Assembly: GCA_012103575.1 (NCBI GenBank)
Contig: WLWN01000001.1
Span: forward strand, 1,676,538 to 1,740,537
Reading direction: 5' to 3'
Length of the DNA: 64,000 nucleotides
Source: Kiritimatiellia bacterium
GTDB lineage: Bacteria; Verrucomicrobiota; Kiritimatiellia; WLWN01
Part shown: positions 1 to 64,000 of the stretch, piece by piece
Layout of the letters: each line of letters starts with the position of its first letter
Position numbering within the stretch: position 1 is the first letter of the stretch
Translations under genes and position numbers: made by a program
The notes under the pieces: model-generated
The model's database searches: none
Seen by the model: only the letters and a program-made list of their open reading frames with translations
Told to the model about the DNA's origin: nothing

Positions 1-103
1 TTTACTTCGGACCTTCACGCTTTGGCCGACTGGCTCGAACAGTGTCGGGTCAAAACCGTAGCCATGAAAGCGACCGGTGTTTACTGGATTGCTCTTTTCC
101 AGA
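1..103 (+). mobile_element. Fragment of a second IS110-family transposase gene, cut off by the IS30 insertion at 104
   Basis: The ORF starting at 22 translates to RVKTVAMKATGVYWIALFQ, which resembles the KSVAMESTGIYWIPLYE region of the IS110-family transposase at 39909-41288. Homology stops at the IS30 end. Confidence 0.4.
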
Positions 104-1170
104 TCTGCAGACTCAACTTACAAGTGCAAAACCGAAGCTGTCCATCATTTCTTTGGGCGTTCTATATTCTAAGCATTTTCTCGGTCTATTATTCAGTAAC
201 TCCACAGCCCAGCTCAACTGAGCGGAGCTGTGGGCAGCAAAGTCGGTTTTCTTCGGGAAAAACTGGCGAAGCAAACCATTCGTATTTTCGTTGGTCCCTC
301 TTTGCCAAGGGTTTCTCCCTTCAGCAAAGAAAATGGGGGTTGCTATTTTTTTCTGTAGTTTAGCATGGCTGGCAAACTCCATGCCATTATCTACAGTCAC
401 CGTTTTACAGGGGAGCCCTGAATCAGCGAACTGAGGTACGGAACGGTTGACCGATTCGGCATTGCATCGAGGTAAAAGATCGGCGATGAGATATCGAGTC
501 GCTCGATCTACTAGAGTGACTACACAGGCCTCTTTTCTCGTTTGGCCCTGAATAGTGTCACCTTCCCAATGGCCTGCCACCTTGCGACTTTCACCCTCTT
601 CGGGGCGTTGGTCAATCATCGTTTGGTTGTGTATACGTGAATGGCTTTTCCGAGTCGCTCGTTTTTTCTTTCCGGGGCCACGCAGGTATTTTCGGTAGCC
701 AGCCCCTCTTGGACTGTACAAGTAGCGGTAGATCGTCATTCGACTGATGGGAGGGTCACCTTCTAGCTTTCTTCGACCTTCAATCTGTTCTGGAGACCAA
801 TACTTCGCCAGGAGAGTCTCCACTTGTTCTTTGCTAGCTCCCATCACTTTTTGAGGCTTTCGAGCTAGCTGTAATCGGCTTTGAGCCAGGCCATTTGCGG
901 GTCTTGGGTAATAGCGGCCACGGACTCGATTACGGCGAAATTCGCGCCAAATAGTCGAGGGGGATCGGCCCAGGCGACGGCCAATTTGAGATAAGCTATA
1001 TTTTTCTTTTAGCATCTGGGCTATCACTTCTCGTTCATAACGGTTTAAATGTTCGTAGGTTCGTGGCATTCTATGTTCTCCTTTGGGGGGGGGTCAGATA
1101 CCCAAAGAATGAACTATGCTGCGGACCTTTGCACTTGTATTGTTACTCTACCCCTTTTCTGCACCTAATG
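104..1170 (-). mobile_element. IS30-family insertion sequence, type A, copy 1
   Basis: Near-identical to 15137-16196. The ends carry the inverted repeats tacaagtgcaaa and tttgcacttgta. It encodes a 318-aa DDE transposase. Confidence 0.8.
113..1069 (-). CDS. IS30-family transposase
   Basis: 318-aa ORF with an N-terminal HTH and a DDE region containing HWEGD and DNGMEF motifs. A second copy lies at 15225-16100. Confidence 0.9.
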   Translation of the reverse strand: MPRTYEHLNRYEREVIAQMLKEKYSLSQIGRRLGRSPSTIWREFRRNRVRGRYYPRPANGLAQSRLQLARKPQKVMGASKEQVETLLAKYWSPEQIEGRRKLEGDPPISRMTIYRYLYSPRGAGYRKYLRGPGKKKRATRKSHSRIHNQTMIDQRPEEGESRKVAGHWEGDTIQGQTRKEACVVTLVDRATRYLIADLLPRCNAESVNRSVPQFADSGLPCKTVTVDNGMEFASHAKLQKKIATPIFFAEGRNPWQRGTNENTNGLLRQFFPKKTDFAAHSSAQLSWAVELLNNRPRKCLEYRTPKEMMDSFGFALVS

Positions 1171-2447
1171 CAAGTGCAGGTGTCAGGATCGAAGGGCGTG
1201 ATTCAACCATTGGGGGGTCTAACGCCCTTGACAGAAATATCATATCAAGAAACCTCTATGGCATTCATCTTACGAATGTAAGTGCTACTGGTAATACGAT
1301 TATTGGAAATTATATCGGTACAGATTCTTCTGGGACGATCGTTATGGGGAATACGAGCAAAGGGATATTTCTCGAAAATGGGGCCCATGGGAATACAGTG
1401 GGTGCTGATACTTTGGCTGCGGGAAATGTGATTGGAGGAAGTTTTGTAGGCGTCGAAATTTTGGCAGGCAGTGGTAATAATAAAGTGTTGGGTAATCAGA
1501 TCGGCTCAACTTTAGGGGGTCGAACTATTCCTAACATAACAGGCGTTTTTATAAGTGGATCGTCAAGTAATGTTGTAGGAGGATTAACCCGCGAGGAAGG
1601 TAATTTGATCGTTCAGAATACTTTTCTTGGAGTAAATATTACAACGGGAGATGACAATGGAATAGTAGGGAATGTGATCTATGACAATCCATCGGGTTCT
1701 ATCTCTTTATCATCTGGAGGCAATGAATCACAGGTTGCCCCAGTCATCACGAATGCTATAAACGATGGAACGAATACAATTGTGACTGGGACATTTGATG
1801 CAAGCTTACAGACGACCTATCGCTTGGAGTTTTTTGCCAACAGTTCTTGTTCCGGCGGCGGAGAGGCGGAGAGATTTCTTGGAGCTGAAATTCATTCTGG
1901 TGGCTTTTTCTCAAGGGTAACAAATTTCAGCGCAGTATTACCGCTTGTTCCTGCCGGTGACTGGGTCTCAGCAATAGCCACTAAAACAAGTTCAGGATTT
2001 TTCATTCAAGTAAGCCATAATGACACTTCGGAAATCTCTCTCTGTGTTCCTATAGCATTATTAGACGATGCCGATATGGACGGGGTTCCTGATCAGTGGG
2101 AGGTCGCTCATGGTTCCGATACGAACATCAATGATTCAGGGGATGATCTGGATGGGGATTCGTTCACTACATATGAAGAATATGTATGGGATACCGTTGC
2201 AAATAATTCGAATAGTTTCCCACAGATCACTTCGGTTTCCAATACTTCCGACGATGTTATGGTCTCTTTTCCTTCTTCTTCAAACCGTTTCTTCAAACTA
2301 CAAGCCAACGAGAATTTAACGGATACAAACGGCTGGCAATCCTTAAGCATTAACGCCGTGCAGGAGATTGGCGGTACGCAGACGATTGATGATCCAGATG
2401 CTGATTCCTTTGGTCAACGGTCTTACCGGATAACAGGAGGGTTTTAG
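1116..2447 (+). pseudogene. Right-handed parallel beta-helix repeat protein, 5'-truncated; its first 18 codons come from the IS30 terminus
   Basis: The ATG and the MLRTFALVLLLY start lie inside the IS30 right end (1116-1170). The body carries GN.IG beta-helix repeats and C-terminal DxDxDG-type calcium-binding motifs. The paralog at 2658 has about 300 extra N-terminal residues and a signal peptide. Confidence 0.5.
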
Positions 2448-2657
2448 GAGACGAAGAGTCAAAGGTCTGAAGGTCGAAGGTTGGGAAAAGAGTGTGTTAG
2501 AAACCGGTTTTTTGGTTAGGATATGGAATGCGGTAGCTGGCTACCGCTTTTCTTCCACGCAGAAAGTTGCGTGGTCGTGTCTTCGACTTTTCCGCCGCGA
2601 CGGATCAGCCTATGGCTAAAGACTTTTGACTTTTAGACCTTAGACTCTTTTAAAAAA

Positions 2658-4941
2658 ATGAAACGAATACGAATAATCTTTAGTTTTGTTTGGATGATGG
2701 GAATGAGTACTTGGGTTGCGCAAGGGATAACCGGAACCGTTGCGAATACGAGTGACAGTGGTGTGGGGTCATTCCGAGATGCCATTCAGCAGATCAATGC
2801 GAGTAGTGATGCCTCTAATGTGACCAACTTCGACATTCCAGGGGCTACACCCCATGTCATTTTTCAAACCAGTATTGATGGATGGCCAGCGATTACAAAT
2901 CAAGTGCTTATTGATGGATATAGTGAACCGGATTATGCCAGATCTCCGGTGGTTGTGCTGCAATACCTTCCTGGTGCTGGCGAAGAAGGGTTGAAGATAC
3001 AAGGAAACGGCAGTATTGTGCAAGGGTTACAGATTGCTGACTTTGAAGATTCTTTTGTTTGTTGCGGGATTTCCCTTAATGCTGATAACTGTGTCGTAGA
3101 GGGATGTCATATTTTCAGCAACGGAACAGGTATCTCTGTTCTTGGCAATGTCAATGTTATAGGTGGCACGAACGGAAATATCGTTTCTGGAAATCCAAAT
3201 ACGGGTATAGAGCTAATTTCTAGTTCAAATGATGTTTTGGGGAACTATATTGGAACAGATATAACAGGGACTACTAGTGGGGGCAGCCAAGCCGCAGGTA
3301 TAGGATTATCTAGTCTATCATCGCATAACACCATTGGAGGAACGTCTGAGTGGATGCGCAATATTATTTCGGGGAATAGTATAGGTATTAGAGCATAGCA
3401 GGTTCTAACCATCTTGTCTGCGGTAATTACATCGGAACCGATAAAGATGGATTAACGGCGGTCCCGAACACCCAGGGAATAGGTATCTTTTCTCCTAGTC
3501 ATGTCATCGGACCAGAAGATGTGATCGGCGGAAATGTAGAAGAGGGAATTTTAATAAGTAACACGGGGCCTAATAATAAAATTATTGGCAATCAAATTGG
3601 AATTCACACAGTGACGGGGACTACCTTTTCGATTTCTAATCTAGGTAACGGAATCCAAATGGAAAGTAGTGGGAATGTTGTGGGCGGGTCTAACACCGTA
3701 GACCGAAATTTTATCGGTGGGAACATAGGCTTTGGAGTCTATATGCTGGAAAGCAACGCCTTCAATAATGCCGTGATCGGCAATTATATTGGAACGGGTA
3801 TATCTGAAGCGAAAGGCTTTGGACATAGCTTCGGAATACGGATTGTGTCCTCTGCAAATAATAATCAGATAGGGGGACCCAATGTTGCTGAAGGGAATCT
3901 AATCGTAGGCAGTACATCTGTAGGGGTGGCCATTACGAGCTCCAGTTCGAACAGGGTTACGGGAAATCGCATTGGGCGGTCATTGGCAGGAAACACGATT
4001 CCAAATCAAGTAGGTGTATTTATCGAAGGTTCGAGTAGCAACAATACGGTCGGCGGGACTAATTAGTGGAGAAGGGAATCTGATAGCCGGAAATGATACA
4101 GAGGGGGTCTTCATCCAAGGAAGTTCTTCTATTGACAATGGAGTGTTGGGAAATTTGATATATGACAATGATGGTGCTGGAATGGGCTCTGACTCAATCA
4201 GCTTGGCAAGCGGTGCGAATGAGTCACAAACGAATCCTGTTATTACGAGCGTCATTAATAACGGGTTTAATACGCTTGCAAGTGAGACATTGGATGCGAG
4301 CTCGCTGACGACCTATCGCTTGGAATTCTTTGCCAACAGTTCTCCTTGTTTGATTGGTACGGGAGAGGGCGAGAGGTTTCTTGGGACCGAAAATTTAGAT
4401 AGTTTTTTTGGTAACAGTTTTTCTGTAACTTTACCACATGTTCCTGAAGGCGGTTTTGTTTCCGCAACAGCAACCAAAATAAGTTCAGGCATTTTCTTTC
4501 CGGAGAGTCATAATGACACTTCAGAAATGTCACCTTGTGTGCCCGTAGTCTTATTTAGTGATGGCGATAACGACGGCATTCCAGATCAGTGGTAGAATGC
4601 TAGTGGCGCTAATTCAAGTCTCGATGATTCAGGGATTGATACAGATGGCGATTCATTTACTACCTATGAAGAATATGTATGGGATACAGATGCAGGTGAT
4701 GTGAATAGTTTTCCACAGATTACATCGGTTTCTAACGGACCTGGAAACGTCATGGTTTCTTTCCCTTCCTCTTCAACCCGTTTCTTCCAATTAGAAGCCA
4801 ATACAAGTCTAACCAATGCAAACGGGGTGGCATCCATTGACCATTCAAGCTGTGCAGGGAATTGACGGTACGCAGACGCTTTCTGACCCCGATACGGGTT
4901 CATTCGATCAACGGTTTCATCGGGTTCAGGGAGGGTTCTAG
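2658..4941 (+). pseudogene. Tandem paralog of the beta-helix repeat protein, carrying a signal peptide and multiple frameshifts plus an in-frame TAG
   Basis: Reading continuity passes through the ORFs 2658-3398, 3521-4066 and 4014-4595 and the downstream frame. Frameshifts sit near 3395 and 4060. At 4593-4595 the sequence reads DQW*, where copy 1 has DQWE. The C-terminus is colinear with copy 1. Confidence 0.6.
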
Positions 4942-5071
4942 AAGACCAAGACTCAAAGGTCTGAAGGTCGAAAGTCGAAGGAGAGGAAGGAGATGTTAAG
5001 AATGTGTCGGCACCATCTTTTCTTCGATTTTTGACTCTTGACTTTTGGCTTTTGACCTTAGACTCTTGGTC

Positions 5072-6151
5072 ATGCCTCAACAAATAACAGTCGATTTAGG
5101 TGAACGTTCTTATCGCATTCATATTGCTTCCGGACTGTTGAACCAACTGGGTAACTTGTGCATTGAGCAGTCATTCGGTCAACGGTGTATGATTGTATCT
5201 GACTCCAATGTAGATACGCATTATGGTGATTCGTGTGAATATTATTTAAAGAAGGCTGGTTTCTTGCCATGTCGAGTCGTTGTTCCCGCGGGTGAAAAGT
5301 CTAAAAGTTTACAGGAATTATCGACTATTTATGATATCGCGATAGACCATCAACTAGACCGTTCCTCCTTCATTGTTGCATTAGGAGGCGGTGTGGTTGG
5401 TGATTTAGCGGGTTATGCAGCAGCGAGTTTTCTTCGAGGTATACCCTGTGTTCAAATGCCTACCAGTTTATTAGCGATGGTGGATAGTGCGGTAGGAGGT
5501 AAAACCGGGGTGAACCTTCCGCAAGGGAAGAATCTGATTGGTGCGTTTCATCAACCGACATTTGTTTTGGCGGATCTTAATACCCTCAAAACGTTGCCCA
5601 AAAGGGAATATATGTCGGGAATGGCTGAAATCATTAAATATGGTGTGATTCGAGATCTGAGTTTGTTTCAGACTTTAGAAAATCAGACCGCCGAGCTACT
5701 TCAAGTTGTCCCTGAAGTTTTGGAACCGATTATTGCCCGGTCCTGTCAAATCAAAGCTGAAGTTGTTCAGCTCGATGAACGTGAAGGGGGGCTCCGATCG
5801 ATCTTGAATTTTGGGCATACGGTTGGACATGCCATTGAACAAGCTTCAGGCTATAAACGATATCTTCATGGAGAAGCCATTGCTTTGGGTATGGTTTTTG
5901 CGGCAAAGCTGTCTGTCCACCAAAAAGAATTTCCGTCAATCGCATGCGATCACCTTGTTGCATTGCTCGAATCGTTCAATTTACCTATCAAAGTGTCTGA
6001 TTTGGCGTGGGCTGACTTACGGAAAGCGATTGGCGCGGACAAAAAAACAGTCAATGCGACCCCTTACTTTGTTCTGGCCGAAGAGATGGGTAAGGTCGCT
6101 TATGGCTGCGAGGTGGCTGAAGACGTTCTTGAGCAAGCTTGGTCATCATAA
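5072..6151 (+). CDS. aroB: 3-dehydroquinate synthase
   Basis: MPQQITVDLGERSYRIHIASGLL is followed by the nucleotide-binding GGGVVGDLAGY motif and metal-binding His residues, a typical AroB signature. The ATG at 5072 is preferred over the TTG at 5045. Confidence 0.85.
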   Translation: MPQQITVDLGERSYRIHIASGLLNQLGNLCIEQSFGQRCMIVSDSNVDTHYGDSCEYYLKKAGFLPCRVVVPAGEKSKSLQELSTIYDIAIDHQLDRSSFIVALGGGVVGDLAGYAAASFLRGIPCVQMPTSLLAMVDSAVGGKTGVNLPQGKNLIGAFHQPTFVLADLNTLKTLPKREYMSGMAEIIKYGVIRDLSLFQTLENQTAELLQVVPEVLEPIIARSCQIKAEVVQLDEREGGLRSILNFGHTVGHAIEQASGYKRYLHGEAIALGMVFAAKLSVHQKEFPSIACDHLVALLESFNLPIKVSDLAWADLRKAIGADKKTVNATPYFVLAEEMGKVAYGCEVAEDVLEQAWSS

Positions 6152-6173
6152 AGAACAAAGAATTTGAAAAAAA

Positions 6174-7308
6174 ATGACTAAACAGGAAGCATATATTGCG
6201 TTAAACATGATCGAAGGACTCGACCCTGTACGTGTGAGATCTTTGATCGAGACGTTGGGCGCTGCTGAAGCAATCTTTGATGCAACACCCGATGAATTGA
6301 TGAAAGCGCATGGCGTAGGTATTGAGCTTTCTCGTACGATTACAGAAAGACGAGCTGAAATTGATCCACTTGATGAGATTAAAAAAGCGAAAAAGTGGGG
6401 TGCCCGGATCATAACATTATTTGATGATGAATATCCTGAGCTCTTAAAAACAATATATGATCCACCCCTTGCTCTTTATGTTAAGGGAACCCTTGAAAAG
6501 GAAGATCGCCGTTCTATCGCGATTGTGGGCTCGCGAAGAAGTACGCATTATGGGCAACAAGGTCGCTGATCGCATTGCCTATCAGCTTGCTCAGACGGGG
6601 TTTACAGTGGTGAGCGGATTAGCTCGAGGTATTGATACGGCAGGACATCGAGGCACTTTAAAAGGGAAAGGACGGACATTCGCTGTGTTGGGTAGCGCAT
6701 TGGACTGTTTGTATCCGGCTGAAAATGCTGAGTTAGCAGATCAAATTGCTAAGCACGGTGCTGTCATCTCTGAATATCCGTTGGGAAGAGAGCCCGATCG
6801 AACGACTTTCCCATATCGGAACCGTATCGTAAGTGGATTGTCGATGGGTGTCCTTGTCGTAGAAGCGCCATTTAAAAGTGGAGCGTTGATCACAGCCGAC
6901 ATGGCTTTAGAGCAAGGACGAAGTGTTTTCGCTGTCCCCGGACGCATTGACACGCCTTCATCACGCGGAACTCATCGATTAATTAAAAATGGAGCTCGAC
7001 TTGTTGATGATATAGAAGACATTATCCACGAGTTTGAGTTTTTGATCACCGAAGAGGCCCAAGCGTCCTGTTCAGAGTCTCTCTCTATTAAGTTTACAGA
7101 AGATGAGGAGGCGATTATTGAGGTCCTCTGTGAGGGTGAATGTGATGTGGATACATTAGCGCAACGCACTCAGCTGAATGTATCTAAAATCAGTTCATTG
7201 TTAATTGGGCTTGAAATGAAACGAATTATCCGGATGCTACCGGGTCGGATAGTAGCTTTAGCGATGGATATAAAGTTAGAAAGATTATCAGATGGAGCGA
7301 GTCATTAG
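6174..7308 (+). pseudogene. dprA: DNA-processing protein DprA (Smf) with a +1 frameshift near 6557
   Basis: The ORFs 6174-6569 and 6457-7308 are both DprA-like. The sequence reads ...IAIVGSRRSTHYGQQ and then continues in another frame as VADRIAYQLAQTGFTVVSGLARGIDTAGH. One extra G occurs in caacaaGgtcgct. Confidence 0.7.
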
Positions 7309-7430
7309 TTATCCCGATGCGCTAACGCGGTCGGGATGTCATTAGGTCATTGGCCTCGCTTTGCGAGGCGCCATTTACCGTACAAAAGATCAATGACAAA
7401 AAATGACATACTCCGAAGGAGAATATAGGT

Positions 7431-10004
7431 ATGGGAAAAAATCTTGTTATTGTAGAATCGCCGGCCAAGGCAAAGACTATTAATAAAATCTTGGGAAAGG
7501 ATTTTATTGTAAAAGCGTCTATGGGCCATGTTCGTGATTTGCCTCAAAAGAAGCTCGGGGTAGATATTGAGAACGATTTTACACCGGAATATGTCACCCT
7601 TAAAGGCCGTCAGAAAATCGTTCAAGAACTGACCCAAGCCGCGAAAGGTGTGGATGGAGTCTATCTCGCTCCTGATCCTGACCGAGAAGGAGAAGCGATT
7701 GCTTGGCATCTTGTAGAGGCTTTAAAGAAAAAACTTTCACCCGATCAATTCTTTCGGGTTACGTATAATGAAATTACCGCACCGGCCATTCGACATGCTT
7801 TTTCAAATCCTTCTGAAATTGACAATAAAAAAGTCGATGCACAACAAGCTAGACGAGTCTTGGACCGAATCGTAGGCTATAAGGTCAGCCCGCTTTTATG
7901 GCGACGTATCAAGGGAGGGTCAAGCGCCGGGCGGGTTCAATCTGTGGCTTTACGGTTGGTGTGCGAGCGAGAGCAAGAGATCGAGAGCTTTGTGCCTAAA
8001 GAATACTGGTTACTAGGCGCGAACACCTGCAAACAAGTAGACCATCGGGATCCTTTTGAAATTCGGTTAGTAAAGATTGATGGGGAAAACCCTGAGATCG
8101 GTAGCGCTGAACAGGCTGAACACATAGAAAAAGACCTCGAAGGACGCACCCTTAAAGTCTCCGAGATTAAGTTACGTGAAATTTCCAAAAAAGCACGAGC
8201 CCCTTATATTACCAGTACCTTGCAACAGGCGGCTTCAACCCTGTTAGGATATAATCCTTCTCGGACCATGAGCATTGCTCAACGGCTCTATGAAGGATTG
8301 GATGGGGTGGGTTTAATAACGTATATGCGAACGGACTCGGTTTCGATTGCAAAAGAAGCGCAAGGGGCCTGTTTAAAGTTTGTGGAAGAAACATTTGGCA
8401 ACGAGTATGTTCCCGGGAAACCCAATTTTTTCAAAAGTAAGTCCAGCGCCCAAGAAGCTCACGAAGCGATTCGACCTACGGATGTAGGGCGCACGCCTGA
8501 AGCATTAAAGTCGGTGTTACAACCTGAGGAACTTAAGTTATACAAAATTATTTGGGAACGTTTTGTGGCAAGTCAAATGGCACCGGCCCGCATTGCTCAA
8601 CGATCCGTAGATATTGATGCCATTTCCACAGAAGAAAAGAAGGACAAAACCTCTTACCTGTTCAGGGTTTCAACATCAGATATTTTGTTTCCCGGGTATA
8701 TGAAAGTTGCAGGGGTTGAAAAAAGTAAAAGTAAAAAATCCGAAGATGGAAACATCGATGAAGAGGGGCATCAAACCGACAAAATCCCTCCTCTTACGGA
8801 AGGAGAGACGCTCGATTGCCTTGAATGGCTAAAAGAGCAAAAATTCACTCAACCGCCGCCACGATATACGGAGGCCTCATTGGTTCGGACCCTCGAAGAA
8901 AACAGGGTAGGACGACCCAGTACGTATGCCCAGACCATCGCGACATTGAACCAAAGAGAATATGTCGAGCGAGAAAAAAGAGCGTTAAAACCCACTGAAT
9001 CGGGCAAACAGGTTAACGAGTTTTTAGTAAAAAATCTTGATGCATTATTTAATGTTGGTTTTACCGCAGGGATGGAAGAAGCCCTGGACGGGATTGAAAA
9101 GGGGACGATCAATTGGACTCAGATGTTGAAAGACTTTTATGCTGATTTTTCGGGATGGGTAGATAAAGCGAAAGGCCTTCCAGCGGATCCTGAGACCGTC
9201 CAAAAAATCTTGACGATATCGGAAGAGATTAAAGAATGGTCGCCTCCTACAAAACGAGGGAAACGGACCTATAGCGATGAAACGTTTGCTCAGTCGATCG
9301 AAAAACGATTGAAAGAAGAAAAAGAAATTTCTATGCGTCAGCTGGATGCGTTGAAGAAAATGATATGTCAGTACAAAGGCCAATTGCCCGAACTAGAACA
9401 ACGGGCTGAAGAATTAGGTATCACCGAAGAGTTAAGAGAAGCCAGTATTCCAAAAGACCCCCCCCGCGACGAAACCGTAAGAAAGTTAGATCTACTCAAG
9501 GATATCCATTTTGCGGAACCGAAAAAAGTCGGCAAAAGGACCTATGACGACAAAGCTTTTTCTGAGTCTTTAAGACAACAAGTAGAATCAGGGAAACGTT
9601 TATCGGTGAATCAGATTCGATACCTCGATCAATTATTTATGAAATATGCGGGTCAGATTGAAAACTTTGAGACGGTATCCAAAGAGCTTTGCTTGAATAC
9701 TGAGCCAGCGGAAGAAGATAAAAAAAATGGACCCGTTCTTGATCTTTTTAATTATGTGGAAAAATGGTTTCCTCCTCTTCAGCGAGGGAAACGAACATGG
9801 GATGATAAAGAATTCTTCGAATCACTTAAGCAACAGTTTAAGGCTAAAAAAACATTAAGCCCTCGACAGTTATCGGCCTTGAGAAAAATGGCAAAACGGT
9901 ATGCGGATCAAATCCCTAATTTTGATGAAATTCGGGAACAGTACGGATTGCCTGAACGAGGCAAGCCAAAAGAGAAAAAACCTGAAGAGACGAAAGCTGA
10001 ATAA
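7431..10004 (+). CDS. topA: DNA topoisomerase I with a triplicated C-terminal module
   Basis: There is a Toprim N-terminus (LVIVESPAKAKTI) and a topo IA core with the RPSTYA active-site tyrosine region. The C-terminal 250 aa consist of three repeats of a KRGKRTY.D..F..S...LS..Q...L.KM...Y..QI.NF module. Confidence 0.9.
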   Translation: MGKNLVIVESPAKAKTINKILGKDFIVKASMGHVRDLPQKKLGVDIENDFTPEYVTLKGRQKIVQELTQAAKGVDGVYLAPDPDREGEAIAWHLVEALKKKLSPDQFFRVTYNEITAPAIRHAFSNPSEIDNKKVDAQQARRVLDRIVGYKVSPLLWRRIKGGSSAGRVQSVALRLVCEREQEIESFVPKEYWLLGANTCKQVDHRDPFEIRLVKIDGENPEIGSAEQAEHIEKDLEGRTLKVSEIKLREISKKARAPYITSTLQQAASTLLGYNPSRTMSIAQRLYEGLDGVGLITYMRTDSVSIAKEAQGACLKFVEETFGNEYVPGKPNFFKSKSSAQEAHEAIRPTDVGRTPEALKSVLQPEELKLYKIIWERFVASQMAPARIAQRSVDIDAISTEEKKDKTSYLFRVSTSDILFPGYMKVAGVEKSKSKKSEDGNIDEEGHQTDKIPPLTEGETLDCLEWLKEQKFTQPPPRYTEASLVRTLEENRVGRPSTYAQTIATLNQREYVEREKRALKPTESGKQVNEFLVKNLDALFNVGFTAGMEEALDGIEKGTINWTQMLKDFYADFSGWVDKAKGLPADPETVQKILTISEEIKEWSPPTKRGKRTYSDETFAQSIEKRLKEEKEISMRQLDALKKMICQYKGQLPELEQRAEELGITEELREASIPKDPPRDETVRKLDLLKDIHFAEPKKVGKRTYDDKAFSESLRQQVESGKRLSVNQIRYLDQLFMKYAGQIENFETVSKELCLNTEPAEEDKKNGPVLDLFNYVEKWFPPLQRGKRTWDDKEFFESLKQQFKAKKTLSPRQLSALRKMAKRYADQIPNFDEIREQYGLPERGKPKEKKPEETKAE

Positions 10005-10010
10005 GTTACA

Positions 10011-10976
10011 GTGGATATAGAAAAAGACCCTTGTATCGCCCATTTTATCCGTTATCTCGAAACGGGAAAAAATGCTTCGGAACATACGGTTCATAACTAT
10101 CTTTTAGACATTCGTCAATTTGTCTCTCAGAGTTGGGGTGAGGAGAAAAAAGCCCCTTTTCCCTGGAAAGAAACGGACCGTTTCACAGCTAGAAAATTTC
10201 TTGTTTTCTTCCAAAAATTAGACAGTGCTCCTACAACAACCTCTCGTAAACTTTCGAGTTTAAGGTCGTTTTACAAATTTTTATTACGCGAAGAGTACGT
10301 AACGACCAATCCTTTTACCCATGCTCCTTTGCCCAAAAAAGAAAGTCGATTGCCGCAGGTACTTTCTGTGGATGAAGTAGATCGCTTATTGGCAACACCG
10401 AAACGCTTGATATCGAAAGATGAAAAAACTAAAAAATTATCTAAAAGCATTTGGGATACCTATGCCGCGCTCCGAGATGCGGCGCTATTAGAGATGCTAT
10501 ACAGCACGGGTATGCGTATTAACGAATTAGCTACCTTAACGGCAGGACAAGTTGATATCCTCTCTGGTGTGGTTAAAGTACGAGGAAAAGGTAAAAAAGA
10601 AAGATTGTGTCCTTTGGGAGAGCCCGCGATTCGTGCATTCCAAGAAGCGTTAGATCAACGCGATCTGTTCTGGAGTACCGTTGGTAAGACAGGGCCTCCT
10701 CCAGCACTTTTTCTCAATAAAAATGCGGGTGGCCTAACGGTACGATCGATTGAAAGAGTAATGAAAAAGTATCTAGCCAAAGCGAGTTTGAACATCCATT
10801 ATTCTCCTCATTCACTGCGTCATAGTTTTGCCACCCATATGTTAGATGCAGGTGCAGACTTGCGTAGTGTACAGGAATTGTTGGGCCATAGTAGTCTCTC
10901 AACAACACAGATATATACGCATATATCGGTTCAGCATTTAAAGGAAGTGTATTCAAAATCACACCCACGGGCGTGA
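10011..10976 (+). CDS. Tyrosine site-specific recombinase of the XerC/XerD family
   Basis: There is an N-terminal SAM-like domain and a C-terminal catalytic domain with the [36 protein letters not shown] signature. The start is a GTG. Confidence 0.85.
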   Translation: MDIEKDPCIAHFIRYLETGKNASEHTVHNYLLDIRQFVSQSWGEEKKAPFPWKETDRFTARKFLVFFQKLDSAPTTTSRKLSSLRSFYKFLLREEYVTTNPFTHAPLPKKESRLPQVLSVDEVDRLLATPKRLISKDEKTKKLSKSIWDTYAALRDAALLEMLYSTGMRINELATLTAGQVDILSGVVKVRGKGKKERLCPLGEPAIRAFQEALDQRDLFWSTVGKTGPPPALFLNKNAGGLTVRSIERVMKKYLAKASLNIHYSPHSLRHSFATHMLDAGADLRSVQELLGHSSLSTTQIYTHISVQHLKEVYSKSHPRA

Positions 10977-11047
10977 TTTTAGATTGGTTACTGGTTATCG
11001 GTTTTTTATGATACCATTTCCTGACAACCAACAACTGATAACTAACT

Positions 11048-12337
11048 ATGCAATGGTTTCTCTATAATACCCTCTTTGTAATCGGTTTTACGCTTATGCT
11101 TCCCCATTTCTTATACCGAATGTGTAAGCGTGGAGGGTATTTCAAGGATTTTGGACAACGTTTGGGTCTTTATGATGCGGATCTACTTACCCGGTTTAAA
11201 CAGAATAAAAGGATTTGGGTACATGCAGTCAGCGTGGGGGAAGTTTTTGCTGGGTTACGTTTAATGCAAGAGATACGCGCCCGCGTTCCGAATAAACGGT
11301 TTGTTCTTAGTGTTACAACCTCTACCGGGCATGCAATTGCCAGAAAACAGTTATCTGATGCAGATGACTTAGTCTACTTTCCGCTTGATTTTCCTTTTAT
11401 CATTAAAAGGGTTCTGAATTTCCTTCACCCTGAAATGATCATTTTGGTTGAAGCAGAATTTTGGCCTAATTTAATACGAAAGGCTAAAGAAAAAGACATA
11501 CCTCTTGTTTTAGTAAATGGTCGGATCTCAGATTCCTCTTATCGAGGATATTCTAAATTACGCATATTTACCAAAAACATTTTAGGATTAATAAACCCTA
11601 TCTTCGTGCAGAGTCCGGGAGATAAAAAGAAGCTTATAAATCTGGGGGCTCCAGAAGAACAGATTCATGTGATAGGCAGCGCTAAATATGATGTGCCCGA
11701 GCAAGAAATAGCTGGCGAAGAAAAGGCAAAAGAAGTGTTGCACACTGCCTGTATTTCTGACGATGCGGTTATTTTGTTAGGAGGATCTACGTGGGAAGGG
11801 GAAGAAGAGGCCCTCGTGCACATCTATAAACGACTAAAGGAAGATTACCCTTTGTTAACCCTTATACTAGTTCCACGTCATGCTGAACGGTCGGAGGAAG
11901 TGATGAAAACGATTCAGATTGGAGGATTACGAGGGATGCGTCGGACTGATTTGGTGCGGTTAGATTCTGTTTCTGAAGAGAAGCCGGATGTTTTATTGGT
12001 TGATACAACCGGCGAACTGAAACATTTTTATGCGTGTGCTGATATTATTTTTGTGGGTAAAAGTCTCACCCAGCATGGAGGACAGAATATTATTGAACCG
12101 GCATTATATGGAAAACCGATTTTGGTAGGTCCGAACATGGAGAATTTTCCTGTAGTGATGCAAGACTTTCATGATGCTGATGCTATTTGGCAAATAAAAA
12201 CTAAAAAGGATCTTCAAGAGGCTGTCAGATCTTTGCTCCAAAATTCAGATCTGCGCTCAAAATATGGGGAAAATGCAGCTCGGCTCTTGCAAGAAAAACG
12301 GGGTGCGATCCGTGAAACCGTAAATAGGTTTTTATAG
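11048..12337 (+). CDS. waaA: 3-deoxy-D-manno-octulosonic acid (Kdo) transferase
   Basis: An N-terminal membrane anchor is followed by WVHAVSVGE and the glycosyltransferase family 30 fold, with the conserved EPALYGKPILVGPNMENF C-terminal region. Confidence 0.85.
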   Translation: MQWFLYNTLFVIGFTLMLPHFLYRMCKRGGYFKDFGQRLGLYDADLLTRFKQNKRIWVHAVSVGEVFAGLRLMQEIRARVPNKRFVLSVTTSTGHAIARKQLSDADDLVYFPLDFPFIIKRVLNFLHPEMIILVEAEFWPNLIRKAKEKDIPLVLVNGRISDSSYRGYSKLRIFTKNILGLINPIFVQSPGDKKKLINLGAPEEQIHVIGSAKYDVPEQEIAGEEKAKEVLHTACISDDAVILLGGSTWEGEEEALVHIYKRLKEDYPLLTLILVPRHAERSEEVMKTIQIGGLRGMRRTDLVRLDSVSEEKPDVLLVDTTGELKHFYACADIIFVGKSLTQHGGQNIIEPALYGKPILVGPNMENFPVVMQDFHDADAIWQIKTKKDLQEAVRSLLQNSDLRSKYGENAARLLQEKRGAIRETVNRFL

Positions 12338-12398
12338 ACCTTGCCATCTTTTAGCGGGAATATGAGAAAGCCACGGATAAATGGCTACAAAATTTTTA

Positions 12399-13838
12399 TC
12401 AAATAGCGAAAAACATGGTGATGACAACCAATACTGCGATGATATAGCTTTGCTTATCTTTTACGGCAAATTCCACGGGATCTTCTATCATTTTCTCTCG
12501 CCCAACTAACAACCAGATTCGACAGATCCAATATAAAAGGACCAGACACATCAACCACAAGTATTGAGGACGGCGATACAAGTCCCCTCCCCCACCCGTC
12601 ATACTGTTAATATACAAAGCTAAGATTAATACAGATAAAAAACCGCTTATAACACCAAAATGCGATAACATCTGCAAATCATGGGGATCATAGCCACGGC
12701 CCTTGGTAGTATCTACACCTTTATTTGTCTTATAATGAAGAGCGACATATCGTTTCGCAATCCCCAGACTAAAAAATAGAAAAACAGAAAAGGCTAACAG
12801 CCAAAAAGAAACAGGCACTTCCGCCGCAAGCCCTCCCGAATACATACGAATCGTATAAAAAAAACTCAACATAATAATATCGATTAATGCAATGCGCTTC
12901 AGATAGATCGAATATCCATTTGCCAAGATAAGATAGATGAATACAGCTAGCCCCAAAAAGAGTGAAACAGAAAACGCAACAGACAAGCCAGCCATTAAAA
13001 GAAAGATGAATAAACAAAATCCCCAAGCAATCGGTACATCACTAGCGGCCAATGGTCTCTTCCGTTTTTCAGGATGAACACGATCCGCTGTAAGATCTAA
13101 CAAATCGTTTACAATGTACACACTCGATGCACACAGCCCAAAAGCAAAAAAACCAAAAAAAGCATTCAAAAGTTTATTGAAGTCTGTAATCAGATGAGCA
13201 GCAATAATAGGAACAAAAAGTAAAAGATTTTTGACCCATTGTTGAAGCCGAAGCACACGAATCAATGTTTTTAGCGTAACAGATTTGGTTTCGAAAACAT
13301 CCGTCACAGACACTATTTTGCTCACCTGACGTTGGAAATGCGAAGATCCTACGACAATAGCCGAATGGGCATGTCGCCAAATGGGCACATCAGATTTAGC
13401 ATTTCCTATATAATCATACCCCCCTCTTCCAAACCGATCATCCAGCACTTTTTGCTTTTTAACACCCTTTAAATTAATCGTTTGATCACTCGCTAGCACA
13501 TCGGAAAAAAGGCCCACTTCATCTGCAATCGACCCAGCAATTTGCACATCTGAAGCAGTCACCAAAATCAAAGTCCGGCCCTTTTTTTTTTGCGTCTCTA
13601 AATAGGACAAAACTTCTAAACGATAAGGAAGGGTTTGGGGCTCTATCGTTACTCGCTTCGCCACTTCGTGTTTAAAAGACGCTCTACCTTTTGCCAGCCA
13701 AAAAGGAAGAAACAACACGTAGAAAATTTTTTTCTTGATTAGTAAAAGCAAAGACTCCCAAAGCATATCTGTCTTGAGTAGTGTCCCATCCAAATCTATA
13801 CACAAGGGGATGGCTTTAGATGTCTCTTCTTGAGTCAA
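12399..13838 (-). CDS. Fusion protein: HAD-superfamily phosphatase domain plus UbiA-family prenyltransferase domain
   Basis: The N-terminus carries the HAD motif I (IDLDGTL). The C-terminal half has about eight transmembrane segments and the UbiA motif NDLLDLTADR. Confidence 0.7.
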   Translation of the reverse strand: MTQEETSKAIPLCIDLDGTLLKTDMLWESLLLLIKKKIFYVLFLPFWLAKGRASFKHEVAKRVTIEPQTLPYRLEVLSYLETQKKKGRTLILVTASDVQIAGSIADEVGLFSDVLASDQTINLKGVKKQKVLDDRFGRGGYDYIGNAKSDVPIWRHAHSAIVVGSSHFQRQVSKIVSVTDVFETKSVTLKTLIRVLRLQQWVKNLLLFVPIIAAHLITDFNKLLNAFFGFFAFGLCASSVYIVNDLLDLTADRVHPEKRKRPLAASDVPIAWGFCLFIFLLMAGLSVAFSVSLFLGLAVFIYLILANGYSIYLKRIALIDIIMLSFFYTIRMYSGGLAAEVPVSFWLLAFSVFLFFSLGIAKRYVALHYKTNKGVDTTKGRGYDPHDLQMLSHFGVISGFLSVLILALYINSMTGGGGDLYRRPQYLWLMCLVLLYWICRIWLLVGREKMIEDPVEFAVKDKQSYIIAVLVVITMFFAI

Positions 13839-13907
13839 TGGATAACCTTATATGATACATTTAATTTCATTAGATAACGGTGGACTTTCTAATATGACAC
13901 GCCTATA

Positions 13908-15053
13908 GAAGACAAAAAAAAGAGAAAGACATGGAACAAATCAAGAGTAGTATTCATCCCCGAAAAGGCAAGCATTTGACACAGAAAGAACGGATCATGA
14001 TTGAAACAATGCTCAAAAACCGAGGACGTCCTTTGGAGATAGCCAGCTATCTGGGAAGGCATCGTCGAACCATAGAGCGCGAAATTAAACGTGGGGAGGT
14101 AGAGCATTTCGATACAGAGCTGCGAAAGAAGAAAGCATACAGCAGTGATCGAGCCCAGGAACTTCATGATCTAAATGCGACGGCCAAGGGACCTGAGCTT
14201 AAGCTTGGAAAGCATCATGAAACGGCCGTGTTTATCAGCGAGCACATTCTTGTTCACAAACGCTCACCCGATGTGGTTGCTCCTTTGCTTAAACAAGAGC
14301 AGAGACCTGCAGCGGTGAGTACAAAAACGCTGTATACCTATATTGACCAAGGTCTCATCCCGGGGGTGAGCAACGAGTCCCTATGGGAAAAACGAAAACG
14401 GATAAAACGAAAAAGACGTGCTATTAAGCGGGTTAAAAAGCAACATGCCCGAAGGACCAGTATCGAAAAACGACCTAAGACCGTAGAAAAACGCGAGGAA
14501 TCTGGGCACTGGGAATTGGATTTGATCGTCGGCGGAAAAGGAACTTCAAAACCGGTTTTAATGACGTTAGTAGAAAGAAAGACCCGAATGCTAAGGGTGA
14601 GAAAACTTTCGGATAAAACACAGGCATCGGTTCTGCAGGCCCTCAAAGCGATCGAAAGATCGATGGGAGTTGGCCCATTCAGATCGATGTTCAAGTCGAT
14701 TACAGCCGATAACGGGAGCGAGTTTCTCGACGTGGAGCAGATGGAACGTTCCGGATTTAGCAAAAAGAGACGTGTTAAACTCTATTATGCTCACCCGTAT
14801 TCTTCCTGGGAACGAGGCTCCAACGAAAATGCCAACCGTATGGTTTGTCGTTTCGTCGCCAAAGGAGACAACATCGGAAAATATACCATCGACCGTATTG
14901 GTGAGATTGAAAAATGGATTAACAACTATCCTCGCAAGATCCTAGAATACAAACCCGCACAGGAGTGTTTCGATTTGGAGATCGCCGCATGAACAGAAGC
15001 TCTCAGGTCCATTTTTTGCGGCATTTAATTTTACAATCCACCTTGGTGATTTG
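13908..15053 (+). mobile_element. IS30-family insertion sequence, type B, copy with a truncated left end
   Basis: Near-identical to 42078-43283 from 13908 onward. The right end (ggcatttaattttacaatccacc) is shared with the other copy, while the left terminal repeat present in that copy (ttgtaatattaaatgcc) is missing here. Confidence 0.7.
13931..14992 (+). CDS. IS30-family transposase, type B
   Basis: 353-aa ORF with an HTH, HWELD and DNGSEF DDE motifs. It is 98% identical to 42188-43234, apart from a 15-bp indel in a KRKR repeat. Confidence 0.85.
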   Translation: MEQIKSSIHPRKGKHLTQKERIMIETMLKNRGRPLEIASYLGRHRRTIEREIKRGEVEHFDTELRKKKAYSSDRAQELHDLNATAKGPELKLGKHHETAVFISEHILVHKRSPDVVAPLLKQEQRPAAVSTKTLYTYIDQGLIPGVSNESLWEKRKRIKRKRRAIKRVKKQHARRTSIEKRPKTVEKREESGHWELDLIVGGKGTSKPVLMTLVERKTRMLRVRKLSDKTQASVLQALKAIERSMGVGPFRSMFKSITADNGSEFLDVEQMERSGFSKKRRVKLYYAHPYSSWERGSNENANRMVCRFVAKGDNIGKYTIDRIGEIEKWINNYPRKILEYKPAQECFDLEIAA

Positions 15054-15136
15054 CTAAAAAACGGAGGTTCCTTTTAAATTTGAATCACAAAAATCTCCAA
15101 TCATCATTTGGAAAAATTGATCAAAAAGGTTCCATC

Positions 15137-16196
15137 CTGCAGACTCAACTTACAAGTGCAAAACCGAAGCTGTCCATCATTTCTTTGGGCGTTCTATATT
15201 CTAAGCATTTTCTCGGTCTATTATTCAGTAACTCCACAGCCATCTCAACTGAGCGGAGCTGCGGGCAGCAAAGTCGGTTTTCTTCGGGAAAAACTGGCGA
15301 AGCAAACCATTCGTGTTTTCGTTGCTCCCTCTTTGCCAAGGGTTTCTCCCTTCAGCAAAGAAAATGGGGGTTGCTATTTTTTTCTGTAGTTTAGCATGGC
15401 TGGCAAACTCCATGCCATTATCTACAGTCACCGTTTTACAGGGGAGCCCTGAATCAGCGAACTGAGGTACGGAACGGTTGACCGATTCGGCATTGCATCG
15501 AGGTAAAAGATCGGCGATGAGATATCGAGTCGCTCGATCTACTAGAGTGACTACACAGGCCTCTTTTCTCGTTTGGCCCTGAATAGTGTCACCTTCCCAA
15601 TGGCCTGCCACCTTGCGACTTTCACCCTCTTCGGGGCGTTGGTCAATCATCGTTTGGTTGTGTATACGTGAATGGCTTTTCCGAGTCGCTCGTTTTTTCT
15701 TTCCGGGGCCACGCAGGTATTTTCGGTAGCCAGCCCCTCTTGGACTGTACAAGTAGCGGTAGATCGTCATTCGACTGATGGGAGGGTCACCTTCTAGCTT
15801 TCTTCGACCTTCAACCTGTTCTGGAGACCAATACTTCGCCAGGAGAGTCTCCACTTGTTCTTTGCTAGCTCCCATCACTTTTTGAGGCTTTCGAGCTAGC
15901 TGTAATCGGCTTTGAGCCAGGCCATTTGCGGGTCTTGGGTAATAGCGGCCACGGACTCGATTACGGCGAAATTCGCGCCAAATAGTCGAGGGGGATCGGC
16001 CCAGGTGACGGCCAATTTGAGATAAGCTATATTTTTCTTTTAGCATCTGGGCTATCACTTCTCGTTCATAACGGTTTAAATGTTCGTAGGTTCGTGGCAT
16101 TCTATGTTCTCCTTTGGGGAGGGTCAGATACCCAAAGAATGAACTATGCTGCGGACCTTTGCACTTGTATTGTTACTCTACCAAAAACGTAGTGTT
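15137..16196 (-). mobile_element. IS30-family insertion sequence, type A, copy 2
   Basis: The same terminal sequences as 104-1170 are present. The flanking DNA differs. Confidence 0.8.
15225..16100 (-). pseudogene. IS30-family transposase, type A, with a frameshifted C-terminus
   Basis: Identical to 113-1069 except that the last ~30 aa shift frame. The intact C-terminus (VELLNNRPRKCLEYRTPKEMMDSFGFALVS) is encoded by the overlapping ORF 15145-15339. Confidence 0.7.
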
Positions 16197-16760
16197 ATCC
16201 GTTGTACCAAGAGGACCTAAGTCTTGATCCGAAGTCCAGGCAGCATGGCCGTCCAAATAGCCACAATTAATTCCGCCCTCATGCGCACGTCCAGCTTGGC
16301 CCGGCGTATAAGGCAGGTCATACACATAGGCCGCTTGTGCATGATCTGTTACCTTCCCCAAACTACGCGTTGTGCCTGGATAGGAACAGAGATAGCCGTT
16401 CAATTCGTATTCCGTATAGAAATTAGCATTCGACATGTAATAATCAGCGTTCCCATCGTTTCCCCGATTAGAGGGACAATCAAAGACTTTATAATGATCT
16501 CCTACATAAGGAAGAAGTTGTTCGGCCCCTCCTCCAAAAGCAAAAGGTCCTGAGCGAAGAGGGAATACAAAAGAATTCTGATCCCCAAACATAAGATTGG
16601 CTGCGGCTGCTATTTGTCGGACATTATTCAAACATTAGGCTTTCCGGGCTTTCTCCCTGGCCGAAGTAGCAAGAGGGATTAACAAGGCCGACAACAGCGC
16701 AATAATGGCTACAACCACCAATAATTCAATAAGCGTAAATGCCTGATTTGGTATTTGATT
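16173..16760 (-). pseudogene. Prepilin-type N-terminal cleavage/methylation domain protein of the DUF1559-like family, with an in-frame TAA
   Basis: The upstream frame encodes [34 protein letters not shown], then a TAA near 16636, followed by the ORF 16173-16631 in the same frame. That ORF ends with the INCGYLDGHAAW motif typical of DUF1559. No start codon is evident. Confidence 0.55.
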
Positions 16761-17116
16761 GTTTGTGTTTACATAACTTAATGTATAGCCCCGTCCTGAG
16801 ACATATCTTCATAAACCGCTTCATCTTCGGCGATCGCTTCATTATTTTTTTCTGCACTCATCTCATTCTTCGACGTCATCGTCGATACCCTATCAATGGT
16901 TTTCCCTTTAATTCATATGCTGTAATGACAAAAACACTGTTAGGATCAGGCACATAAATTACTCGCAGATATCTTCCTGTTACTGTTCTGACCAATAGTC
17001 ATCCGCGATTCTTCCTTACCTATACGATCTTCACCCGGATTTTTCAACACAAACTTCACCTCCTCCACATCTGTAGAACAATCTGATGACAAAAGGCAGA
17101 CGGCGTCATATATTTG

Positions 17117-17300
17117 GAGGCATGAAGATTATCCGTTGGAGGGATCAGAAAAACGAATGGCTGAAACAATATCGTGGTGTATGTTTTGAACAGTTGAGAA
17201 TCTTATCCATGGCTATGGGGTAACCTGGAATGTAGCAGAACGGGTGCAGACCTATACGCACCCTTTGTGGAGGGTGTAGGACAAATTTATTGAGACGCAG
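17117..17300 (+). pseudogene. Remnant of a BrnT-like (DUF497) toxin gene
   Basis: MKIIRWRDQKNEWLKQYRGVCFEQ resembles the BrnT N-terminus (F.WD..K...N..KHGV.FE.A). The ORF is cut after 33 aa, with a possible continuation in another frame. The IS1380 copy starts at 17381. Confidence 0.3.
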
Positions 17301-17380
17301 AGGTTCCTAGGCTATATCGGTCCCAAATAGTGCATAAAAGTCGCATCAAAAATATTCATGTCATTGAAGCATATATTGAC

Positions 17381-19037
17381 CTGAATCCGTTAGCTATCGC
17401 TTCGGAAGGCGTTTTGGGGCTCAAAAGCTGAAAATTTTTTCCTTGAGATGCTCGCTTTTGGGCGGATTGGGACCGGCAAGTATCACCCTGATGAATTTTT
17501 TGAGCGTACAGGTCAGATTCACTCTGATTTGGCCATTTTGGGGCGTAGGCCTCCTTGGGCAGTCGCCTTAGAGTATTGTTAAAGGTGCACGGAGGGCTAT
17601 GCGAAGGAATGGGCAATATCTTGTATCACTTCAAACCAGCGACAACGCTTGCCAAAGTGAAGTTCAATTCGTCCGGCGTGGCGGACCAATCGAACCGCGC
17701 AATAAACGATATTTTTGAGAACCGTTTTGATTCGCCAGCGCGGGATGTTGATTTTCTGCGGGGCAAGCCCAGCCCGTTTGATGACCTCTTGGCCAAGACC
17801 GCGCAATAGGTTGAAGGCCACCATGGCGCATAACAGAATAATCTTATTGGCACAGGGTCTCCCCGAAGGCAATCGCTCAACATCAAGATCGCTTTTGAGT
17901 TCACTGTGGTACTGCTCGCTGGGGCCATGTCCATGATAGAGATCTAGCACCGTCTTGGCACGACAAGAGAGGTTCGTCCACCAGGTGTTCACCTCAAGTT
18001 TAGGAACCAAAAGTTTCTGACCATCGATATCGATGGTGCGTTCAATCACTTCGAAGGCCACCGGGACACAAGGGTGGTTTTGGTCACCACCGGGATGGAA
18101 ATGATCGAAAAAGCCTGTGTAAACGTTCTTGCCTTCACGACTGTCTTGTTTGTCTCCAACTCGGCGTGCAAGGGCCAGCATTTGTTCAGGACATTCGCGG
18201 CGAGGATTTCGCTTTACGATAAAATAATGATCCCCAAAAGCGTCGAAGTTATCGGCCGCAGCGTTGCCACTATCAAGCCGAAGCAAACATTTTCCACCCA
18301 GGCCCAGGGTTTGGAGCGTTTCAACGCTGCGGGCAATAAACGCGGTCGTTCCCGACTGACAATGTTGTTTGCCGGGTCGAAGTTCGCACTCAAGCATGTG
18401 GCCTTGAGTGCCCACATAGGCAAATATCGGGGCGTAACCATCATGGCCCTTATAGGTGTAGGAAACGCCTTCTTTCGAAGAGCCTGAGTGATCCAAAGGG
18501 CTCACATCGATATCGACGGGAACAAGATCAAGCCCTTCGACATCTACCTAGCCAAAGGGGCCCGAGGAAAGAAGTTCGGTGTTGAGTTTGCGTAGCCCCA
18601 CATGGGTTCTGGCTGGGGGCAGGTCGTCGAAACGACGTCGGAACACCGGCTCAGAGGCTACTTTTTTAACTCCCCTTTTTAAGTCTAAAGGCATTCATAA
18701 AAATCTCATCACCCCGGTACAGGTCGATATCATTGAAATCGGTTCGACCGTTGCAAAGTAAGCCGATCTGGGTAAGGAGGATCTCCCGATCAGAGATCGC
18801 ATCGGAGCGGCGTGGTTGAAAATTGGAGGGAAGAATCCGTTGAGCATGATCCTCAAGCAGCAGGCCGCAAAGATGATTTCCGCTTGTGCTGTTGAGTTCG
18901 CTCTTGCCAGTCTTTATTTTATATTGTTTCATATACACACCTGTTGGGGTGGGGTTGTTTGTTTGAATACGGGTATGCTCCCCGCTTTAGCCCAACAGGT
19001 AATGAAAAATCGTCAGATTTTATCTGACGGATTCAGG
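17381..19037 (-). mobile_element. IS1380-family insertion sequence, copy 1
   Basis: The terminal inverted repeats are CCTGAATCCGTCAG and CTGACGGATTCAGG. The element is flanked by ATTGAC on both sides, a candidate target-site duplication. It is near-identical to 56075-57730. Confidence 0.75.
17597..18938 (-). pseudogene. IS1380-family transposase, frameshifted
   Basis: The N-terminal 90 aa are encoded by 18666-18938 and the C-terminal 302 aa by 17597-18505. The two parts lie in different frames. Confidence 0.7.
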
Positions 19038-19198
19038 ATTGACTATAAGGTTCGGTAAGCTCAAAATTTTTCTTAAAATCCCAACTTGATCTTTTTATGG
19101 GGTCTATTTTACCTTAGTTATACTCAACGTTTAGCTAAAATTTTTTTGGAAGGAAACATTCCGCAAGAACGAAAAAAATCTCGAAACAGAATAGGGAT

Positions 19199-19275
19199 TG
19201 GTGGCGAAGGTGGGACTCGAACCCACGACACATGGCTTATGAAGCCACTGCTCTAACCGACTGAGCTACTTCGCC
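19199..19275 (-). tRNA. tRNA with anticodon CAU (elongator tRNA-Met or tRNA-Ile2)
   Basis: The minus-strand sequence reads GGCGAAGTAGCTCAGTCGGTTAGAGCAGTGGCTTCATAAGCCAC...GGGTTCGAGTCCCACCTTCGCCACCA. This is a full cloverleaf with anticodon loop TTCATAA and an encoded CCA. The G1-C72 pair argues against initiator identity. Confidence 0.85.
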
Positions 19276-19324
19276 ACAAAAAACATATAACCGTAAGGAA
19301 GTATAATAGGCTTTGTCAATACTC

Positions 19325-19360
19325 AGCCATTCTAATTTTGATTTCAAAATTAGAATGGCT
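19325..19360. repeat. Perfect 36-bp AT-rich hairpin (16-bp stem, 4-nt loop) placed directly upstream of the tRNA promoter region
   Basis: The sequence is AGCCATTCTAATTTTGATTTCAAAATTAGAATGGCT. It is followed (in the tRNA direction) by TTGACA about 35 bp before the tRNA 5' end. A related copy lies at 37683-37718. Confidence 0.6.
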
Positions 19361-19545
19361 CGTTCTTTGTTGTTGGTTCTTCTTTAATGGGAAGTTATTT
19401 TTTTAGTACAGATCAAATATGATCATGAACATATATAACCTACATTCAGCGATAAGGAACAGCCCGTCGTACCCATCCCTTGATCCGCCTAGCATTAGGT
19501 AAAGAATCTTGACCCACTAATAGATAACTAATAACTATTCCCAAC

Positions 19546-21201
19546 ATGCTAACCTCTTTGCGTATAAAAAACCTTGCTCTTGTCCAAGATCTTCGTATTC
19601 CGTTTCAATCGGGTCTTAATGTCATTACAGGAGAAACGGGCGCCGGTAAATCTATCCTGATGGGCGCTTTGAAATTGTTACTGGGTGAGCGGGCCGATAA
19701 ATCGGCGATTCGTTCGGGGGAAGATGCTTGCCTGGTCGACGCGGTGTTTGAATTTCCGTCCACCACATCATTCGATGCTCTTCTTGCAGAAAATGGGGTG
19801 GATATGTGTGAAGGAATGCAATTGGTTATCCGTCGCATTATTAAAGCCTCGGGTACGAGCCAAAACATGGTGAATGATTGTCCTGTTACCTTACAATTGC
19901 TTAAACGACTCGGGGCCCTATTAGTGGATATGTACGGTGTCTATGACCATCAATCTCTCTTACATACCGATACACAACTTGATATACTCGATGCCTTTGG
20001 CTGTATCGACAAAGAACGCAAAGCGTATGAAAAAAAATATCGCGATTTTTGGGCGCTTGAGAAACGCAAACAAGAACTTTTGCAAAACCATGAAGATGTG
20101 GAAGCGCAGATCGATTTACTATCCTATCGCGTAAAGGAAATTGAAGACGCGGCTTTAGCAGAAAATGAAGAAGAAAAAATTCGGCAAGAACATACGATAA
20201 TGGGTCATGCGCAACGTATTCTTGAATTATCGAATACAGCGCTCACGATGCTAACAGAAAACGAAGATTCTGTATTTAATACGTTAACCCATACGCAACG
20301 AATGCTAGATGAGTTAAGCCGACTGGTCCCCGACGCAGAGGATTGGAAACAGGAGCTTCATGGTTTAACGGTGCAGGAGTTGGGGACAACCATTCAGAGC
20401 TTTGTAAGTGGCATAGAAAGCGATCCTGCACGGTTACACTGGTTAGATGAACGATTAGCCTTGTATCAAAAAATGAAACGTAAACACGGGAACACTGTCT
20501 CTGAAATATTCGAAACCTTAGAAGCCTCAAAAAAACGCTTGAAAGATTTGAAAACTCGTAGCGAGCAGTTGGCTGATATAGAAAAAAATATGGAGCATAT
20601 TTATTCTCAGCTTGAACAGACAGGGAACATATTGAGAGATAAGCGCCAGCAGGTATCCGGGGGGCTTTCAAAGAACATTACAAAAGAGCTAAAAGAATTA
20701 GGATTTTCACATAGAGCCTTTCGTATCCGCTTAAGCGCAACGACTCCGCAAACGTCGGGCATGGATGAGATTGAATTTGAATTTGCGCCCAATGCAGGGG
20801 AGTCTCATTATCCTTTACGTGCGATTGCTTCTAGTGGCGAAATTTCTCGTGTGATGTTGGCTACAAAAGCCGTTTTGGCAAAACACGATAAAATCCCTTT
20901 GTTGGTCTTTGATGAAGTCGATGCGCATATCGGGGGCGAAATGGGTACTGCTGTTGGGTGTAAATTGTCAGAGATTTCAACGTATCATCAGGTGATTGTC
21001 ATTACGCATTTGCCACAAGTGGCCGTTTTTGGAAATACACACTTTGCGGTCAGCAAAGACGTAAAAGGAAACCGTACGTTTACGAATATTGAAACCATAG
21101 AAAAAGAGGGTCGTGTTGAAGAAATTGCACGGATGTTGGGAGGAAAGAAGATGACGGATGTAACCCTTCAACATGCACGTGAAATGCTCAAGCAGGCATA
21201 A
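19546..21201 (+). CDS. recN: DNA repair protein RecN
   Basis: N-terminal Walker A motif (GETGAGKS), a long coiled-coil middle region, and a C-terminal signature plus Walker B (LLVFDEVDAHIGG). Confidence 0.9.
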   Translation: MLTSLRIKNLALVQDLRIPFQSGLNVITGETGAGKSILMGALKLLLGERADKSAIRSGEDACLVDAVFEFPSTTSFDALLAENGVDMCEGMQLVIRRIIKASGTSQNMVNDCPVTLQLLKRLGALLVDMYGVYDHQSLLHTDTQLDILDAFGCIDKERKAYEKKYRDFWALEKRKQELLQNHEDVEAQIDLLSYRVKEIEDAALAENEEEKIRQEHTIMGHAQRILELSNTALTMLTENEDSVFNTLTHTQRMLDELSRLVPDAEDWKQELHGLTVQELGTTIQSFVSGIESDPARLHWLDERLALYQKMKRKHGNTVSEIFETLEASKKRLKDLKTRSEQLADIEKNMEHIYSQLEQTGNILRDKRQQVSGGLSKNITKELKELGFSHRAFRIRLSATTPQTSGMDEIEFEFAPNAGESHYPLRAIASSGEISRVMLATKAVLAKHDKIPLLVFDEVDAHIGGEMGTAVGCKLSEISTYHQVIVITHLPQVAVFGNTHFAVSKDVKGNRTFTNIETIEKEGRVEEIARMLGGKKMTDVTLQHAREMLKQA

Positions 21202-21216
21202 CCCCAGCCTTCATGC

Positions 21217-21522
21217 TTAATTTAAAATTAAGGGATAGAGCCTTTTGAGTCTGATCCGTGCATCTTCAGTGATAGAATGCCAATCCCGCGGTTGGCTTTT
21301 CTCATTTCGCCTCTGTGTCCAAGCAATCGCCTCTCGGCTTAAGGTCTCTCTATGAGCAAGGCGTCTGTCCAAACATTGACGCGATAAATGACTCAACTCT
21401 ATCTCGGCCATATTCAACCCACCCGTAAACTCCACCGCCCAAATCCTTGGGGTGGTGAAGAACAACACAACGCAATGAGATGGGCTTCCTATACATCGAG
21501 CAAGTTCTTGTGCGATATCCAC
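21217..21522 (-). CDS. Hypothetical small protein, possibly a degenerate transposase-related ORF
   Basis: 101-aa ORF with no clear motifs. It lies between recN and the iron-uptake genes. Confidence 0.25.
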   Translation of the reverse strand: MDIAQELARCIGSPSHCVVLFFTTPRIWAVEFTGGLNMAEIELSHLSRQCLDRRLAHRETLSREAIAWTQRRNEKSQPRDWHSITEDARIRLKRLYPLILN

Positions 21523-21525
21523 TCG

Positions 21526-22542
21526 TTACAAGATCCCCAACTCTTGAAGCAGTTGCAAAGTACCTTCTAAATCTTCTAAATCGCTGAGATCAATATTGGG
21601 TGCTTGAATGCTAGCGAGAGGAATAAGATTGGGGCTAGCAGGTACACCCGAAACCAAAGGGTATTCATGGGTTTCTTCTGCAAAATAGGTTTGGGATCTT
21701 TTAGAGAGCAAAAACGTTATAAAACGATTGGCGGATTCTTTTCTTTTTGATGAATCAAGAATCGAAATGCCTGCCACGTTTACCAGGGCACCTGGATCAC
21801 CGCTGTGTAAAACATAATTTTTTGCAGGAAACTGTTTTCCATGTTCAGCGATGAATCTAAAAAGGTAATAATGATTTACAAAACCTACATCAATTTCTCC
21901 AGCCCCAACAGCGGCCACAATCGGTGTGTTTTTGGGATACACGTTGGGTTCGTTCGCCTGTATGCACGTCAACCATTGTCGGGCTTTTTTGTTTCCTTGA
22001 GTAACGCGGAGGGCGGTAACAAAGGCCTGGAAAGACCCGTTTGCAGGCGCCCACCCGATTCGTTTTTTCCATGTGGGATCACAGAATCCGAAAATCGTTT
22101 GGGGTAAATCCTCCTTTTTTAAACGATCGGTGTTATAGACGATCACGCGGGCTCGTCCAGAAACACCGATCCAATTTCCGTGTTTAGAGCGAAAACGTTT
22201 GTCAACACGCTCCAGAAGATCATGAGGGAGGGGGGTAAGCCGATTTTCCTTTGCTAACGCTCCCAGTGCACCGGCATCTTGAGCAAAAAACAGGTCAGCG
22301 GGGGAACGGGTTCCTTCTTCAAGAAGGGTGGCAGTAAGCTCCGCTGTTTTCCCGTATCGTACACGGACATCTATTTGGGTTTCTTCTTCAAACTTCTTGA
22401 TTAAGGGGCCTACAAGAGTTTCGCTTCGCCCACAATAAAGAATCAGTGCTTTATCTCTTTCTGCTTGTGAAGCCGCCAAAGAGCATAGGAGCCCGCAGGT
22501 TGTATAGATGAGAGGTCGTAAAAAAGAGAGTCTACTTTTCAT
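21526..22542 (-). CDS. Fe3+ ABC transporter periplasmic substrate-binding protein (FbpA/AfuA family)
   Basis: A signal peptide (MKSRLSFLRPLIYTTCGLLCSLAASQA) precedes an SBP fold. The start was chosen at the internal Met to avoid overlap with the upstream regulator. The gene is adjacent to an iron-type permease and ATPase. Confidence 0.75.
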   Translation of the reverse strand: MKSRLSFLRPLIYTTCGLLCSLAASQAERDKALILYCGRSETLVGPLIKKFEEETQIDVRVRYGKTAELTATLLEEGTRSPADLFFAQDAGALGALAKENRLTPLPHDLLERVDKRFRSKHGNWIGVSGRARVIVYNTDRLKKEDLPQTIFGFCDPTWKKRIGWAPANGSFQAFVTALRVTQGNKKARQWLTCIQANEPNVYPKNTPIVAAVGAGEIDVGFVNHYYLFRFIAEHGKQFPAKNYVLHSGDPGALVNVAGISILDSSKRKESANRFITFLLSKRSQTYFAEETHEYPLVSGVPASPNLIPLASIQAPNIDLSDLEDLEGTLQLLQELGIL

Positions 22543-22543
22543 G

Positions 22544-23113
22544 TTATCCTGTTTTTGTTTTAGGTGTTTCAAGGAAGCAAATCGTCTGGCACACTTCGCA
22601 TGCTTCCGCATTATGTGTACACGATATGTTATTTTCTTTTCGGAGCGCTTTCAGAAAATCTTTGGCCACTTTTTTGTCCGACGAAATAAAACGGATCAAA
22701 TTTTGAAGAGCCATACTGTTTTCTAAGCTCAGTAGATGCTCAATTTTACACGCATCAATTTCAGCTTGTTCGGGGCTTACACCTAATACATTTTTGAACA
22801 AAGTTTCGAGAAGTTCACCGTTATGTTCCACGATTTCTGCAAGGCGTTTTCCTTCCTTAGAAAGGGAAAGGAATTTGTTTTCGTCTTCTTTTATAACCCC
22901 TCTTTTCTTCAAGGGTTTTAGACTAATAGAACAGCTCCCACGAGTAGTGTTTAACCGCTTGGCAATGTCGGTTACGCGTGCGTACCCCTGTGTATCCAAA
23001 AGTTCATGGATAGTCATTAAATAGTGCGCGGCACTATGTGTTAACGAGTTTTCTTCAAACGATTTCCATACGGCTGTAGACATAAACGATCCTTTTGACA
23101 AATTTTTTATCAT
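22544..23113 (-). CDS. DtxR/MntR-family metal-dependent transcriptional regulator
   Basis: An N-terminal wHTH (AAHYLMTIHELLDTQGYARVTDIAKRLNTTRGSCSISLKPLKKRGVI) is followed by a dimerisation/metal-binding region (EQAEIDACKIEH) and a Cys-rich C-terminus. Confidence 0.7.
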   Translation of the reverse strand: MIKNLSKGSFMSTAVWKSFEENSLTHSAAHYLMTIHELLDTQGYARVTDIAKRLNTTRGSCSISLKPLKKRGVIKEDENKFLSLSKEGKRLAEIVEHNGELLETLFKNVLGVSPEQAEIDACKIEHLLSLENSMALQNLIRFISSDKKVAKDFLKALRKENNISCTHNAEACEVCQTICFLETPKTKTG

Positions 23114-23312
23114 CTAATATTTGACATTATATGCCGAATCATATTTTGTGTTATAAACCATTTGTTTTATAGGTCAATCAAAATCTAGAACCTTAAGAAT
23201 TTTACACTTAATTCAGCGATCGCTTGTTTAAATGTAAGGTTTGGGAAGAGGCTTTGATGTAATACAATGGGGGTTAAAGATTCTACGCCGAGGCCCAATG
23301 CATTCGCTCGGG

Positions 23313-23585
23313 TTAACTTAAAGGCTCTTTTTGCTCAATAATAACGGGGAGTTCTTTTGATTTTTCTGCATTTAACGAAATATAGTGTTTCCATTTAGAA
23401 GGTACGCTTCCGACCTCAAAAATGGCGTCAACGGGACATTCAGGGATACAGGCCCCGCAATCAATACATTCATCTGGATCAATCCAAAGTGTTTTCTCAT
23501 CTTCATGGAAACAGTCCACAGGGCAAACCGTCACACAAATGGTATTTTTGCATCCATAACATGGTTCTGTAATAATATGTGGCAT
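23313..23585 (-). CDS. fdxA: 7Fe-type ferredoxin (FdxA-like; one [3Fe-4S] and one [4Fe-4S] motif)
   Basis: [56 protein letters not shown] matches the Azotobacter-type FdxA cysteine pattern. Confidence 0.8.
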
Positions 23586-23673
23586 ATATTATATCCTATT
23601 CGTAAGGCATGTGACTGTTAAAAAAAGATGAGGATACGGGCCGGCAAATAATTTTCAATCTTTATATTGCTCA

Positions 23674-25287
23674 ATGAAAAAAAAATCTACATTCAATAAT
23701 TGTTTATGGATAAAGAGACCTTGTCTTCCTCTATACCTTTGGATTCCTCCTATACTGGTTCTTTGTGCTTCTTTTCTTCCTCTGGTCTATTTGATCATTC
23801 GAACAATAGGGGTGGACTCTCAGCTCCTTGACACGCTCTTACGTCCTCGCGTATTCGAGGTTCTTCTCAATAGTGTTGGCTTGGCCTTGGCGGTGACGGT
23901 AAGCGGTTGCATGTTGGGTTTCTTTCTTGCCTGGTTAACCACGCGTACGGATTTGCCGGCCAAAAAATTTTGGACCATTATATTGTCATTACCGCTTGTC
24001 TTGCCCTCTTATGTGGGCGCCTTTGCTTGGGTGGCCGCTTTAGGCCCTCGCGGCCTATTGCAAGGATGGCTCGAACCGTTTGGGGTAGAACGGCTTCCTT
24101 CGCTTTATGGCTTTTGGGGCGCTTGGATTATTCTTTCTTTGTTTTCATACCCCTATGTTTTATTGACGGTTCGTGCTGGATTCCGCGGGATTGATGCTTC
24201 GTTGGAAGATGTGGCACGGAGTCTTGGGAAAAATTCTTTTCAGGTCTTTCGCGAGATTTTGTTTCCGCAACTATGGCCAGCCATTCACGCAGGTGCGTTG
24301 CTCATTGCGTTATATACACTCAGTGATTTTGGTGCGGTGTCCCTTCTTCAATTCAATTCGTTTACGCAAGCTATATATAGCCAGTATATCGGGTCGTTTA
24401 ACCGCGGTGTAGCTGCTGTTTTAGCATGCGTCTTAGTTCTTTTGACGCTTTTGATTTTACTATTTCAGTTTAGAATTGGAGGACGATCGCGCTATTACAG
24501 AAGCAGCGCGGGGGCCCTGCGACGTGTACCGTGTGTGTCTTTGGGAAAATGGCGTTATCCCGCTCTTTTTTTCTGCGGAAGTATTGGTATCTTTGCACTA
24601 GGTCTCCCTGTAATGGTTATCAGCTATTGGCTTATTCGTGGTTGGATCCACCATCAATCCGTTTTATTTGGCGCAGAGATTGTTTGGAACTCTGTATCGG
24701 CTTCGGGCCTAGCGGCGTTGGTGGCTGTGATTGCTGCGCTTCCTATTGTGATATTGGCGGTCCGGCATGCGCGACGTTCTACACAATGGTTGGAACGGAG
24801 TACGTATATAGGACATGCATTGCCGGGTATCGTGATTGCCTTTTCATTAGTGTTCTTTGGAGTCCGGTATGTACCTTTTCTTTACCAAACGCTTTTTATG
24901 TTGATTTTTGCTTATGTTGTACATTTTTTGCCGCACGCGGTTGGAAGTATTCGTTCTTCTATGTTGCAAATAAGCCCTCGCCTAGAAGATGCGGCACGGA
25001 ACTTAGGGAAAAAACCGTTCCACGTTTTTTCTTCGCTTACCCTCCCTTTACTTAAACCCGGATTGCTTTCAGGTTTTGCATTAGTCTTTTTATCGTGTAT
25101 GAAAGAATTGCCAGCAACATTATTGTTGGGGCCGATAGAATTTCAAACGTTAGCTACAAAGATCTGGAATGCAACAGAAGATGCTTTTTTTGCAAAAGCC
25201 GCTGGACCGGCTCTGATTCTTGTGCTTGTTTCAGCCATGTCCATTTGGATTATTTTTTCACAGGAAGAGAGTGAAAAAGGAAGATGA
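23674..25287 (+). CDS. Iron(III) ABC transporter permease (two fused transmembrane domains, FbpB-like)
   Basis: 537 aa with two repeats of a six-TM ABC permease, including the EAA-like motifs (LEDVARSLGKNSF and LEDAARNLGKKPF). Confidence 0.8.
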   Translation: MKKKSTFNNCLWIKRPCLPLYLWIPPILVLCASFLPLVYLIIRTIGVDSQLLDTLLRPRVFEVLLNSVGLALAVTVSGCMLGFFLAWLTTRTDLPAKKFWTIILSLPLVLPSYVGAFAWVAALGPRGLLQGWLEPFGVERLPSLYGFWGAWIILSLFSYPYVLLTVRAGFRGIDASLEDVARSLGKNSFQVFREILFPQLWPAIHAGALLIALYTLSDFGAVSLLQFNSFTQAIYSQYIGSFNRGVAAVLACVLVLLTLLILLFQFRIGGRSRYYRSSAGALRRVPCVSLGKWRYPALFFCGSIGIFALGLPVMVISYWLIRGWIHHQSVLFGAEIVWNSVSASGLAALVAVIAALPIVILAVRHARRSTQWLERSTYIGHALPGIVIAFSLVFFGVRYVPFLYQTLFMLIFAYVVHFLPHAVGSIRSSMLQISPRLEDAARNLGKKPFHVFSSLTLPLLKPGLLSGFALVFLSCMKELPATLLLGPIEFQTLATKIWNATEDAFFAKAAGPALILVLVSAMSIWIIFSQEESEKGR

Positions 25288-25313
25288 AAGATAAAGGCGA
25301 GGAAGAAGGTAGA

Positions 25314-26420
25314 ATGCTGAATACTGAACACAGAAAGACAAAAACAGCGATTTGTTGTGAGAATCTCTGTAGAATCTTCGGAGAGGTTCCCGCTGTTTGT
25401 GGAGCTCATCTTGACGTGAACCCCGGCACCTTTTTTGCTTTATTAGGGCCTAGTGGATGCGGGAAAACAACGGTATTGCGTATGATCGCAGGGCTAGAGA
25501 TTCCCGATGGGGGTGAAATCAAAGTGGGACAACGTGTCGTCGCTTCTCACAACAGGAATGTTTCTCCTGAAAAACGTAAAGTGGGGATGGTTTTTCAAGA
25601 GTATGCTCTTTTTCCTCATATGACCGTTGCTGAGAATGTCCAGTATGGTCTTGGCCGTTGCGATGATAAAAAAATGCGTTCCCAAGAAGTTTTGCATTTA
25701 GTGGGGTTAGAAGGAGTTGAAACACGTATGCCTCATGAGTTGTCAGGAGGACAGCAACAACGCGTGGCGCTGGCCCGTGCGTTGGCGCCTAAACCAGACG
25801 TCCTTCTTTTAGATGAACCTTTTTCTAATTTGGATGCGGCATTGCGTAATCGTGTTCGGACCGATGTCAGGCATATTTTGCGTCAAACAAAAGTAACGAC
25901 CCTCTTTGTTACACACGATCAAGAAGAGGCGCTGAGTCTTGCCGATGAAATGGCGGTTATGATGAACGGTAAAATTATTCAAACCGACACGCCTCAAAAC
26001 TTATATCGGTACCCTGCTTCTCATCAAGTAGCGACGTTTTTGGGCGATGCAAATTTCTTGCCAGGAAGAGGTAGAGGTCAAGAGGTTGAATGTGAGCTGG
26101 GTTCTTTTGCTACCCAAAACTCTTGTTCCCATGAGGTAGAAGTCATGTTTCGTCCGGAGGATTTGGAATTGATCGTTGATGCCCAGGGCCCTGGAGAGGT
26201 TGTTGACATCGAATATTTTGGTCATGATCAACTTCTCCATGTCCAGCTTGATTCCGGGACACGCCTCAAAAGTCGTTTTGTAGGCTCTAATGGGGGCCTG
26301 ATCCCCGGTTCACGTGTGCAGGTACGAGTCCACGAAAAGGTTATAACGTATCCGTCCCCTTATGGATGCCCGATCAATCAGAAGACAGAGGTCAGGGGGC
26401 AGGGAGCAGAGATCCCTTAA
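25314..26420 (+). CDS. ABC transporter ATP-binding protein (FbpC/PotA-like, with a C-terminal TOBE-like domain)
   Basis: Walker A (GPSGCGKTT), the signature LSGGQQQRVALARAL, Walker B (LLLDEPFSNLD) and a C-terminal extension. Confidence 0.85.
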   Translation: MLNTEHRKTKTAICCENLCRIFGEVPAVCGAHLDVNPGTFFALLGPSGCGKTTVLRMIAGLEIPDGGEIKVGQRVVASHNRNVSPEKRKVGMVFQEYALFPHMTVAENVQYGLGRCDDKKMRSQEVLHLVGLEGVETRMPHELSGGQQQRVALARALAPKPDVLLLDEPFSNLDAALRNRVRTDVRHILRQTKVTTLFVTHDQEEALSLADEMAVMMNGKIIQTDTPQNLYRYPASHQVATFLGDANFLPGRGRGQEVECELGSFATQNSCSHEVEVMFRPEDLELIVDAQGPGEVVDIEYFGHDQLLHVQLDSGTRLKSRFVGSNGGLIPGSRVQVRVHEKVITYPSPYGCPINQKTEVRGQGAEIP

Positions 26421-27507
26421 GTACCTCTGACCTCTGTTCCCCGGACGTCTCAATCTGTTCTATGGCCCAGGCGGCATGCTCACGAATGAGGGGTTCGGGA
26501 TCTTCGGCGGCTTTCTTTAAAACGGGTATGGCCTCTGTATTCCCCCAGTTTCCGAGTGCAACGGCGGCGTTACGGAGCAATCCTCTGCGCTTTGTTCGTG
26601 TGATGGGACTGCCTTTAAACCGTTTCTTGAAATCATCATTATCGAATTTGATAAGATCCATCAGGCGAGGTGCCGCAAAATCAGGATCATATTCTAAGAA
26701 TCGTGTTTGGCCTGGTTTAGAATAGCGTCGCACCCAAGGACACATCTCTTGGCACGCATCGCACCCATAAATCCAGTTTTTCATAAGAGGTCGAAGCTTT
26801 AGGGGAATGGAACCTTTTAACTCGATCGTTAGGTAGGAAATACATAATTTGCTATTTAAAATATAGGGTACAGGAAAGGCATGTGTGGGACAGACGTCAA
26901 GGCACCGTCGGCAGTTCCCACAGGTTCCAATCTGCGCTTTATGGTCCGATTCTGTAGAGGATGGTGGTTCGTCAAAATCAAGTTCTAGATCCGTAATGAT
27001 TTCTCCAAGGAATACATAGGAACCAAGATCCGGATGAATCAACAAGGTGTTCTTTCCTACAAACCCCAAACCGGCTTGTGAGGCGATGTCCCGTTCAAGA
27101 ACAGGTCCGGTATCTACATAATAACGCGTCTTTATCTCCTCGCCTGCTTCGTGCTGGATAAAAACACTTAGCGTCTTGAGCATCGGCTCTATGACATCAT
27201 GGTAATCTTGTCCCCATGCATATCGTGCAATACGTCCTCGTGAGGGATCATTCCAAATTTCAGGTTGGGGGTTCTTAATAAAATAACTCAATCCAACAGA
27301 AATAACAGACTGGGCTTGAGGGAGCACTTTTGTTGGGTTAGATCGACGCTCTGGGTCATTCGCGAGCCATTTCATGTTCCCGTGGAAACCTTGTTTGAGC
27401 CATTTATAATAATCATGGGCTCGAGGTGATTGGTGGGCTGGAGATACGCCTACAAAATCAAAACCAAGCTCTATGGCTTTATACTTAATACGGTCTGTTA
27501 ATTTCAT
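26392..27507 (-). CDS. queG: tRNA epoxyqueuosine reductase
   Basis: MKLTDRIKYKAIELGFDFVGVS at the N-terminus, two 4Fe-4S ferredoxin cysteine clusters (CGNCRRCLDVCP and CDACQEMCP), and C-terminal HEAT-like repeats. Confidence 0.8.
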   Translation of the reverse strand: MKLTDRIKYKAIELGFDFVGVSPAHQSPRAHDYYKWLKQGFHGNMKWLANDPERRSNPTKVLPQAQSVISVGLSYFIKNPQPEIWNDPSRGRIARYAWGQDYHDVIEPMLKTLSVFIQHEAGEEIKTRYYVDTGPVLERDIASQAGLGFVGKNTLLIHPDLGSYVFLGEIITDLELDFDEPPSSTESDHKAQIGTCGNCRRCLDVCPTHAFPVPYILNSKLCISYLTIELKGSIPLKLRPLMKNWIYGCDACQEMCPWVRRYSKPGQTRFLEYDPDFAAPRLMDLIKFDNDDFKKRFKGSPITRTKRRGLLRNAAVALGNWGNTEAIPVLKKAAEDPEPLIREHAAWAIEQIETSGEQRSEVLKGSLLPAP

Positions 27508-27611
27508 GAGGAAATTATGTTTGACATGTAAAACAAATGATTTATAGTCCGCCGAAATATAACTCGAGAGTTTTCGTTTAGTGTTCAATAACAAGGAGAA
27601 AAGTTAACACA

Positions 27612-28271
27612 TTGAAGATATATCTTAAAAGAATACTTGCCCTGACTTTTTTTGTTTCTTTAACCACAAACGGTTTGTCTGCTGATGATGGCGATTGGCA
27701 AATATGGTTTGATCAAAGCATGGAGGGTAAGCTTTCTTCATCGTTAAAAACAAAGATGAATCAGCAATTAAAGTGGGGTGACCATGCGGGAGAACTGGTT
27801 GAATATAACGTTGAGCTTGGTTTAACGACAAAGCTGAGTAGTTGGTTTGACCTGGCCCTTTTCTATCGACAACAATATGAAAAAAAGGGAGCCGATTGGT
27901 TAGAAGAAAACCGTCCTCACCTAAACGGGACCATTAAATGGAAGTGGAACGACATCTCCTTTTCAGATCGTAGTCGTGTTGAACTTAGGATTAAAGAAAA
28001 TAAAAACGATATTGTACGGTATAGGAATAAAATAACCGTTACATGCCCAAAGACCTGGACAAAATTCAACATTCAAAAATATATCGCTGACGAAATTTTC
28101 ATCGATTCCGACAAAGGAGAGCTTAATCGAAACCGTTTGTATGTGGGGTTAAAAGCAAAGCCTCATGAACATCTTAAAGCCGATGTATATGGGTTGTGGC
28201 AGACTTCAGAAAAAAGCGACGAATGGACTGATGTTTACGTTGTGGGAGCAAAGTTAGGCATTGTTTTTTAG
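27612..28271 (+). CDS. Hypothetical secreted or outer-membrane protein (DUF2490-like)
   Basis: A signal peptide is followed by alternating amphipathic beta-strand-like segments. The start is a TTG. Confidence 0.4.
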   Translation: MKIYLKRILALTFFVSLTTNGLSADDGDWQIWFDQSMEGKLSSSLKTKMNQQLKWGDHAGELVEYNVELGLTTKLSSWFDLALFYRQQYEKKGADWLEENRPHLNGTIKWKWNDISFSDRSRVELRIKENKNDIVRYRNKITVTCPKTWTKFNIQKYIADEIFIDSDKGELNRNRLYVGLKAKPHEHLKADVYGLWQTSEKSDEWTDVYVVGAKLGIVF

Positions 28272-28446
28272 AAGAAGTTCAGGTTTTCTGAAAACGCTAC
28301 TTGGACCTTCGTCAAAAGCGCGAATTCAAGTAGTAAGTGCAATATTCTTTGAGATAAGAGAAATGAAAACTTTATTGAACATTTGGTTAGGAGTTTTGTA
28401 TCCACGGGTTTTTCTGGGTCTATTATTAGAGCGCTTCACGATTGAG

Positions 28447-29417
28447 GTGTCGCGATGTAGCACGAAGAAAACCAGCCGATTACCTCGTCGGGAGAAACCT
28501 CTTCGAACGCTTGTGTGAGCGCTTCAGATAGTTCCTGCGGGCTGCAAGGCTGCCCAACCGATTCTTTATCTTGCCCCACATTTTTTCAATGGGGTTGGAA
28601 TCGGGGCTGTAGGGTGGAAGGAATCTTACATGGGCCCCACATGACTCAATGAGTTTAATGACCTTGGGATTGTGATGGACGCGAAGATTGTCCATGATGA
28701 CGATGTCTTCAGGTGAAAGAGTCGGGAGAAAAACCCGGCGAATATATTCTCCAAAAACAGCCGTGTCTGTCGCCCCCTCCCTCTCCATGGCCGCTGTTGT
28801 TCCGTCCAGGCGGACTGAAAAAATCAAGGTGGTGGTACACCAATGTCCATGAGGCGTTTTGGCAAAAAGCCTGTTCCCGCCCAACGCCCGGCCCCGCAGA
28901 CAAGTCATATTCGTTTTCGCCCCGGATTCATCAATAAAGACAAGGCGACTTGGATCAAGTTTGGCTACCTCTTGGATCCACTGCTTTCTCAAGAGATTTA
29001 CATCCGCCCGGTCTTGCTCGCTGGCGTGAAGCGTTTCTTTTATACCGGCAGCCCAACCGATTCAACGCCCGCTGTACGGCCATGATCGACCCCTTCACGC
29101 CGCTCATGTTCTTGAGTTCTTCAAGCGTTGCATCGGGATGTTTGCCCCCCAGTTGAGCCAACGCCTTGAGCTGCTCGCTGTAGAGGGCCTGACGATGCCC
29201 ACGCGGTCGGGGAGCGGTCTGTCCGGTTTCGTTGAAACGAGAGAGCCCACGCTGAAACGTTCTAAGATCTACACGATAAGAAGATACGATATCGGCCTGG
29301 GAACCTTTGCCCATTTTGTAGGCATCTATCGCACGCCGCCGGATTTCTGCTGTTGCTATACTCATGTCATGGAGCATAGATCTTCTAAAGAGGCATTTCA
29401 ATCGTTAAATGCTCTAG
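28447..29417 (-). mobile_element. IS630/Tc1-family insertion sequence, copy 1 (degenerate)
   Basis: Ends TAGAGCGCTTCACGATTGAG and CAATCGTTAAATGCTCTAG form terminal inverted repeats next to TA. The transposase frames (28480-28992 and 28955-29401) are frameshifted and carry the DDE region HWCTTTLI...VRLDGT. A second copy lies at 45006-45949. Confidence 0.7.
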
Positions 29418-29926
29418 CTTTGCCTTGGCCATTGAGCTCACGAAATTTGTATATAGCAACAGTACTTTCTTTACTGCTCTCTTGGTATGCAAAAAATGCA
29501 GCTACGTATGGCGACCGAGTCCAATCTAGTAAAGGCGTCGGAAAACCATGATGCCGAATATAAACCATAAATCCGTAATTCTCAGGAGATGAAGGTTCAT
29601 CTCTATTCTCAAATACTGTTTCCCAGTTTTGATCTGTTAGCGATTCAAATGCCGCGATTGTCGGCTTAAGGATCTTTGTGTTGTATTCTATGATTGCAAG
29701 TAGTTCATCGTTTCGTCTTTCAAGTGTCGATTCAAGTTTCCACGAAGCACATTTATGGCCCCTAAAGAGGAGCTCGGAAAAATAGTAGTCCGCTTTGCTA
29801 AGGCGCTGCTCACCCTTTTGTAATTCCTTTTAGCCCAAATGGTTCGTGCAGAAAACCGCGTTTAACTGACGGATCCAGGATAGAGTTATCTGGAATTAAT
29901 TCGGTATATCTTTTTGACATAGACAT
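29398..29926 (-). pseudogene. Disrupted small gene encoding an FRG-motif protein, sitting in the cassette position upstream of intI
   Basis: There is a 144-codon open frame (29398-29829) with no start codon, reading ...YYFSELLFRGHKCASWKLESTLERR...YIRHHGFPTPLLDWTRSPYVAAFFAY.... An ATG-initiated 15-codon segment (29926 downward) lies in another frame. A partial 163-bp-family repeat sits between the two segments. The C-terminal codons run into the IS630 terminal repeat. Confidence 0.4.
29813..29879. repeat. Partial (one-arm) copy of the 163-bp palindromic repeat family
   Basis: ttttgtaattccttttagcccaaatggttcgtgcagaaaaccgcgtttaactgacggatccagg matches one arm of the elements at 44474, 51319 and 58518. 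The left boundary is approximate. Confidence 0.5.
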
Positions 29927-30005
29927 AATGATTATTCAGTCTATTTGACTTTAATAGAGAATATTAACGAATTTTAAGATTTTGTCAAATTGAAAAGAAC
30001 GATCT

Positions 30006-30993
30006 ATGAAGGCAACTTCAAAACCTAAAAAATTGCTTGATCAGGTTCGAGAAATCTTGCGAATCCATCATTATTCCATTCGAACGGAGCAGTCTTATGT
30101 AAAATGGGTCAAGGATTATATTTTTTTTAACGGGAAGAAACATCCTCAAGAAATGGGAATTCCTGAAGTCGAACGGTTTTTGACCCATCTTGCTGTCAAT
30201 AAAAATTTGGCTTCAGGAACCCAAAACTAGGCGTTAAATGCCCTTGTTTTCCTCTACAAAAAAGTGTTGAGAAAACCTTTGGGTGAAAAGATCAATGCGG
30301 TTCGAGCGCGGAAGAAACAGCGATTACCGGTTGTTCTAAGTAAAGAGGAAGTTAGCCGCCTTTTAAAGGCTATGTCTGGCGTCCATGAGCTTATGGCACA
30401 ATTGATGTATGGCTGTGGGCTTCGGGTTATGGAAGTATTACGTTTACGGGTACAGGAGCTAGATTTTGATCAGGGGCTGCTTCTGGTTCGTCGCGGTAAG
30501 GGCGATAAAGATCGCTCTACTATCTTGCTGCCCGAATTACATGTGCCTCTGAAGGATCACGTAATCTTTGTCAGAAAACTGTATGAACAAGATGTAGAGA
30601 ATGGTACTTGCAATGTATATCTTCCTCATGCCCTTGCACAAAAGTATCGAGGGGGGCCCCGCGCATGGAACTGGCAATATGTATTCGCGTCCAAAAGCCT
30701 CTCTGTTGACCCTCGAGCAGGTGTAAGGCGTCGTCACCATATGGATGAAAGCAGTATTCAAAAATCGGTGGTGCATGCTGCTTGTTTGGTATAGATCCCC
30801 CAAGAAAGTTACCTGTCAGACCTTACGCCATTCTTTTGCTACTCATCTACTCGAAGCAGGGACCAATATTTGCATGGTACAAGAGCTTTTGGGTCATAAA
30901 GATGTAAAAACAACACAGATCTATACTCATGTTATGAAAAGAGACTTTCATCAGATCAAAAGCCCGTTAAGTATGTTGCTTCAGGCTACCTGA
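30006..30993 (+). pseudogene. intI: Integron integrase (IntI-family tyrosine recombinase) with an in-frame TAG and frameshifts near the C-terminus
   Basis: N-terminus LLDQVREILRIHHYSIRTEQSYVKWVKDYIFF. The IntI-specific additional domain reads [55 protein letters not shown]. The catalytic C-terminus reads [41 protein letters not shown] at 30228-30230; frame changes around 30775-30800. Confidence 0.85.
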
Positions 30994-31017
30994 TTGAAAA
31001 ATTGATAGGATTAAAAA

Positions 31018-31254
31018 ATGATTACGAAAGCTACAAGCTGTACCCTTGTTCTGGTCTTGAGTTTGTGCTGCTCTTGTTCAAAGAAATGGTATGTAAACGA
31101 TCAAGGTGTTACTGGCGATATTTTTACGTGTATCCCGGGCGACAACACAAAAGGAACAAGCAGTAAAAAGAAACCTTTTGCAATAGTTAACGTTACTGTC
31201 GAGCACACACGATTTTCAACAAATAAAAAGGGAACCATAAAATCTTCAGTATGA
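31018..31254 (+). CDS. Hypothetical small lipoprotein
   Basis: A signal peptide with a lipobox-like LSLCC sequence. 78 aa, followed by a GC-rich hairpin (ccccgg...ccgggg) around 31260-31290. Confidence 0.3.
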   Translation: MITKATSCTLVLVLSLCCSCSKKWYVNDQGVTGDIFTCIPGDNTKGTSSKKKPFAIVNVTVEHTRFSTNKKGTIKSSV

Positions 31255-31466
31255 CCCTCCCCCGGACATCCCTCTTATCCCGGGGCATACCTCTGCGCTC
31301 AACTGGATTATCTGGGTTCAACAACGCAACGAATAATTGCATCTTATAATCGACTTAGGGTATAAACACATTTCGATAAATGTTGAACTGGCATCTTGTT
31401 TTCGTGGAGAGTGGTCTTATGGACCGGTCACATCTTTAAAATACCAACGTGTTACAAGGAGTACGG

Positions 31467-34400
31467 GTGAGCAAACAACCTTTTGTCCATTTACATTTTC
31501 ATACTCAGTACAGCCTTTTGGATGGAGCGTGTCGTGTCAAAAGCGCCATGGAAACGGCACAAGCCCAGGGTATGTCTGCGGTCGCGATTACCGATCACGG
31601 TGTATTGTATGGGGCTGTTGATTTTTATAAGACGGCTAAAAGTTACGGGGTGAAGCCGATCTTGGGGTGTGAAGTGTATACGACGCCTGAAAATACCGGT
31701 ATGACAGAACGAAAAACCGGTCGCGATGGCAGCCAATCCAATCATCTTGTTCTGCTTGCTGAAAACGAAGTAGGTTATCAGAACTTGGTACAACTTGTAT
31801 CCAGAGCACATTTAGACGGATTTTATTATAAACCTAGGATCGATAAAGCCCTTCTTAGAGAATATAACGAAGGGCTTATCGGGTTATCCGCTTGTTTAAA
31901 AGGCGAGATTCCCGAGCACTGCGTGCGTGGCGATGTCGATGGGGCGGTCCAAAAAACCGAAGAATTTACTGATATCTTAGGCAAAGACAATTTCTACATA
32001 GAACTTCAGGATCACGGTATTCAAGAACAGCGTATTGCCAATGAGGGATTGCTTGAAGTGGCTAAACGTACAGGTCTTCCTCTTGTGGCTACCAACGATG
32101 TCCATTATATAGCGCCTGAACATCACACCGCCCACGACGTGATGATTTGTTTGCAAACCCAATCCGTTATGAGTGACCCAAATCGGATGAAATACCAGTC
32201 CGATCAGTTTTACATGAAAACGCCTGAAGAAATGTGGGACCTTTTTAGGGAATATCCTGATGCATTAAAGAATACATTGGCGATTGCAGAGCGCTGTAAC
32301 GTTGAACTTCAGCTCGACAAAGAATTCCATTTTCCTCTTTATCAACTCCCGGAAGGTGAAAATCAGAAACATTATTTAGCCCAGGTTGCCAAAGAAGGGT
32401 TGAAGTATCGGTATGGTGTTGAGGATGTTGATCATCCAAAAAATGAAGAAGAAAAGAAGATTGCAGATCGATTTTACCATGAACTAAACGTGATCGAAAA
32501 AACAGGGTTCATCAATTATTTCCTCGTGGTCTGGGATTTTGTGCGTTTTGCCCGGGAACGCCACATTCCTGTTGGGCCAGGTCGTGGATCAGGAGCGGGA
32601 AGCATTATGGCCTATGTATTAGGCATTACGGGTATTGATCCATTACAATACGATTTAATTTTTGAACGTTTTTTGAATCCTGATCGTGTTTCACCCCCTG
32701 ATTTTGATATTGATTTCTGCCAATCTCGACGGGATGAGGTTATTGATTACGTTAAAGAAAAATATGGACGCGATAGCGTGGCTCAAATCATTACTTTCGG
32801 GACACTAGGGGCAAAAACGGTTATTCGTGATGTGGGTCGTGTATTGGAAATACCCTTCAATGAATGTGATCGCCTCGCCAAATTGATACCTGAAGAACCT
32901 GGTATGACCCTGGAAAAAGCGCTTCAACAGAGTCCTGACTTTAAGAAAGCGACCGAAACCGAAGAACATGCAAAACGTATCATGCAACATGCACGTGTTC
33001 TTGAAGGGCTGCCTCGCAATCCTGGAACGCATGCCGCAGGCGTTGTTATTGGAGAAAAACCATTAGTAGAAATTCTTCCTCTTGCGCGTGATAAAGACAA
33101 AGAAGTAGTCACACAATTTGAGATGAAACCGTTGGAGCAAACGGGTCTTTTAAAAATGGATTTCTTGGGTCTTAAAACGTTAACCGTTATTCAAGAAACC
33201 ATTGACCACGTTAAAAAAACAAAAGATATCGACCTTGATATGGAAACCTTGCCCATGAATGATGAGCCTACTTTCGCCTTATTAAATCGGGGCGATACCA
33301 TTGGGGTGTTCCAAATTGAAAGTCAGGGGATGCGCGATTTGCTCAGAAGAATAGGGCTCACCTGTTTTGAGGAGATTATTGCGATGATCGCCTTGTTCAG
33401 ACCCGGACCTATGAATATGTTGGATGATTATGTAAACCGTAAACACGGAAAGGTGAAAATCAAATATGACCACTCTCTCCTTGAACCGATTCTTAAGGAA
33501 ACATATGGCGTGATGCTCTATCAGGAGCAGGTTCAGCGGGCTGCCAATGTGTTAGCCGGTTATTCGTTGGGTGAAGGAGATATTTTGCGTCGTGCCATGG
33601 GTAAAAAAACTATGGAAGAAATGACGCAGCAACGAGATAAATTTGTGAAGGGCTGCGCTCAACATAATAAAATTAATGCAAAAACTGCAGAAAAAATCTT
33701 TAACAATATAGAACGATTTGCCGGGTACGGTTTTAATAAATCACATAGCGCGGCATACGCTATTCTTTCTTACCAAACCGCTTTTTTTAAAGCCCATTAT
33801 CCTTCAGAATTTATGGCCGCTTTGCTTTCTTCAGAAATGGGGAATGCGGATAAGCTTCCTATGCTTATTGCAGAAGCACAGGAAATGGAAATTGAAATGT
33901 TTCCCCCAGATGTTAACGAAAGCGAAGTGCGGTTTCGTCCCGTTATTAACGGCATGCGGTTTGGATTGGCCGGTGTTAAAAACATTGGCGTGGGTGTCGT
34001 CGAATCGATTATTAAAGAGCGAGAAATGGATGGGCCCTTTAAAGACGGGTTGGTTGAATTTTGCAGTCGACTCGATTCGAAGGCGAATAATAAGAAGGTG
34101 CTGGAAAGTTTGGTTAAATGTGGTGCGTTTGATTACACAAAACAGTCTCGTGGACGCCTTTTTAATGGGATTGAATTTGCCATCAATCGGGCCTCAGAAG
34201 CGAACAAAGATCGTCAGTCTGGACAAGGTTCTTTGTTCGATATCTTGGAAGACAAAAGTGAAGAATTTAGGAAGGATGAATTACCCCCAGCAGAACCTTG
34301 GCCGGCTAGCCAGATGCTTTCTGCAGAAAAAGAGTTGCTTGGTTTTTATATTTCCGGTCATCCACTAACAGCCTTTGAATGGACATTAACCCATTACAAC

Positions 34401-35012
34401 CTGGCGAATATGAAGGAACTCAGCTCTATTGAAGCAGGAACGTCGACTCGAATCGGAGGGCTTGTTTCGCATTATCAAAAAAAGTTTACAAAACGAACTC
34501 AAGAGCCGATGGCTATCTTTCGACTTGCAGGGCTTCAAGGATGGGTAGAGGTCGTTGCTTTTCCGGACGCGTTTAGAGAGTATGGGGTTTATCTTCAAGA
34601 AGATGTGCCGATTATGATCTGTGGTGAGATTTCACAAGATGACCGATTAAAAATGATTGCGGGAGAGATGTATCCGCTTGAAAGAGTACATGACCATTTT
34701 ACGCAAAATATCAGCATTCATCTTTCAGCCGCCAACCTCCAAGACGATCGGTTGGAGAGGATTAAGAGCATACTTCGACGACATCCGGGGAACATTCCTG
34801 TAACCGTCTGTTTGCAATTTCCAGGAGGTGAAAAAGTCTTTATTAAAACAGATCGCAGATTAAAGGTGTCCGCGCGGGAAAAGCTTGTCCATGAATTAGA
34901 GCATTGTATCGGGGAAGATTCTATTTATGTGGCCATCAACCGCAGTCCGTATAAACATGGAGATCAGGAACGGCGTAACGCAAAAGGGTGGGCTAAGCGT
35001 AAAGCCGGGTAA
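31467..35012 (+). CDS. dnaE: DNA polymerase III alpha subunit
   Basis: PHP domain (FVHLHFHTQYSLLDGA), polymerase core (GPGRGSGAGS, HAAGVVI, the FNKSHSAAYA finger), and a C-terminal OB fold. GTG start at 31467 with an AAGGAG ribosome-binding site 5 nt upstream. Confidence 0.9.
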   Translation: MSKQPFVHLHFHTQYSLLDGACRVKSAMETAQAQGMSAVAITDHGVLYGAVDFYKTAKSYGVKPILGCEVYTTPENTGMTERKTGRDGSQSNHLVLLAENEVGYQNLVQLVSRAHLDGFYYKPRIDKALLREYNEGLIGLSACLKGEIPEHCVRGDVDGAVQKTEEFTDILGKDNFYIELQDHGIQEQRIANEGLLEVAKRTGLPLVATNDVHYIAPEHHTAHDVMICLQTQSVMSDPNRMKYQSDQFYMKTPEEMWDLFREYPDALKNTLAIAERCNVELQLDKEFHFPLYQLPEGENQKHYLAQVAKEGLKYRYGVEDVDHPKNEEEKKIADRFYHELNVIEKTGFINYFLVVWDFVRFARERHIPVGPGRGSGAGSIMAYVLGITGIDPLQYDLIFERFLNPDRVSPPDFDIDFCQSRRDEVIDYVKEKYGRDSVAQIITFGTLGAKTVIRDVGRVLEIPFNECDRLAKLIPEEPGMTLEKALQQSPDFKKATETEEHAKRIMQHARVLEGLPRNPGTHAAGVVIGEKPLVEILPLARDKDKEVVTQFEMKPLEQTGLLKMDFLGLKTLTVIQETIDHVKKTKDIDLDMETLPMNDEPTFALLNRGDTIGVFQIESQGMRDLLRRIGLTCFEEIIAMIALFRPGPMNMLDDYVNRKHGKVKIKYDHSLLEPILKETYGVMLYQEQVQRAANVLAGYSLGEGDILRRAMGKKTMEEMTQQRDKFVKGCAQHNKINAKTAEKIFNNIERFAGYGFNKSHSAAYAILSYQTAFFKAHYPSEFMAALLSSEMGNADKLPMLIAEAQEMEIEMFPPDVNESEVRFRPVINGMRFGLAGVKNIGVGVVESIIKEREMDGPFKDGLVEFCSRLDSKANNKKVLESLVKCGAFDYTKQSRGRLFNGIEFAINRASEANKDRQSGQGSLFDILEDKSEEFRKDELPPAEPWPASQMLSAEKELLGFYISGHPLTAFEWTLTHYNLANMKELSSIEAGTSTRIGGLVSHYQKKFTKRTQEPMAIFRLAGLQGWVEVVAFPDAFREYGVYLQEDVPIMICGEISQDDRLKMIAGEMYPLERVHDHFTQNISIHLSAANLQDDRLERIKSILRRHPGNIPVTVCLQFPGGEKVFIKTDRRLKVSAREKLVHELEHCIGEDSIYVAINRSPYKHGDQERRNAKGWAKRKAG

Positions 35013-35113
35013 GAGGGGATGACAAAGGTAGGCGGTCCGTGATCTAAACGTGAGAAGAAAAGTTTTCGATGGCCTCAGATGTTATCCTACGCTTAATACA
35101 TGATCTCTTGAGC

Positions 35114-35764
35114 TCAAGGAGCTAGCCGTTGAATCTTCCATTCTTGATGGGTGAAAGTATATTGGAAGCGATCATGAAGGCGACACGGGCGACCCTGCCA
35201 AAATTCAAAAAGGGTGGGCTTCAGTCGATAGCCGCCCCATGCAGGGGGAGCAGGAATTTTATCCGTATTGTATCTAGCTTTGTAATCGTTACATTTCTCT
35301 TCCAATATCTGACGGTTTGCGATGGGTTTACTTTGGGGAGAGACCCAAGCTCCAATTTGGCTTTCTGTGGGTCGGCTTTGGAAGTACGCTTCTGATTTTT
35401 TGACGGAGGTTTTTTTCACGGTTCCCTCAATTTTGATTTGTCTTTCCAAGGTCGGCCAATAAAAAAGCAATGCGCCATTAGGATTTTCATTGAGCTCTTT
35501 TGCTTTTCGACTTTCATAATTCGTATAAAAAACAAAACCGCTTTCGTCATATTCTTTAAGCAACACGGTGCGAATAGAAGGCCTTCCAACGCCATCGGCT
35601 GTTGCCAAGGTCATGGCATTAAAATCAATCAATTTTGCGTTTAAGGCCGATTTGAACCATTGCTGAAATTGCTCGAAAGGGTTCGCCAAAAGGCTCTCTT
35701 CGTTTAACGTTTCCTGTGTATATTCGCGATGAAGTTGAAGAAAGTTTTTTTGACCTATTTTCAA
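35114..35764 (-). CDS. pdxH: Pyridoxamine 5'-phosphate oxidase
   Basis: Length and motifs are typical of PdxH (MTLATADGVGRPSIRTVLLKEYDESGFVFYTNYESRKAKEL...RLHDRFQY). Confidence 0.85.
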   Translation of the reverse strand: MKIGQKNFLQLHREYTQETLNEESLLANPFEQFQQWFKSALNAKLIDFNAMTLATADGVGRPSIRTVLLKEYDESGFVFYTNYESRKAKELNENPNGALLFYWPTLERQIKIEGTVKKTSVKKSEAYFQSRPTESQIGAWVSPQSKPIANRQILEEKCNDYKARYNTDKIPAPPAWGGYRLKPTLFEFWQGRPCRLHDRFQYTFTHQEWKIQRLAP

Positions 35765-36345
35765 ATTCTGTTCCTAATCTTTTTTAATACGCTTCCCAGA
35801 ATGGGGATTTTTTCATATACGGTTCCCGCTACATCCCAATAGTCTTGTTGAAAAATGATCTTTCCTTCCTTATTATAGCGGACATGGGACATTCCCGTTG
35901 CGTTCATCGGACGATCTTTATACCGTTTGAGGGTAAGATCCATCCACCACCGAAAATAATAGTTGCCTTTATGGTTGGCTACATCCTGAATATCAAAGGT
36001 ACAAGACTCGATCGTATCTGTTGACTCCAAAAAATAGTTTTCAATTTCATCAATACCTTCAACGGTTTTAAAAGGGTCGGCAAAAAAAGCGTTTTCAGCA
36101 TAGAGATTGCGAACATTCTTTTGGATCTTTTCATGCGAATAGTCTTGGTAGAATTCAATAAATTGAGCCATCGCTCTTTTTACGGTCGCGGAATCCGGCT
36201 CCATAAGCTGTACTTGGCCAGCATCCGTTGTTTTTAATGCGTTTTGATAGAGCTGATTTCGATTTATCCTATTCTTTATCGGTGTAGAGCAAGCATTTAA
36301 AAATAATAGACCGATGATTGGATATATCCAGTTTTTGATCTGCAT
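35761..36345 (-). CDS. Hypothetical lipoprotein with an NTF2/SnoaL-like fold
   Basis: Signal peptide MQIKNWIYPIIGLLFLNACS, then about 170 aa. Start chosen at the internal Met. The gene is divergent from the desaturase gene. Confidence 0.45.
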   Translation of the reverse strand: MQIKNWIYPIIGLLFLNACSTPIKNRINRNQLYQNALKTTDAGQVQLMEPDSATVKRAMAQFIEFYQDYSHEKIQKNVRNLYAENAFFADPFKTVEGIDEIENYFLESTDTIESCTFDIQDVANHKGNYYFRWWMDLTLKRYKDRPMNATGMSHVRYNKEGKIIFQQDYWDVAGTVYEKIPILGSVLKKIRNRI

Positions 36346-36471
36346 GAAAGATTCCTTTTTAAGTATGTAGAGAATAAGTTTGCACTTTCCAGGCAAGTCG
36401 GGCATTTTCCTCGGCTATACCCATACCCGTATATGCGTTTACATGCCGAATAGTATAGAACATCGAGATAT

Positions 36472-37386
36472 ATGAATCCATTAAAAAAAATATACAATAT
36501 TTACCGAAAAATATTTTCCGAAGAAGAGAATATTACGTTGATCGACGGTTGTCCAATTGCGTTTGTCCATTTAGTATGCCTGACCATCCCATGGGTCGGG
36601 TTTAGCGTGACGGCGGTGATCGCTTGTTTTGCGGCATATGCATTACGTGTATTTTCGCTTACAGGAGGGTATCACAGATATTTTTCACACCGGTCCTATA
36701 AAACAAGTCGTGTTTTTCAATTTATACTTGCGTTTCTAGGTGGCTCAGCAGCACAATTAGGTGCCCTTTGGTGGGCGGCCCATCATCGGCATCATCATGA
36801 ACATTCTGACACCAAGAAAGATATCCACTCTCCACACCGCCGGGGCTTCTTTTTCGCGCATATTGGATGGGTGTTATGTGACCGTTATTCGGAGACACAA
36901 CTCGAACACATAGGGGACTTTGCTCGCTATCCTGAATTACGGTTCCTGAATCGTTTCCATATTATTCCTCCCTTAACCTTAGGTCTCATCATGTACGGGC
37001 TCGGATACTTTTTTCAGACTCATTATCCTCATTTGAATACGTCCCCTTGGCAAATGGTGGTATGGGGATTCTTTGTGAGTACGGTACTGGTCTACCACGC
37101 AACTTTTTGTATTAACTCCGTCACTCATATGATGGGGAAAAAACGATTTCGCATTAAAGACGATAGTCGAAACAGTTTTTTACTTGCTTTTTTAACCATG
37201 GGAGAAGGGTGGCATAACAACCATCATCGATATCCTATGGCCACTCGACAGGGGCTTTATTGGTGGGAAATTGATATGACCTACTACATCCTCGTCCTGC
37301 TTTCCAAGCTGGGTCTCATATGGGATTTACAAAAACATCCCCAAATGATCTACGAAGAAGCACGTCAAATCAAACAAGATATATAA
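36472..37386 (+). CDS. Membrane fatty-acid desaturase (acyl-lipid/acyl-CoA delta-9-type)
   Basis: Three histidine boxes (HRYFSH, HHRHHH, HNNHH) and four predicted TM segments. Confidence 0.8.
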   Translation: MNPLKKIYNIYRKIFSEEENITLIDGCPIAFVHLVCLTIPWVGFSVTAVIACFAAYALRVFSLTGGYHRYFSHRSYKTSRVFQFILAFLGGSAAQLGALWWAAHHRHHHEHSDTKKDIHSPHRRGFFFAHIGWVLCDRYSETQLEHIGDFARYPELRFLNRFHIIPPLTLGLIMYGLGYFFQTHYPHLNTSPWQMVVWGFFVSTVLVYHATFCINSVTHMMGKKRFRIKDDSRNSFLLAFLTMGEGWHNNHHRYPMATRQGLYWWEIDMTYYILVLLSKLGLIWDLQKHPQMIYEEARQIKQDI

Positions 37387-37682
37387 GGCAGTCGGGATTG
37401 TAAAATCTGGAGAAAGATAAAGCCCAAGGTCTTGAAGGCGAGGTGAATTACTTTAAGGCGCACCGCGACCCTATAGATTATCAGGCTGCTAAATGAGGGG
37501 GTTGCCCTAAAGGGTCTGGAGCCATGGAATCGACCTGTGCCCAATTCCAAACCCGATTCAAACGAACCGGTCAATTTTGGATACCTCCTAGAAAGCATCA
37601 CTTAATCGCTCTGGAATTAGCACGGCAGAATCATGACGGGGATGATATTTGGTAGTATGACCCAGATGCGCCTCAAATAACT

Positions 37683-37718
37683 AGCCGTTCTAATTTTGAT
37701 TTCAAATTTCAAATGGCT
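37683..37718. repeat. Imperfect copy of the AT-rich hairpin, again directly upstream of a tRNA promoter-like hexamer
   Basis: AGCCGTTCTAATTTTGATTTCAAATTTCAAATGGCT, with TTGACT at 37724-37729 and tRNA-Val starting at 37768. Confidence 0.45.
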
Positions 37719-37767
37719 GTGACTTGACTTCGTAAAGCAGACCGTTAAGCTACCCCTCTTATTTTTC

Positions 37768-37842
37768 GGGCGGTTAGCTCAGCGGGAGAGCGGCTGGTTT
37801 ACACCCAGTAGGTCACAGGTTCGAATCCTGTACCGCCCACCA
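37768..37842 (+). tRNA. tRNA-Val (anticodon UAC)
   Basis: GGGCGGTTAGCTCAGCGGGAGAGCGGCTGGTTTACACCCAGTAGGTCACAGGTTCGAATCCTGTACCGCCCACCA. Anticodon loop TTTACAC; CCA encoded. Confidence 0.9.
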
Positions 37843-37972
37843 GGTTTCGTGTCGAACATCGTAATAATAAGAAGCCTGTCACGGCGTAGCGTGTCGTGTG
37901 AGCAAAGCCAGACTGGCCACAACGCTACGTTTTGGTGCAACCCTTATACTCCAGAAGAAAGGTTATAGATTA

Positions 37973-39238
37973 ATGAGTTACAACAAAATTGAAGTTCCTG
38001 AAAACGGCGAAAAGATTGCCATGGGAGATGATACGTATCTTCAGGTCCCCCATCATCCCATTATCCCTTTTATTGAAGGGGATGGTACGGGGAAAGATCT
38101 CACTCATGCAGCCATGCTTGTATGGAATGCGGCCGTTGAAAAAGCATACGGAGGGACCCGTCAGGTTCAATGGATGGAAGTCTATGCCGGGGAAAAAGCA
38201 AACGAAGTCTATGGTGAACCCATCTGGTTACCTCCCGAAACATTAGAAGCGGTCAAAGAATTTCTTGTAGCCATTAAAGGGCCTTTAACCACACCCGTAG
38301 GTGGTGGGATACAAAGTCTAAATGTGGCCTTACGCCAAGAACTTGATCTTTATGTATGTTTACGTCCTGTACGTTGGTTCAAAGGGGTTCCCTCCCCTGT
38401 CAAAAATCCTGAACGTACGGACATGGTTATTTTTCGTGAAAACTCTGAGGACATTTATGCGGGTGTAGAGTGGGAAGAAGGAACGTCAGAAGTTAGAAAA
38501 GTTATTGACTTTTTACAACAAGAAATGGGTGTTAAAAAAATTCGTTTCCCTGAAACTTCAGGGATTGGCATAAAACCGGTTTCTAAAGAAGGAACGACTC
38601 GTTTAAATAAAGCCGCTATTCAATATGCCATTGATAACAATCGTAAATCCGTGACGCTTGTTCATAAAGGGAATATTATGAAGTTTACCGAGGGCGCTTT
38701 TTGCGACTGGGGATATGAAACCGCTAAAACCCATTTTGGAGCTCAAGACCTTGATGGCGGTCCTTGGCAAGTCATTAAAAACCCAAGCACAGGTGAGAAC
38801 ATTATAATTAAAGACGTTATTGCAGATGCCTTTTTGCAGCAAATTCTTACTCGCCCAGCTGAATATGATGTGATCGCTACCATGAACCTAAACGGAGACT
38901 ATATTTCTGATGCGCTAGCCGCTTGTGTTGGAGGGATAGGAATTGCGCCAGGCGCAAACATTAACTATGAAACAGGGGTGTCAATCTTTGAAGCAACTCA
39001 TGGTACGGCGCCCAAATATGCCGGGCAAGATAAAGTCAATCCTGGTTCCCTTATTTTATCCGGGGCTATGATGTTTCGTTATATGAGGTGGCAAGAGGCG
39101 GCGGATCTTACTATCACCGGGATCGAAAAGACCATTAGTAATAAGACCGTAACATACGATTTCGAACGATTGATGGAGGGAGCTACGTTGCTCAAATGCA
39201 GTGAATTTGGTCAAGCGATTGTCGATAACATGGAATAA
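37973..39238 (+). CDS. icd: NADP-dependent isocitrate dehydrogenase (dimeric type)
   Basis: [15 protein letters not shown] at the N-terminus. GDGTG..., [10 protein letters not shown] and a conserved C-terminus. Start chosen at the ATG at 37973. Confidence 0.9.
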
Positions 39239-39314
39239 TCCCAAATTTGGAATCTAGGTCTATTCGTTATCGGTTATTAGGGTGCTTCAAAGGAATAAAG
39301 ACATAACATTGGAT

Positions 39315-39815
39315 ATGGAAAAAAAATCCGATAGCCCTTTTTTCTCCCCAGATGCCATGCAGGAGGAAAGGGAAAATCTACGAGCTCAGAATAAAACCGT
39401 TGTATTCACGAATGGCTGTTTCGATATCCTGCATGTGGGCCATGTTTCCTATCTCTCCTTTGCAAAACAGCAAGGGGATATTCTGATTGTCGGCCTAAAT
39501 TCTGATCAATCTATTAAACGTATAAAAGGGGTCTATCGTCCCGTTGTCTCTGAAAAGGATCGTGCATCCGTTCTCTTGGCGCTCGAATCTGTAGATTATG
39601 TCATTATCTTTAATGAAGAAGAGCCGGCATCACTAATCGAGCTATTACTCCCTGATGTCCTTGTTAAAGGGGAAGATTGGGCCCATTATGTAAGCGGGCG
39701 AGGTGTTGTCGAAGCAAATGGGGGGTGTGTAGTTCTTGCGCCCATGGTTAAAGGACATTCGTCTAGCGACATTATAGAGCGCATCCAAAAATACTATGGC
39801 GCTGGGCCGCGTTAA
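39315..39815 (+). CDS. hldC: D-beta-D-heptose 1-phosphate adenylyltransferase (stand-alone RfaE domain II-type cytidylyltransferase)
   Basis: The nucleotidyltransferase motif FTNGCFDILHVGH and ISLLLALESVDYVIIF-type regions are present. No kinase domain is fused. Confidence 0.65.
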   Translation: MEKKSDSPFFSPDAMQEERENLRAQNKTVVFTNGCFDILHVGHVSYLSFAKQQGDILIVGLNSDQSIKRIKGVYRPVVSEKDRASVLLALESVDYVIIFNEEEPASLIELLLPDVLVKGEDWAHYVSGRGVVEANGGCVVLAPMVKGHSSSDIIERIQKYYGAGPR

Positions 39816-39908
39816 TACATATAGACGCGGTAGTCGGTAGGTTTATTGCTCGGTTGGAACCCATACTTCAAGAATTGGAAAGCGTTTAACTAGGTTCTGT
39901 CCTGAAAC

Positions 39909-41288
39909 TCACCTATTGGCGGGGAGTTCAACAAGTTGATATCCCAATTCTTTTGCCGTCTTTGCCATAGAAAAAAACCGTCTGGCCTTAAAACGTTCTT
40001 GGTAGACTTTTTCCCCCTCGTCTACATAATCTTGTCCGTAATGCAGCGTTCGATAAATGAGTATGGCCAGTTTACGTGCAAGAGCAAATACGGCCACGGC
40101 TCCACTCCTACGCCGAGCTACCCGACGATATTCAGCCCCCAAAGAGGAGTGTGATCGACTCAAAGAAACCACCGCCATTCGCAAGATTCCAGCCACCCGA
40201 TTTGAACCCGTACCACGAGGGGGCTTTTTCTTGAGAGCTTTTCCTCCAGAAATCCCCATCTTTGGACAAAGCCTCAACCAACTCACAAAATGTTTTTTCG
40301 AAGAAAAATCACTCAGATTAAATCCCACCTCGGTAAGTATGACTTGCGAAACTCCAGCGCTTATCCCGTCAATACGCGTTAAATCTACTCCGGAAAATTG
40401 CCACAATATTTTTTGGTCTTCCTGCTCTCCTCGGTTACGTATCGCTTTTCGTTTAGCGGCTTTAGGATGCTCAGGGGCCTCTTTATTTTTCCGTTCTTGC
40501 GGAGTCATCGCTAACAACTCCTTGTGCAGTTCTTGCTCGTAATCGGTAATCTGTGCTTGGAGTTGGTCATAGAGCTTTAGGGCCATTTTAAGGTTAAACA
40601 AATGCTCTGATTTCCACGTACCGGTGAGGTGCTCAGCTATTTCTTTTTCGTTTTTTCCGCAACGAGAATCTCGCAAACACGCAAGGACTTTGGGGTCACG
40701 TTGACCTTCAACAATCCCACGTACAATCGCTAAGCCTGTTTTCCCGGTAATATCTGTTAGGGCTCGATGAACTTGGACATTCATTTGATCCAAAGCCTTT
40801 TGCATCCAGTTGACGGTTTTGGAACGTTCCTTAACCAGATTGGCACATTGGCGAGTCAATGCGCGGCATCTACAAATGCCTTCACTCGGTCGAAAGGATC
40901 CATGTAATAGGCCACAGCTGTGTAGAAGCTGAATCCATTGACAGTCCTGTACATCGGTTTTACGACCCGGGACATGGCACAGTTCTCTGGCGTTGACCAA
41001 GATGGGCTCTATTCCAGAAGCCTCCAGCAGTTCGTACAAAGGGATCCAGTAAATCCCTGTACTTTCCATGGCCACCGACTTTACTCCTTGCTCTTGGAGC
41101 CAAGCGATCAGTCCGATTAATTGGGGTGTAGTGGATTGAAAAACACGCACGTTGGGTTCGCCGCTGATCAAGGCCGGACCACATACGTAATGCTCGCAAG
41201 CCCCCAAATCAATTCCAGCCACCTTCGGTTGGAGTATGGGTAAGCTTTGCACGGATCGTTTATTTACCTTTGTTTTTGATGCCGACAT
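39909..41288 (-). CDS. IS110-family transposase (DEDD type)
   Basis: 459 aa with an N-terminal RuvC-like fold (AGIDLGACEHYV, KSVAMESTGIYWIPL) and the C-terminal IS110 region. The element extends to roughly 39880-41540. Confidence 0.85.
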   Translation of the reverse strand: MSASKTKVNKRSVQSLPILQPKVAGIDLGACEHYVCGPALISGEPNVRVFQSTTPQLIGLIAWLQEQGVKSVAMESTGIYWIPLYELLEASGIEPILVNARELCHVPGRKTDVQDCQWIQLLHSCGLLHGSFRPSEGICRCRALTRQCANLVKERSKTVNWMQKALDQMNVQVHRALTDITGKTGLAIVRGIVEGQRDPKVLACLRDSRCGKNEKEIAEHLTGTWKSEHLFNLKMALKLYDQLQAQITDYEQELHKELLAMTPQERKNKEAPEHPKAAKRKAIRNRGEQEDQKILWQFSGVDLTRIDGISAGVSQVILTEVGFNLSDFSSKKHFVSWLRLCPKMGISGGKALKKKPPRGTGSNRVAGILRMAVVSLSRSHSSLGAEYRRVARRRSGAVAVFALARKLAILIYRTLHYGQDYVDEGEKVYQERFKARRFFSMAKTAKELGYQLVELPANR

Positions 41289-41544
41289 GATATCCTCCGG
41301 GTTGTGGTTAGTTGTGGAGGCTACGGCCCGAGGTGGCTATACAATGGATTCTGTCCTGGGGGAGTCGCCTGGAGCGCTCGCCAATGAATGATGGCCAACT
41401 CAGACCCAAACTTCGTATGGGGCACAAGGCACCAATATCTTTAGGGGGGCTTAACTGCCGTAGCTTTCATGACATTTACACCTTACCGGACTCCAGTTTC
41501 AACCCTGAATGATCCAGCAAAGAGACCATGCTGGTGGCGAAACT

Positions 41545-42030
41545 TCGGGGAGACTCTGTGCCAATAAGATTATTCTGTTATGCGCCATGGTGGCCTTCAA
41601 CCTATTGCGCGGTCTTGGCCAAGAGGTCATCAAACGGGCTGGGCTTGCCCCGCAGAAAATCAACATCCCGCGCTGGCGAATCAAAACGGTTCTCAAAAAT
41701 ATCGTTTATTGCGCGGTTCGATTGGTCCGCCACGCCGGACGAATTGAACTTCACTTTGGCAAGCGTTGTCGCTGGTTTGAAGTGATACAAGATATTGCCC
41801 ATTCCTTCGCATAGCCCTCCGTGCACCTTTAACAATACTCTAAGGCGACTGCCCAAGGAGGCCTACGCCCCAAAATGGCCAAATCAGAGTGAATCTGACC
41901 TGTACGCTCAAAAAATTCATCAGGGTGATACTTGCCGGTCCGAATCCGCCCAAAAGCGAGCATCTCAAGGAAAAAATTTTCAACTTTTGAGCCCCAAAAC
42001 GCCTTCCGAAGCGATAGCTGACGGATTCAG
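41545..42030 (+). mobile_element. 5'-truncated IS1380-family copy (3' 490 bp only)
   Basis: Matches the last ~490 bp of 56075-57730, including the CTGACGGATTCAGG terminus. It encodes the C-terminal 101 aa of the transposase (ORF 41509-41814). Confidence 0.6.
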
Positions 42031-42077
42031 GATATTGCTATTTTTCAAAAAGTCAATTTTTTGTTTCAAAAAAATCT

Positions 42078-43283
42078 GAGAATTGTAATATTAAATGCCC
42101 AAAAGAAGATATTGTAAAACAGGAGTGTTCCATGCCGAAATCTTCTAGATTTAGAAACTCGACAGAAGACAAAAAAAGGAGAAAGACATGGAACAAATCA
42201 AGAGTAGTATTCATCCCCGAAAAGGCAAGCATTTGACACAGAAAGAACGGATCATGATTGAAACAATGCTCAAAAACCCAGGACGTCCTTTGGAGATAGC
42301 TAGCTATCTGGGAAGGCATCGTCGAACCATAGAGCGCGAAATTAGACGTGGAGAGGTAGAGCATTTCGATACAGAGCTGCGAAAGAAGAAAGCATACAGC
42401 AGTGATCGAGCCCAGGAACTTCATGATCTAAATGCGACGGCCAAGGGACCTGAGCTTAAGCTTGGAAAGCATCATGAAACGGCCGTGTTTATCAGCGAGC
42501 ACATTCTTGTTCACAAACGCTCACCCGATGTGGTTGCTCCTTTGCTTAAACAAGAGCAGAGACCTGCAGCGGTGAGTACAAAAACGCTGTATACCTATAT
42601 TGACCAAGGTCTCATCCCGGGGGTGAGCAACGAGTCCCTATGGGAAAAACGAAAAAGACGTGCTATTAAGCGGGTTAAAAAGCAACATGCCCGAAGGACC
42701 AGCATCGAAAAACGACCTAAGACCGTAGAAAAACGCGAGGAATCTGGGCACTGGGAATTGGATTTGATCGTCGGCGGAAAAGGAACTTCAAAACCGGTTT
42801 TAATGACGTTAGTAGAAAGAAAGACCCGAATGCTAAGGGTGAGAAAACTTTCGGATAAAACACAGGCATCGGTTCTGCAGGCCCTCAAAGCGATCGAAAG
42901 ATCGATGGGAGTTGGCCCATTCAGATCGATGTTCAAGTCGATTATAGCCGATAACGGGAGCGAGTTTCTCGACGTGGAGCAGATGGAACGTTCCGGATTT
43001 AGCAAAAAGAGACGTGTTAAACTCTATTATGCTCACCCGTATTCTTCCTGGGAACGAGGCTCCAACGAAAATGCCAACCGTATGGTTCGTCGTTTCGTCG
43101 CCAAAGGAGACAACATCAGAAAATATACCATCGACCGTATTGGTGAGATTGAAAAATGGATTAATAACTATCCTCGCAAGATCCTAGAATACAAACCCGC
43201 ACAGGAGTGTTTCGATTTGGAGATCGCCGCATGAACAGAAGCTCTCAGGTCCATTTTTTGCGGCATTTAATTTTACAATCCAC
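42078..43283 (+). mobile_element. IS30-family insertion sequence, type B, complete copy
   Basis: Left end ttgtaatattaaatgcc pairs with right end ggcatttaattttacaatccacc. It abuts the IS1380 fragment on the left and the recR start on the right. Confidence 0.75.
42188..43234 (+). CDS. IS30-family transposase, type B
   Basis: 348 aa; see 13931-14992. Confidence 0.85.
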   Translation: MEQIKSSIHPRKGKHLTQKERIMIETMLKNPGRPLEIASYLGRHRRTIEREIRRGEVEHFDTELRKKKAYSSDRAQELHDLNATAKGPELKLGKHHETAVFISEHILVHKRSPDVVAPLLKQEQRPAAVSTKTLYTYIDQGLIPGVSNESLWEKRKRRAIKRVKKQHARRTSIEKRPKTVEKREESGHWELDLIVGGKGTSKPVLMTLVERKTRMLRVRKLSDKTQASVLQALKAIERSMGVGPFRSMFKSIIADNGSEFLDVEQMERSGFSKKRRVKLYYAHPYSSWERGSNENANRMVRRFVAKGDNIRKYTIDRIGEIEKWINNYPRKILEYKPAQECFDLEIAA

Positions 43284-43289
43284 CAACTT

Positions 43290-43892
43290 ATGAATAATTT
43301 AAAACCCATTGAGAAGTTGATCTCCACATTAAGCCGTCTACCTACAATTGGACGTCGGTCCGCAGAGCGTATGGCTCTAAAGATTGCTCGCGATCAAGCT
43401 CCGCTCGTACAGGATTTGATCACGGCTTTGCGGGAAGTTTCCGATAAAATCTCAACCTGTTCTTTATGTGGAAGTTTGACGACAAAAGATTTAAATCCGT
43501 GTAAACTATGTACTGATGTCCGTCGCGATCATTTGCTTCTTTGTGTAGTAGAAGATTCGTCTGACATTATCATTATTGAGAGCGCAAGGGGGTATCGTGG
43601 ACGTTATCATGCATTAATGGGAAAAATTTCTCCCTTGCGTGGGGAAGGGATTCATAACTTGAGAATTCAAGAGCTCATTAAACGTATAAAAAAAGAGGGC
43701 ATAAAAGAAGTCATTTTAGCGCTGAATACCGATGTGGAAAGTGATGCTACCGCTAGTTTTCTTAGCGATATACTTTCTTCAGAGTCTGTAACTGTATCTC
43801 GAATTGCGTTTGGGCTCCCTGCGGGGAGTGGTATTGCATATTCGGATCCCGTTACTTTAACACGGGCCATACAGGGTCGACAAAAAGTGTAA
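43290..43892 (+). CDS. recR: Recombination protein RecR
   Basis: N-terminal HhH (LISTLSRLPTIGRRSAERMA), a C4 zinc finger (CSLCGSL...CKLC), and a Toprim domain. Confidence 0.9.
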   Translation: MNNLKPIEKLISTLSRLPTIGRRSAERMALKIARDQAPLVQDLITALREVSDKISTCSLCGSLTTKDLNPCKLCTDVRRDHLLLCVVEDSSDIIIIESARGYRGRYHALMGKISPLRGEGIHNLRIQELIKRIKKEGIKEVILALNTDVESDATASFLSDILSSESVTVSRIAFGLPAGSGIAYSDPVTLTRAIQGRQKV

Positions 43893-43904
43893 GGAGGAAG
43901 AGCC

Positions 43905-44438
43905 ATGAGAAAGATTATCGATTTTTTAATGCGTTTATTTGGGAGAAAACATGAATGGTTTAAAGGTCCTGGACAGGAAAAAGGGCGCGTTGAGCGATGG
44001 TTGAGGGTGCCTTGTGCCGAAGGCGCTAGAAATTTTAACTTTAGAAAAGATTTTATGGATTATGACCTTGTCCCAGCTGAAGGGTTCTCTAATGACTTCG
44101 GGCACTGGTTTAAAGAACCGTTTAATCATGTAAAAGTAGGCGGGTATACACAGTATTTAGGCCAGCAGAGCGGTGGTTACAGATTCCTCGTTCGATGTGC
44201 CTTAAATCCTTCTATAAATGGGGCGGATGAGACGACGGGCTTACACGAATGTGGGCATGTTCGCTTACTTCCAGATATTCAAGGCCATCCTCTACGGTTT
44301 AAAAAATGTTTTCCCATATGGCGTTTTTCAATTCGTCCTAGATCAGAAGAAGATGATGATCTCTATTTGCCAGAGGTGGCCAGTATGGTCTTCGATGAAA
44401 ATGGGGAAGTTCTTTATGAGGAGTCTAAAGAAATTTGA
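43905..44438 (+). CDS. Hypothetical protein with an HExxH motif (candidate small zinc-dependent hydrolase)
   Basis: 177 aa containing GLHECGHV. No other recognisable domain. It lies immediately downstream of recR. Confidence 0.45.
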   Translation: MRKIIDFLMRLFGRKHEWFKGPGQEKGRVERWLRVPCAEGARNFNFRKDFMDYDLVPAEGFSNDFGHWFKEPFNHVKVGGYTQYLGQQSGGYRFLVRCALNPSINGADETTGLHECGHVRLLPDIQGHPLRFKKCFPIWRFSIRPRSEEDDDLYLPEVASMVFDENGEVLYEESKEI

Positions 44439-44473
44439 AAATTTGAAAGATAACAAGAGGGCTCTGTCTTTTT

Positions 44474-44636
44474 CCTGGATCCGTCAGTTAAACGTGGGAT
44501 TTCTGTGCGAATGGTTTGGAGGCAAAAGGTTGCAAAAAAACGCAGGCGCACCCGCTGGGTACGTCGAGGCTTTTTTGTAATTCCTTTTGGCCCAAATGGT
44601 TCGTGCAGAAAACCGCGTTTAACTGACGGATCCAGG
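44474..44636. repeat. 163-bp palindromic repeat element, copy A
   Basis: Terminal arms CCTGGATCCGTCAGTTAAACG and CGTTTAACTGACGGATCCAGG, with a largely self-complementary interior and a central palindrome. Copies lie at 51319-51481 and 58518-58680 (the latter inverted). Confidence 0.7.
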
Positions 44637-45005
44637 TTTTTGTGTACAAAAACTGAATCCGACCGTAGGGCTCGAAATAGAACCTACTCCAAACGCCCTC
44701 TGTCTGACTTTCATTGGCACAGAGGGCGAGAGGGTTCGTGGAGATTTTCTGTTGACCCCCTCCAACTTCTGAAATGAAACATGGCTTAAACATATTTCAT
44801 CCTTCTCTCAGATCAAGCGCCTTCGCCTAGGCGTAGGTTGTGTGATCCGCATAAATATTGGCAAGTTAGGAAGGTCCGGTTGAATTTGGTCTCTCGTAAT
44901 TATCGCACAAGTCCTTTAAAAGCGTGCGAAAACTGTGAACCGGTATGCCTTCATAAGCAGGCTTGAGATAGTTAATCAACTGGATCATCGTTTTCAATAA
45001 CTTAG

Positions 45006-45949
45006 AGCGCTTCACGATTGAGGTGTTGCGATGTAGCACGAAGAAAACCAGCCGATTACCTCGTCGGGAGAAACCTCTTCGAACGCTTGTGTGATCGCTT
45101 CAGATAGTTCCTGCTGACTGCGGGCTGCAAGGCTGCCCAACCGATTCTTTATCTTGCCCCACATTTTTTCAATGGGGTTGGAATCGGGGCTGTAGGGTGG
45201 AAGGAATCTTACATGGGCCCCACATGACTCAATGAGTTCAATGACCTTGGGATTGTGATGGACGCGAAGATTGTCCATGATGACGATATCTTCAGGTGAA
45301 AGAGTCGGGAGAAAAAGTTGTTCCGTCCAGGCGGACCGAAGAAATCAAGGTGGTGGTACACCAATGTCCATAAGGCGTTTTGGCAAAAAGCCTGTTCCCG
45401 CCCAACGCCCGGCCCCGCAGACGAGTCATATTCGTTTTCGCCCCGGATTCATCAATAAAGACAAGGCGACTTGGATCAAGTTTGGCCACCTCTTGGATCC
45501 ACTGCTTTCTCAAGAGATTTACATCCGCCCGGTCTTGCTCGCTGGCGTGAAGCGTTTCTTTTATACCGGGAAACCGATTCAACGCCCGCTGTACGGCCAT
45601 GATCGACCCCTTCACGCCGCTCATGTTCTTGAGTTTTTCAAGCGTTGCATCGGGATGTTTGCCCCCCAGTTGAGCCAACGCCTTGAGCTGCTTTCTGCTG
45701 TAGAGGGCCTGACGATGCCCACGCGGTCGAGGAGCGGTCTGTCCGGTTTCGTTGAAACGAGAGAGCCCACGCTGAAACGTTCTAAGATCTACACGATAAG
45801 AAGATGCGATATCGGCCTGGGAACCTTTGCCCATTTTGTAGGCATCTATCGCACGCCGCCGGATTTCTGCTGTTGCTATACTCATGTCATGAAGTATAGA
45901 TTTTCTAGCGAGGCATTTTCAATCGTTAAATGCTCTAGTACTCCTCCAA
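45006..45949 (-). mobile_element. IS630/Tc1-family insertion sequence, copy 2 (degenerate)
   Basis: Same terminal repeats as copy 1. Transposase fragments 45012-45278 and 45292-45885 lie in different frames. Confidence 0.7.
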
Positions 45950-46236
45950 AATTAAATTGGCGAGTTAGGGTCAAATTAGACTGTTCCCAATGACGACAGG
46001 GGCCTTCCACCATCACAGCAACGCTGTGTAGGCATAGAGCCTGGGGTTTCAACCCCAGGAAGACTTGTGCCCTGTAGGGGCACTGTCTATTCTTCAGGGC
46101 GCAATCAGATGTGTTCCTGTTTCATTCCTGGGGTTGAAACCCCAGGCTCTATGCCTTTGTCCCTTTGGGACAATCCATAGGGTCAGTAAATCATTCACCC
46201 CCAATTCGCCAATTTAATTTTGGAGGAGTACTAGTG
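45947..46236. repeat. Roughly 290-bp nested palindromic element (MITE-like) abutting the IS630 end
   Basis: 29-bp perfect outer inverted repeats CTAGTACTCCTCCAAAATTAAATTGGCGA. 29-bp inner inverted repeats GGCATAGAGCCTGGGGTTTCAACCCCAGG, each itself a hairpin. A central hairpin GTGCCCTGTAGGGGCAC. Confidence 0.6.
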
Positions 46237-46377
46237 CACGATAAAGTTTACGGTTAAGTGATGAAGAATGAATATATTCGAGTGGGAGCAGATATTTTAA
46301 TCAAACAGGTTCTAAGGTGAGGGTCTTTGGTCAGAAGTCAGGACCACCGTTTTTCTTTCACGCAGCTTGCTGCATGA

Positions 46378-47136
46378 TTATTCGTCTTCAATAAATTTTT
46401 TAATCTGATCGATAACCTGGTAATGTGTAAGATCGAGTCCGATCGGAGTGATCGAAACAAGTCCATTTTCAATCGCTTCTATGTCTGTTCCTTTTTTATC
46501 GCCTAAAAGCTCCATTTCGCCGTCTAACCAGTAGTAGATATTACCCCGCGGATCTGTTCGTTTATGAAAGACCTCCTTGAAACGTGAATGCGCCATAGGC
46601 GTTACGGCATATCCTTGTATTTGATCTGTAGGTATATTAGGAATATTTACATTCAGTAATGTTTTTTCAGGTAGCTGGTATGGCAAAAACTTTTTGGCCA
46701 GTTGACGCGCAACATGACCTGCGGTATCCCAGTGCGGATCGGTAAATGTTTGCAGGGAAAAGGCCATGCTGGGAATTTTTAAAATAGCCGCTTCCGTAGC
46801 CGCCGATACGGTGCCAGAATAAATAATATTAATTCCTGTATTGGCCCCTAGATTAATCCCGCTGAAGACAACGTCTGGAGGTTGATTCAACAATGCGCAA
46901 CTGGCTAACTTAACGCAATCCGTAGGTGTCCCACCTACGGCATGACCAAAAAACGTGTCTTTGTCATAAACTTTACTGGTTTTTATGGGGTCAAATAGTG
47001 TAATCGAATGGCCGACCGCACTTTGTTCTTCATTTGGCGCAACAACATGGACGTGGCCTAAATCTTTTACCGCATCATATAAGACTCGAATGCCTGGGGC
47101 ATGTATACCGTCATCATTACAAACAAGAATATTCAT
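46378..47136 (-). CDS. surE: 5'/3'-nucleotidase SurE
   Basis: MNILVCNDDGIHAPGIRVL at the N-terminus and conserved motifs throughout. Confidence 0.9.
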   Translation of the reverse strand: MNILVCNDDGIHAPGIRVLYDAVKDLGHVHVVAPNEEQSAVGHSITLFDPIKTSKVYDKDTFFGHAVGGTPTDCVKLASCALLNQPPDVVFSGINLGANTGINIIYSGTVSAATEAAILKIPSMAFSLQTFTDPHWDTAGHVARQLAKKFLPYQLPEKTLLNVNIPNIPTDQIQGYAVTPMAHSRFKEVFHKRTDPRGNIYYWLDGEMELLGDKKGTDIEAIENGLVSITPIGLDLTHYQVIDQIKKFIEDE

Positions 47137-47324
47137 GAGGAGATATAAGCAATTCTACATTAGAATGGCTAGTTATTTGTTTTGCAAGAGCCTGTTGCCT
47201 CATTAAAAAATGACACCGTAGCATATTAAAACTCGTTGACACTTATCACCAATACTTGTTGGACCCATTTCTGTCAAGAAATGGGTCGGGTGGATGCCTT
47301 TCTGTTCATTCTTTTACCTTCCAG

Positions 47325-47395
47325 GAGTTATCCACAGATCCGTCCCGGCGAGAATGGGCCCCATTCGCTCGTCGGAGGCGGGACGGATCTGTGGG
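47325..47395. repeat. Roughly 66-bp near-perfect hairpin
   Basis: CCACAGATCCGTCCCG...CGGGACGGATCTGTGG, with an inner stem GCGAGAATGGG/CCCATTCGCTCG. Confidence 0.5.
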
Positions 47396-47512
47396 TAACT
47401 CCGTGGTTGACTTTCACCTTTGCCTTTTTCGCCATGTTTTTGACTTCGCCTCAAAAAACGACCGCCCCAGATGCCCTGTATCCAACGATCTCTCAGAAGG
47501 CTTTGTCTTCTT

Positions 47513-48736
47513 TTATAAGAGAGCATTACCCCACGAAACTTCTGGAGATCCTTTCAAGTCAGGAGGGTGTTTTTTTAACCGTTCAATCTTTCGGAGATGC
47601 TCCTCGATCTGCTTTTTGAGCTTGTAGGGGTCCAAAACTTCATATTGACCTTCGAGGGCCTTGACTTGTTCAAGACCAAGCAGTTGGCTCTGAACCAGTC
47701 GCTCATAAGGGGTCTTGGCTTTGTCATATTTTTTGATATACCGGCTTTGGATCCGCTTTTTGGACTTCAGCTTCATCGATGGACAAAAAAAATTGTTATA
47801 CTTTTCCCAGACAACATAGAGGTGGTTGATGACATCAACCAGATCAGGGTGTTCGAGTCGATCATACCCCAAACGTTGACGAACATGGGTCCAGTTCTTT
47901 TGTTCTACATGGGCATTATCATTTTTATGGTAGCTCCGTGACCGCGTATAGCCTACCGGCTTTTGACGGTTGCTAAAATAACGAACCAGGTGCCAATTTA
48001 AGAACTCCGAACCGTTGTCGGTATCGAATCCCAAAAGAGAAAAAGGGAGTTTTTCCTCTACGTCTTGGGTTTGCTTTTGAATCCCTCCATATCCTTTGTT
48101 CCAAACGGCACGTTGGGCCGTTCAACCCGTTACAATATCGGTATAGGTAATCGACCAGATGAAGTTTCCGCTCATCGATCCCCCACAATGGGCGACGGTG
48201 TCAGCTTCCAAATAGCCCGGTTGTTGAATATCCTGGTTGTCGATCCGCACAGGGATTTGATTTTTCAGGGTAGATCCTGGCTTCGTTGCGCTGTTTCGAT
48301 AGCGTCTATACCGGCTCCTTTCTGAGGCTAATAATCGGTCAATAGTCGCTGGACTTATATCGAGCAATTTAGAACGAATGGGGGCCGATAAAGCGCTATA
48401 GTGTTTGCTATAATCTCTGAGCCAGATCGGTAAAGCTTGTTGCAAACGTTTGCCGAACAGGCGCCCTGTTTGGTGCCAGATCGTTTTCAAAGCGGCTAAA
48501 AATTCAGGGTTGGCATAATAGCTTTTTCGGCCACGCTGCTTGGCCGAACGACGGATTTTTCCGCCGAGCAGTTTAATGGCGTATTTACGCTCATAGCCAC
48601 AGACTTGGCATACTTCATCAATGAGGCGTGTTTTATATCGTTTGCTGGCCCGTTTATACCGGTGACCCATTCGATGTATATATTCTTTTCTCGATTCGTA
48701 ACTCATACTTTTCATGCCCCCCTTTTTGGGTGTCAT
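47513..48736 (-). pseudogene. DDE (rve-superfamily) transposase/integrase, frameshifted
   Basis: N-terminal HTH part (48122-48736, ...YLEADTVAHCGGS) and C-terminal part (47513-48034, FDTDNGSEF...) lie in different frames. The IS family is uncertain (IS481- or ISNCY-like). Confidence 0.65.
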
Positions 48737-49009
48737 CTTTTATGAGTCAACGAATCTTTACGGCTCCTAACCGTTTTTCGCTACGGTGTCATTTTTTGTG
48801 AGGCAATTCGAGAGGCTCCAAATTTCAAATTTTGGTTTGCACCGCAAGATAATGATTGTTAGCGTATTTTTCTAGCTGTGCTAGACGGGGAGGTAGCGGT
48901 GCCCTGACTCCCGCGTAAGCGGGATGACCTGCAATCCGCTGTAGCAGGGTTTAATTCCTGAGTAAGATATCAACCTAGGATGATACATGCTATAGATAGG
49001 TGTTGATAG

Positions 49010-49112
49010 CTAGACCCTATGTGGCGAATACGGGTGAACCCCGTCAGGATCGGAAGATAGCAGCGGTAAGTCATGTTGTTCGGGTACCGTAGTGTGTTCT
49101 GGCTAGAGTCTT
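49010..49112 (+). ncRNA. ffs: Candidate signal recognition particle RNA (4.5S/ffs) upstream of dnaX
   Basis: 49042-49063 reads GTCAGGATCGGAAGATAGCAGC, which matches the conserved domain IV motif GUCAGGuCCGGAAGgaAGCAGC including the GGAA tetraloop. ffs lies upstream of dnaX in many bacteria. The ends are approximate. Confidence 0.5.
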
Positions 49113-49208
49113 GAAATAGTGGTTGTACGCCGATCGTTGGTGTCGAACAAAGGTGCACAGCTTTTTTAACAAATATTCGATATTCGAATTTCAACAGAGA
49201 GGGTTCAT

Positions 49209-50930
49209 GTGTCCTATGAAGTATTAGCCCGAAAATGGCGACCTCAACAGTTTGACGACGTCGTTGGGCAAGATCATGTCGTTAGAACGTTGCGTAATGC
49301 CATTGAAACAGAGCGTATTGCGCATGCATACCTTTTTGTCGGTCCACGGGGTACAGGGAAAACGTCTATGGCTCGAATTTTTGCCAAGGCTTTGAACTGT
49401 GAAAAAAAGCTTACCGCATCACCTTGTGATGCCTGTGATATCTGTAAGGAAATTATTGCCGGTAATAACCTAGATGTGTTGGAGATCGATGGGGCTTCCA
49501 ATAATAGCGTAGATCAGATTCGTGATCTTCGTGAAAGTGTTCGCTACGCTCCCGCACGTAGCCGTTTTAAGATTTATATTATCGATGAAGTACATATGTT
49601 GAGTATGTCGGCTTTTAACGCGCTGCTTAAAACATTAGAAGAACCGCCCACGCATGTAAAATTTATATTTGCGACCACGGAACCCCAAAAATTACCTGCA
49701 ACCATTATTTCACGATGCCAACGATTTGATTTGCGTAGAATTGCTGCTGGACAAATGGTGCAACGTCTTCAAGAAGTAGCTAATGCTGAAAAGATCACGA
49801 TTGAAGAGACTGCCTTGTTAGCTATTGCGCGTGGAGCGGAGGGAGGATTACGAGATGCTGAGTCTGCGTTAGACCAATTAATAGCTTTTCGAGGGGATAA
49901 AATTACCGAAGAGGATGTCTTATCCGTCTTTGGATTGGTTGCTTGGAGTACGCTTGAAGATCTTGTGGATTCTGTGTTGAAAGGGGACATTTCCGAAGTG
50001 ATTAAGCTGATTGCCCAGCTCGATGAAAGAGGGAAGGATCTGCAACGGCTTATTTTAGAACTATTAGAATATTTCAGAAACCTTTTGGTGGTTATCTATA
50101 CCGATGGAGTGGGGGCTCTGCAGGATCTAACCAAGACACAAATAGATGTTCTGAAACAGCAGGGAACATTGTCAGAACCTCCTCGTGTTCTTCAAATGGT
50201 CGAGGTTTTGACCGAAACAGAAGGTCGTTTAAGATATACGTTATCAAAACGTATACTGGTTGAAACGTCTCTTATCCGTTGTGCGCGTGTCTCTGTTGTG
50301 GTGAGTATCGATCAGATTTTAGAACAACTGAATACGTTAAAAATTAATTTTTCGGCGATGCCTATTTCCATGCCGTCTGAGTATAAACAGGAAGACATTC
50401 AGGCGAGTCAAGCTGTTCCAACGAACGAATCTCTTACAAGCAAGACTGTTTCTGCTATACCCTCTGAGCCGGAGCCTATATCTACAGGTGAGGAAACTGC
50501 CTTTCTAAGTGATAAATGGCATAAACTTGTTGATGAAGTCGGGCATATAGCGCCTTTAGCGAAAAATTATCTTTTAGATGGAAAGCCTCTTAGCGTTGTT
50601 GGAGATAAAGTAACGATTGGATTTGATCCTGAATTTGCTTCGAATAAGGGAAAAATTAGTTTTCCGCGTAACCTAAAAGCAATACAAAATGTAATGGGCA
50701 AGATCTTAGGTCGATCCGTGAGTATTGAGTTTTGTGTGCTTGATTCCAAAACAACGCTTCCGGGTGACTCTATTGTTGAAACAGTGAAGTCTGTTTCTAA
50801 AAAATTGGTTCCTTTAGAGGAGCTTGAGAGAAAGGAAGTTTCGAAAAGTAAGCGCGAATGGTTAAAGGATCCATCTGTACGAAAAACCTTAGAAGCTTTC
50901 AATGGAGATATCGCAGATATAAGGGAGTGA
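49209..50930 (+). CDS. dnaX: DNA polymerase III subunits gamma/tau
   Basis: MSYEVLARKWRPQQF, Walker A GPRGTGKTS, and a zinc module CEKKLTASPCDACDIC. 573 aa. Confidence 0.9.
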   Translation: MSYEVLARKWRPQQFDDVVGQDHVVRTLRNAIETERIAHAYLFVGPRGTGKTSMARIFAKALNCEKKLTASPCDACDICKEIIAGNNLDVLEIDGASNNSVDQIRDLRESVRYAPARSRFKIYIIDEVHMLSMSAFNALLKTLEEPPTHVKFIFATTEPQKLPATIISRCQRFDLRRIAAGQMVQRLQEVANAEKITIEETALLAIARGAEGGLRDAESALDQLIAFRGDKITEEDVLSVFGLVAWSTLEDLVDSVLKGDISEVIKLIAQLDERGKDLQRLILELLEYFRNLLVVIYTDGVGALQDLTKTQIDVLKQQGTLSEPPRVLQMVEVLTETEGRLRYTLSKRILVETSLIRCARVSVVVSIDQILEQLNTLKINFSAMPISMPSEYKQEDIQASQAVPTNESLTSKTVSAIPSEPEPISTGEETAFLSDKWHKLVDEVGHIAPLAKNYLLDGKPLSVVGDKVTIGFDPEFASNKGKISFPRNLKAIQNVMGKILGRSVSIEFCVLDSKTTLPGDSIVETVKSVSKKLVPLEELERKEVSKSKREWLKDPSVRKTLEAFNGDIADIRE

Positions 50931-50978
50931 TAAGAATTCGCTATTCGTTATTAATTATTGGTTATTTAGGAGAGAACT

Positions 50979-51302
50979 ATGGTCAACATGATGAAGTTAA
51001 TGAAGCAAGCTACTTCTATGCAAAAAGACATGAAAACCCTTCAATCTAAACTTGCTGAACAGTCCGTAGAGTTTTCAAGTGGGGGAGGGATGGTAACGGT
51101 TATTGCAAAGGGTGATATGTCGATTGAAAGCATAAAAATTGATCCTAAAGTGGTTGATCCTGAAGATGTAGATATGTTGGAAGATATGGTGAAAGCCGCT
51201 GTTGATGGTGCGCTTAAACAGGCACGAGATATGGCTGCTCAAGAAATGGAAAAAGTTACTTCTAGTCTTGGTTTACCGCCCGGAATGGACCTTCCTTTTT
51301 GA
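50979..51302 (+). CDS. ybaB: Nucleoid-associated protein YbaB/EbfC
   Basis: About 100 aa with typical YbaB sequence (QSVEFSSGGGMVTV...IDP). It sits between dnaX and recR/mutL as in many bacteria. Confidence 0.85.
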   Translation: MVNMMKLMKQATSMQKDMKTLQSKLAEQSVEFSSGGGMVTVIAKGDMSIESIKIDPKVVDPEDVDMLEDMVKAAVDGALKQARDMAAQEMEKVTSSLGLPPGMDLPF

Positions 51303-51318
51303 TGGGGAGACAAATAAT

Positions 51319-51481
51319 CCTAGATCCGGCAGCTAAACGTGGGGTTTCTGTGCGAATGCCTTGGAGACAAAAGATTGCAAAAAAACGTAGGCGCACCCAC
51401 GGGGTGCGTCGAGGCTTTTCTCTAATTCCTTTTGGCCCAAATGATTCGTGCAGAAAACCGCGCTTAACCGCCGGATCTAGG
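51319..51481. repeat. 163-bp palindromic repeat element, copy C (diverged)
   Basis: Same architecture as copy A. The arms (CCTAGATCCGGCAGCTAAACG and its complement) carry paired compensatory changes relative to copy A. It fills the ybaB-mutL spacer. Confidence 0.7.
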
Positions 51482-51510
51482 ATAATCAATAGGAATGTAC
51501 AGATACCCCC

Positions 51511-53310
51511 ATGATGGTCACTCCTATACATGTCTTAAGTGATCAAGTCGCCAACAAAATTGCTGCGGGCGAAGTGGTTGATCGTCCTGCTTCTGTCGTG
51601 AAAGAACTGATGGAAAACGCCTTAGATGCAGGGGCGACACACATTGATGTAGAAATCGTATCTGGAGGTCGTAAACTCATCTCTGTATCCGATAATGGTC
51701 ACGGAATGGATCGTGATAATGCCTTGCTTTCTCTGGAACGACATGCCACCAGTAAAATCAAAGATGTGGATGATATAGAACGCGTAGACACGTTAGGGTT
51801 TAGAGGTGAAGCGCTTGCTGCCATTGCTTCCGTATCACGTTTTTCCCTCACAACCCGAACGGCGGAAGCGTTATGCGGGACGGAAATAACTGTTTCCGGA
51901 GGCAAAATCCAAGATGTACAAGAAAGAGGATGTCCGCCTGGGACTAAAATGCAGGTCCGTAACCTGTTTTTTAATGTGCCGGCTCGTCGCAAATTTCTTC
52001 GTACAGAACAAACAGAGCAGTCCCATGTCCGCCAGGTGTTCCTTGTTTATGGATTATCGTATCCGGCCGTTGATTTAAAGCTCACGGTGGATTCTCGCGA
52101 ACTCTATCGTTTAGCCGGAGGGGCGACATTAGAAGAAAGATTACGTGATTTATATAGTGCGGCTTTTGTAGAAACATTGCGAGTCGTTTCGTATGAGCAA
52201 GATGGCGTAAAAATAACGGGGTGTGTGGGGTTGCCTCAAACGCACCGAGGAGATCGATCGGAGCAGTATATCTTTATTAATGGACGTCCGGCTAGTGCCC
52301 CCATATTGGGCGCTGCCATCAACGAAGCGTATCAGACCCTTATTCCTAAAGGACGGTATCCCCTGGTTTTTCTTTTCATTGAATTAGATCCATCCATGGT
52401 CGACATAAATGTGCATCCGACGAAAAAAGAGGTGAGATTTCGGCGTCCGGGTTTGGTGCGGGATATACTCATTGAAAGCATTCGTTCCGCTTTGACGACG
52501 GCATCGGCAGGGAGCGATTCAGCGCTACCTACTATGCCTGTACAAGAAGAATCCCGCTTCACCAAACCGATTTTAAAAATAGAAAATATGCCCACCACCC
52601 GCACATTCCAATATCCGCGTATGCCCTTAATTTCCGAAGAAACGGCTCAAGTAGACACTAGAGAACCCTCTTCTTCTTCTTTGCCTTTACCTCTAAACGA
52701 TGAGCAGGACATCTCTTCAAAGAACGGACCGTGGACTTCCTGTCGTGTTTTAGGACAAGTTGGGGGCCTTTATGTGATTTTGGAAACAGAAGGAGGGTTG
52801 GTTTTAATGGATCCTCATGCAGCTCATGAACGCATACTCTTTGAACGGTTTATGAACGAAGTTCTTGGTCATAAAGTGAAAGGGCAAGGTCTTCTTGTTC
52901 CAGAAACAGTAGAGCTGGGTCCTCAAGATGCGTTACGCGTAAGAAAAAACATGACGTTATTTGAAAAAATGGGGTTTGGAATTTCAGAATTTGGGGGTGA
53001 TACCTTTATTGTTGATGCGATACCTAATTGTTTAGGCAATGTTTCAGCGCTATCTGTATTAGCGGATGTGGCCCATAGTTTTGAGCGAGGAGGCGCACGG
53101 GGAGGGACCGAAAAATGGGCGGAAGAAAAAGTGGCTCGAGCCGCTTGTCGGGCTGCCGTCAAAGCGCGGGATAAACTAACCTTAGAAGAAATTGAGCAAC
53201 TTGTCGTTGACTTGGCTCGAGCTGAGATGCCGTATACGTGTCCTCATGGTCGGCCTACTCTGATATTGATGAGCTTTCCAGAGTTAGATAAGAAGTTTGG
53301 AAGGGCTTAG
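51511..53310 (+). CDS. mutL: DNA mismatch repair protein MutL
   Basis: GHKL ATPase N-terminus (IAAGEVVDRPASVVKELMENALDAG), a transducer domain, and a C-terminal dimerisation domain. Confidence 0.9.
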   Translation: MMVTPIHVLSDQVANKIAAGEVVDRPASVVKELMENALDAGATHIDVEIVSGGRKLISVSDNGHGMDRDNALLSLERHATSKIKDVDDIERVDTLGFRGEALAAIASVSRFSLTTRTAEALCGTEITVSGGKIQDVQERGCPPGTKMQVRNLFFNVPARRKFLRTEQTEQSHVRQVFLVYGLSYPAVDLKLTVDSRELYRLAGGATLEERLRDLYSAAFVETLRVVSYEQDGVKITGCVGLPQTHRGDRSEQYIFINGRPASAPILGAAINEAYQTLIPKGRYPLVFLFIELDPSMVDINVHPTKKEVRFRRPGLVRDILIESIRSALTTASAGSDSALPTMPVQEESRFTKPILKIENMPTTRTFQYPRMPLISEETAQVDTREPSSSSLPLPLNDEQDISSKNGPWTSCRVLGQVGGLYVILETEGGLVLMDPHAAHERILFERFMNEVLGHKVKGQGLLVPETVELGPQDALRVRKNMTLFEKMGFGISEFGGDTFIVDAIPNCLGNVSALSVLADVAHSFERGGARGGTEKWAEEKVARAACRAAVKARDKLTLEEIEQLVVDLARAEMPYTCPHGRPTLILMSFPELDKKFGRA

Positions 53311-53412
53311 TCTCGAACCCCTGCCATTCAGCGAACAAAATGTCGGATCTAGACTTATTCCTTCATTGGTGATATGGAATCATCTCAAAAGAATCATCTT
53401 GTCCATATGAGG

Positions 53413-53441
53413 AAGGGGGAGCGTCCTGAGAGCTCCCCCTT
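53413..53441. terminator. GC-rich hairpin between the convergent mutL and 53450-53767 genes
   Basis: AAGGGGGAGC-gtcctgaga-GCTCCCCCTT. A T-run follows on the minus strand. No energy calculation was done. Confidence 0.4.
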
Positions 53442-53449
53442 AGCAACAT

Positions 53450-53767
53450 TTAAGAGAGGGTTTCCGAATAGATATTCTTGAAAGCCTCCCGTAGTTCGCA
53501 CTCTGACTTTGCTTTTTTAAGCGTGCTTTCCCAACAGACACCCATGGTGGCAATAACAGCATCTGCTTCCTTGTCGAATGTGGGACCCCAGGTTGCTTTT
53601 ATCTTTTCCTTTAGGATCTCAACTTGGGTTTGACGCATCGCTTCGCAGAAAGATGCGCTCCACCTATCGACAGCGCACTCGATGGGGCACGCCTTGTCGC
53701 TTCTGGGTTTATCCGTCGAGCCGCATGATTTTTTTTCAGTACAAGTATTTGTGTTACATTCACTCAT
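53450..53767 (-). CDS. Hypothetical Cys-rich small protein
   Basis: 105 aa with 8 Cys (CTEKKSCGS...ACPIECAV...). It has an upstream operator-like motif shared with the tetR promoter. Confidence 0.4.
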   Translation of the reverse strand: MSECNTNTCTEKKSCGSTDKPRSDKACPIECAVDRWSASFCEAMRQTQVEILKEKIKATWGPTFDKEADAVIATMGVCWESTLKKAKSECELREAFKNIYSETLS

Positions 53768-53971
53768 TGTCTACTCCTTATGTTTTTGTTTTTTTCGATC
53801 TGTATACTGTCAATATTCAACTATGCTCTATTCTTTTTCTCACCTCCCTCTTAAATACCCGTCAGTTGGTATGTATCGGGTAAAAAATATTTCACGTGTC
53901 AAATACCAGCTCCAGGTAGTTTCTGTAATGTTTCAAGGATTTTGCCATCACGTTCTCGTCCTTTGTTGCTT

Positions 53972-54430
53972 TCATAAGAATTGCAGATCCTTGAATCGTG
54001 GATACAAAATGCTGGCTAGGCCTTCGGTATCAATTTTTTTGTTGCTCGCATGGACTTTTTTAGCGGCCTGAAGATCTTTTTTAAAGGCGGAGATAAATTC
54101 CCGAAAGATTGCGCCGCATGTGGCCTGAATTTCTGGATAGGAGTCATGTAGCTCCTGGGCAAAGGTGCCTATGAGGCAACCCCTGTTCTCCGGATTTTTG
54201 GATATTTTGATCGTGGCATCTATGTAAGCGTATACACGGTCCAGAGGAGTGGATCCAGCAACCAGGACTTTGGACATGAGGTATTCGTTATTTTTATGCG
54301 AAAATCGGGTTATGAGTTGTTGCCCTAAATCTTCTTTATTTTTAAAGAAATAGAAGAACCCTCCCTTGGTGACACCCGCATCGTTGCATACTTCATCAAC
54401 GGTGGTAGCCTTATAGCCTTTGTCGAGCAT
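53972..54430 (-). CDS. TetR/AcrR-family transcriptional regulator
   Basis: N-terminal HTH (KGYKATTVDEVCNDAGVTKGGFFYFFKNKEDL). Confidence 0.75.
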   Translation of the reverse strand: MLDKGYKATTVDEVCNDAGVTKGGFFYFFKNKEDLGQQLITRFSHKNNEYLMSKVLVAGSTPLDRVYAYIDATIKISKNPENRGCLIGTFAQELHDSYPEIQATCGAIFREFISAFKKDLQAAKKVHASNKKIDTEGLASILYPRFKDLQFL

Positions 54431-54655
54431 CTTGATCTTCCGCGGAATCCATCAAACGTATTTTTTTTTCAGGGTCTTGCGTTTTCATATCTGTAAATAC
54501 CAACCAGTTAGTATCTAACATATCACGTTTGTATGTGAAGTCAACTGGATAGAAAATTTTTTTTGTAAAAAAATATTATGGTATTTGAGTTTTGCGTTTA
54601 TGAAACAAGTAAACGTATATTCAATGGTCTCTTATAACCATGAACGAATAACTCA

Positions 54656-55371
54656 ATGATTTGCTCTAAGATACCAAATACATTTTTTGAAGGAATACAA
54701 ACACTGGATATTTCCCTTTCGGACCACTCGCTTAACCAACTTAATCATTACTTATGTTTGCTGCTGGAAACCAATAAAAAGTTTAATCTTACCGCAACCA
54801 AGGAACCGAATGAAGCGTGGCAACGCCATATATTAAATAGCTTAATACTCGTCCGATTTCTAGGTGATGGGGAGAAGGTTATAGATATAGGGAGTGGTGG
54901 AGGGCTTCCAGGTATCCCCTTGGCCATTGTACGACCTGATTTAACAATGACACTGCTTGAAGCTACGAAAAAAAAGCTGAATTTCTTGAAACAATTATAA
55001 ACACACTGAACCTCAGACGCGTTCAGGTGATTTCGACCCGAGCTGAAGTTTTAGGTCACGATCCTCTGCACAGGAAGAGGTATAACACCATGCTTTCCCG
55101 AGCCCTATCCCCTTTACCCATTGCGCTTGAATACATGGCTCCCTTTACACATCCCACGGGCAGACTATTAGCGATGAAAGGCCAAAAGGCGGATGCGGAA
55201 ATAGCGCAATCCAAACGTGCGATGAAAATGCTTAAAGTCAATTTTGTGAAAAAACATTTATTTTTTGTAGAGACTGAAAACGAAACGTGTGTAGTAGAAC
55301 TGATGCCCGTTAAAGAGACACCCGGTATGTATCCACGCTCTGTGGGAACCGCTAAGCAAAAACCATTATGA
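54656..55371 (+). pseudogene. rsmG: 16S rRNA m7G527 methyltransferase RsmG (GidB) with a -1 frameshift near 54993
   Basis: 54656-55000 encodes the SAM-binding part (VIDIGSGGGLPGIPLAI ... LLEATKKKLNFLKQ). The C-terminal part (IINTLNLRRVQVISTRAEV...) lies in the frame of the ORF at 55027. The shift is not in a homopolymer. Confidence 0.7.
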
Positions 55372-55387
55372 ACAAGAGAATGAACGG

Positions 55388-56047
55388 ATGGTTCATATAG
55401 CAAAACGATATACCGCGCGCGTATTAGAAAATAAGCAACTCTCGTCAACAGGCTATGCATTAATTCTTGAAAGGGGAAATATGTCTTTTCAGGCCGGGCG
55501 CCTCATTACCCTGCACGGAGAGGATATTACCCAAGACCGCAGTTATACAATCGCTAGCGGAGAACAAGACCGGTATATTGAAGTGCTGTATCGTTTGATT
55601 CCAACAGGTCAATTAACACCGAAGCTGGTACATTTAAAGGCGGGAGACGCTATTGATTTTTCCGGTCCTTACGGGGCATTTGTTCTGCGCAACACACAAT
55701 GCTCACTTGTCTTTATTGCGACAGGGACCGGTATGGCTCCGTGCCGATCTTATATTCGGACATATCCACACTTATCGCTGACATTAATACATGGTGTAAG
55801 CCAAGCAGAAGACCTTTTTTATCGGGAAGAGTTTAATGGGTATACCTATGTTCCTTGTTTATCTCAACCACTGGGTTCGGAACCCCCAAGCCACGTACTT
55901 GACGTGATCCATGAATTGGACCTTAACCCCAAAACACACTTTTATCTTTGCGGTTCCTATGAAATGATTATTGACGCACATCGTGTTCTTCGCGAAAGAA
56001 ACATTGATGATTCTTGTATATTTACGGAAGAATATTATTACAAATGA
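55388..56047 (+). CDS. FAD/NAD(P)-binding oxidoreductase (ferredoxin-NADP reductase-like)
   Basis: The RSYTIAS motif (FAD-binding RxYS) and the GTGMAP motif (NAD-binding). 219 aa. Confidence 0.65.
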   Translation: MVHIAKRYTARVLENKQLSSTGYALILERGNMSFQAGRLITLHGEDITQDRSYTIASGEQDRYIEVLYRLIPTGQLTPKLVHLKAGDAIDFSGPYGAFVLRNTQCSLVFIATGTGMAPCRSYIRTYPHLSLTLIHGVSQAEDLFYREEFNGYTYVPCLSQPLGSEPPSHVLDVIHELDLNPKTHFYLCGSYEMIIDAHRVLRERNIDDSCIFTEEYYYK

Positions 56048-56074
56048 GGTTTTTGATTGATGAAAGAATTAGAC

Positions 56075-57730
56075 CTGAATCCGTCAGATAAAATCTGATG
56101 ATTTTTCATTACCTGTTGGGCTAAAGCGGGGAGCATACCCGTATTCAAACAAACAACCCCACCCCAACAGGTGTGTATATGAAACAATATAAAATAAAGA
56201 CTGGCAAGGGCGAACTCAACAGCACAAGCGGAAATCATCTTTGCGACCTGCTGCTTGAGGATCATGCTCAACGGATTCTTCCCTCCAATTTTCAACCACG
56301 CCGCTCCGATGCGATCTCTGATCGGGAGATCCTCCTTACCCAGATCGGCTTACTTTGCAACGGTCGAACCGATTTCAATGATATCGACCTGTACCGGGGT
56401 GATGAGATTTTTATGAATGCCTTTGGACTTAAAAAGGGGAGTTAAAAAGGTAGCCTCTGAGCCGATGTTCCGACGTCGTTTCGACGACCTGCCCCCACCC
56501 AGAACCCATGTGGGGCTACGCAAACTCAACACCGAACTTCTTTCCTCGGGCCCCTTTGGCTAGGTAGATGTCGAAGGGCTTGATCTTGTTCCCGTCGATA
56601 TCGATGTGAGCCCTTTGGATCACTCAGGCTCTTCGAAAGAAGGCGTTTCCTACACCTAGAAGGGCCATGATGGTTACGCCCTGATATTTGCCTATGTGGG
56701 CACTCAAGGCCACATGCTTGAGTGCGAACTTCGACCCGGTAAACAACATTGTCAGTCGGGAACGACCGCGTTTATTGCCCGCAGCGTTGAAACGCTCCAA
56801 ACCCTGGGCCTGGGTGGAAAATGTTTGCTTCGGCTTGATAGTGGCAACGCTGCGGCCGATAACTTCGACGCTTTTGGGGATCATTATTTTATCGTAAAGC
56901 GAAATCCTCGCCGCGAATACCCTGAACAAATGCTGGCCCTTGCACGCCGAGTTGGAGACAAACAAGACAGTCGTGAAGGCAAGAACGTTTACACAGGCTT
57001 TTTCGGTCATTTCCATCCCGGTGGTGACCAAAACCGCCCTTGTGTCCCGGTGGCCTTCGAAGTGATTGAACGCACTATCGATATCGATGGTCAGAAACTT
57101 CTGGTTCCTAAACTTGAGGTGAACACCTGGTGGACGAACCTCTCTTGTCGTGCCAAGACGGTGCTAGATCTCTATCATGGACATGGCCCCAGCGAGCAGT
57201 ACCACAGTGAACTCAAAAGCGATCTTGATGTTGAGCGATTGCCTTCGGGGAGACTCTGTGCCAATAAGATTATTCTGTTATGCGCCATGGTGGCCTTCAA
57301 CCTATTGCGCGGTCTTGGCCAAGAGGTCATCAAACGGGCTGGGCTTGCCCCGCAGAAAATCAACATCCCGCGCTGGCGAATCAAAACGGTTCTCAAAAAT
57401 ATCGTTTATTGCGCGGTTCGATTGGTCCGCCACGCCGGACGAATTGAACTTCACTTTGGCAAGCGTTGTCGCTGGTTTGAAGTGATACAAGATATTGCCC
57501 ATTCCTTCGCATAGCCCTCCGTGCACCTTTAACAATACTCTAAGGCGACTGCCCAAGGAGGCTTACGCCCCAAAATGGTCAAATCAGAGTGAATCTGACC
57601 TGTACGCTCAAAAAATTCATCAGGGTGATACTTGCCGGTCCCAATCCGCCCAAAAGCGAGCATCTCAAGGAAAAAATTTTCAACTTTTGAGCCCCAAAAC
57701 GCCTTCCGAAGCGATAGCTGACGGATTCAG
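56075..57730 (+). mobile_element. IS1380-family insertion sequence, copy 2
   Basis: Termini CCTGAATCCGTCAG and CTGACGGATTCAG, flanked by ATTAGA on both sides. The transposase is split between 56173-56445 and 56696-57514, in different frames. Confidence 0.75.
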
Positions 57731-57758
57731 ATTAGATATAAATAGTTTATTAGAATGT

Positions 57759-58493
57759 GCAATGGCGGCTGCATATGCTGCCGGGAATCATGCTGTCAAA
57801 GAATTTGATCGTCGAACAGAAGTGATTCAAAGAACGCAGCATGATGTGAAACTCGTGCTGGATCGAGAAGCGCAGGATCAAGCGGAGGAATCCATCCGCG
57901 CCTTTTTCCCGGATCACAATATTATAGGCGAAGAAGGTTAATCCCTCTTAGATCCATCACGACCTAGTTGGATTATTGATCCGATTGATGGCACCGTAAA
58001 TTTTTCATATGGCATTTCTCCTTGGTGTTCTTCTGTCGCTGTACAGGTTGAAAATCAAGTTCTGGCGGGCGCCGTATATATTCCTCCATACGAGGAAATG
58101 TATACCGCCACCCTTGAAAGTCCTGCGTTATGCAATGAGAAACCGATTCAAACGTCCTCGATCTCTTTGCTTGCTGACTTGCTGATTTTGACAGGACTCT
58201 CCAAAAACGCGCATGATGAATCAGAGCCCTTTAAAGGGCATGAGGCTTTAACGCGTAAAACCCAAAAAATCCGGATTATTGGCGCGGCTGCTGTAGATAT
58301 TTGTCAGGTTGCCTGCGGCAGAGCAGAGGCCTATGTGGACAGCGGTATTTATCTTTGGGATGCCGCGGCCGCTGGACTTATTGCTGAACGGGCTGGCGCC
58401 TATACAAAAACCGAACCCTTAGGTGATTACCGAGTCAATTATATGTGTTCGAATACGCTTATTCAAAAAGAGCTGATTGCGACACTCTCGTGA
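57759..58493 (+). pseudogene. Inositol monophosphatase family protein (SuhB/CysQ-like) with an in-frame TAA
   Basis: ...FFPDHNIIGEEG-TAA(57939-57941)-SLLDPSRPSWIIDPIDGTVNFSYGISPW... The DPIDGT motif and the downstream WDAAAG motif are in the same frame as the N-terminal part. Confidence 0.6.
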
Positions 58494-58517
58494 GAGGCTC
58501 TTAAATTCTTGTTATAG

Positions 58518-58680
58518 TCCTGGATCCGTCAGTTAAACGCGGTTTTCTGCACGAACCATTTGGGCCAAAAGGAATTACAAAAAAGCCTCGACGCACCCAG
58601 CGGGTGCGCCTGCATTTTTTTGCAACCTTTTGCCTCCAAAGCATTCGCACAGAAATCCCACGTTTAACTGACGGATCCAG
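58518..58680. repeat. 163-bp palindromic repeat element, copy B (inverted relative to copy A)
   Basis: Near-identical to copy A in reverse-complement orientation. The central palindrome reads CGCACCCAGCGGGTGCG. Confidence 0.7.
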
Positions 58681-58693
58681 GATAGTGTCAAAG

Positions 58694-59259
58694 ATGGCTA
58701 GACACGTAAAAACTTTTTTTTTGATAGCACTTATAACAGGTATCGCTGGATGCTTGTTGATGTGTGATACATCTCCCAAAGAGAAGGCTCCTTATGAATA
58801 TGAAAAAGATGAGGCGCGATTAGTTCTTATGGGGCTGGTAAAAAAAATGAACTTTTGCGAAAAGAAAGACTTGATTTTAAAAAACAAATCCGTAGGCTTA
58901 CCCGTTCTCTCGCCGTAGAAAAGGCGAAACTAGACGAACTGCAGACTCAGCAGCAGCGGATAAAACTCCGCGAGATATCAGGAAACATGCGGCAAGATTT
59001 CCTTACTCAAAAGAGTCTATATATATTAGATGTCAATGAGTCGTTGGGTTTGGCCGTCCTCGATGCAGGTAAATTCGACGCCCTTAAGGTCGGTATGTTT
59101 TTTGACGTTGTTAGAGATGATAAACCGATCGCACGTCTTCGTGTGATTGATGTGAGAGACCGCATTGCCGGGACACAGATAGAAGAAATAGAACGAAGAA
59201 TATCGCTTGAACCAGGAGACCGAGTTCTGCCTTGGATAAACGGAGTAAAGACTAAATAA
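58694..59259 (+). CDS. Hypothetical lipoprotein with a coiled-coil C-terminus, frameshifted in an A8 run
   Basis: MARHVKTFFLIALITGIAGC is a lipobox. The reading frame changes at ggtaaaaaaaatg into the ORF 58855-59259. It lies immediately upstream of rplV. Confidence 0.35.
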
Positions 59260-59260
59260 A

Positions 59261-59611
59261 ATGGAAGTACAGGCTATAACGAAATTTGTGCATATATCGG
59301 CTTCTAAAGCTAGAGATTTAGCTCGAGCTATACAAGGGCGCAAGGCGCCTGATGCTCTTACCATTACTCAAAATAGCCCTAGAAAAGCTGGATTTTTGGT
59401 GGGTAAAACGTTGAAAGCCGCGATTGCCAATGCTGAGAATAATGCAAAGATATCCGCCGAGAATCTTGTTGTGAAGATGGCCGTGGTCGATCAAGGGCCG
59501 ATCCATAAACGGTTTCGTGCGGGTGCGCGGGGTTCGGCAAAGCCGCTACAAAAGAAAACGAGTCATATCAAAATCGTGTTAAGCAATCACGTGAAAGCAA
59601 AAAAAGCATAG
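59261..59611 (+). CDS. rplV: 50S ribosomal protein L22
   Basis: MEVQAITKFVHISASKARDLARAIQGR is a typical L22 sequence. Confidence 0.9.
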   Translation: MEVQAITKFVHISASKARDLARAIQGRKAPDALTITQNSPRKAGFLVGKTLKAAIANAENNAKISAENLVVKMAVVDQGPIHKRFRAGARGSAKPLQKKTSHIKIVLSNHVKAKKA

Positions 59612-59631
59612 ATGTGTGAAAGGAGACCATT

Positions 59632-60294
59632 TTGGGCCAAAAAGTTAATCCTATAGGGTTACGCGTAGCCGTTACAAAAAATTGGCGGTCTCGGTGGTAT
59701 GCCGAAAAGAAAGAGTATGGTGATCTTCTTCATGAAGACATCCAAATCCGTAAACTGGTTAAGCAGCGGCTGAAGGATGCAGCTGTACCTGAGGTGATTA
59801 TTGAGCGCTATGCGAGTCGAGCGAGGGTAACGGTATATACAGCACGACCGGGTATTGTTATTGGGCGAAAGGGACAGGATATTGAACGGTTACGCGAAGA
59901 GTTAGCCGTGCAAACAGGAAAAGAAATTTATATTGAAATTCGTGAAATTAAAGAAGCGGATACAAATGCCCAATTAGTGGCTGAAGTCATTGGGCTTCAA
60001 CTGGAGCGGCGTGTATCGTTTCGTCGTGCGTTGAAACGGGCTGTTCAGATTGCTATGGATATGGGGGTTTTAGGCATTAAAGTAGAGGCTTCAGGTCGTT
60101 TATGGGGATCAGAATTAGCACGGCGTGAGGGCTATAAAGAAGGGAAGGTGCCTTTACACACATTACGGGAAAATATCGAATATGGCTTTGCTAAATCCAA
60201 TACCACGGCAGGGAAAATTGGGATAAAAGTTTGGATTTGTAAGAAAGAAGAAAAAGTCGAGGAAAAGGAGAAATCTTATGCCTCTTATGCCTAA
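59632..60294 (+). CDS. rpsC: 30S ribosomal protein S3
   Basis: [12 protein letters not shown], with KH and S3-C domains. TTG start with an AGGAG ribosome-binding site. Confidence 0.9.
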
Positions 60295-60691
60295 ACGCGT
60301 TAAGCACCGAAAGGTGCAACGGGGCAATTATAAAGGTCACGCGAGTCGAGGGAACACGATTGCTTTTGGCGAGTATGGGCTCCAAGCATTAGGGCGTGCG
60401 TGGATCACCAATATTCAGATTGAAGCCTGTCGTGTGGCTGTCAATCGAACGATGAAGCGTAAGGGAAAGCTTTGGATACGGATTTTCCCCGATAAACCGT
60501 ATACGCAGAAGCCCCTGGAAACAAGGATGGGTAAAGGAAAAGGGGGCGTTGAATATTGGGTGGCTGTTGTGAAACCCGGTCGCGTTCTCTTTGAAGTGGA
60601 TGGAACTTCGGAGTTGATTGCGAGAGAGGCGTTTAGAATTGCAGCGGCAAAATTGCCGATACGAGCAAAATTTGTTCAACGTCATCGATAA
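60278..60691 (+). CDS. rplP: 50S ribosomal protein L16
   Basis: [16 protein letters not shown] is a typical L16 sequence. Confidence 0.9.
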
Positions 60692-60696
60692 CGATT

Positions 60697-60894
60697 ATGA
60701 AAACAAGTAAAATACGAGAAATGACAGACGAAGAACTCGATCAGCTTTACCGGGATACGCGTAAAGAGATCTTTAATTTGCGGATGCAAAAAGCAACTGG
60801 ACAATTAGAAAACCCTTTGCGTTTACGGGGTGTTAGACGTGATGTCGCTCGTATTAAAACGGTTCTCAATGAACGGAGAGGATCAGCCGTCTGA
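60697..60894 (+). CDS. rpmC: 50S ribosomal protein L29
   Basis: 65 aa; its position and sequence ([26 protein letters not shown]) match L29. Confidence 0.85.
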
Positions 60895-61175
60895 TGAATG
60901 AAGTAAGTGATTTAAAAAGAGGTTTGCGGAAGACAAGAGAAGGGCTCGTGGTTAGTGCGCGGATGGATAAAACCATTATTGTTTTAGTCGAGAGGCGTAT
61001 TCGTCATCCCCTCTACGGAAAAGAGATGCGTCGTTTTAAGAAGTTTTATGTTCATGATGAAAAAAATGAAGCGAAACGTGGAGATAAGGTTCGTATTATG
61101 GAAACACGTCCGCTAAGTAAACTTAAACGGTGGCGATTTGTTGAAATTTTATCGAGTGGATTGGCCACCGGCTGA
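60894..61175 (+). CDS. rpsQ: 30S ribosomal protein S17
   Basis: [27 protein letters not shown] matches S17. Confidence 0.9.
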
Positions 61176-61189
61176 ACACCTAACGAAAC

Positions 61190-61555
61190 ATGATTATAGA
61201 AGAAACAAAATTACGAGTAGCAGATAACACCGGTGCACGCAGTGTACAATGTATACGTATTTTAGGACAACGTAAACGGTGCGCTTGTGTTGGGGATATT
61301 ATTAAGATATCTGTTAAAGATGCTCAGCCAGGGAGTATGGTGAAAAAAGGGGAGGTTCACGATGCTATCATTGTTCGGACTAAAAACGCGATTCGAAGAT
61401 ATGATGGATCTGTACTTCGGTTCGATCATAATGCGGTGGTCCTCATTGATGAACAAAAAAATCCGCAGGGCACTCGTATCTTTGGGCCTGTTGCGCGTGA
61501 ATTACGCGATAAAAATTTTATGAAACTAATATCATTGGCACCTGAAGTGCTTTAG
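61190..61555 (+). CDS. rplN: 50S ribosomal protein L14
   Basis: [17 protein letters not shown] matches L14. Confidence 0.9.
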
Positions 61556-61572
61556 AAACAATTTGGAGTAAC

Positions 61573-61866
61573 ATGTCAAAAGCTCATATCAAAAAAGGTG
61601 ATATCGTCGTTGCCATTACAGGTGATGATGCGGCGATTAAAAAAACAGGTAAAGTCCTTCAAATTATACCTCGTTTAAAGGTGGCGGTTGTCGAAGGTCT
61701 AAACTATGTGAAAAAACATATGAAACCAACCCAAGACAATCCGCAGGGCGGTATTATTGAAAAAGAAGCGCCGATTGCTCTATCCAACTTGAAACAATAT
61801 GACCAGACCCAAAACGCCGTTGCGAATCCCGATAAAGTAAGGATAAAGAATGACCTCTACCCTTAA
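61573..61866 (+). CDS. rplX: 50S ribosomal protein L24
   Basis: A KOW motif (IKKGDIVVAITGDD). Confidence 0.9.
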   Translation: MSKAHIKKGDIVVAITGDDAAIKKTGKVLQIIPRLKVAVVEGLNYVKKHMKPTQDNPQGGIIEKEAPIALSNLKQYDQTQNAVANPDKVRIKNDLYP

Positions 61867-62392
61867 GTCAACATATATAAACGAGATCGTTCCCAAACTT
61901 TGTGAAACGAGAGGTTTTAAGAATAGACTGCAAGCGCCGCGTCTTCGTAAGGTTGTTGTGAATATGGGCATTGATACAGGTGTTGATAAAGATACCTTTA
62001 AAGCTGTTACGGAAGATTTAGCCAAACTGACTGGACAGAAACCGATTATTACAAAAGCCCATAAGAGTATCTCAAACTTTAAATTGCGCGAAGGCATGCC
62101 TGTGGGGGCAAAAGTGACTCTGCGCGGAGTCCGTATGTTTGATTTTTTAGAACGTTTAATTCATGTTATTCTACCCCGTATTCGAGACTTTCGGGGTGTT
62201 CCTCTAAAATCTTTTGATGGTCAAGGCAATTATTCGTTGGGCATCAAAGAGCAATCTGTGTTTCCTGAGATTAACCCGGATCATATTAAAAAATCTCAGG
62301 GCATGGACATTACGATTGTAACCACTGAAAAAGAAGATGAGCATGCGCGTGAGCTATTAACGCTCCTCGGCATGCCCTTTGCGCATAACTAA
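61850..62392 (+). CDS. rplE: 50S ribosomal protein L5
   Basis: [13 protein letters not shown] ... NMGIDTGV matches L5. Confidence 0.9.
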
Positions 62393-62409
62393 CATGGAGT
62401 AGAGAACCC

Positions 62410-62595
62410 TTGGCAAAAACATCATTAATTGTTAAATCAAATCGAACCCCTAAATTTAGAGCGAGGACATACAGTCGATGTCGTCAATGCGGTCGGTCTC
62501 GTGGGTATATGAGAAAATTTCAATTATGTCGCATCTGTTTTCGAGAATTAGCTTCTGAAGGAAAGATTCCTGGAGTGACCAAGGCCAGTTGGTAA
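62410..62595 (+). CDS. rpsN: 30S ribosomal protein S14 type Z (zinc-binding)
   Basis: 61 aa with [20 protein letters not shown]. Confidence 0.9.
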
Positions 62596-62617
62596 TTAAA
62601 AGAGAAAGAATAGAAAA

Positions 62618-63016
62618 ATGAGTTTATCAGATCCTATTGCGAATATGTTAACCTCCATTCGCAACGCCACTATGGCCAAAAAAGAGGTAGTAGAAGTTAC
62701 TCACTCAATATTGAAAAGTCATCTCGCACGAATTTTGAAACGTGAAGGATTTATTACCGATTATGTGTCTGAAGCACACGATGATAAAAAAGTCATACGA
62801 TTGTTTCTTAAGTATAACTTCGAACAAGAGCCCGTTATACAAGGGCTGAAAAGAATTAGTAAATCTGGACTTAGACATTATGTTTCAGCGGATAAAGTCC
62901 CTTATGTATTGAGAGGGATGGGAGTCGCCATTTTGACGACTTCCTATGGAATACTTACAGATCATGATGCGCGGAAGAAAGGGATTGGCGGTGAAGTTCT
63001 TTGCCATGTCTGGTAG
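62618..63016 (+). CDS. rpsH: 30S ribosomal protein S8
   Basis: MSLSDPIANMLTSIRNA matches S8. Confidence 0.9.
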   Translation: MSLSDPIANMLTSIRNATMAKKEVVEVTHSILKSHLARILKREGFITDYVSEAHDDKKVIRLFLKYNFEQEPVIQGLKRISKSGLRHYVSADKVPYVLRGMGVAILTTSYGILTDHDARKKGIGGEVLCHVW

Positions 63017-63073
63017 AGATAAGAGAGAAATATAGATGCCAGAAAGTAGGCCATAGAAGGTGAAAAAAGGATT

Positions 63074-63610
63074 ATGTCTAGAATAGGAATACAACCGATA
63101 CCCATACCCAATGGTGTGACAGTAGAGTTTCAAGACTCAAATGTTATGGTCAAAGGGCCTCAAGGCTCTCTCTCGTGGAAGCTGCCTTCGTTTATTCGTG
63201 TAGCCACTGAGAACAGTGCGGTTTCGATTTCGCGTATAAGCGAAGATAAACAAGCAAAATCTATGCATGGCACAGCACGGAGTTTAATCGCGAGTATGGT
63301 GGAAGGTGTTCATAAAGGATTTACCAAAGAATTGGAAATACAAGGCACTGGTTTTCGGGCACAACTCCAAGGACAAAAATTAACATTGCAGATTGGATTT
63401 TCGCATAACATCGAATTTCAAGCGCCTGAAGGGATTACGTTGCAGGTCCCTAATGAAACACGGATTGTTGTGAGTGGTGCCGGCAAACAACTCGTCGGGC
63501 AAGTAGCGGCTCGGATCCGTTCATTTAACGTTGCAGAACCTTATAAAGGCAAGGGCATACGATACAAAGGGGAGCATGTACGTCGTAAAGCAGGGAAAAC
63601 GGTTGCTTAA
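63074..63610 (+). CDS. rplF: 50S ribosomal protein L6
   Basis: MSRIGIQPIPIPNGVTVEF, and the two L6 domains. Confidence 0.9.
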   Translation: MSRIGIQPIPIPNGVTVEFQDSNVMVKGPQGSLSWKLPSFIRVATENSAVSISRISEDKQAKSMHGTARSLIASMVEGVHKGFTKELEIQGTGFRAQLQGQKLTLQIGFSHNIEFQAPEGITLQVPNETRIVVSGAGKQLVGQVAARIRSFNVAEPYKGKGIRYKGEHVRRKAGKTVA

Positions 63611-63612
63611 TC

Positions 63613-63975
63613 ATGAAAGTAGAAACTAAATCAGACTATAGAGTGCGTCGCCATTTACGTCTTCGGCACAAAATAACGGGCACGGCTCAATGTCCCCGCA
63701 TGAGCGTATTTAAGTCGAATCAACATTTATATGTGCAGTTCATTGATGATGAGAGTGCATGTACACTGGCGTCTGCTTCGACATTAGATTCGCACGTAAA
63801 GCCTATGATTTCAAAACTAAATATAGAAAGCGCGGGTCAATTAGGAACGTTGGCGGCAGAAGCAGCTAAAAGCAAAGGGATCGAACATGTTGTATTTGAT
63901 CGTGGAGGGTTTAAGTATACAGGGAAAATTAAAGCGTTGGCTGAAGCCTCCCGTGAGGCCGGTCTAAAATTTTAA
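63613..63975 (+). CDS. rplR: 50S ribosomal protein L18
   Basis: RLRHKITGTAQCPRMSVFKSNQHLYVQ matches L18. Confidence 0.9.
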   Translation: MKVETKSDYRVRRHLRLRHKITGTAQCPRMSVFKSNQHLYVQFIDDESACTLASASTLDSHVKPMISKLNIESAGQLGTLAAEAAKSKGIEHVVFDRGGFKYTGKIKALAEASREAGLKF

Positions 63976-64000
63976 TCCAGCTGAAAGGCTGTGAAGGAAC

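Follow-up and report, generated by a model that had tools for sequence, protein, structure and literature searches.

In Escherichia coli, the upstream regions of stable-RNA promoters such as rrn P1, tyrT and thrU/tufB combine A+T-rich sequence at the -35 hexamer (the UP element) with Fis sites, which lie one to two helical turns further upstream and in fixed phasing with the core promoter. The positions from about -41 to -58 are where the α-CTD of RNA polymerase or class-I activators act, and class-I operators, such as that of CRP at -61.5, place a dyad on a fixed helix face relative to the -35. Palindromic sequences of a different origin occur as REP/BIME repeats and as MITEs with promoter parts, for example the Correia elements of Neisseria, which are short, imperfect, extragenic repeats of IS-rich genomes. 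REP/RAYT copies are numerous, extragenic and typically located at 3′ ends or between convergent genes, and both the REP/RAYT and the IS200/IS605-type systems need hairpin potential. Intrinsic (Rho-independent) terminators join a strong stem to a T-rich tail. To our knowledge Fis is confined to Proteobacteria, and we know of almost nothing on promoter architecture and growth-rate control in Kiritimatiellae or related PVC bacteria.

Here we describe a partly palindromic module of about 55 bp that occurs in three copies, S1 to S3, in a 64-kb window (the whole stretch of Kiritimatiellia DNA analysed, 64,000 nucleotides). No known family matches it by sequence; in kind, it resembles either the E. 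coli stable-RNA upstream regions or the small palindromic repeats. As in the former, A+T-rich sequence adjoins the -35, a block resembling a protein site lies one to two helical turns further upstream, the phasing with the core promoter is fixed, and the organism's RpoA has the α-CTD contact residues. Unlike those regions, the module has no significant match to the UP consensus, consists of a 36-bp near-perfect palindrome where Fis sites are degenerate 15-mers, and is 80% identical between copies over 55 bp. A dyad near -59 on a fixed helix face relative to the -35 recalls class-I operators, but the 17-bp arms are twice the usual half-site and one of them is far better conserved. The module shares with REP/BIME repeats and MITEs the character of a short imperfect palindromic extragenic repeat in an IS-rich genome and, like the Correia elements, may provide a -35-like TTG from its edge. 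It differs from them in that no GTAG tetranucleotide, target-site duplication or transposase partner was seen, in occurring in 5′ regions only, and in having lost hairpin potential in two of three copies. The plus strand of S1 does offer the strong stem and T-rich tail of an intrinsic terminator, but in the wrong orientation for the neighboring genes, and S2 and S3 have no stable stem.

The window has a G+C content of about 44% (A+T about 55%) and contains three stable-RNA genes, tRNA-Met(CAT), tRNA-Val(TAC) and SRP RNA; tRNAs and SRP RNA are also its only Rfam matches at the gathering score. After the source organism's own RecN, the next best in a database search is only 58-59% identical, indicating that the databases contain no close relatives; the M29 peptidase of the nearest relative is 80% identical. 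The features at the two tRNA genes and at surE are as follows.

19199..19275, minus strand: tRNA-Met (CAT), with an elongator-type acceptor stem
19290-19295 and 19314..19319, minus strand: predicted tRNA-Met promoter, -10-like TACGGT and -35-like TTGACA, spacer N18
19325..19360, minus strand: S1, a perfect inverted repeat (17-2-17) upstream of tRNA-Met, at about -41 to -76 from the putative start site
19361..19369, minus strand: conserved 9-bp extension of S1 on its gene-distal side, CAAAGAACG (minus strand)
37674..37682, plus strand: conserved 9-bp extension of S2, CAAATAACT
37683..37718, plus strand: S2 palindrome, with the distal arm intact (one change) and three mispairs and one G:T in the proximal arm
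37724..37729 and 37746-37751, plus strand: predicted tRNA-Val promoter, -35-like TTGACT and -10-like TAAGCT, spacer N16
37768..37842, plus strand: tRNA-Val (TAC)
47148..47179, minus strand: S3, a short palindrome with a 9-bp stem, including the 23-mer block (47179..47157)

No perfect inverted repeat in the window is as long as S1 (AGCCATTCTAATTTTGA-TT-TCAAAATTAGAATGGCT); the runner-up has arms of 11 nt. The preliminary description of this DNA presented S1 as a perfect 36-bp palindrome; its 17-nt arms are perfect, but the 2-nt center is not self-complementary. Its location beside tRNA-CAU and a TTGACA hexamer was correctly recognized, except that tRNA-Met and TTGACA lie on the minus strand. Read on that strand, S1 is followed by 5 bp, by TTGACA (19319..19314) and by 38 bp to the tRNA-Met 5′ end. 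The second distance replaces an earlier value of 35 bp. S2, in which 13/17 arm positions are paired, is followed in the same way by 5 bp, TTGACT and 38 bp to the tRNA-Val 5′ end, so that the matching position and orientation proposed for it hold with spacing identical to the base. Each of the two tRNA genes in the window has the module at one and the same offset, which upholds the suggested link with tRNA promoters. S3 (AGCAATTCTAcatTAGAATGGCT) is indeed a shorter version just upstream of surE, 12 bp from the ATG (47136, minus strand), but its coordinates had to be corrected to 47148-47170. Its geometry differs from that at the tRNA genes: the block begins 43 bp from the surE ATG, no TTGAC follows, and the proximal arm is largely missing. 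On the other side of S3, 10 bp away, is an IS-like element, with its left end nearest. Independent metagenome assemblies of the organism reproduce S1, S2 and S3 without a difference, so that these are not assembly artefacts; all three copies are confirmed as real and non-random at the coordinates given here.

The element common to S1, S2 and S3 is a 23-mer, CAAAKAACKAGCCRTTCTAATKT, made up of the gene-distal arm and 9 bp beyond it, for which a scan of the window at ≤3 mismatches returns 3 matches, where 0.00 are expected. Aligned in the direction of the downstream gene, the three copies share the unit CAAAKAACK-AGCCRTTCTAAT-KT. Pairwise identities among the copies are 24-25/29 (83-86% over 29 bp), and S1 and S2 agree at 44/55 positions from CAAA through TTGAC. 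Outside these 55 bp the two are unrelated on both sides, with the similarity ending at TTGAC. Because the stretch from the -35 to the tRNA is unrelated in the two, the pair is not the product of a simple segmental duplication.

The secondary structure is not conserved in the same manner. Folded as RNA, S1 reaches -21.5 kcal/mol (z = -6.7 vs shuffled sequences), while S2 and S3 do not surpass shuffled sequences (z from -1.5 to +0.9); with DNA parameters the z values are -7.8 for S1, -1.3 for S2 and -2.6 for S3. No compensatory changes are seen. Since hairpin stability is not kept and compensation is lacking, constraint or common descent acts on the duplex sequence and not on a stem-loop. The "conserved hairpin" of the preliminary description thus gives way to a conserved sequence, with S1 the only copy that folds better than shuffled RNA.

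A strict consensus promoter scan does not call the stable-RNA promoters, as their -10 hexamers are too weak. All of the predicted stable-RNA -10 hexamers read TAnnnT with a G/C-rich middle, which may be a lineage trait of strong promoters; the orthologous tRNA-Met promoter predicted in the nearest relative (contig L052) consists of TTGACA, N17 and TAGCCT (~8817-8822). The three 45-bp stretches that precede the -35 hexamers are 64-69% A+T, compared with the window average of about 55%. Scored against the E. coli UP-element consensus NNAAAWWTWTTTTNNNAAANNN, they attain at best 9, 7 and 6 of 14, and scores of ≥9 occur at 10% of background positions. The RpoA of the source organism retains the α-CTD DNA-contact motifs SVRAANCL and FGKKSL, which correspond to the R265/N268/G296/K298/S299 determinant in E. 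coli numbering.

The reading that we rank first, and hold tentatively, is that the feature represents a lineage-specific control module of about 55 bp that acts as double-stranded DNA upstream of sigma-70-type stable-RNA promoters; its main rival is a small dispersed palindromic repeat. Base-exact phasing to the -35 at two unrelated tRNA genes, together with absence elsewhere in ~86 kb, argues for functional coupling with stable-RNA promoters, and the loss of the hairpin in the other copies points to recognition of duplex DNA sequence. The A+T-rich proximal arm (TCAAAWTTNNAAT GGCT), 5 bp upstream of the -35, would occupy about -41 to -58. The tightly conserved distal block (CAAAKAACK-AGCCRTTCTAAT), at about -58 to -85, is a good candidate protein site, and the most likely cause of the dyad symmetry is a DNA-binding protein, dimeric or multimeric, centered near -59. 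Such a putative protein would set transcription of the tRNA, and probably of the SRP RNA too. We infer the protein binding, the direction of any regulation and the start sites from sequence. DtxR-type and TetR-type genes are present in the window, with no evident link to the module. A comparison by eye gives no fit to LexA boxes, CIRCE, DtxR, CodY, ARG or IHF sites, dif or parS.

Several observations count against a control module. The sample is only three copies from the ~86 kb examined. Their identity is higher than independent sites of one regulator usually show, and conservation continues 9 bp beyond the dyad; in both respects common descent looks the closer fit. Oddly for a symmetric dimer site, the strongest conservation is confined to one arm. 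In addition, the geometry at S3 and surE differs, agreement with the UP consensus does not exceed background, and the orthologous tRNA-Met of the nearest relative has no palindrome.

The third stable-RNA gene, encoding SRP RNA, lies beyond S3 on the opposite side of the IS-like element.

47190..48816, minus strand: IS-like element of 1627 bp with terminal inverted repeats of ~33 bp
48818..48835, plus strand: A+T-rich inverted repeat CCAAATTTCAAATTTTGG, followed after 1 bp by the SRP-RNA -35
48837-48842 and 48860-48865, plus strand: predicted SRP-RNA promoter, -35 TTGCAC and -10 TAGCGT, spacer N17
48876-49160, plus strand: large-type bacterial SRP RNA (111 bits)

The SRP-RNA promoter does not carry the full module. 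In the CCAAATTTCAAATTTTGG region, 12/13 bases agree with the S2 proximal arm, and no other non-self match in the window is as good; it lies on the strand of the gene and within 3 bp of the equivalent -35 offset. A proximal-arm motif at a third stable-RNA promoter would support the coupling, but the comparison is post hoc and suggestive only. The IS-like element separates S3 from the SRP-RNA promoter and cuts the upstream region of the latter one base beyond the inverted repeat. Its left boundary is confirmed by an alternative junction in contig L069 (position 1803), and no target duplication is seen at the element. With the element simply removed, S3 would fall ~30-50 bp upstream of the SRP-RNA -35, the same span as the block occupies at the tRNA genes but inverted. 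We rejected the idea that S3 supplies the distal half lost from an IS-split SRP-RNA module, since the block reads away from the element. In view of the second left junction and the lack of a target duplication, IS-mediated recombination may be what joined S3 and the SRP-RNA gene, a suggestion to which we give little weight. Within the left end of the element is an inverted repeat with 24-nt arms (47324-47347 / 47379-47402, 96% complementary) that is unique in the window; one arm holds a perfect DnaA-box-like TTATCCACA and the other TTACCCACA. The dnaX-ybaB genes directly follow the SRP RNA, and recR is ~5 kb off (43290-43892).

No further full or partial copy of the module exists in the 64-kb window. 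Another ~22 kb of DNA from the same organism, which includes contigs L053, L058 and L069 and brings the total examined to ~86 kb, comprises the spc/alpha ribosomal operons, the ddl-ftsQA-bamA-dnaB region and the two variant junctions; it has no copy, but also no tRNA gene. The 20-mer TTAGAAYGGCTNGTTNTTTG, which matches all three window copies, returned 15 singletons from a genome collection and 29 from a metagenome collection, both without the source organism; all of these come from unrelated organisms, none is palindromic, and we regard them as only chance matches. The same 20-mer core has 0 matches in a viral collection. Three loci from distant relatives contain neither the 12-mer arm motif nor the module, and the region upstream of the orthologous tRNA-Met in the nearest relative is GC-rich. 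Relaxed Rfam thresholds around S1-S3 (E≤5) yielded noise only, and literature searches on the module found nothing relevant.

A rather doubtful but still substantial alternative is that the copies belong to a small REP-, MITE- or foldback-like dispersed palindromic repeat of common descent, either neutral or secondarily co-opted, which landed upstream of a few genes and whose end would supply or mimic the -35 TTG. The copy-to-copy identity is high and includes the 9 bp outside the dyad, the host DNA is full of mobile and repeated elements (among them a separate MITE-like family of ~170 nt), and S3 resembles a decayed or truncated copy beside a gene that is not a stable-RNA gene. The flanks are also weakly mirror-symmetric, CAA(A) vs TTG, one base out of register (6/8 positions in S2 and 4/8 in S1), so that TTGAC could itself belong to the repeat and thereby explain the fixed 5-bp spacing. 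Absence of the module from the nearest relative agrees with this reading as well. However, all copies are in 5′ regions and two of three are at tRNA promoters, no copy has a target-site duplication or flanking direct repeats, the ends of no IS in the window are similar, and there are no further copies in the ~86 kb examined. The hairpin foot has neither GTAG nor CTAC, as a GTAG-type REP signature would require, and a REP/RAYT or IS200/IS605-type system is difficult to reconcile with hairpin potential lost in two of three copies. A link to the IS110-family element at 39909-41288 was ruled out because the flanks are unrelated. The dispersed repeat and the control module are compatible, as a repeat can be co-opted.

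Of the two functions initially put forward, we now consider the terminator or insulator very unlikely, whether such a hairpin were to halt read-through into the tRNA promoter region or divergent transcription out of it. This reading draws on the plus strand of S1, where a 16-bp stem followed by CGTTCTTTGT is called terminator-like by a consensus scan, and on the T-rich extension MGTTMTTTG, which lies on the same side relative to the gene in 3/3 copies. That side always faces away from the downstream gene and so cannot shield its promoter from upstream read-through; no copy has a T-run after the stem on the gene-sense strand, the hairpins of S2 and S3 are no stabler than shuffled sequence, and the extension is kept as a specific sequence, not as mere T-richness. 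The sole terminator call, S1 (+), points away from tRNA-Met and has no plus-strand gene upstream; because tRNA-Met and recN diverge from the interval that contains S1, it has no transcription unit to end. The other function initially proposed, a putative binding site for a regulator of stable-RNA transcription, remains the best reading. Least probable of all is that the conserved arm and its extension form an outward promoter, driving for example recN, either of sigma-54-like -24/-12 type (TGGCTC-N5-TTGTT) or through the -10-like TAGAAT. The spacing in TTAGAATGGCTCGTTCTTTGTT does resemble that of the consensus TGGCAC-N5-TTGCW, and S1 and S3 have a good -10-like hexamer in TAGAAY. Yet, although the copies have the GG, they show GT, GA and GT in place of the near-invariant -12 GC, and S2 has CGGC, not TGGC. 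TAGAAT lacks a properly spaced -35, recN has its own TTGACC-N17-TAACTA next to the ATG, and S2 and S3 face no plausible gene.

If the control-module reading is true, the module would be a concrete DNA bait for finding the regulator and would mark strong promoters in uncultured genomes; if it is only a dispersed repeat, it amounts to a minor annotation note. As a lineage-specific feature of a phylum that has been little studied, it is of modest interest, and its importance hinges on its whole-genome distribution. At its most speculative, and in our judgement improbably, the control-module reading extends to a stable-RNA regulator that the PVC lineage evolved for itself as a functional analogue of Fis/UP control and that binds, in the majority of tRNA, rRNA and SRP-RNA promoters, a long palindrome centered near -59. 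The site at surE, a stationary-phase-associated gene in E. coli, would then tie growth-rate control to stationary-phase genes.

The surroundings of the module are rich in mobile DNA. The IS load is very heavy, at roughly a fifth of the window, with copies at 105-1152, 13907-14992, 15137-16182, 17381-19037, 28426-29401, 39909-41288, 41543-42031, 42164-43234, 45002-45993, 47190-48816 and 56074-57730. These include two kinds of HTH+rve transposase element (113-1069, 15225-16100, 13931-14992 and 42188-43234), a DDE_Tnp_1_4 element of 1657 bp and the IS110-family element. The MITE-like repeats of ~165-175 nt are found at 44462-44636, 51317-51482 and 58518-58693 (inverted), with a partial copy at 29816-29880; they are intergenic, 88-98% identical to one another and unrelated to the palindrome. 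Short-read contigs of the same organism (30 kb or less) break at IS copies, and two structural variants occur at IS ends, window position 41547 vs L058 8178 and window position 47190 vs L069 1803. The variant contigs, from the same metagenome project, run into a Band_7 gene or into a truncated histidine kinase and a porin, which points to IS-mediated rearrangement or strain heterogeneity.

Among the other genes of the window, the tandem diverged genes for β-helix proteins (1116-4595) are partly fragmented and have 74-76% DNA identity; the 120 best database matches include no paralogues from the same genome. In the ribosomal-protein cluster (58098-59261) the first gene is rplV, which has an IS copy and a MITE-like repeat immediately before it, and the S10 operon appears to be split, with the rpsJ-rpsS part absent upstream of rplV. 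A possible small ORF of ~66-78 amino acids (37365-37601, minus strand), with AGGAGG upstream, is oriented away from S2, overlaps a desaturase gene at the 3′ end of the latter and may be spurious. No Shine-Dalgarno sequence precedes recN or surE (regions 19509-19548 and 47134-47160). The TTGACC-N17-TAACTA of recN ends 8 nt before its ATG, and the predicted recN mRNA may be leaderless or nearly so.

Follow-up and report, generated by a model that had tools for sequence, protein, structure and literature searches.

On the minus strand, divergent from the integron integrase gene intI of a Kiritimatiellia bacterium, lies an open frame with an FRG-type motif, preceded by a fragment of a palindromic repeat and by a short ATG-initiated segment in another frame. 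We asked whether this arrangement is what is left of an integron cassette, what protein such a cassette would have encoded and which events broke it up. The stretch of DNA analysed, 64,000 nucleotides in all (the window), places the locus between queG/DUF2490 and dnaE, a chromosomal setting, and is crowded with IS30, IS630 and IS1380 copies as well as MITEs. The reading that we favor, with a probability of roughly 85%, is that the locus is a twice-disrupted pseudogene of an FRG integron cassette in a decayed chromosomal integron. The features on which this reading draws are collected in Table 1.

Table 1. Features of the FRG-intI locus, related mobile elements in the window and selected metagenomic loci (TSD, target site duplication; positions are those of the window unless a locus is named).
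Feature	Position	Strand	Evidence or remark
IS30-like transposase C-terminal remnant (NNRPRKTRGYKTPNQMF)	28326..28426	-	blastp against the window's two IS30 transposases
IS630-family element, TA flanks	28427..29416	-	NCBIfam transpos_IS630, Pfam DDE_3, second copy
FRG-domain core of the pseudogene	29417..29815	-	homolog residues ~22-152
Residual 64-bp MITE arm in the FRG gene	29816..29879	.	98% identical to 44573-44636
Native 5´ end of the FRG gene, ATG + 15 codons (MSMSKRYTELIPDNS)	29881..29926	-	translation, homolog alignment
Spacer between the intI and FRG start codons, 79 bp	29927..30005	.	
Integron integrase pseudogene intI	30006..30993	+	TIGR02249 on three fragments
Full 163-bp MITE	44474..44636	.	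TSD TTTTT
Full 163-bp MITE, 88% identical	51319..51481	.	TSD ATAAT
Full 163-bp MITE, inverted orientation	58519..58681	.	TSD ATAGT
IS1380-family element, ends CCTGAATCCGT..., TSD ATTGA	17380..19037	.	transpos_IS1380, E = 1.4e-63 (NCBIfam)
Second IS1380-family copy	56074-57730		
UG19/Schlafen array (metagenomic)	L001 5904-6923; L002 1198-2217 and 2727-3878		
IntI relatives with N-terminal extension (metagenomic)	L007 65-1360; L011 433-1728; L020 2893-4188		

The open frame contains the core of an FRG-domain gene

The minus-strand frame running from 29829 to 29398 is open over 144 codons and includes SELLFRGHKCASWKLESTLERR, which the earlier note had read as an FRG-domain signature. A profile search of the translated frame bore this out: PF08867 (FRG) matched with 76.2 bits against a cut-off of 25 (E = 4e-21), over model positions 2-92 of 94. 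The (F/Y)RG motif of the domain is present as LLFRGH, whose F, R, G and H do not vary across the homolog alignment, and the remnant resembles the FRG family and the PADLOC family PDC-S15 in that both LLFRGH and the HHG.PTPLLDWT.SPY block are conserved.

Intact homologs, which the earlier note had proposed to look for, do exist. With the rejoined sequence as query, 70 FRG proteins were matched, and the twelve best (P0001-P0012) are 51-64% identical to it and 257-258 aa in length, except for P0006 (222 aa). The size of the family was surveyed by an exhaustive phmmer search with the intact homolog P0001, which returned 7,497 cluster representatives at a threshold of E ≤ 1e-3, of which 516 also passed E ≤ 1e-30; since nearly all of these 516 representatives are 255-285 aa long, the long form is the norm. 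The window sequence aligns only to residues ~1-152 of homologs with an intact length of 258 aa. The window copy keeps ~59% of the protein, is frameshifted and has IS sequence as its tail.

The FRG gene diverges from a disrupted integrase gene

The neighbor of the FRG gene is identified as an integron integrase gene by TIGR02249, which matches three intI fragments with 72.4, 207.5 and 96.8 bits (model positions 1-65, 79-250 and 256-315, respectively). The FRG ATG at 29926 (minus strand) and the intI ATG at 30006 (plus strand) are divergent and 79 bp apart, in agreement with the earlier placement of the frame opposite intI, where cassettes sit. When metagenomic IntI relatives were aligned to the window by tblastn, two lesions became visible in intI. 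At 30228-30230 an in-frame TAG takes the place of the Gln found in homologs (TQN*ALNAL), and near 30790-30802 the frame changes; because of this one nonsense codon and one frameshift, intI is dead. With its integrase decayed in this way, the integron can neither express nor move its cassette. The nearest metagenomic IntI relatives, at ~46% identity, are ~430 aa long and carry a ~105-aa N-terminal extension (Table 1) that is missing from both the window intI and the TIGR02249 model.

The spacer between the two start codons holds a sole candidate core, GTTAATA on the minus strand (29968-29962), which matches GTTRRRY at six of seven positions and lies 36 bp upstream of the FRG ATG, with the intI start 38 bp away on its other side. 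This candidate overlaps a promoter-like -10 box, part of a sigma-70-like TTGACA-16-TAATAT sequence (10/12; minus strand, 29988-29961) that points into the FRG gene and could be a Pc-like cassette promoter; the promoter scan yielded four sites where 2.3 were expected from shuffles, which is not significant. The best metagenomic IntI relatives are at most 47% identical (52% for partial matches), too distant for a comparison of attI DNA, and GTTAATA accordingly stands here as a candidate for the exact attI junction. Folding of the spacer gave no hairpin of the attC kind (z = -0.2 and -0.6), no attC was found in the window and the other unannotated stretches of the window fold unlike attC.

The closest homologs are flanked by attC-type sites

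We examined the genomic contexts of six of the closest homologs (51-64% identity), which represent seven distinct loci; the loci with described cores are L001/2, L003, L004/5, L049/50, L051 and L052/53. All seven loci show attC-type flanks around the homolog. In every close locus, a GTTRRRY-type core is found 22-35 bp upstream of the homolog start, and the homolog stop codon overlaps RYCTAAC, after which comes an imperfect palindrome with GTTRRRY at its end. Two of these attC-type sites were folded and gave long bulged hairpins (z = -4.3 and -6.4), and an alignment of nine homolog attCs with MAFFT/RNAalifold recovered only the R''/R' pairing. The earlier note had taken the FRG gene for integron cassette cargo and had raised the question of whether its homologs sit in cassettes elsewhere. 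For the closest homologs they do, at 7/7 distinct loci, and the flanks support the cargo idea.

Two home-made attC scanners, which combined core motifs with hairpin energy, were rejected because they were insensitive and unspecific. In the homolog loci, the strict version reported nothing but a single 157-nt span, which was spurious, and the relaxed version recovered two of the ~9 attCs seen by eye and gave matches in the window that, MITEs aside, were not above those in shuffles.

Canonical attC cores are absent from three loci of more distant FRG homologs (L054, L055 and L058; 43-47% identity), so the cassette association appears, from these sequences, to hold for the close clade only. The distant FRG gene in L055, which encodes 217 aa, adjoins HicB- and MqsA-like genes and has the motif CTCTTAATCAGCGGGTT on both sides (~3800-4000 and ~4660-4700); the motif is also present in L056 and L057, and at L055 it could represent either a repeat of another kind or a non-canonical site of recombination.

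Given attC-type flanks at every locus of the closest homologs and a gene that stands, divergent from intI and 79 bp away, in the position and orientation of a first cassette, we regard it as improbable that the FRG gene was never a cassette here and is instead an unremarkable accessory gene, possibly derived from a defence island, beside a cassette-less In0-type integron. Such a history would agree with a sigma-70-like promoter directly upstream of the gene, with the distant homologs that lack canonical cores and with a window that contains neither an attC nor a clear attI. The absence of an attC says nothing, because an IS630 element has replaced the 3´ end of the FRG gene, where the site would be expected. 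As a former cassette, the FRG gene would be the first, and now the sole remaining, cassette beside the chromosomal intI.

Among the cassettes that neighbor the homologs are ones for a DRT-class reverse transcriptase (RT_UG19, E = 2e-118), DUF4238 and SLFN/AlbA_2 proteins. In one metagenomic array, covered by L001 and L002 (Table 1), the FRG cassette is followed by a 339-aa UG19 reverse transcriptase and then by a Schlafen/AlbA_2 protein, and this array looks like a run of defence-type cassettes.

An arm of an IS1380-type MITE interrupts the reading frame

The ATG at 29926 lies in a different frame from the FRG core and opens an ORF of 38 codons (29926-29810), of which 15 are native and the rest are read-through of the repeat arm; the translation thus agrees with the earlier description of a 15-codon ATG segment in another frame. 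These 15 codons align with the homolog N-termini at the (D/E)LIPD motif. Without the 64-bp arm, the spacing from IPD to LLFRGH is exactly 17 residues, a value shared by 10 of the 12 homologs with sequence in this region. It had also been proposed that deleting 29813-29879 would bring the two segments into the same frame, and this holds with either arm length, 67 and 64 bp both being 1 mod 3.

The similarity of the segment itself to the homologs was assessed in two ways. An ungapped PSSM of the N-terminal segment in fixed register ranked it 233rd among 71,183 window 14-mers (p ~ 0.003), and a profile HMM of the homologs' N-terminal 35 columns, searched against the six-frame peptides of the window, did not pick it out. 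Two Trp residues conserved in the homolog N-termini are not kept in the ATG segment. Because of the HMM result and a PSSM p-value of only this size, the probable identity of the segment as the FRG N-terminus leans mainly on position, frame and spacing, with moderate support from sequence similarity.

One might suppose from the lost Trp residues, the HMM result and the PSSM value, together with an arm that is half an element without a TSD, that 29881-29926 is not the FRG N-terminus at all and that the arm marks a junction of unrelated DNA with a 5´-truncated FRG gene. We hold this to be very unlikely, as a simple interruption accounts for the order and strand of the pieces, for the restored frame (a 1-in-3 chance) and for an IPD-to-FRG spacing that matches the homologs exactly, the ELIPD motif is found at the expected place, and the segment is next to intI, where the 5´ end of a cassette belongs.

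The interruption itself was delimited by aligning the copies of the repeat. The earlier note was right that a repeat arm is present, but its length by identity is 64 bp rather than 67 bp, and it is 98% identical to the right arms of two full copies (44474-44636 and 58519-58681). Its 21-nt terminus occurs six times in the window, compared with 0 expected occurrences. The full copies have the termini CCTGGATCCGTCAGTTAAAC and perfect 5-bp TSDs (3/3), and the copy at 44474-44636 folds into a near-perfect hairpin (z = -11.3), whereas the 64-bp arm alone shows no significant hairpin (z = +0.31). The ends of the two IS1380 elements, CCTGAATCCGTCAGATAAAA, share 17 of 20 terminal bases with the MITE terminus, and their TSD is likewise 5 bp. 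Because of the shared termini and the 5-bp TSDs, we classify the 163-bp repeat, by sequence criteria, as a MITE of the IS1380 type, and the IS1380 element is the likely source of the transposase that moves it. In addition to the two full IS1380 copies listed in Table 1, the window has one partial copy (41543-42031).

The full copies are like IS1380-derived MITEs in being 163 bp long, non-coding and near-palindromic, with a 5-bp TSD and 17/20 shared terminal bases. In contrast, the copy in the FRG gene consists of a lone 64-bp arm; it has a single genuine terminus, lacks a TSD and has cost the gene no visible sequence. The outer terminus of this arm, ...GGATCCAGG, abuts 29880 and reads ...CCAGG|ATAGA at the junction, and is a genuine end of the element; the opposite end falls within the element, shortly after the T-run at its center. 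ATAGA is not duplicated at the arm, no loss of gene sequence is visible there and the inner junction shows no microhomology.

The simplest reading is that a full element was inserted and that its other arm was later deleted. Insertion followed by deletion should leave a copy of the TSD or remove gene sequence, and neither is visible at the FRG arm; the deletion may also have taken a few codons of the variable linker. On this reading, the 163-bp MITE, moved by the resident IS1380-family transposase, would have inserted after codon 15, and the 64-bp arm left behind would shift the frame, such that the native start would now give a 38-aa peptide. Among IS1380-type elements, a solo MITE arm of this kind, genuine at one terminus yet lacking a target duplication, is a minor mechanistic curiosity.

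We also considered, and rejected, an attC-like nature of the MITE, whose cores, GTTAAAC...GTTTAAC, stand in the reverse of the attC order. Among the matches listed for the MITE, contig JAALKB010000137.1 (L006 1-52; MH1_Bin6, a MAG labelled Gammaproteobacteria) ends in a MITE arm that is identical to the window MITE at 52/52 bases. Either this contig is mis-binned or the MITE is common to Gammaproteobacteria-labelled and Kiritimatiellia DNA.

An IS630-family element has replaced the 3´ end of the gene

The ends of the IS630-family element, whose transposase is broken up between the ORFs 28955-29401 and 28480-28992, were set by aligning 28250-29480 against the region of a second copy (44880-46000). 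One end falls at 29416/29417, inside the 144-codon frame. Native FRG sequence stops after ...ELNGQGK, and the last five codons and the stop codon of the frame (RAFND*, 29415-29398) are IS630 sequence. Consistent with this boundary, the FRG match ended at 29416-29419 in tblastn searches with P0001, P0006 and P0009. The interval 29398-29926 assigned earlier does contain the FRG gene, but ~20 bp of it are IS630 and the 3´ end of the gene is cut off.

What is missing amounts to 106 codons, the 3´ 41% of the gene, with the near-invariant residues R173 and Q177 (P0001 numbering) and several predicted strands. No C-terminal FRG fragment was found by tblastn anywhere in the 64 kb, including beside the second IS630 copy. 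Because the IS630 element took the 3´ 41%, excision of the repeat arm would not yield an intact gene.

We considered whether the far side of the IS630 element holds the FRG 3´ half, and this was ruled out, the sequence there being an IS30-like transposase remnant (43% identity over 30 aa, E = 1e-6 in blastp against a two-sequence set); an NCBIfam search of this remnant gave no match, the piece being too short. Beyond the IS630 element, the order is the IS30-like remnant and then a convergent DUF2490 gene. Because these stand there, the 3´ 106 codons of the FRG gene, the attC and any further cassettes appear to have been deleted or rearranged away. In the sequence of events that we infer, an IS630-family element would have inserted at a TA after codon ~152, the 106 codons, the attC and the further cassettes would have been lost, and a rearrangement would have put the IS30 remnant where the 3´ part of the FRG gene had been.

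It is scarcely credible that the remnant is still expressed as a shorter functional FRG protein, whether through initiation within the frame or, for example, through a frameshift over the arm, for although the 144-codon frame is free of stops and retains the Pfam domain nearly whole (2-92/94), it has no ATG, GTG or TTG before 29568, which leaves at most 56 codons, its tail is IS-encoded, and the lost 41% of the conserved length includes R173, Q177 and several predicted strands in a family whose 516 close representatives nearly all measure 255-285 aa.

The second IS630 copy (45002-45937) has internal deletions of 62 bp and smaller and abuts a separate nested palindromic element of ~308 bp (45931-46238, inverted repeats I7 and I8), which is possibly another MITE.

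The intact protein is predicted to be an ART-fold effector

PADLOC lists PDC-S15 as a candidate defence system made up of one gene. The remnant matches its model (PDLC04937) with E = 3.7e-25 over model positions 33-142 of 254, which is not full-length, whereas the intact homolog P0001 matches it over positions 16-243 (E = 1.5e-39). Intact relatives match PDC-S15 along their entire length, and the window copy is truncated and ends in IS sequence. In the literature that names PDC-S15, the family is listed as a prediction only. Frg has been assigned to the ART superfamily and described as a likely NADase (PMC9503650). An AF2 model of the intact homolog had as its best structural neighbors the Rhs toxin TreX (8s2m), heat-labile enterotoxin, cholera toxin A1 and pertussis S1, a weak resemblance to ADP-ribosyltransferase toxins.

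We predict that the intact protein would be an infection-triggered effector that consumes NAD+ or ADP-ribosylates a target. The cassette in the window would once have encoded such a protein of ~258 aa, a member of the PDC-S15 family with a predicted ART fold and NAD+-consuming antiviral activity.

Relation to known defence cassettes in integrons

Integrons are established as reservoirs of defence genes, according to the studies of Kieffer, Darracq and Getz (all 2025) as cited in a recent preprint (bioRxiv 10.64898/2026.03.17.712381). The full text of that preprint does not mention FRG, and our literature search found no link between the FRG domain and integrons. Compared with the defence cassettes described in integrons (bioRxiv 10.1101/2024.07.02.601719), the homolog ORFs are alike in being small, promoterless-looking and attC-bounded, and the window copy is alike in occupying the first-cassette position at intI. 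It is unlike them in that both the cassette and the integrase are dead and the attC is lost.

A parallel for the disruption itself may be drawn with the IS-bearing Sucellos cassette of the chromosomal integron of V. cholerae (bioRxiv 10.64898/2026.03.17.712381). In both cases, a mobile element inside a defence-type cassette immobilised or inactivated the cassette; the window differs in having taken two separate hits, the MITE arm and the IS630 element, and in having lost the 3´ half and the attC.

As a tentative proposal, to which we give rather less than even odds, the ~258-aa FRG clade could be dedicated integron-cassette cargo, a single-gene, ART-fold, NAD+-consuming anti-phage effector that travels with RT_UG19, DUF4238 and SLFN cassettes. 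If so, the clade would add a candidate family to the integron defence repertoire, and the window copy would be a member discarded as the integron decayed. Integron defence reservoirs are already known, and we found no mention of this cassette-borne FRG clade in the integron-defence work. As a lead it is modest, a candidate defence gene with a predicted ART/NADase fold.

The remnant in the window matters little in itself, being ordinary genome decay in an IS- and MITE-rich chromosome. The locus does illustrate the death of a chromosomal integron, in which integrase, cassette and attC are all lost or broken. Other repeats contribute to the crowding of the window. IS30-family transposases of two types account for at least four ORFs (113-1069, 13931-14992, 15225-16100 and 42188-43234), and a 55-nt palindromic repeat, AGCCATTCTAATTTTGATTTCAAAATTAGAATGGCT, occurs twice, at 19315-19369 and 37674-37728, with ~80% identity between the two copies (D17, I6).

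Follow-up and report, generated by a model that had tools for sequence, protein, structure and literature searches.

An integron integrase pseudogene in the genome of a Kiritimatiellia bacterium

The intI locus and its host

The window, by which we mean the whole 64-kb stretch of DNA that was analysed, carries an integron integrase (intI) pseudogene flanked on its left by an ABC transporter gene, queG, a DUF2490 gene and then an IS630-family element, and on its right by a 78-aa ORF and dnaE. The features of the locus are as follows, in order of position.

28425-29417, minus strand: IS630-family element with a frameshifted transposase (Pfam DDE_3 and HTH_29, boundary alignment)
29418-29813, minus strand: fragment of an FRG-domain gene, divergent from intI (PF08867, E = 8e-21, model positions 2-92 of 94)
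29814-29880, no strand assigned: right-hand ~66 nt of a 163-nt palindromic MITE-like repeat, recognized by its match to full copies
30006-30993, plus strand: intI pseudogene, full length in three frame segments (TIGR02249, 2A3V, tree)
30228-30230, plus strand: in-frame TAG nonsense codon with loss of a conserved Gln, probably CAG to TAG (homologues read STQNQALNA)
30630-30761, plus strand: IntI-specific additional domain (gap-free alignment to IntI1, Vibrio IntI and 2A3V)
30783-30801, plus strand: frame-breaking junction (relatives read ...AKNKAGID-KRVT...)
30817-30819, plus strand: CAG (Gln) in place of the catalytic His of the HxxR motif (His in 122 of 122 IntIs)
31316-31388, plus strand: lone inverted repeat with perfect RYYYAAC / GTTRRRY cores (GTTCAAC...GTTGAAC), found by core search

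The gene directly downstream encodes the DnaE protein NKB24453.1 of a MAG labelled 'Kiritimatiellia bacterium'. Storey et al. (2020) described 'Candidatus Patea custodiens' (Kiritimatiellaeota, WCHB1-41) as the pateamine producer in the sponge Mycale hentscheli (PMC7157528; also PMC7196800), with an assembly that is a single contig of 3.09 Mb and with metagenome BioSamples SAMN12718690-94 (PMC7157528), and we infer that the window belongs to this Kiritimatiellota symbiont. The initial annotation, made from the letters of the sequence, had spoken of a host-restricted, IS-ridden genome, and such a description fits a sponge symbiont of this kind well. At least eight IS copies or fragments are present in the 64 kb, at the following positions.

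113-1069, 13931-14992, 15225-16100, 17597-18505, 28425-29417, 41543-41842/57243-57542, 42188-43234, 45001-45938 and 56696-57514: IS copies or fragments

They include two IS30-like families (two pairs), an IS630 pair and several DDE_Tnp_1_4 fragments, and several of the copies are frameshifted or internally deleted, a sign that the IS expansion is itself in decay. The natural-transformation gene dprA, at 6174-7308 on the plus strand, is split into overlapping ORFs of 131 and 261 aa; two other assemblies, one of them a Logan short-read assembly, show the gene split in the same way, and dprA is probably also a pseudogene. We also note a 43-nt repeat with a palindrome (AATACTCAGCCATTCTAATTTTGATTTCAAAATTAGAATGGCT) that is present at 19318-19360 and at 37676-37718, beside two tRNA genes (19202-19275, minus strand, and 37768-37839, plus strand).

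Identity of the integrase gene and its lesions

Integron integrases are tyrosine recombinases with an extra domain that lets them recombine a folded single-stranded attC site with attI, and their function is the capture and excision of gene cassettes. Three open pieces on the plus strand (30006-30230, 30264-30794 and 30745-30993) had initially been put together as a full-length enzyme of this type, and the reconstruction holds from end to end. Frame 0 starts with the ATG at 30006, runs directly on past the TAG and finishes with the codon that ends at 30782 (...SVVHAA), and frame +1 extends from 30802 to the TGA at 30991-30993; both peptides quoted in the initial annotation are present verbatim, the IntI insertion in frame 0 and the later peptide in frame +1. 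The reconstructed protein matches the IntI-specific NCBIfam model TIGR02249 over its full length (1-315 of 315) with 422.5 bits, against a curated cutoff of 265 bits, and since E is 1e-126 over the whole model, chance resemblance is excluded. The top match among solved structures is the Vibrio cholerae integrase IntI4, or VchIntIA (PDB 2A3V; E = 6.8e-92), with residues 11-325 aligning to positions 6-320 of 2A3V and no gaps in the extra domain. The best 120 database relatives are integron integrases with 49-62% identity, mostly from MAGs of marine Gammaproteobacteria, Mariprofundaceae, Chloroflexota and Deltaproteobacteria, and the closest annotated integron integrases are 55-62% identical. When a collection of genomes was scanned with the reconstructed protein, distant IntIs (37-55% identity) were the only matches, with no Kiritimatiellia relative among them.

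Pfam recognizes in the protein only the generic Phage_integrase and SAM-like domains, which are common to all tyrosine recombinases and would equally suit a recombinase of the Xer or phage type. Several other lines of evidence oppose such an assignment. The XerC, XerD and XerA models give 132-152 bits, which is under their cutoffs of 220-335 bits (XerC and XerD score about 133 against about 330), and the Xer chains among solved structures align only with N- or C-terminal stretches, with E-values of about 1e-29 or weaker. The genome moreover has its own Xer, encoded at 10011-10976. In an alignment that took in IntI1 (plasmid locus L013), a Vibrio IntI (L014) and three close relatives, the insertion that had been singled out as IntI-specific is gap-free against the integron integrases, and both the window's Xer and E. 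coli XerD are gapped there. The phylogeny suggested at the outset as a check places the reconstructed protein with IntI and away from XerC and XerD: in a neighbour-joining tree, a distance method, with E. coli XerC, E. coli XerD and the window's Xer as three outgroups, the split between the Xers and the IntIs plus the window gene is found in 200 of 200 bootstraps, and the gene lies inside the IntI clade beside a marine gamma- and zetaproteobacterial group. An Xer-type or phage-type identity is thus refuted by profile scores, extra domain and tree, and we give it practically no chance of being correct; by the same sequence comparisons the gene is confirmed as a genuine, full-length integron integrase gene.

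The reading frame of this gene is broken at three places. The TAG at 30228-30230, already recorded in the initial annotation, is codon 75, where homologues have Gln, and TAG is an ordinary stop in this genome, ending 4 of 17 long ORFs. The annotation had also recognized at least two frame changes farther downstream, one of them at a C5 run, and these are found in the 19 nt that separate ...HAA (to 30782) from KKVT (from 30802). Only 2 nt (30783-30784) stand in place of two codons of the relatives, after which F-G-I-D is encoded in frame +2 at 30785-30796, corresponding to the 'GID-K' of the closest relatives; the C5 run at 30797-30801 is extra by comparison with the relatives, and frame +1 picks up with a Lys codon at 30802. 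The frame accordingly passes from 0 to +2 to +1 across 30783-30801, and we read the junction as the product of two distinct events that each broke the frame, one of them at the C5 run.

The residues encoded are altered as well. The HxxR region reads T-C-Q-TLRHSF, as against T-x-H-TLRHSF in the IntIs, such that among the catalytic residues R140, K168, R275, H298 and Y307 are kept and H272 is replaced by Gln. In an alignment of 122 IntIs, 97 columns are conserved to 95% or more; the window gene departs from them at six, and intact homologues at a median of one. Three of the six sites (D151E, H272Q and R290C) are invariant in 122 of 122 IntIs. This combination of lesions and substitutions indicates that the gene has probably been decaying under relaxed constraint, either since its inactivation or in parallel with it. 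With a TAG, two frameshifts and the catalytic His lost, intI is predicted to be non-functional, in agreement with the original proposal.

The lesions might instead be sequencing or assembly errors, or variants of one strain in a population that carries an intact, functional intI; the reference contig is from a PacBio plus Illumina hybrid assembly, and one lesion does lie at a homopolymer (C5). However, the TAG is a substitution and not a homopolymer indel, the junction has a multi-nucleotide deficit plus 5 extra bases relative to homologues and is not a single homopolymer slip, and the replaced catalytic His and two more altered invariant residues add to the damage. A 74-aa fragment ending at the TAG is recorded on eight contigs, of which five were retrieved, and these five other assemblies (WLWG01003376, WLWF01010858, WLWE01032610, ERZ23499465 and ERZ23499542) are 100% identical across the whole of intI, short-read-only assemblies from different specimens being among them. 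The WLWE, WLWF and WLWG records are NCBI WGS assemblies and the two ERZ records are ENA assemblies of SAMN12718691 and SAMN12718692; as the latter are probably re-assemblies of samples behind some of the WLW* records, the number of independent specimens is at least two or three, all from one sponge population. With complete identity in all five assemblies, which represent no fewer than two or three sponge specimens, we regard the lesions as real, and errors or strain-specific variants as an extremely unlikely source of them.

attC sites, cassettes and flanking repeats

A search of the window with Rfam at gathering thresholds gave an SRP RNA and two tRNAs as its only matches, with no attC. Two hand-written scanners were dropped, as neither told a real array apart from background: one based on minimum free energy found 1-2 of about 13 sites in the array of control locus L011, and an R/L-box scorer gave similar densities in array and non-array DNA. 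L011 served as positive control; on its 2.59-Mb contig an intact relative of the window gene (P0057, 56% identical) stands beside a divergent run of small ORFs that is over 10 kb long, and two more relatives with shorter arrays (L009 and L012) were used as further controls. Fifteen attC sites curated from these arrays were built into a covariance model (R1), for which we prescribed the canonical R''/R' and L''/L' stems, unpaired spacers and a single extrahelical base in the L''/L' stem. R1 recovered all of its training sites, 11 sites in the unseen Vibrio superintegron L014 (E-values 2e-6 to 1e-4) and 2 sites in the unseen class 1 array L013; a rebuilt model from 31 sites (R2) gave E-values of 1e-15 to 2e-3 on the four control arrays and found a third class 1 site. 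In the training arrays the models detect 16 sites, in the unseen Vibrio array 11 and in the unseen class 1 array 3, the last out of about 5 class 1 attCs, and a divergent or lone attC could escape them.

Applied with filters off to the whole 64-kb window, R2 found no attC site, with a best E-value of 0.78 and 15 matches at E <= 10, which is about the chance expectation; none of these matches lies in the 0.6 kb between IS630 and intI, and none on the palindromic repeat. The search covered 64 kb of the 3.1-Mb genome. Within the limits of this home-made model, the window is therefore judged to hold no attC site or cassette array within about 30 kb on either side of intI, and the flanking genes likewise show no intact array, as had been stated initially. 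Since no attC lies within 4 kb, the distance in the IntegronFinder definition, the locus would be classed as In0-type with a pseudogenised intI. The window flanks are fully assembled. In the relatives' loci (L008-L012), contigs of short-read MAGs mostly end 0.1-2 kb from the 5' side of intI, presumably where repeated attC sites broke the assembly, and a full array is kept only in the long-read contig behind L011; because the contigs end so near to intI, the absence of an array is uninformative in short-read MAGs.

The fragment of a palindromic repeat that had been reported upstream of intI is present at 29814-29880, and its ends do superficially resemble attC cores, as was claimed. Full copies of the repeat are found elsewhere in the window.

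44474-44636, 51319-51481 and 58519-58681: full copies of the 163-nt repeat, intergenic among housekeeping genes, at about 7-kb spacing

A full copy folds as one continuous hairpin (-58.8 kcal/mol, z = -12) in which pairing runs through the GTTAAAC/GTTTAAC motifs, the supposed cores, and for 12 nt further to the termini. Given the continuous hairpin, the dispersed copies and no match to the attC model, identity with attC or descent from it was rejected for this repeat, and its architecture is that of a MITE/REP-like element and not of an attC. The 163-nt element is a near-perfect palindrome with 21-nt termini (CCTGGATCCGTCAGTTAAACG), and these match none of the IS ends in the window.

The disrupted small gene noted upstream proves to be the FRG-domain fragment. 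Its frame is uninterrupted from 29813 to the IS630 boundary at 29417/29418 and encodes a complete FRG domain, with the 5' end of the gene replaced by the MITE fragment and the 3' part interrupted by IS630. Inverted ends can be recognized on the IS630 element, a second copy of which, with an internal deletion, lies at 45001-45938, and when the element at 28425-29417 is removed in silico the FRG frame gains ~50 codons, reaching ~28275, and abuts the convergent DUF2490 gene. The remainder of an FRG cassette, with an attC, to the left of IS630 was rejected as a candidate, the only model match there (28172-28273, E = 3.5) being at chance level. Relative to intI the FRG gene has the position of a first cassette and the orientation of a cassette, and a gene for an FRG-domain protein is a cassette in the Vibrio superintegron L014 (NZ_CP049914.1, 5873-6871); by analogy with this one precedent, and from its position and orientation, the FRG gene is possibly a former cassette. 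The attI position of the relatives (...TAAC/GTTAATAAGCGGAA...) is about 100-170 nt upstream of intI, and the window at this position (about 29884-29905) reads GAGTTATCTGGAATTAATTCGG right after the MITE end, a weak resemblance to a type of site for which no model exists.

On the downstream side, the 78-aa ORF at 31018-31254 is lipoprotein-like and has no Pfam match, and the 73-nt inverted repeat at 31316-31388 lies between it and dnaE, 323 nt downstream of the intI stop. The ORF and the repeat could be a single surviving cassette in an 'inverted integrase' layout, with cassette and intI on the same strand, in which case the integron would not be wholly dead. The repeat is the sole perfect core pair in the 64 kb (0.43 expected per window from shuffles), its length is in the attC size range and it follows a small ORF without a Pfam match; about 1.5% of shuffles (P about 0.015) put such a pair within 500 nt of intI, a statistic computed after the repeat had been noticed. 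Yet the attC model gives it less than 1.5 bits even in a targeted search of 241 nt, and its fold (z about -2) is an outer stem around two separate small hairpins, in which no in-register L''/L' stem forms. Its perfect 7/7 cores are moreover untypical of real attCs (1 of 13 in L011, 0 of 11 in L014), and in every close relative that has an array, the array is upstream of intI and divergent from it. We consider a surviving cassette improbable; the repeat probably arose by chance or is an element upstream of dnaE, and its identity as an attC is not supported.

The locus among known integrons

Stops or frameshifts have turned nearly a third of the intI genes found in genomes into pseudogenes (Nemergut et al. 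2008, PMC2426708). In a survey of complete genomes, 51 of 215 IntI loci were In0 elements, which have IntI without attC sites, and the survey also notes integrons from Verrucomicrobia (Cury et al. 2016, PMC4889954). The description of an integron remnant in this genome as unexpected was thus an overstatement, and dead integrase genes are common enough for the window intI to be a correct but ordinary find. We found no literature linking integrons to Kiritimatiellota.

The In0 elements and 'pseudo-integrons' of these surveys (PMC4889954, PMC2426708) are the nearest counterparts, having like the window a chromosomal intI, a stop and frameshifts, and no attC within 4 kb; an internal stop or frameshift, the published mark of an intI pseudogene, is exactly what the window gene contains. 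Unlike them, the window is from a Kiritimatiellota sponge symbiont, and its attI and cassette side has been overwritten by a MITE fragment and IS630. The sedentary chromosomal integrons of marine Gamma- and Zetaproteobacteria (L011, L009 and L012; MAGs of Methylophaga, Cycloclasticus and Mariprofundaceae) contain the closest IntIs, at 55-62% identity, and are set among housekeeping genes as is the window intI, but they have an intact intI and upstream attC arrays and the window has neither. VchIntIA (IntI4, 2A3V) and the class 1 integrase IntI1 share with it the same domain architecture, including the extra domain, at 47-49% identity; they are active enzymes, whereas the window gene has Gln for the catalytic His and a frame broken three times. 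The intI2 gene of class 2 integrons is likewise an integron integrase gene inactivated by an internal stop (PMC2426708), although there the lesion is a single suppressible stop and the cassettes are kept, whereas the window intI has several independent lesions and no cassettes.

The locus is very probably a decaying relic of a chromosomal integron platform, of In0 type with a pseudogenised intI, in 'Candidatus Patea custodiens'. The ancestral gene would have encoded a canonical integron integrase that recombined attC with attI. The gene now carries a change of Gln to TAG at codon 75 and two indels just before HxxR and lacks the catalytic His, and mobile DNA has rebuilt the side expected to hold attI and the first cassette, with a truncated MITE-like palindrome now abutting the attI position and the divergent FRG gene, possibly the last cassette, split by IS630. 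In a host-restricted genome with expanding IS elements, selection may have been relaxed or may have acted against recombination, and the inactivation may be a result of this. The 55-62% identity of the closest relatives suggests that the platform was acquired from integrons of the marine proteobacterial type or shares ancestry with them.

A more ambitious reading, doubtful and with a small chance of being right, would make the locus the first integron trace known from Kiritimatiellota and a dated 'fossil' from the time when the ancestors of a defensive sponge symbiont were free-living. A platform of the marine proteobacterial type would then have been disabled and stripped of its cassettes during IS and MITE expansion after host restriction, with the 78-aa ORF and the repeat at 31316-31388, or else the FRG gene, possibly surviving as a domesticated former cassette.

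Taken as the decaying In0-type relic that we favour, the locus reveals no new mechanism and adds one more well-documented case to the frequent loss of integron integrases. It adds a Kiritimatiellota sponge symbiont, the producer of the drug lead pateamine, to the taxa in which integron traces are known, and provides a further marker of ongoing genome erosion, beside the IS expansion and split genes such as dprA. The relic also hints that an ancestor of this symbiont may have had access to the marine cassette pool.

Follow-up and report, generated by a model that had tools for sequence, protein, structure and literature searches.

A 163-bp MITE with IS1380-type ends, recently expanded in a Kiritimatiellia sponge symbiont

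Introduction

Insertion sequences (ISs) of the IS1380 family, of which ISEcp1 and ISPme1 are members, produce target duplications of 4 to 5 bp. ISEcp1 carries the left inverted repeat (IRL) CCTAGATTCTACGT and is flanked by AT-rich 5-bp direct repeats (PMC6061673), and the transposition pathway of the family is still unknown (PMC9330008). A full-text literature search on IS1380 and MITEs turned up no MITE described as derived from IS1380. Terminal repeats of the Tn3 type are about 38 bp long and begin with GGGG, and we know of no element mobilised by an HUH enzyme that has a target-site duplication or terminal inverted repeats of the type described below.

The sponge Mycale hentscheli harbors a Kiritimatiellaeota symbiont, ‘Candidatus Patea custodiens’, which is the producer of pateamine (PMC7157528). 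The assemblies JAAHTG and JAAHTH are metagenomes of the same sponge (PMC7196800), and two papers on M. hentscheli metagenomes make no mention of the repeats studied here. In this work, we analyzed a family of 163-bp palindromic elements present in a 64-kb stretch of Kiritimatiellia DNA, referred to as “the window”, and in related metagenome contigs.

Results

The window carries three full copies of the element and one truncated copy (Table 1). The three 163-bp copies of the original prediction were borne out by both sequence reading and repeat searches; its coordinates hold for copies A and B and were one base off for copy C (placed at 58518-58680), while the arm fragment that it gave as 29813-29879 does exist, with the extent listed in the table. 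The terminal inverted repeat is perfect over its first 21 nt, and the first 24 nt pair with one G-T. Six matches to this 21-nt terminal arm, CCTGGATCCGTCAGTTAAACG, are present in the window at three or fewer mismatches, compared to 0.00 expected from shuffled sequences. Open reading frames of 71 to 101 aa cross each window copy, as was anticipated for spurious ORFs; they are artefacts that extend into unrelated flanks, and the element has no coding capacity of its own. A protein search among 5.8 billion sequences yielded exactly one called protein that matches the element's open frame (P0001, 93 aa). The copies had also been described as starting about 17-36 bp past a stop codon, which suits those in the window (35, 16 and 25 nt) but not the family: over 37 loci, the distance to the flanking ORF varies from about 4 to about 880 nt, and the flanking genes are tandem, divergent or convergent, so that a position just after a stop codon is no general property of the element.

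Table 1. Coordinates of the MITE copies, insertion sequences and other features of the window
Feature	Position	Strand	Target-site duplication	Remarks
MITE copy A	44474..44636	+	TTTTT at 44469-44473 and 44637-44641	163 bp; young subfamily
MITE copy B	51319..51481	+	ATAAT at 51314-51318 and 51482-51486	163 bp; old diverged subfamily; 88% identity to A; ends CCTAGATCCGGC...
MITE copy C	58519..58681	-	ATAGT (+ strand) at 58514-58518 and 58682-58686	163 bp; young subfamily; inverted relative to A; 98% identity
Truncated MITE	29816..29879	+		Right arm alone (element positions 100-163); 98% identity to A
IS1380-family IS, first copy	17380..19037	-	ATTGA at 17375-17379 and 19038-19042	1658 bp; candidate relative of the MITE's transposase source; transposase split into three ORFs; ends CCTGAATCCGTTAGC... 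and CCTGAATCCGTCAGATAAAAT...
IS1380-family IS, second copy	56074..57731	+	TTAGA (or ATTAGA) at 56069-56073 and 57732-57736	99% identity to first copy; transposase gene broken
IS1380-family IS, partial	41543..42031	+		489 bp; one end; IS30-family IS adjoining
IS30-family element	113-1069
IS30-family element	15225-16100
IS30-family element	13931-14992
IS30-family element	42188-43234
IS630-family fragment	28426-29398
IS630-family fragment	45002-45918
Nested palindrome	45931-46238			About 308 bp; adjoins IS630 fragment
Short palindrome	19315-19369			55 nt
tRNA gene	19202-19275	-
Short palindrome	37674-37728			55 nt
tRNA gene	37768-37839	+
rsmG (gidB), first part	54656-55000			114 aa
rsmG (gidB), second part	55027-55371			114 aa
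Signal recognition particle RNA	48876-49160			Large (Bacillus-type); 111 bits; upstream of dnaX

Copy B lies between a ybaB-like gene and a mutL gene, and the insertion is shared by a locus of a separate assembly (L060). Contigs of the fragmented assembly were reached by exact look-up of the MutL protein encoded beside copy B (NKB24470.1). When the 24-nt end pattern was scanned against metagenome contigs, at least 37 loci were obtained, all of them in the assemblies WLWD to WLWI and JAAHTG/H; the host, a Kiritimatiellia MAG, is probably ‘Ca. Patea custodiens’. When copy A was compared by BLAST with the window and the retrieved loci, 58 matches were obtained, 38 of them full-length, which represent at least 37 distinct full-length loci, with truncated copies besides. 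A profile search for more-diverged copies in the DNA examined found no further full-length ones. Another set of 59 loci, from the genome collection (L001-L059), was discarded as chance matches, the 17-mer used, with two degenerate positions, being too short.

Thirty-three young copies are 96-99% identical to copy A, with a mean difference of about 2%; most copies show 0 to 4 base differences from the consensus, which is matched exactly at seven loci. This low divergence among most of the copies indicates a recent burst. The interior of the element is also a frequent end point of contigs in the metagenome assemblies.

A degenerate short derivative of about 85 bp (positions 1216-1303 of L062), with both ends recognizable and the interior deleted, is located upstream of rpsO-pnp, at a distance of 150 bp from a full copy. 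Two loci from other sponge samples (L100, positions 1242-1404, and L104, positions 905-1067) were compared with window positions 44474-44641; their homology to the window ends exactly at the right end of copy A, where GTCTA, followed by a PDZ/S41 peptidase gene, replaces the duplicated TTTTT. This junction reflects either recombination between copies of the MITE or an assembly chimera at the repeat.

Target-site duplications had been left to be looked for in the original prediction, and they are present: a perfect, site-specific 5-bp direct repeat flanks the element at 29 of the 37 distinct full-length loci (metagenome loci plus window), and three further loci have one with a single mismatch. 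Offset controls gave none (0/37). One locus has a 6-bp duplication (ATAATA). The duplicated pentamers contain 12% G+C, compared to 33% for the flanks and 44% for the window. The surrounding bases are also biased, with A at position -2 in 20 of 29 cases, C at -1 in 13, G at +1 in 17 and then T in 13, which hints at a palindromic target, A-C-[WWWWW]-G-T, at the insertion sites. All copies are intergenic, and no empty site was found among the loci examined. Site-specific duplications, low divergence and contigs that end within the element characterize a MITE that has been amplified recently.

The window holds two full copies and one partial copy of an IS of the IS1380 family, the largest ORF of which matches the NCBIfam model NF033539 (IS1380-family transposase) with 214.9 bits at a cut-off of 180, and Pfam PF13701 as well. 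A match to an IS end, which the original prediction had named as a result that would speak against it, was found at this IS. The IS ends read CCTGAATCCGTCAGATAAAAT and CCTGAATCCGT(C/T)AGCTATCG, and the end of the 163-bp element (CCTGGATCCGTCAG..., arm as given above) agrees with the IS end at 13 of the first 14 bases and at 17 of 21. The 11-nt motif CCTRRATCCGK was found at 11 places in the window (0.24 expected), all of them ends of the MITE or of IS1380-type ISs, and the IS30- and IS630-family elements of the window do not have ends of this type. Based on the shared ends, the motif, the 5-bp duplications and the precedent of ISEcp1, we place the MITE in the IS1380 family and propose that it is mobilized in trans, most likely by an IS1380-family transposase.

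The transposase genes of both full IS copies share a frameshift (around 56417-56445) and an in-frame stop (around 56561). The protein database contains 162 distinct transposase fragments from the 3.1-Mb contig that also encodes NKB24470.1, those listed measuring 91-304 aa. Neither the window copies nor any of 55 cluster members examined from the host genome encodes an intact IS1380 transposase; one of the 55 is an IS1380/IS630 chimera (P0145), the others being fragments. The nearest intact homologues, of 440 aa, share 78% identity and were obtained from other samples. These fragments suggest either a massive expansion of the IS followed by decay, or non-canonical expression. Because the ends of the IS and the MITE diverge at position 5 and past position 14, the actual partner could be another IS1380 relative that has escaped detection, or the source of the enzyme may now be extinct. 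Past the terminal 21 nt, similarity between the interior of the MITE arm and the IS end is marginal (z about 2.3, with 18 of 500 shuffles reaching the observed score), so that derivation from this particular IS is unproven.

The 163-bp element is thus less than about 500 bp long and non-coding, has terminal inverted repeats and a target-site duplication of fixed length, is present in many near-identical copies and shares its ends with an IS, all features by which MITEs are recognized. It is a MITE of a new family with IS1380-type ends, recently expanded in a sponge symbiont.

Each full copy folds as one long hairpin, as originally described. For copy A, the free energy is -103.9 kcal/mol on the + strand (z -13.2) and -83.6 kcal/mol on the opposite strand (z -10.9). 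The central palindrome that had been reported, CGCACCCAGCGGGTGCG, forms the apex in the copy at 58519 (+ strand reading), and the apex as a whole is a G+C-rich stem between A7 and T6. A terminator scan gave a weak terminator-like match at the apex on one strand, and a promoter scan of the element found no promoter-like site. The element had been said to belong to no recognized family, and an Rfam scan agrees, with no match at the gathering threshold and, in a permissive scan, nothing above noise (microRNA-precursor models at E values of 0.3-6).

Paired arm changes had been noted in the diverged copy, and those in the 51319 copy are real (4:162, GC to AT, and 11:155, TA to GC). Besides these, seven single substitutions in this copy disrupt pairing, and three of the seven fall within the terminal arms. 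Covariation was counted in an alignment of 30 copies against a consensus hairpin of 70 pairs. Eight pairs are changed on both sides, compared to 1.3 +/- 1.0 in shuffles, none of 500 of which reached eight, and to 0-3 in structures slid by 1-3 columns. Three of the eight (4:162, 11:155 and 13:153) are in the terminal repeats, and A4:T162 is found again at other old loci; since one transposase has to accept both ends, changes of these pairs need no structural explanation. The other five (57:108, 58:107, 59:106, 75:91 and 77:89) lie in the interior, outside the ends that a transposase is likely to bind, and a pure “ends only” model fails to explain them; the three adjacent pairs may represent a single event. 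Four old copies (B, L066, L082 and L095) account for all eight covarying pairs.

Among inserted copies, there is no sign of purifying selection for pairing. Substitutions in young copies are about equally frequent at paired and unpaired positions (35 in 140 and 8 in 23, respectively), and transitions within Watson-Crick pairs gave 11 G-U and 16 A-C oppositions. Folding energies are -75 to -90 kcal/mol for old copies, compared to -104 to -107 kcal/mol for young ones. The consensus hairpin is 20 kcal/mol more stable on one strand because of six G-U pairs, and the count of G-U pairs against A-C oppositions in the consensus, 6 versus about 2, is not significant. We considered this strand asymmetry as a possible sign of RNA function and rejected it, since the counts are not significant and it fades in old copies (+1.9 to -10 kcal/mol). 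With respect to co-directional flanking genes, the MITE is in the same orientation in 10 cases and in the opposite one in 8, with nine further divergent and five convergent contexts. The selection on RNA or cruciform structure that the original prediction had read from the paired changes is thus not supported for inserted copies: neutral decay, random orientation and weaker hairpins in old copies give no support to host-level selection on RNA structure.

Several other features of the window were recorded (Table 1). The 64-kb window is very rich in mobile elements, with two kinds of IS30-family element in two copies each and two IS630-family fragments in addition to the IS1380 copies. A second nested palindrome, unrelated to the MITE, has outer arms of 40 nt (93% complementary) and perfect inner arms of 32 nt; it is single-copy in the DNA examined and may be another non-autonomous element. 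Two related 55-nt palindromes with the core GCCATTCTAATTTTGATTTCAAAATTAGAATGGCT each adjoin a tRNA gene and are probably terminators or a tRNA-linked repeat. The rsmG gene is split, its orthologue in L060 likewise (114 + 93 aa), and L060 has an isolated 86-aa HATPase_c fragment nearby; both are signs of gene decay in the symbiont. A signal recognition particle RNA gene was also recognized.

Discussion

Taken together, we read the 163-bp element as a non-autonomous MITE with IS1380-type ends that is mobilized in trans, has gone through a recent burst and decays neutrally once inserted, and we give this joint reading a probability of roughly 0.85. Most likely, an IS1380-family DDE transposase in the same genome would recognize the terminal repeats of about 21-24 nt in trans; on integration, AT-rich intergenic DNA would be cut with a 5-bp stagger, and repair of the cuts would leave the 5-bp duplication on each side. 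The burst took place in a Kiritimatiellia symbiont of M. hentscheli, together with expansion of the IS itself. After insertion, the copies decay neutrally; as side effects, they give rise to spurious ORFs, interrupt assemblies and may recombine with one another.

The full-length hairpin follows from the palindromic layout of the element. Pairing of the arms appears to be retained as long as a lineage continues to transpose, since a single transposase has to accept both ends, and possibly also for some additional structural reason. As the covariation comes only from old copies and inserted copies decay neutrally, pairing seems to be constrained in the transposing lineage only, and not by the host. 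For the interior, we infer that pairing could be due to: a requirement of transposition; a foldback origin of the element; or correction of one arm by the other. A stronger proposal is that the end-to-end hairpin itself is required for propagation, with the transposase acting on folded DNA, either a cruciform or a single strand, or with hairpin RNA or DNA protecting or targeting the element. If so, the interior compensatory changes between subfamilies would amount to selection on structure in the transposing lineage, and IS1380-family transposition would thereby gain its first described structural requirement; we regard this proposal as unlikely.

A different explanation would be that the host has selected the element as a structured RNA or regulatory element that is co-transcribed with adjacent genes and serves as an mRNA stabilizer, an RNase target or a bidirectional terminator, roles that have been reported for some ERIC and Correia copies. 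The very stable hairpin, the eight compensatory pairs with their far lower shuffled and slid controls, the better folding of the consensus on one strand, the three window copies close behind stop codons, and the G+C-rich apex between A7 and T6 with its weak one-strand terminator-like match would all suit such a role. However, the element has no orientation bias (10 times with and 8 times against its neighbors) and is found in divergent, convergent and tandem contexts alike; young copies have no excess of pair-preserving substitutions, hairpins weaken and strand asymmetry fades with age, the G-U excess over A-C is not significant, Rfam and promoter scans found no match, and the covariation is confined to four copies. 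We therefore hold this explanation to be quite improbable, even though individual copies could have acquired an RNA or regulatory role as a secondary effect.

Two further kinds of mobile element must be weighed against a MITE of the IS1380 family. AT-rich 5-bp duplications are also a hallmark of Tn3-derived inverted-repeat miniature elements (TIMEs), which depend on a Tn3-family transposase (PMC4133298), but the ends of the present element begin with CCTGG and not with the 38-bp GGGG-type repeats of Tn3, they match the IS1380-family IS of the window at 13 of 14 bases, and no Tn3-family transposase was present among the repeat-associated window ORFs scanned, all of which makes this origin very improbable. 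Still less can be said for a REP/REPIN-like or IS200/IS605-type palindrome moved in single-stranded form by a tyrosine (HUH) transposase, with the hairpin as the signal. Such an element would account for the full-length palindrome and for covariation inside the stem, but no RAYT or TnpA(Y1) gene was found among the window ORFs scanned, and mobilization of the HUH type is disfavored by the 5-bp duplications of the MITE loci (29 of 37 loci); there is hardly any chance that this is the correct explanation.

The IS1380-type MITE is therefore a familiar kind of selfish DNA rather than a new structured RNA, and it offers a clean, data-rich example that is tied to the IS1380 family. The burst of IS and MITE copies, the broken transposases and the split housekeeping genes fit the genome of a recently host-restricted symbiont. 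The element also helps to explain the fragmented assemblies of the pateamine-producing symbiont and the small “hypothetical proteins” called across repeats. In practical terms, it should be masked in annotation, and it might help to tell strains apart between sponge specimens.

Among the known systems, Tn3-derived TIMEs resemble the MITE in being non-autonomous and in having 5-bp duplications in AT-rich DNA (PMC4133298), and differ from it in that the MITE ends start with CCTGGATCC and that no Tn3-family partner was found. The likeness to ISEcp1 is closer. The ends of the MITE begin with CCTGGAT, or CCTAGAT in subfamily B, compared to the IRL of ISEcp1, the tip of subfamily B agreeing at 7 of 7 bases (9 of 14 overall), and 5-bp duplications flank the MITE and the window IS as they do ISEcp1, those of the MITE and ISEcp1 being AT-rich. 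Unlike IS1380-family ISs, the MITE is only 163 bp long and encodes no transposase; its interior has no clear similarity to the window IS, and it is palindromic throughout, whereas the ends of that IS are complementary over about 14 nt only.

The original comparison to ERIC and Correia elements was sound in kind, since these too are dispersed, intergenic and palindromic, that is, MITEs. Like ERIC, Correia/NEMIS, RUP and MITEPye1, the present element is short, non-coding, intergenic and multi-copy, with long stem-loops, terminal inverted repeats, target-site duplications and spurious ORFs. Its ends look unlike the Correia and ERIC consensus sequences, and it belongs to none of these families. 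No evidence of orientation-dependent effects was found for the MITE, in contrast to ERIC, Correia, RUP and MITEPye1, and its duplication is 5 bp long, whereas that of Correia, RUP and ERIC is TA. Finally, its sequence is unrelated to that of any of these four, its partner belongs to the IS1380 family and not to IS630 or IS1182, and its host is a Kiritimatiellia sponge symbiont.

Follow-up and report, generated by a model that had tools for sequence, protein, structure and literature searches.

A short palindrome lies directly beside a decayed IS630-family copy in the genome of a Kiritimatiellia bacterium and raises the question whether it is a piece of mobile DNA, and if so of which kind, or the gene of a structured RNA. 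An earlier note on the window, by which we mean the whole 64-kb stretch of DNA that was analysed, had described one nested palindrome of roughly 290 bp beginning at the very base where the IS630 copy ends, and had offered both readings: a non-autonomous MITE or a structured RNA gene.

Anatomy of the palindrome and its neighbour

The element comprises 294 bp (45938-46231) and is bordered on both sides by TA, each within CTAG. The span reported before was close to this, with the start placed at 45947, about 10 nt inside the true start at 45938. As had been noted, it occurs only once in the 64 kb. The following features were delimited:

45005-45935, minus strand: decayed IS630-family copy 1, outside the element, with terminal inverted repeats (TIRs) GAGCGCTTCACGATTGA and GAGCATTTAACGATTGA and TA at 45003-04 and 45936-37
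45936-45937: TA that borders the IS630 copy as well as the MITE and is interpreted as the target-site duplication of each (...GCTC TA GTACTCC...); same junction in L008
45938-46231: outer shell, 294-bp IS630/Tc1-type MITE, consisting of left arm (45938-46019), nested doublet (46020-46179) and right arm (46180-46231)
45938-45970, plus strand: left TIR GTACTCCTCCAAAATTAAATTGGCGAGTTAGGG
46199-46231, minus strand: right TIR, 26 nt identical, 31/33 positions matching overall
46232-46233: right-hand TA, putative target-site duplication, junction GTAC TA G, i.e. CTAG
46020-46179: inner element, head-to-head doublet of Acido-Lenti-1-type hairpin modules (REPIN-like), limits taken from the alignment with the stand-alone copy at L010 4483-4692
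46014-46083, minus strand: left module with hpX' (46067-46083, GTGCCCCTACAGGGCAC), hp1' (46040-46059), linker and an atypical distal hairpin CACAGC-AAC-GCTGTG (46014-46028)
46092-46172, plus strand: right module with truncated hpX (46092-46102), hp1 CCTGGGGT-TGAA-ACCCCAGG (46127-46146), linker CTCTATGCCTT and hp2 TGTCCC-TTT-GGGACA (46158-46172)

The TIR of the MITE is labelled by GTACTCCTCCAAAATTAAATTGGCGA, the blocks of the doublet by TGTGCCCTGTAGGGGCACTGT and TATGCCTTTGTCCCTTTGGGACAATCCATA.

The outer inverted repeat has arms of 40 nt with a 93% match (45931-45970 / 46199-46238). Within them lies the perfect stretch CTAGTACTCCTCCAAAATTAAATTGGCGA of about 28-30 nt (45934-45963 / 46206-46235), so that the perfect 29-bp outer repeats seen before are real and form part of longer arms. 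The inner inverted repeat (46030-46061 / 46125-46156, 63-nt spacer) is likewise perfect, with a length of 32 nt instead of the 29 previously given, and each arm does contain its own hairpin of 8 bp, CCTGGGGT-TTCA/TGAA-ACCCCAGG, at 46040-46059 and 46127-46146. The central hairpin was also found, with a loop of 5 nt and not 4 (GTGCCC-TGTAG-GGGCAC, 46067-46083). In 100 dinucleotide-preserving shuffles, with up to 3 mismatches allowed, 0 matches to the outer and inner repeats arose by chance. Folding of the element as single-stranded DNA yielded -98 kcal/mol (z = -15.6), and the RNA fold of the inner element -103 kcal/mol (z = -12). A Logan contig breaks off at 46206; although this could hint at further copies, with k = 31 the 30-nt inverted repeat within the element suffices to account for it.

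The coding capacity of the 294 bp is limited to spurious ORFs of at most 56 aa without any protein-database match, and blastx of the element and of the MITE arms against IS630 transposases revealed neither similarity nor a coding remnant. No convincing promoter or intrinsic terminator was observed in or beside the element; the surE stop codon lies 145 nt upstream of it.

The limits of the IS630 copies were set by aligning the two copies of the window with each other. Copy 1 ends at 45935 (...GCTC), and the following TA (45936-37) is common to IS630 and element; the two are indeed flush, with this TA in between rather than meeting at the exact base. Copy 2 (28426-29415) ends with ...GCTC TA GCTTTGCC and carries no palindrome. 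The alignment thus bears out that the other copy has an unrelated flank, from which it follows that the palindrome is not part of the IS630. Both copies are frameshifted; in copy 1, Pfam detected DDE_3 with 57 bits (ORF 45012-45278) and an HTH domain (ORF 45292-45885).

Regarding the host, the exact SurE protein encoded next to the element was found only on contigs of less than 2 kb from Mycale hentscheli sponge metagenomes (Storey 2020, PMC7157528), and TopA shows at most 70% identity to proteins encoded in MAGs of Verrucomicrobia and Kiritimatiellae. The window is crowded with copies of IS30, IS110, IS1380-like and IS630 elements and contains a second MITE family, for which reason we read the host as IS-rich; it is a PVC (Kiritimatiellota-like) sponge symbiont, perhaps the Kiritimatiellota symbiont reported by Storey 2020.

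Two nested layers and their copies

A second full copy of the shell was found on L008 (6806-7149) with 98% identity plus extra segments of 15 and 29 nt, and a half copy with 100% identity on L010 (8038-8167). Their GC contents of 44.4-44.7% are similar to the 44.3% of the window, and all originate from the same sponge metagenome series. The settings differ: the window copy lies downstream of surE, the L008 copy has an unrelated flank, and in the L010 half copy the broken centre is fused to a decayed IS630-family transposase pseudogene (ISX) of a second IS630 lineage. At all five shell ends of the three copies TA is located within CTAG, where the palindromic TA/CTAG could equally be an extension of the TIR. 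The IS630 family is known for duplicating TA at CTAG/NTAN targets, and the full-length IS630 relatives that we retrieved were also inserted in C-TA-G or C-TA-A. With its TIRs, the TA in CTAG, the lack of coding capacity and copies elsewhere, the shell is a TA-flanked, non-autonomous MITE of IS630 type, as the first of the two original proposals had it in essence.

The L008 copy abuts an IS630 copy as well, via the same ...GGAGTAC TA GAGCATTT junction, and differs in its other flank (CATTAC TA GTACTCC). The L010 half copy ends with ...GGAGTAC TA GGATGACC, which is not IS630. Between window and L008, the IS630 part and the MITE part diverge alike by about 2-3%. The abutment is probably no coincidence, the junctions of these TA-duplicating elements all rebuilding a CTAG or TTAG target: that it was seen twice can be attributed to the G...C tips of the MITE, which rebuild CTAG, the preferred target of the IS630 family. 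The two IS630-MITE junctions may go back either to one ancestral event or to two.

To find a parent of the MITE, its TIR core was searched in 185,579 GTDB species genomes (the source genome not among them) and gave 0 matches, i.e. no autonomous IS with these TIRs. The search via the L010 pseudogene ISX led to best relatives of only 53-58% identity with GAGCGTTTTAAAT TIRs; the TIRs of the window IS630 and of the ISX relatives begin with GAGC... and differ from those of the MITE. A chimera of the spurious ORFs of the element retrieved no further copies from 5.8 billion proteins, and the specific right-end block had 0 matches in viral contigs. Two kinds of candidates were discarded: seven matches of a loose hairpin pattern in viral contigs proved to be generic, unrelated terminator-like hairpins, and L009, with 28.7% GC, matches the TIR core by chance.

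The single nested palindrome described before resolves into two layers. The inner 160 bp (46020-46179) constitute an element in their own right, around which the shell contributes about 132 bp, since the doublet occurs at L010 4483-4692 (L010a) on its own, from AACGCTGTGTAGG to GGGACAATCCATA, without outer TIRs and in an unrelated intergenic region. In the aligned columns L010a is 82-88% identical, and its long indels agree with L008. Compared to L008 and L010a, the inner element of the window has internal deletions of 15 and 29 nt, both segments being present in L010a; 44 nt including half of one hairpin are gone. Hairpin hpX is kept on the left and only half kept on the right, and the left module is devoid of the canonical GTCCC...GGGAC distal hairpin. 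All three MITE copies carry the core at identical junctions.

The hairpin module family and the Y1 transposase genes beside it

The Rfam scan of the structured-RNA option revealed a near-threshold match. The right module (46127-46172, plus strand) scored 34.2 bits against RF01687 (Acido-Lenti-1), below the gathering score of 37, with E-values of 3e-6 on 400 nt and 5e-4 on 64 kb; the module on the minus strand gave a partial match (46034-46059, 21.9 bits). The cmscan alignment spans model positions 1-46 with every pair formed: two hairpins, the conserved loop, the GGCU linker and GUCCC...GGGAC. In addition, 72 family units can be aligned with the right module in every column, and an nhmmer profile of the family found 46093-46173 in the window with 33 bits. 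RF01687 was rated as likely RNA (Weinberg 2010, PMC2864571), and the seed alignment in the supplement of that study includes head-to-head pairs as well as tandem arrays in Lentisphaera araneosa. The RNA proposal had thus pointed to a real motif, whose genomic behaviour, in contrast, fits DNA hairpins of transposon ends.

To search for the family elsewhere, the pattern GTTGAAACNNNNGGCTN{9,12}GTCSCNNNGSGAC (22 bases, chance expectation <1) was derived from the window module and two seed members. It matched at least 119 loci in Verrucomicrobiota, Planctomycetota, Acidobacteriota, Lentisphaeria, Armatimonadota, Hydrogenedentota and other phyla. Nearly all listed loci show a third hairpin of hp2 type about 22 nt upstream, which lies outside the search pattern; the real module is therefore about 90 nt long and consists of hpX, a spacer of about 22 nt, hp1 with the loop GTTGAAAC, a GGCT linker and hp2. 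This full hpX-hp1-hp2 form is present in the L008 and L010a copies.

A profile search of the listed loci yielded 233 modules in 140 clusters, among them 55 head-to-head doublets (-,+) with 5-40 nt between the modules, 4 doublets (+,-) and 71 singletons. The modules of L008 are arranged (-,+). The orientation of flanking genes is unbiased, with counts of 26, 21, 18 and 16 for the four classes (based on crude ORF calls), which fits dispersed insertions and not terminators or promoters. In the stem of hp1 four variable pairs covary strongly: both partners are changed in 20-37 of 76 sequences, and the stem exists in 43 variants. Watson-Crick pairs make up 96.6%, and among 786 pairs G-T occurred 8 times compared to 6 times for A-C. 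That G-T is no commoner than A-C is expected for pairing selected in DNA, not in RNA.

Outer shells are found elsewhere, too. In the MAG MFD03726.bin.2.170 (L021, L028, L136) the doublet sits inside another repeat of about 280 bp, which is bounded by TIRs of a different kind and shows direct duplications of 9 bp. In about one fifth of the doublets (some 10 of 48) the flanks contain inverted repeats with scores exceeding those of shuffled controls. Either doublets favour palindromic targets, or doublet-carrying MITEs spread.

Two further assignments of the hairpins were considered and discarded. An integron attC reading, prompted by a reported group II intron association and a tyrosine recombinase fragment at 30264-30794, was rejected because the R-box consensus RYYYAAC...GTTRRRY is absent and the family is dispersed genome-wide, without cassette arrays. 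The CGTC-tagged REPs fit only superficially: hp2 often starts with CGTC, but the geometry of stem and loop differs. CGTC REP families were reported without a transposase partner (Di Nocera 2013, PMC3733652).

Clustering of the neighbouring ORFs at the listed module loci resulted in one dominant family, a protein of about 150 aa. Its gene, Y1_Tnp, occurs at 14 of the 119 listed loci and always within tens of nucleotides of modules. About half of these (approximately 7 of 14, for example L023, L032, L039, L043 and L110) exhibit the order (-) module, gene, (+) module, and in L054, L075 and L087 the gene lies within clusters of modules. Matches to RF01687 at the gathering threshold directly flank Y1 genes in L039, L110, L032, L092, L054 and L075. 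The module-linked proteins scored 71-103 bits with Pfam PF01797 (Y1_Tnp) and 62-76 bits with the NCBIfam IS200/IS605 model (cutoff 55), compared to 22-25 bits with the RAYT model NF047646, whose proteins are typified by YI[HR][QN]NP, far from its cutoff of 80. All intact ones contain [DN]H.H, Y---Q--HH and a conserved C-terminal tail, the features that mark TnpA_Y1 subclass 1.2 in Quentin et al. 2018. By tblastn, no Y1 transposase gene was detected in the window or in L001-L010. On the basis of these similarities, the core of the window is best read as a REPIN/PATE-like, gene-less doublet of a Y1-associated family.

Origin of the locus and comparison with known systems

Taken together, the locus is probably a pile-up of three selfish elements, namely the IS630 copy, the MITE shell and the gene-less Y1-type hairpin doublet. 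The shell with its TIRs of 28-33 nt would have been inserted by a DDE cut-and-paste reaction into the TA of NTAG, with duplication of the TA and a transposase acting in trans. As the MITE ends in G...C, each insertion would rebuild CTAG at both junctions and so offer a fresh target to the IS630 family. In analogy to REPIN-RAYT and IS200/IS605, a Y1 protein may recognise the hairpins of the core in folded single-stranded DNA and mobilise the doublet in trans. The identical junctions in three copies suggest that the doublet entered the MITE before these copies diverged; it would then have travelled as cargo. The copy in the window is most likely an inert relic that presumably has no host function.

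An alternative arrangement would be one integrated element, in which outer arms and doublet form the non-autonomous version of a single transposon and the outer repeats are its true ends. This would account for the core in all three copies of the shell, for the TIR-bounded repeat around the doublet of MFD03726.bin.2.170, for the inverted repeats around about 10 of 48 doublets and for an outer motif, GAATTTCCGAAAGGCATTAG, common to several Verrucomicrobia loci. However, the outer arms are wholly different between lineages and the duplications are TA here and 9 bp in MFD03726, as fits different DDE-type shells; L010a and about 80% of the doublets elsewhere occur without an outer inverted repeat, and the versions with a Y1 gene are bounded by the hairpin modules themselves. 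We consider such a unit unlikely. Very improbable, and largely refuted, is a composite of palindrome and neighbouring IS630 that moves as one, the former serving as an extended or alternative end of the latter. Window and L008 do have an identical junction between the transposase-start end of IS630 and the left arm of the MITE, and the similar divergence of both parts would suit a common history, but IS630 copy 2 stops at the same base and is followed by unrelated DNA, and the L010 half copy continues after TA with non-IS630 DNA. Moreover, no sequence relationship exists between the two kinds of TIR, and at its far end the palindrome has its own TIR and not that of IS630.

The remaining alternative is one or more structured small-RNA genes: the right half would be an Acido-Lenti-1 sRNA that acts in trans or stabilises or terminates the surE transcript, and the palindromes would be incidental. 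The near-threshold Rfam match with the correct two-hairpin architecture, the covariation within the family together with its published rating, and the position shortly behind surE speak in favour of it. These have to be set against two inverted copies inside transposon TIRs, the same sequence dispersed over unrelated intergenic contexts, the missing promoter and terminator signals, stems without an excess of G-U over A-C, the unbiased orientation of flanking genes, the physical linkage of the family to Y1 transposase genes and the internal deletions of the window copy. An RNA gene is in our view quite unlikely, and we prefer the pile-up of three mobile elements.

For the family as a whole, we propose that Acido-Lenti-1 may not be an sRNA but the single-stranded DNA recognition module of subclass-1.2 Y1/HUH transposases. 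It would represent a second REPIN-RAYT-like system across Verrucomicrobiota, Planctomycetota, Acidobacteriota, Lentisphaerota and others, whose gene-less doublets recurrently reside in DDE-type MITEs (with TA duplications here and 9-bp ones in the other MAG), one mobile class hitch-hiking on another. We regard this wider proposal as about as likely as not.

For the source genome the locus is of little weight: it is a relic of decayed mobile DNA and adds to the indications that ISs and MITEs have expanded in this sponge symbiont. Nested and decayed mobile DNA is an ordinary kind of feature; the value lies in the tie between an orphan Rfam "RNA" and a Y1/HUH subclass. RF01687, a candidate structured RNA for 16 years, becomes testable as the DNA hairpin partner of this subclass. 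Should the link hold, the Rfam family would have to be re-annotated, the REPIN-RAYT model would no longer be confined to Proteobacteria and would take in another branch of the transposase family, and a protein of about 150 aa with oligonucleotides of 20-45 nt would provide a simple in vitro system. For annotators, it is a warning that covariation in a hairpin repeat alone is no proof of RNA.

Among known systems, the shell resembles IS630-family MITEs in being small, non-coding and multicopy, with TIRs of about 26-33 nt, TA within NTAG (presumably duplicated) and an IS630-rich genome. Well-known examples are RUP of Streptococcus pneumoniae, an IS630-family MITE thought to be mobilised by IS630-Spn1, and the TA-duplicating Correia elements of Neisseria. 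In contrast to such families, a cognate IS with matching TIRs was not found in the 185,579 species genomes, more than half of the MITE is an unrelated nested element, and three copies were seen.

With RF01687 the module shares hp1 of 8 bp with a UGAA-type loop, followed by the GGCU linker and the 5-bp hp2 (GUCCC NNN GGGAC); in form it is nearly identical to the seeds soil_Contig16071 and wf3_AHAI13594, and the host is again of the PVC group. It differs by a linker shifted 3 nt from the consensus and by the score below threshold. The Rfam entry is a 46-nt sRNA of unknown function, whereas in the window the motif, preceded by an additional hairpin, makes up one half of an inverted doublet that lies within a MITE.

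Similar to PATEs of the IS200/IS605 family, the core is gene-less, retains subterminal hairpins and exhibits neither a TIR at its extreme ends nor an evident target-site duplication. The hairpins of the left and right ends of IS200/IS605 lie on the same strand, whereas the modules described here are mutually inverted. The linked proteins share [DN]H.H, Y---Q--HH and the C-terminal tail with TnpA_Y1 subclass 1.2 (TIRtron/TIRYT). This subclass was described as mostly cyanobacterial and Bacteroidetes and as generally without terminal secondary structures and IS properties (Quentin 2018, PMC6006769); here, in contrast, the genes have conspicuous flanking hairpin modules and occur mainly in PVC bacteria and Acidobacteriota. 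In Koribacter versatilis and Rhodopirellula baltica, Y1 genes are flanked by TIR repeat families (Di Nocera 2013, PMC3733652), and as in our loci the inverted repeats that flank these TIRtrons are also dispersed as repeat families. The Koribacter and Rhodopirellula genomes also supply Rfam seeds of Acido-Lenti-1.

The closest parallel in architecture is found in REPIN-RAYT systems and REPtrons (Bertels & Rainey 2011, PMC3116915; Di Nocera 2013, PMC3733652; Quentin 2018, PMC6006769). Here as there, two hairpin repeats are inverted head-to-head with a short spacer between them and together can form a single long hairpin, doublets predominate, and homologous repeats flank a Y1/HUH gene in inverted orientation, in our case in other genomes. 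Even the nesting has precedents, as some of the head-to-head REP dimers reported before lie in longer palindromes (Di Nocera 2013, PMC3733652). The differences are equally clear. A module of the present family comprises three hairpins in about 90 nt compared to a single REP of 20-40 nt, it has no GTAG or CGTC tag, and its partner protein fits the IS200/IS605 model with the Y---Q--HH motif of subclass 1.2 instead of RAYT. Finally, the sequences of its hairpin loops and of hp2 have been conserved among several phyla.

Repeats that enclose the hairpin doublet

In the MAG MFD03726.bin.2.170, the head-to-head pair of Acido-Lenti-1 hairpin modules lies within a repeat of ~280 bp, found at three loci:

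L021, ~760-1030: ~280-bp repeat with doublet
L028, ~130-400: ~280-bp repeat with doublet
L136, ~5100-5380: ~280-bp repeat with doublet

This repeat is different from the shell of the palindromic element in the window. Its TIRs are GGGTSCGATYAAAAGC..., and its direct duplications, GTTTATTTC and GCCTCTCCC, are 9 bp long. It is a second, independent example of a DDE-type MITE enclosing the doublet. Just flanking doublets in Verrucomicrobia MAGs, 10-35 nt beyond hp2, the motif GAATTTCCGAAAGGCATTAG is common to L065, L076, L077, L104 and L134, which represent several unrelated genomes. With this shared outer motif, the element may therefore reach past its hairpin modules in some lineages.

A decayed IS630-type transposase and a second MITE family

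The Mycale hentscheli sponge metagenome contig L010 carries a relic of a second IS630 lineage:

L010, 7420-8037: decayed transposase

Its amino-acid identity to the window IS630 is 36-49%, compared to 53-58% identity to its best database relatives. The half copy of the palindromic element truncates this pseudogene at residue ~208. The decayed transposase is a possible candidate for the missing parent of the palindromic MITE. The N-terminus is cut off by a member of a second MITE family, copies of which measure ~165-175 bp, have the ends TCCTGGATCCGTCAGTTAAACGYGG and are almost perfect palindromes over their full length:

Window, 44462-44636, 51317-51482 and 58518-58693: copies
Window, 29816-29880: partial copy
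L008 (sponge contig), 4539-4716: copy
L010, 7257-7419: copy

Other mobile genes in the window

Further mobile genes were found in the window:

17381-19037 and 56074-57730: IS1380-like pair (DDE_Tnp_1_4), 1657-bp inverted repeat, 99% identical
30264-30794, + strand: tyrosine recombinase fragment, 176 aa (Pfam Phage_integrase, 50 bits)
47513-48736: rve-type pseudogene

Together with three IS30-like copies and one IS110, the IS1380-like pair and the rve-type pseudogene show a heavy IS expansion. The two inverted IS1380-like copies bracket 37 kb of the window and could allow an inversion of the region holding the palindromic element. The recombinase fragment appears truncated; it has an N-terminal motif, ...RLPVVLSKEEV..., reminiscent of integron integrases or enzymes of the Xer type.

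Module arrays and Y1 genes

In the seed alignment of Weinberg 2010, Acido-Lenti-1 units of Lentisphaera araneosa (NZ_ABCK01...) are arranged in tandem on one strand, repeating every 69-74, 110-115 and 192-200 nt. Since 69-74 nt is the combined length of hp2, spacer, hp1 and linker, these arrays consist of alternating hairpins. Many L. araneosa copies exhibit an A-C mismatch in hp1; read from the other strand, it would form a G-T pair. At three loci of other genomes, an IS200-like Y1 transposase gene lies amid 5-7 clustered modules:

L075, 554-1661: Y1 gene with its surrounding modules
L054, 5619-7019: Y1 gene with its surrounding modules
L087, 1340-2359: Y1 gene with its surrounding modules

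This layout is REPtron-like, similar to the tnpA_REP locus of E. coli.
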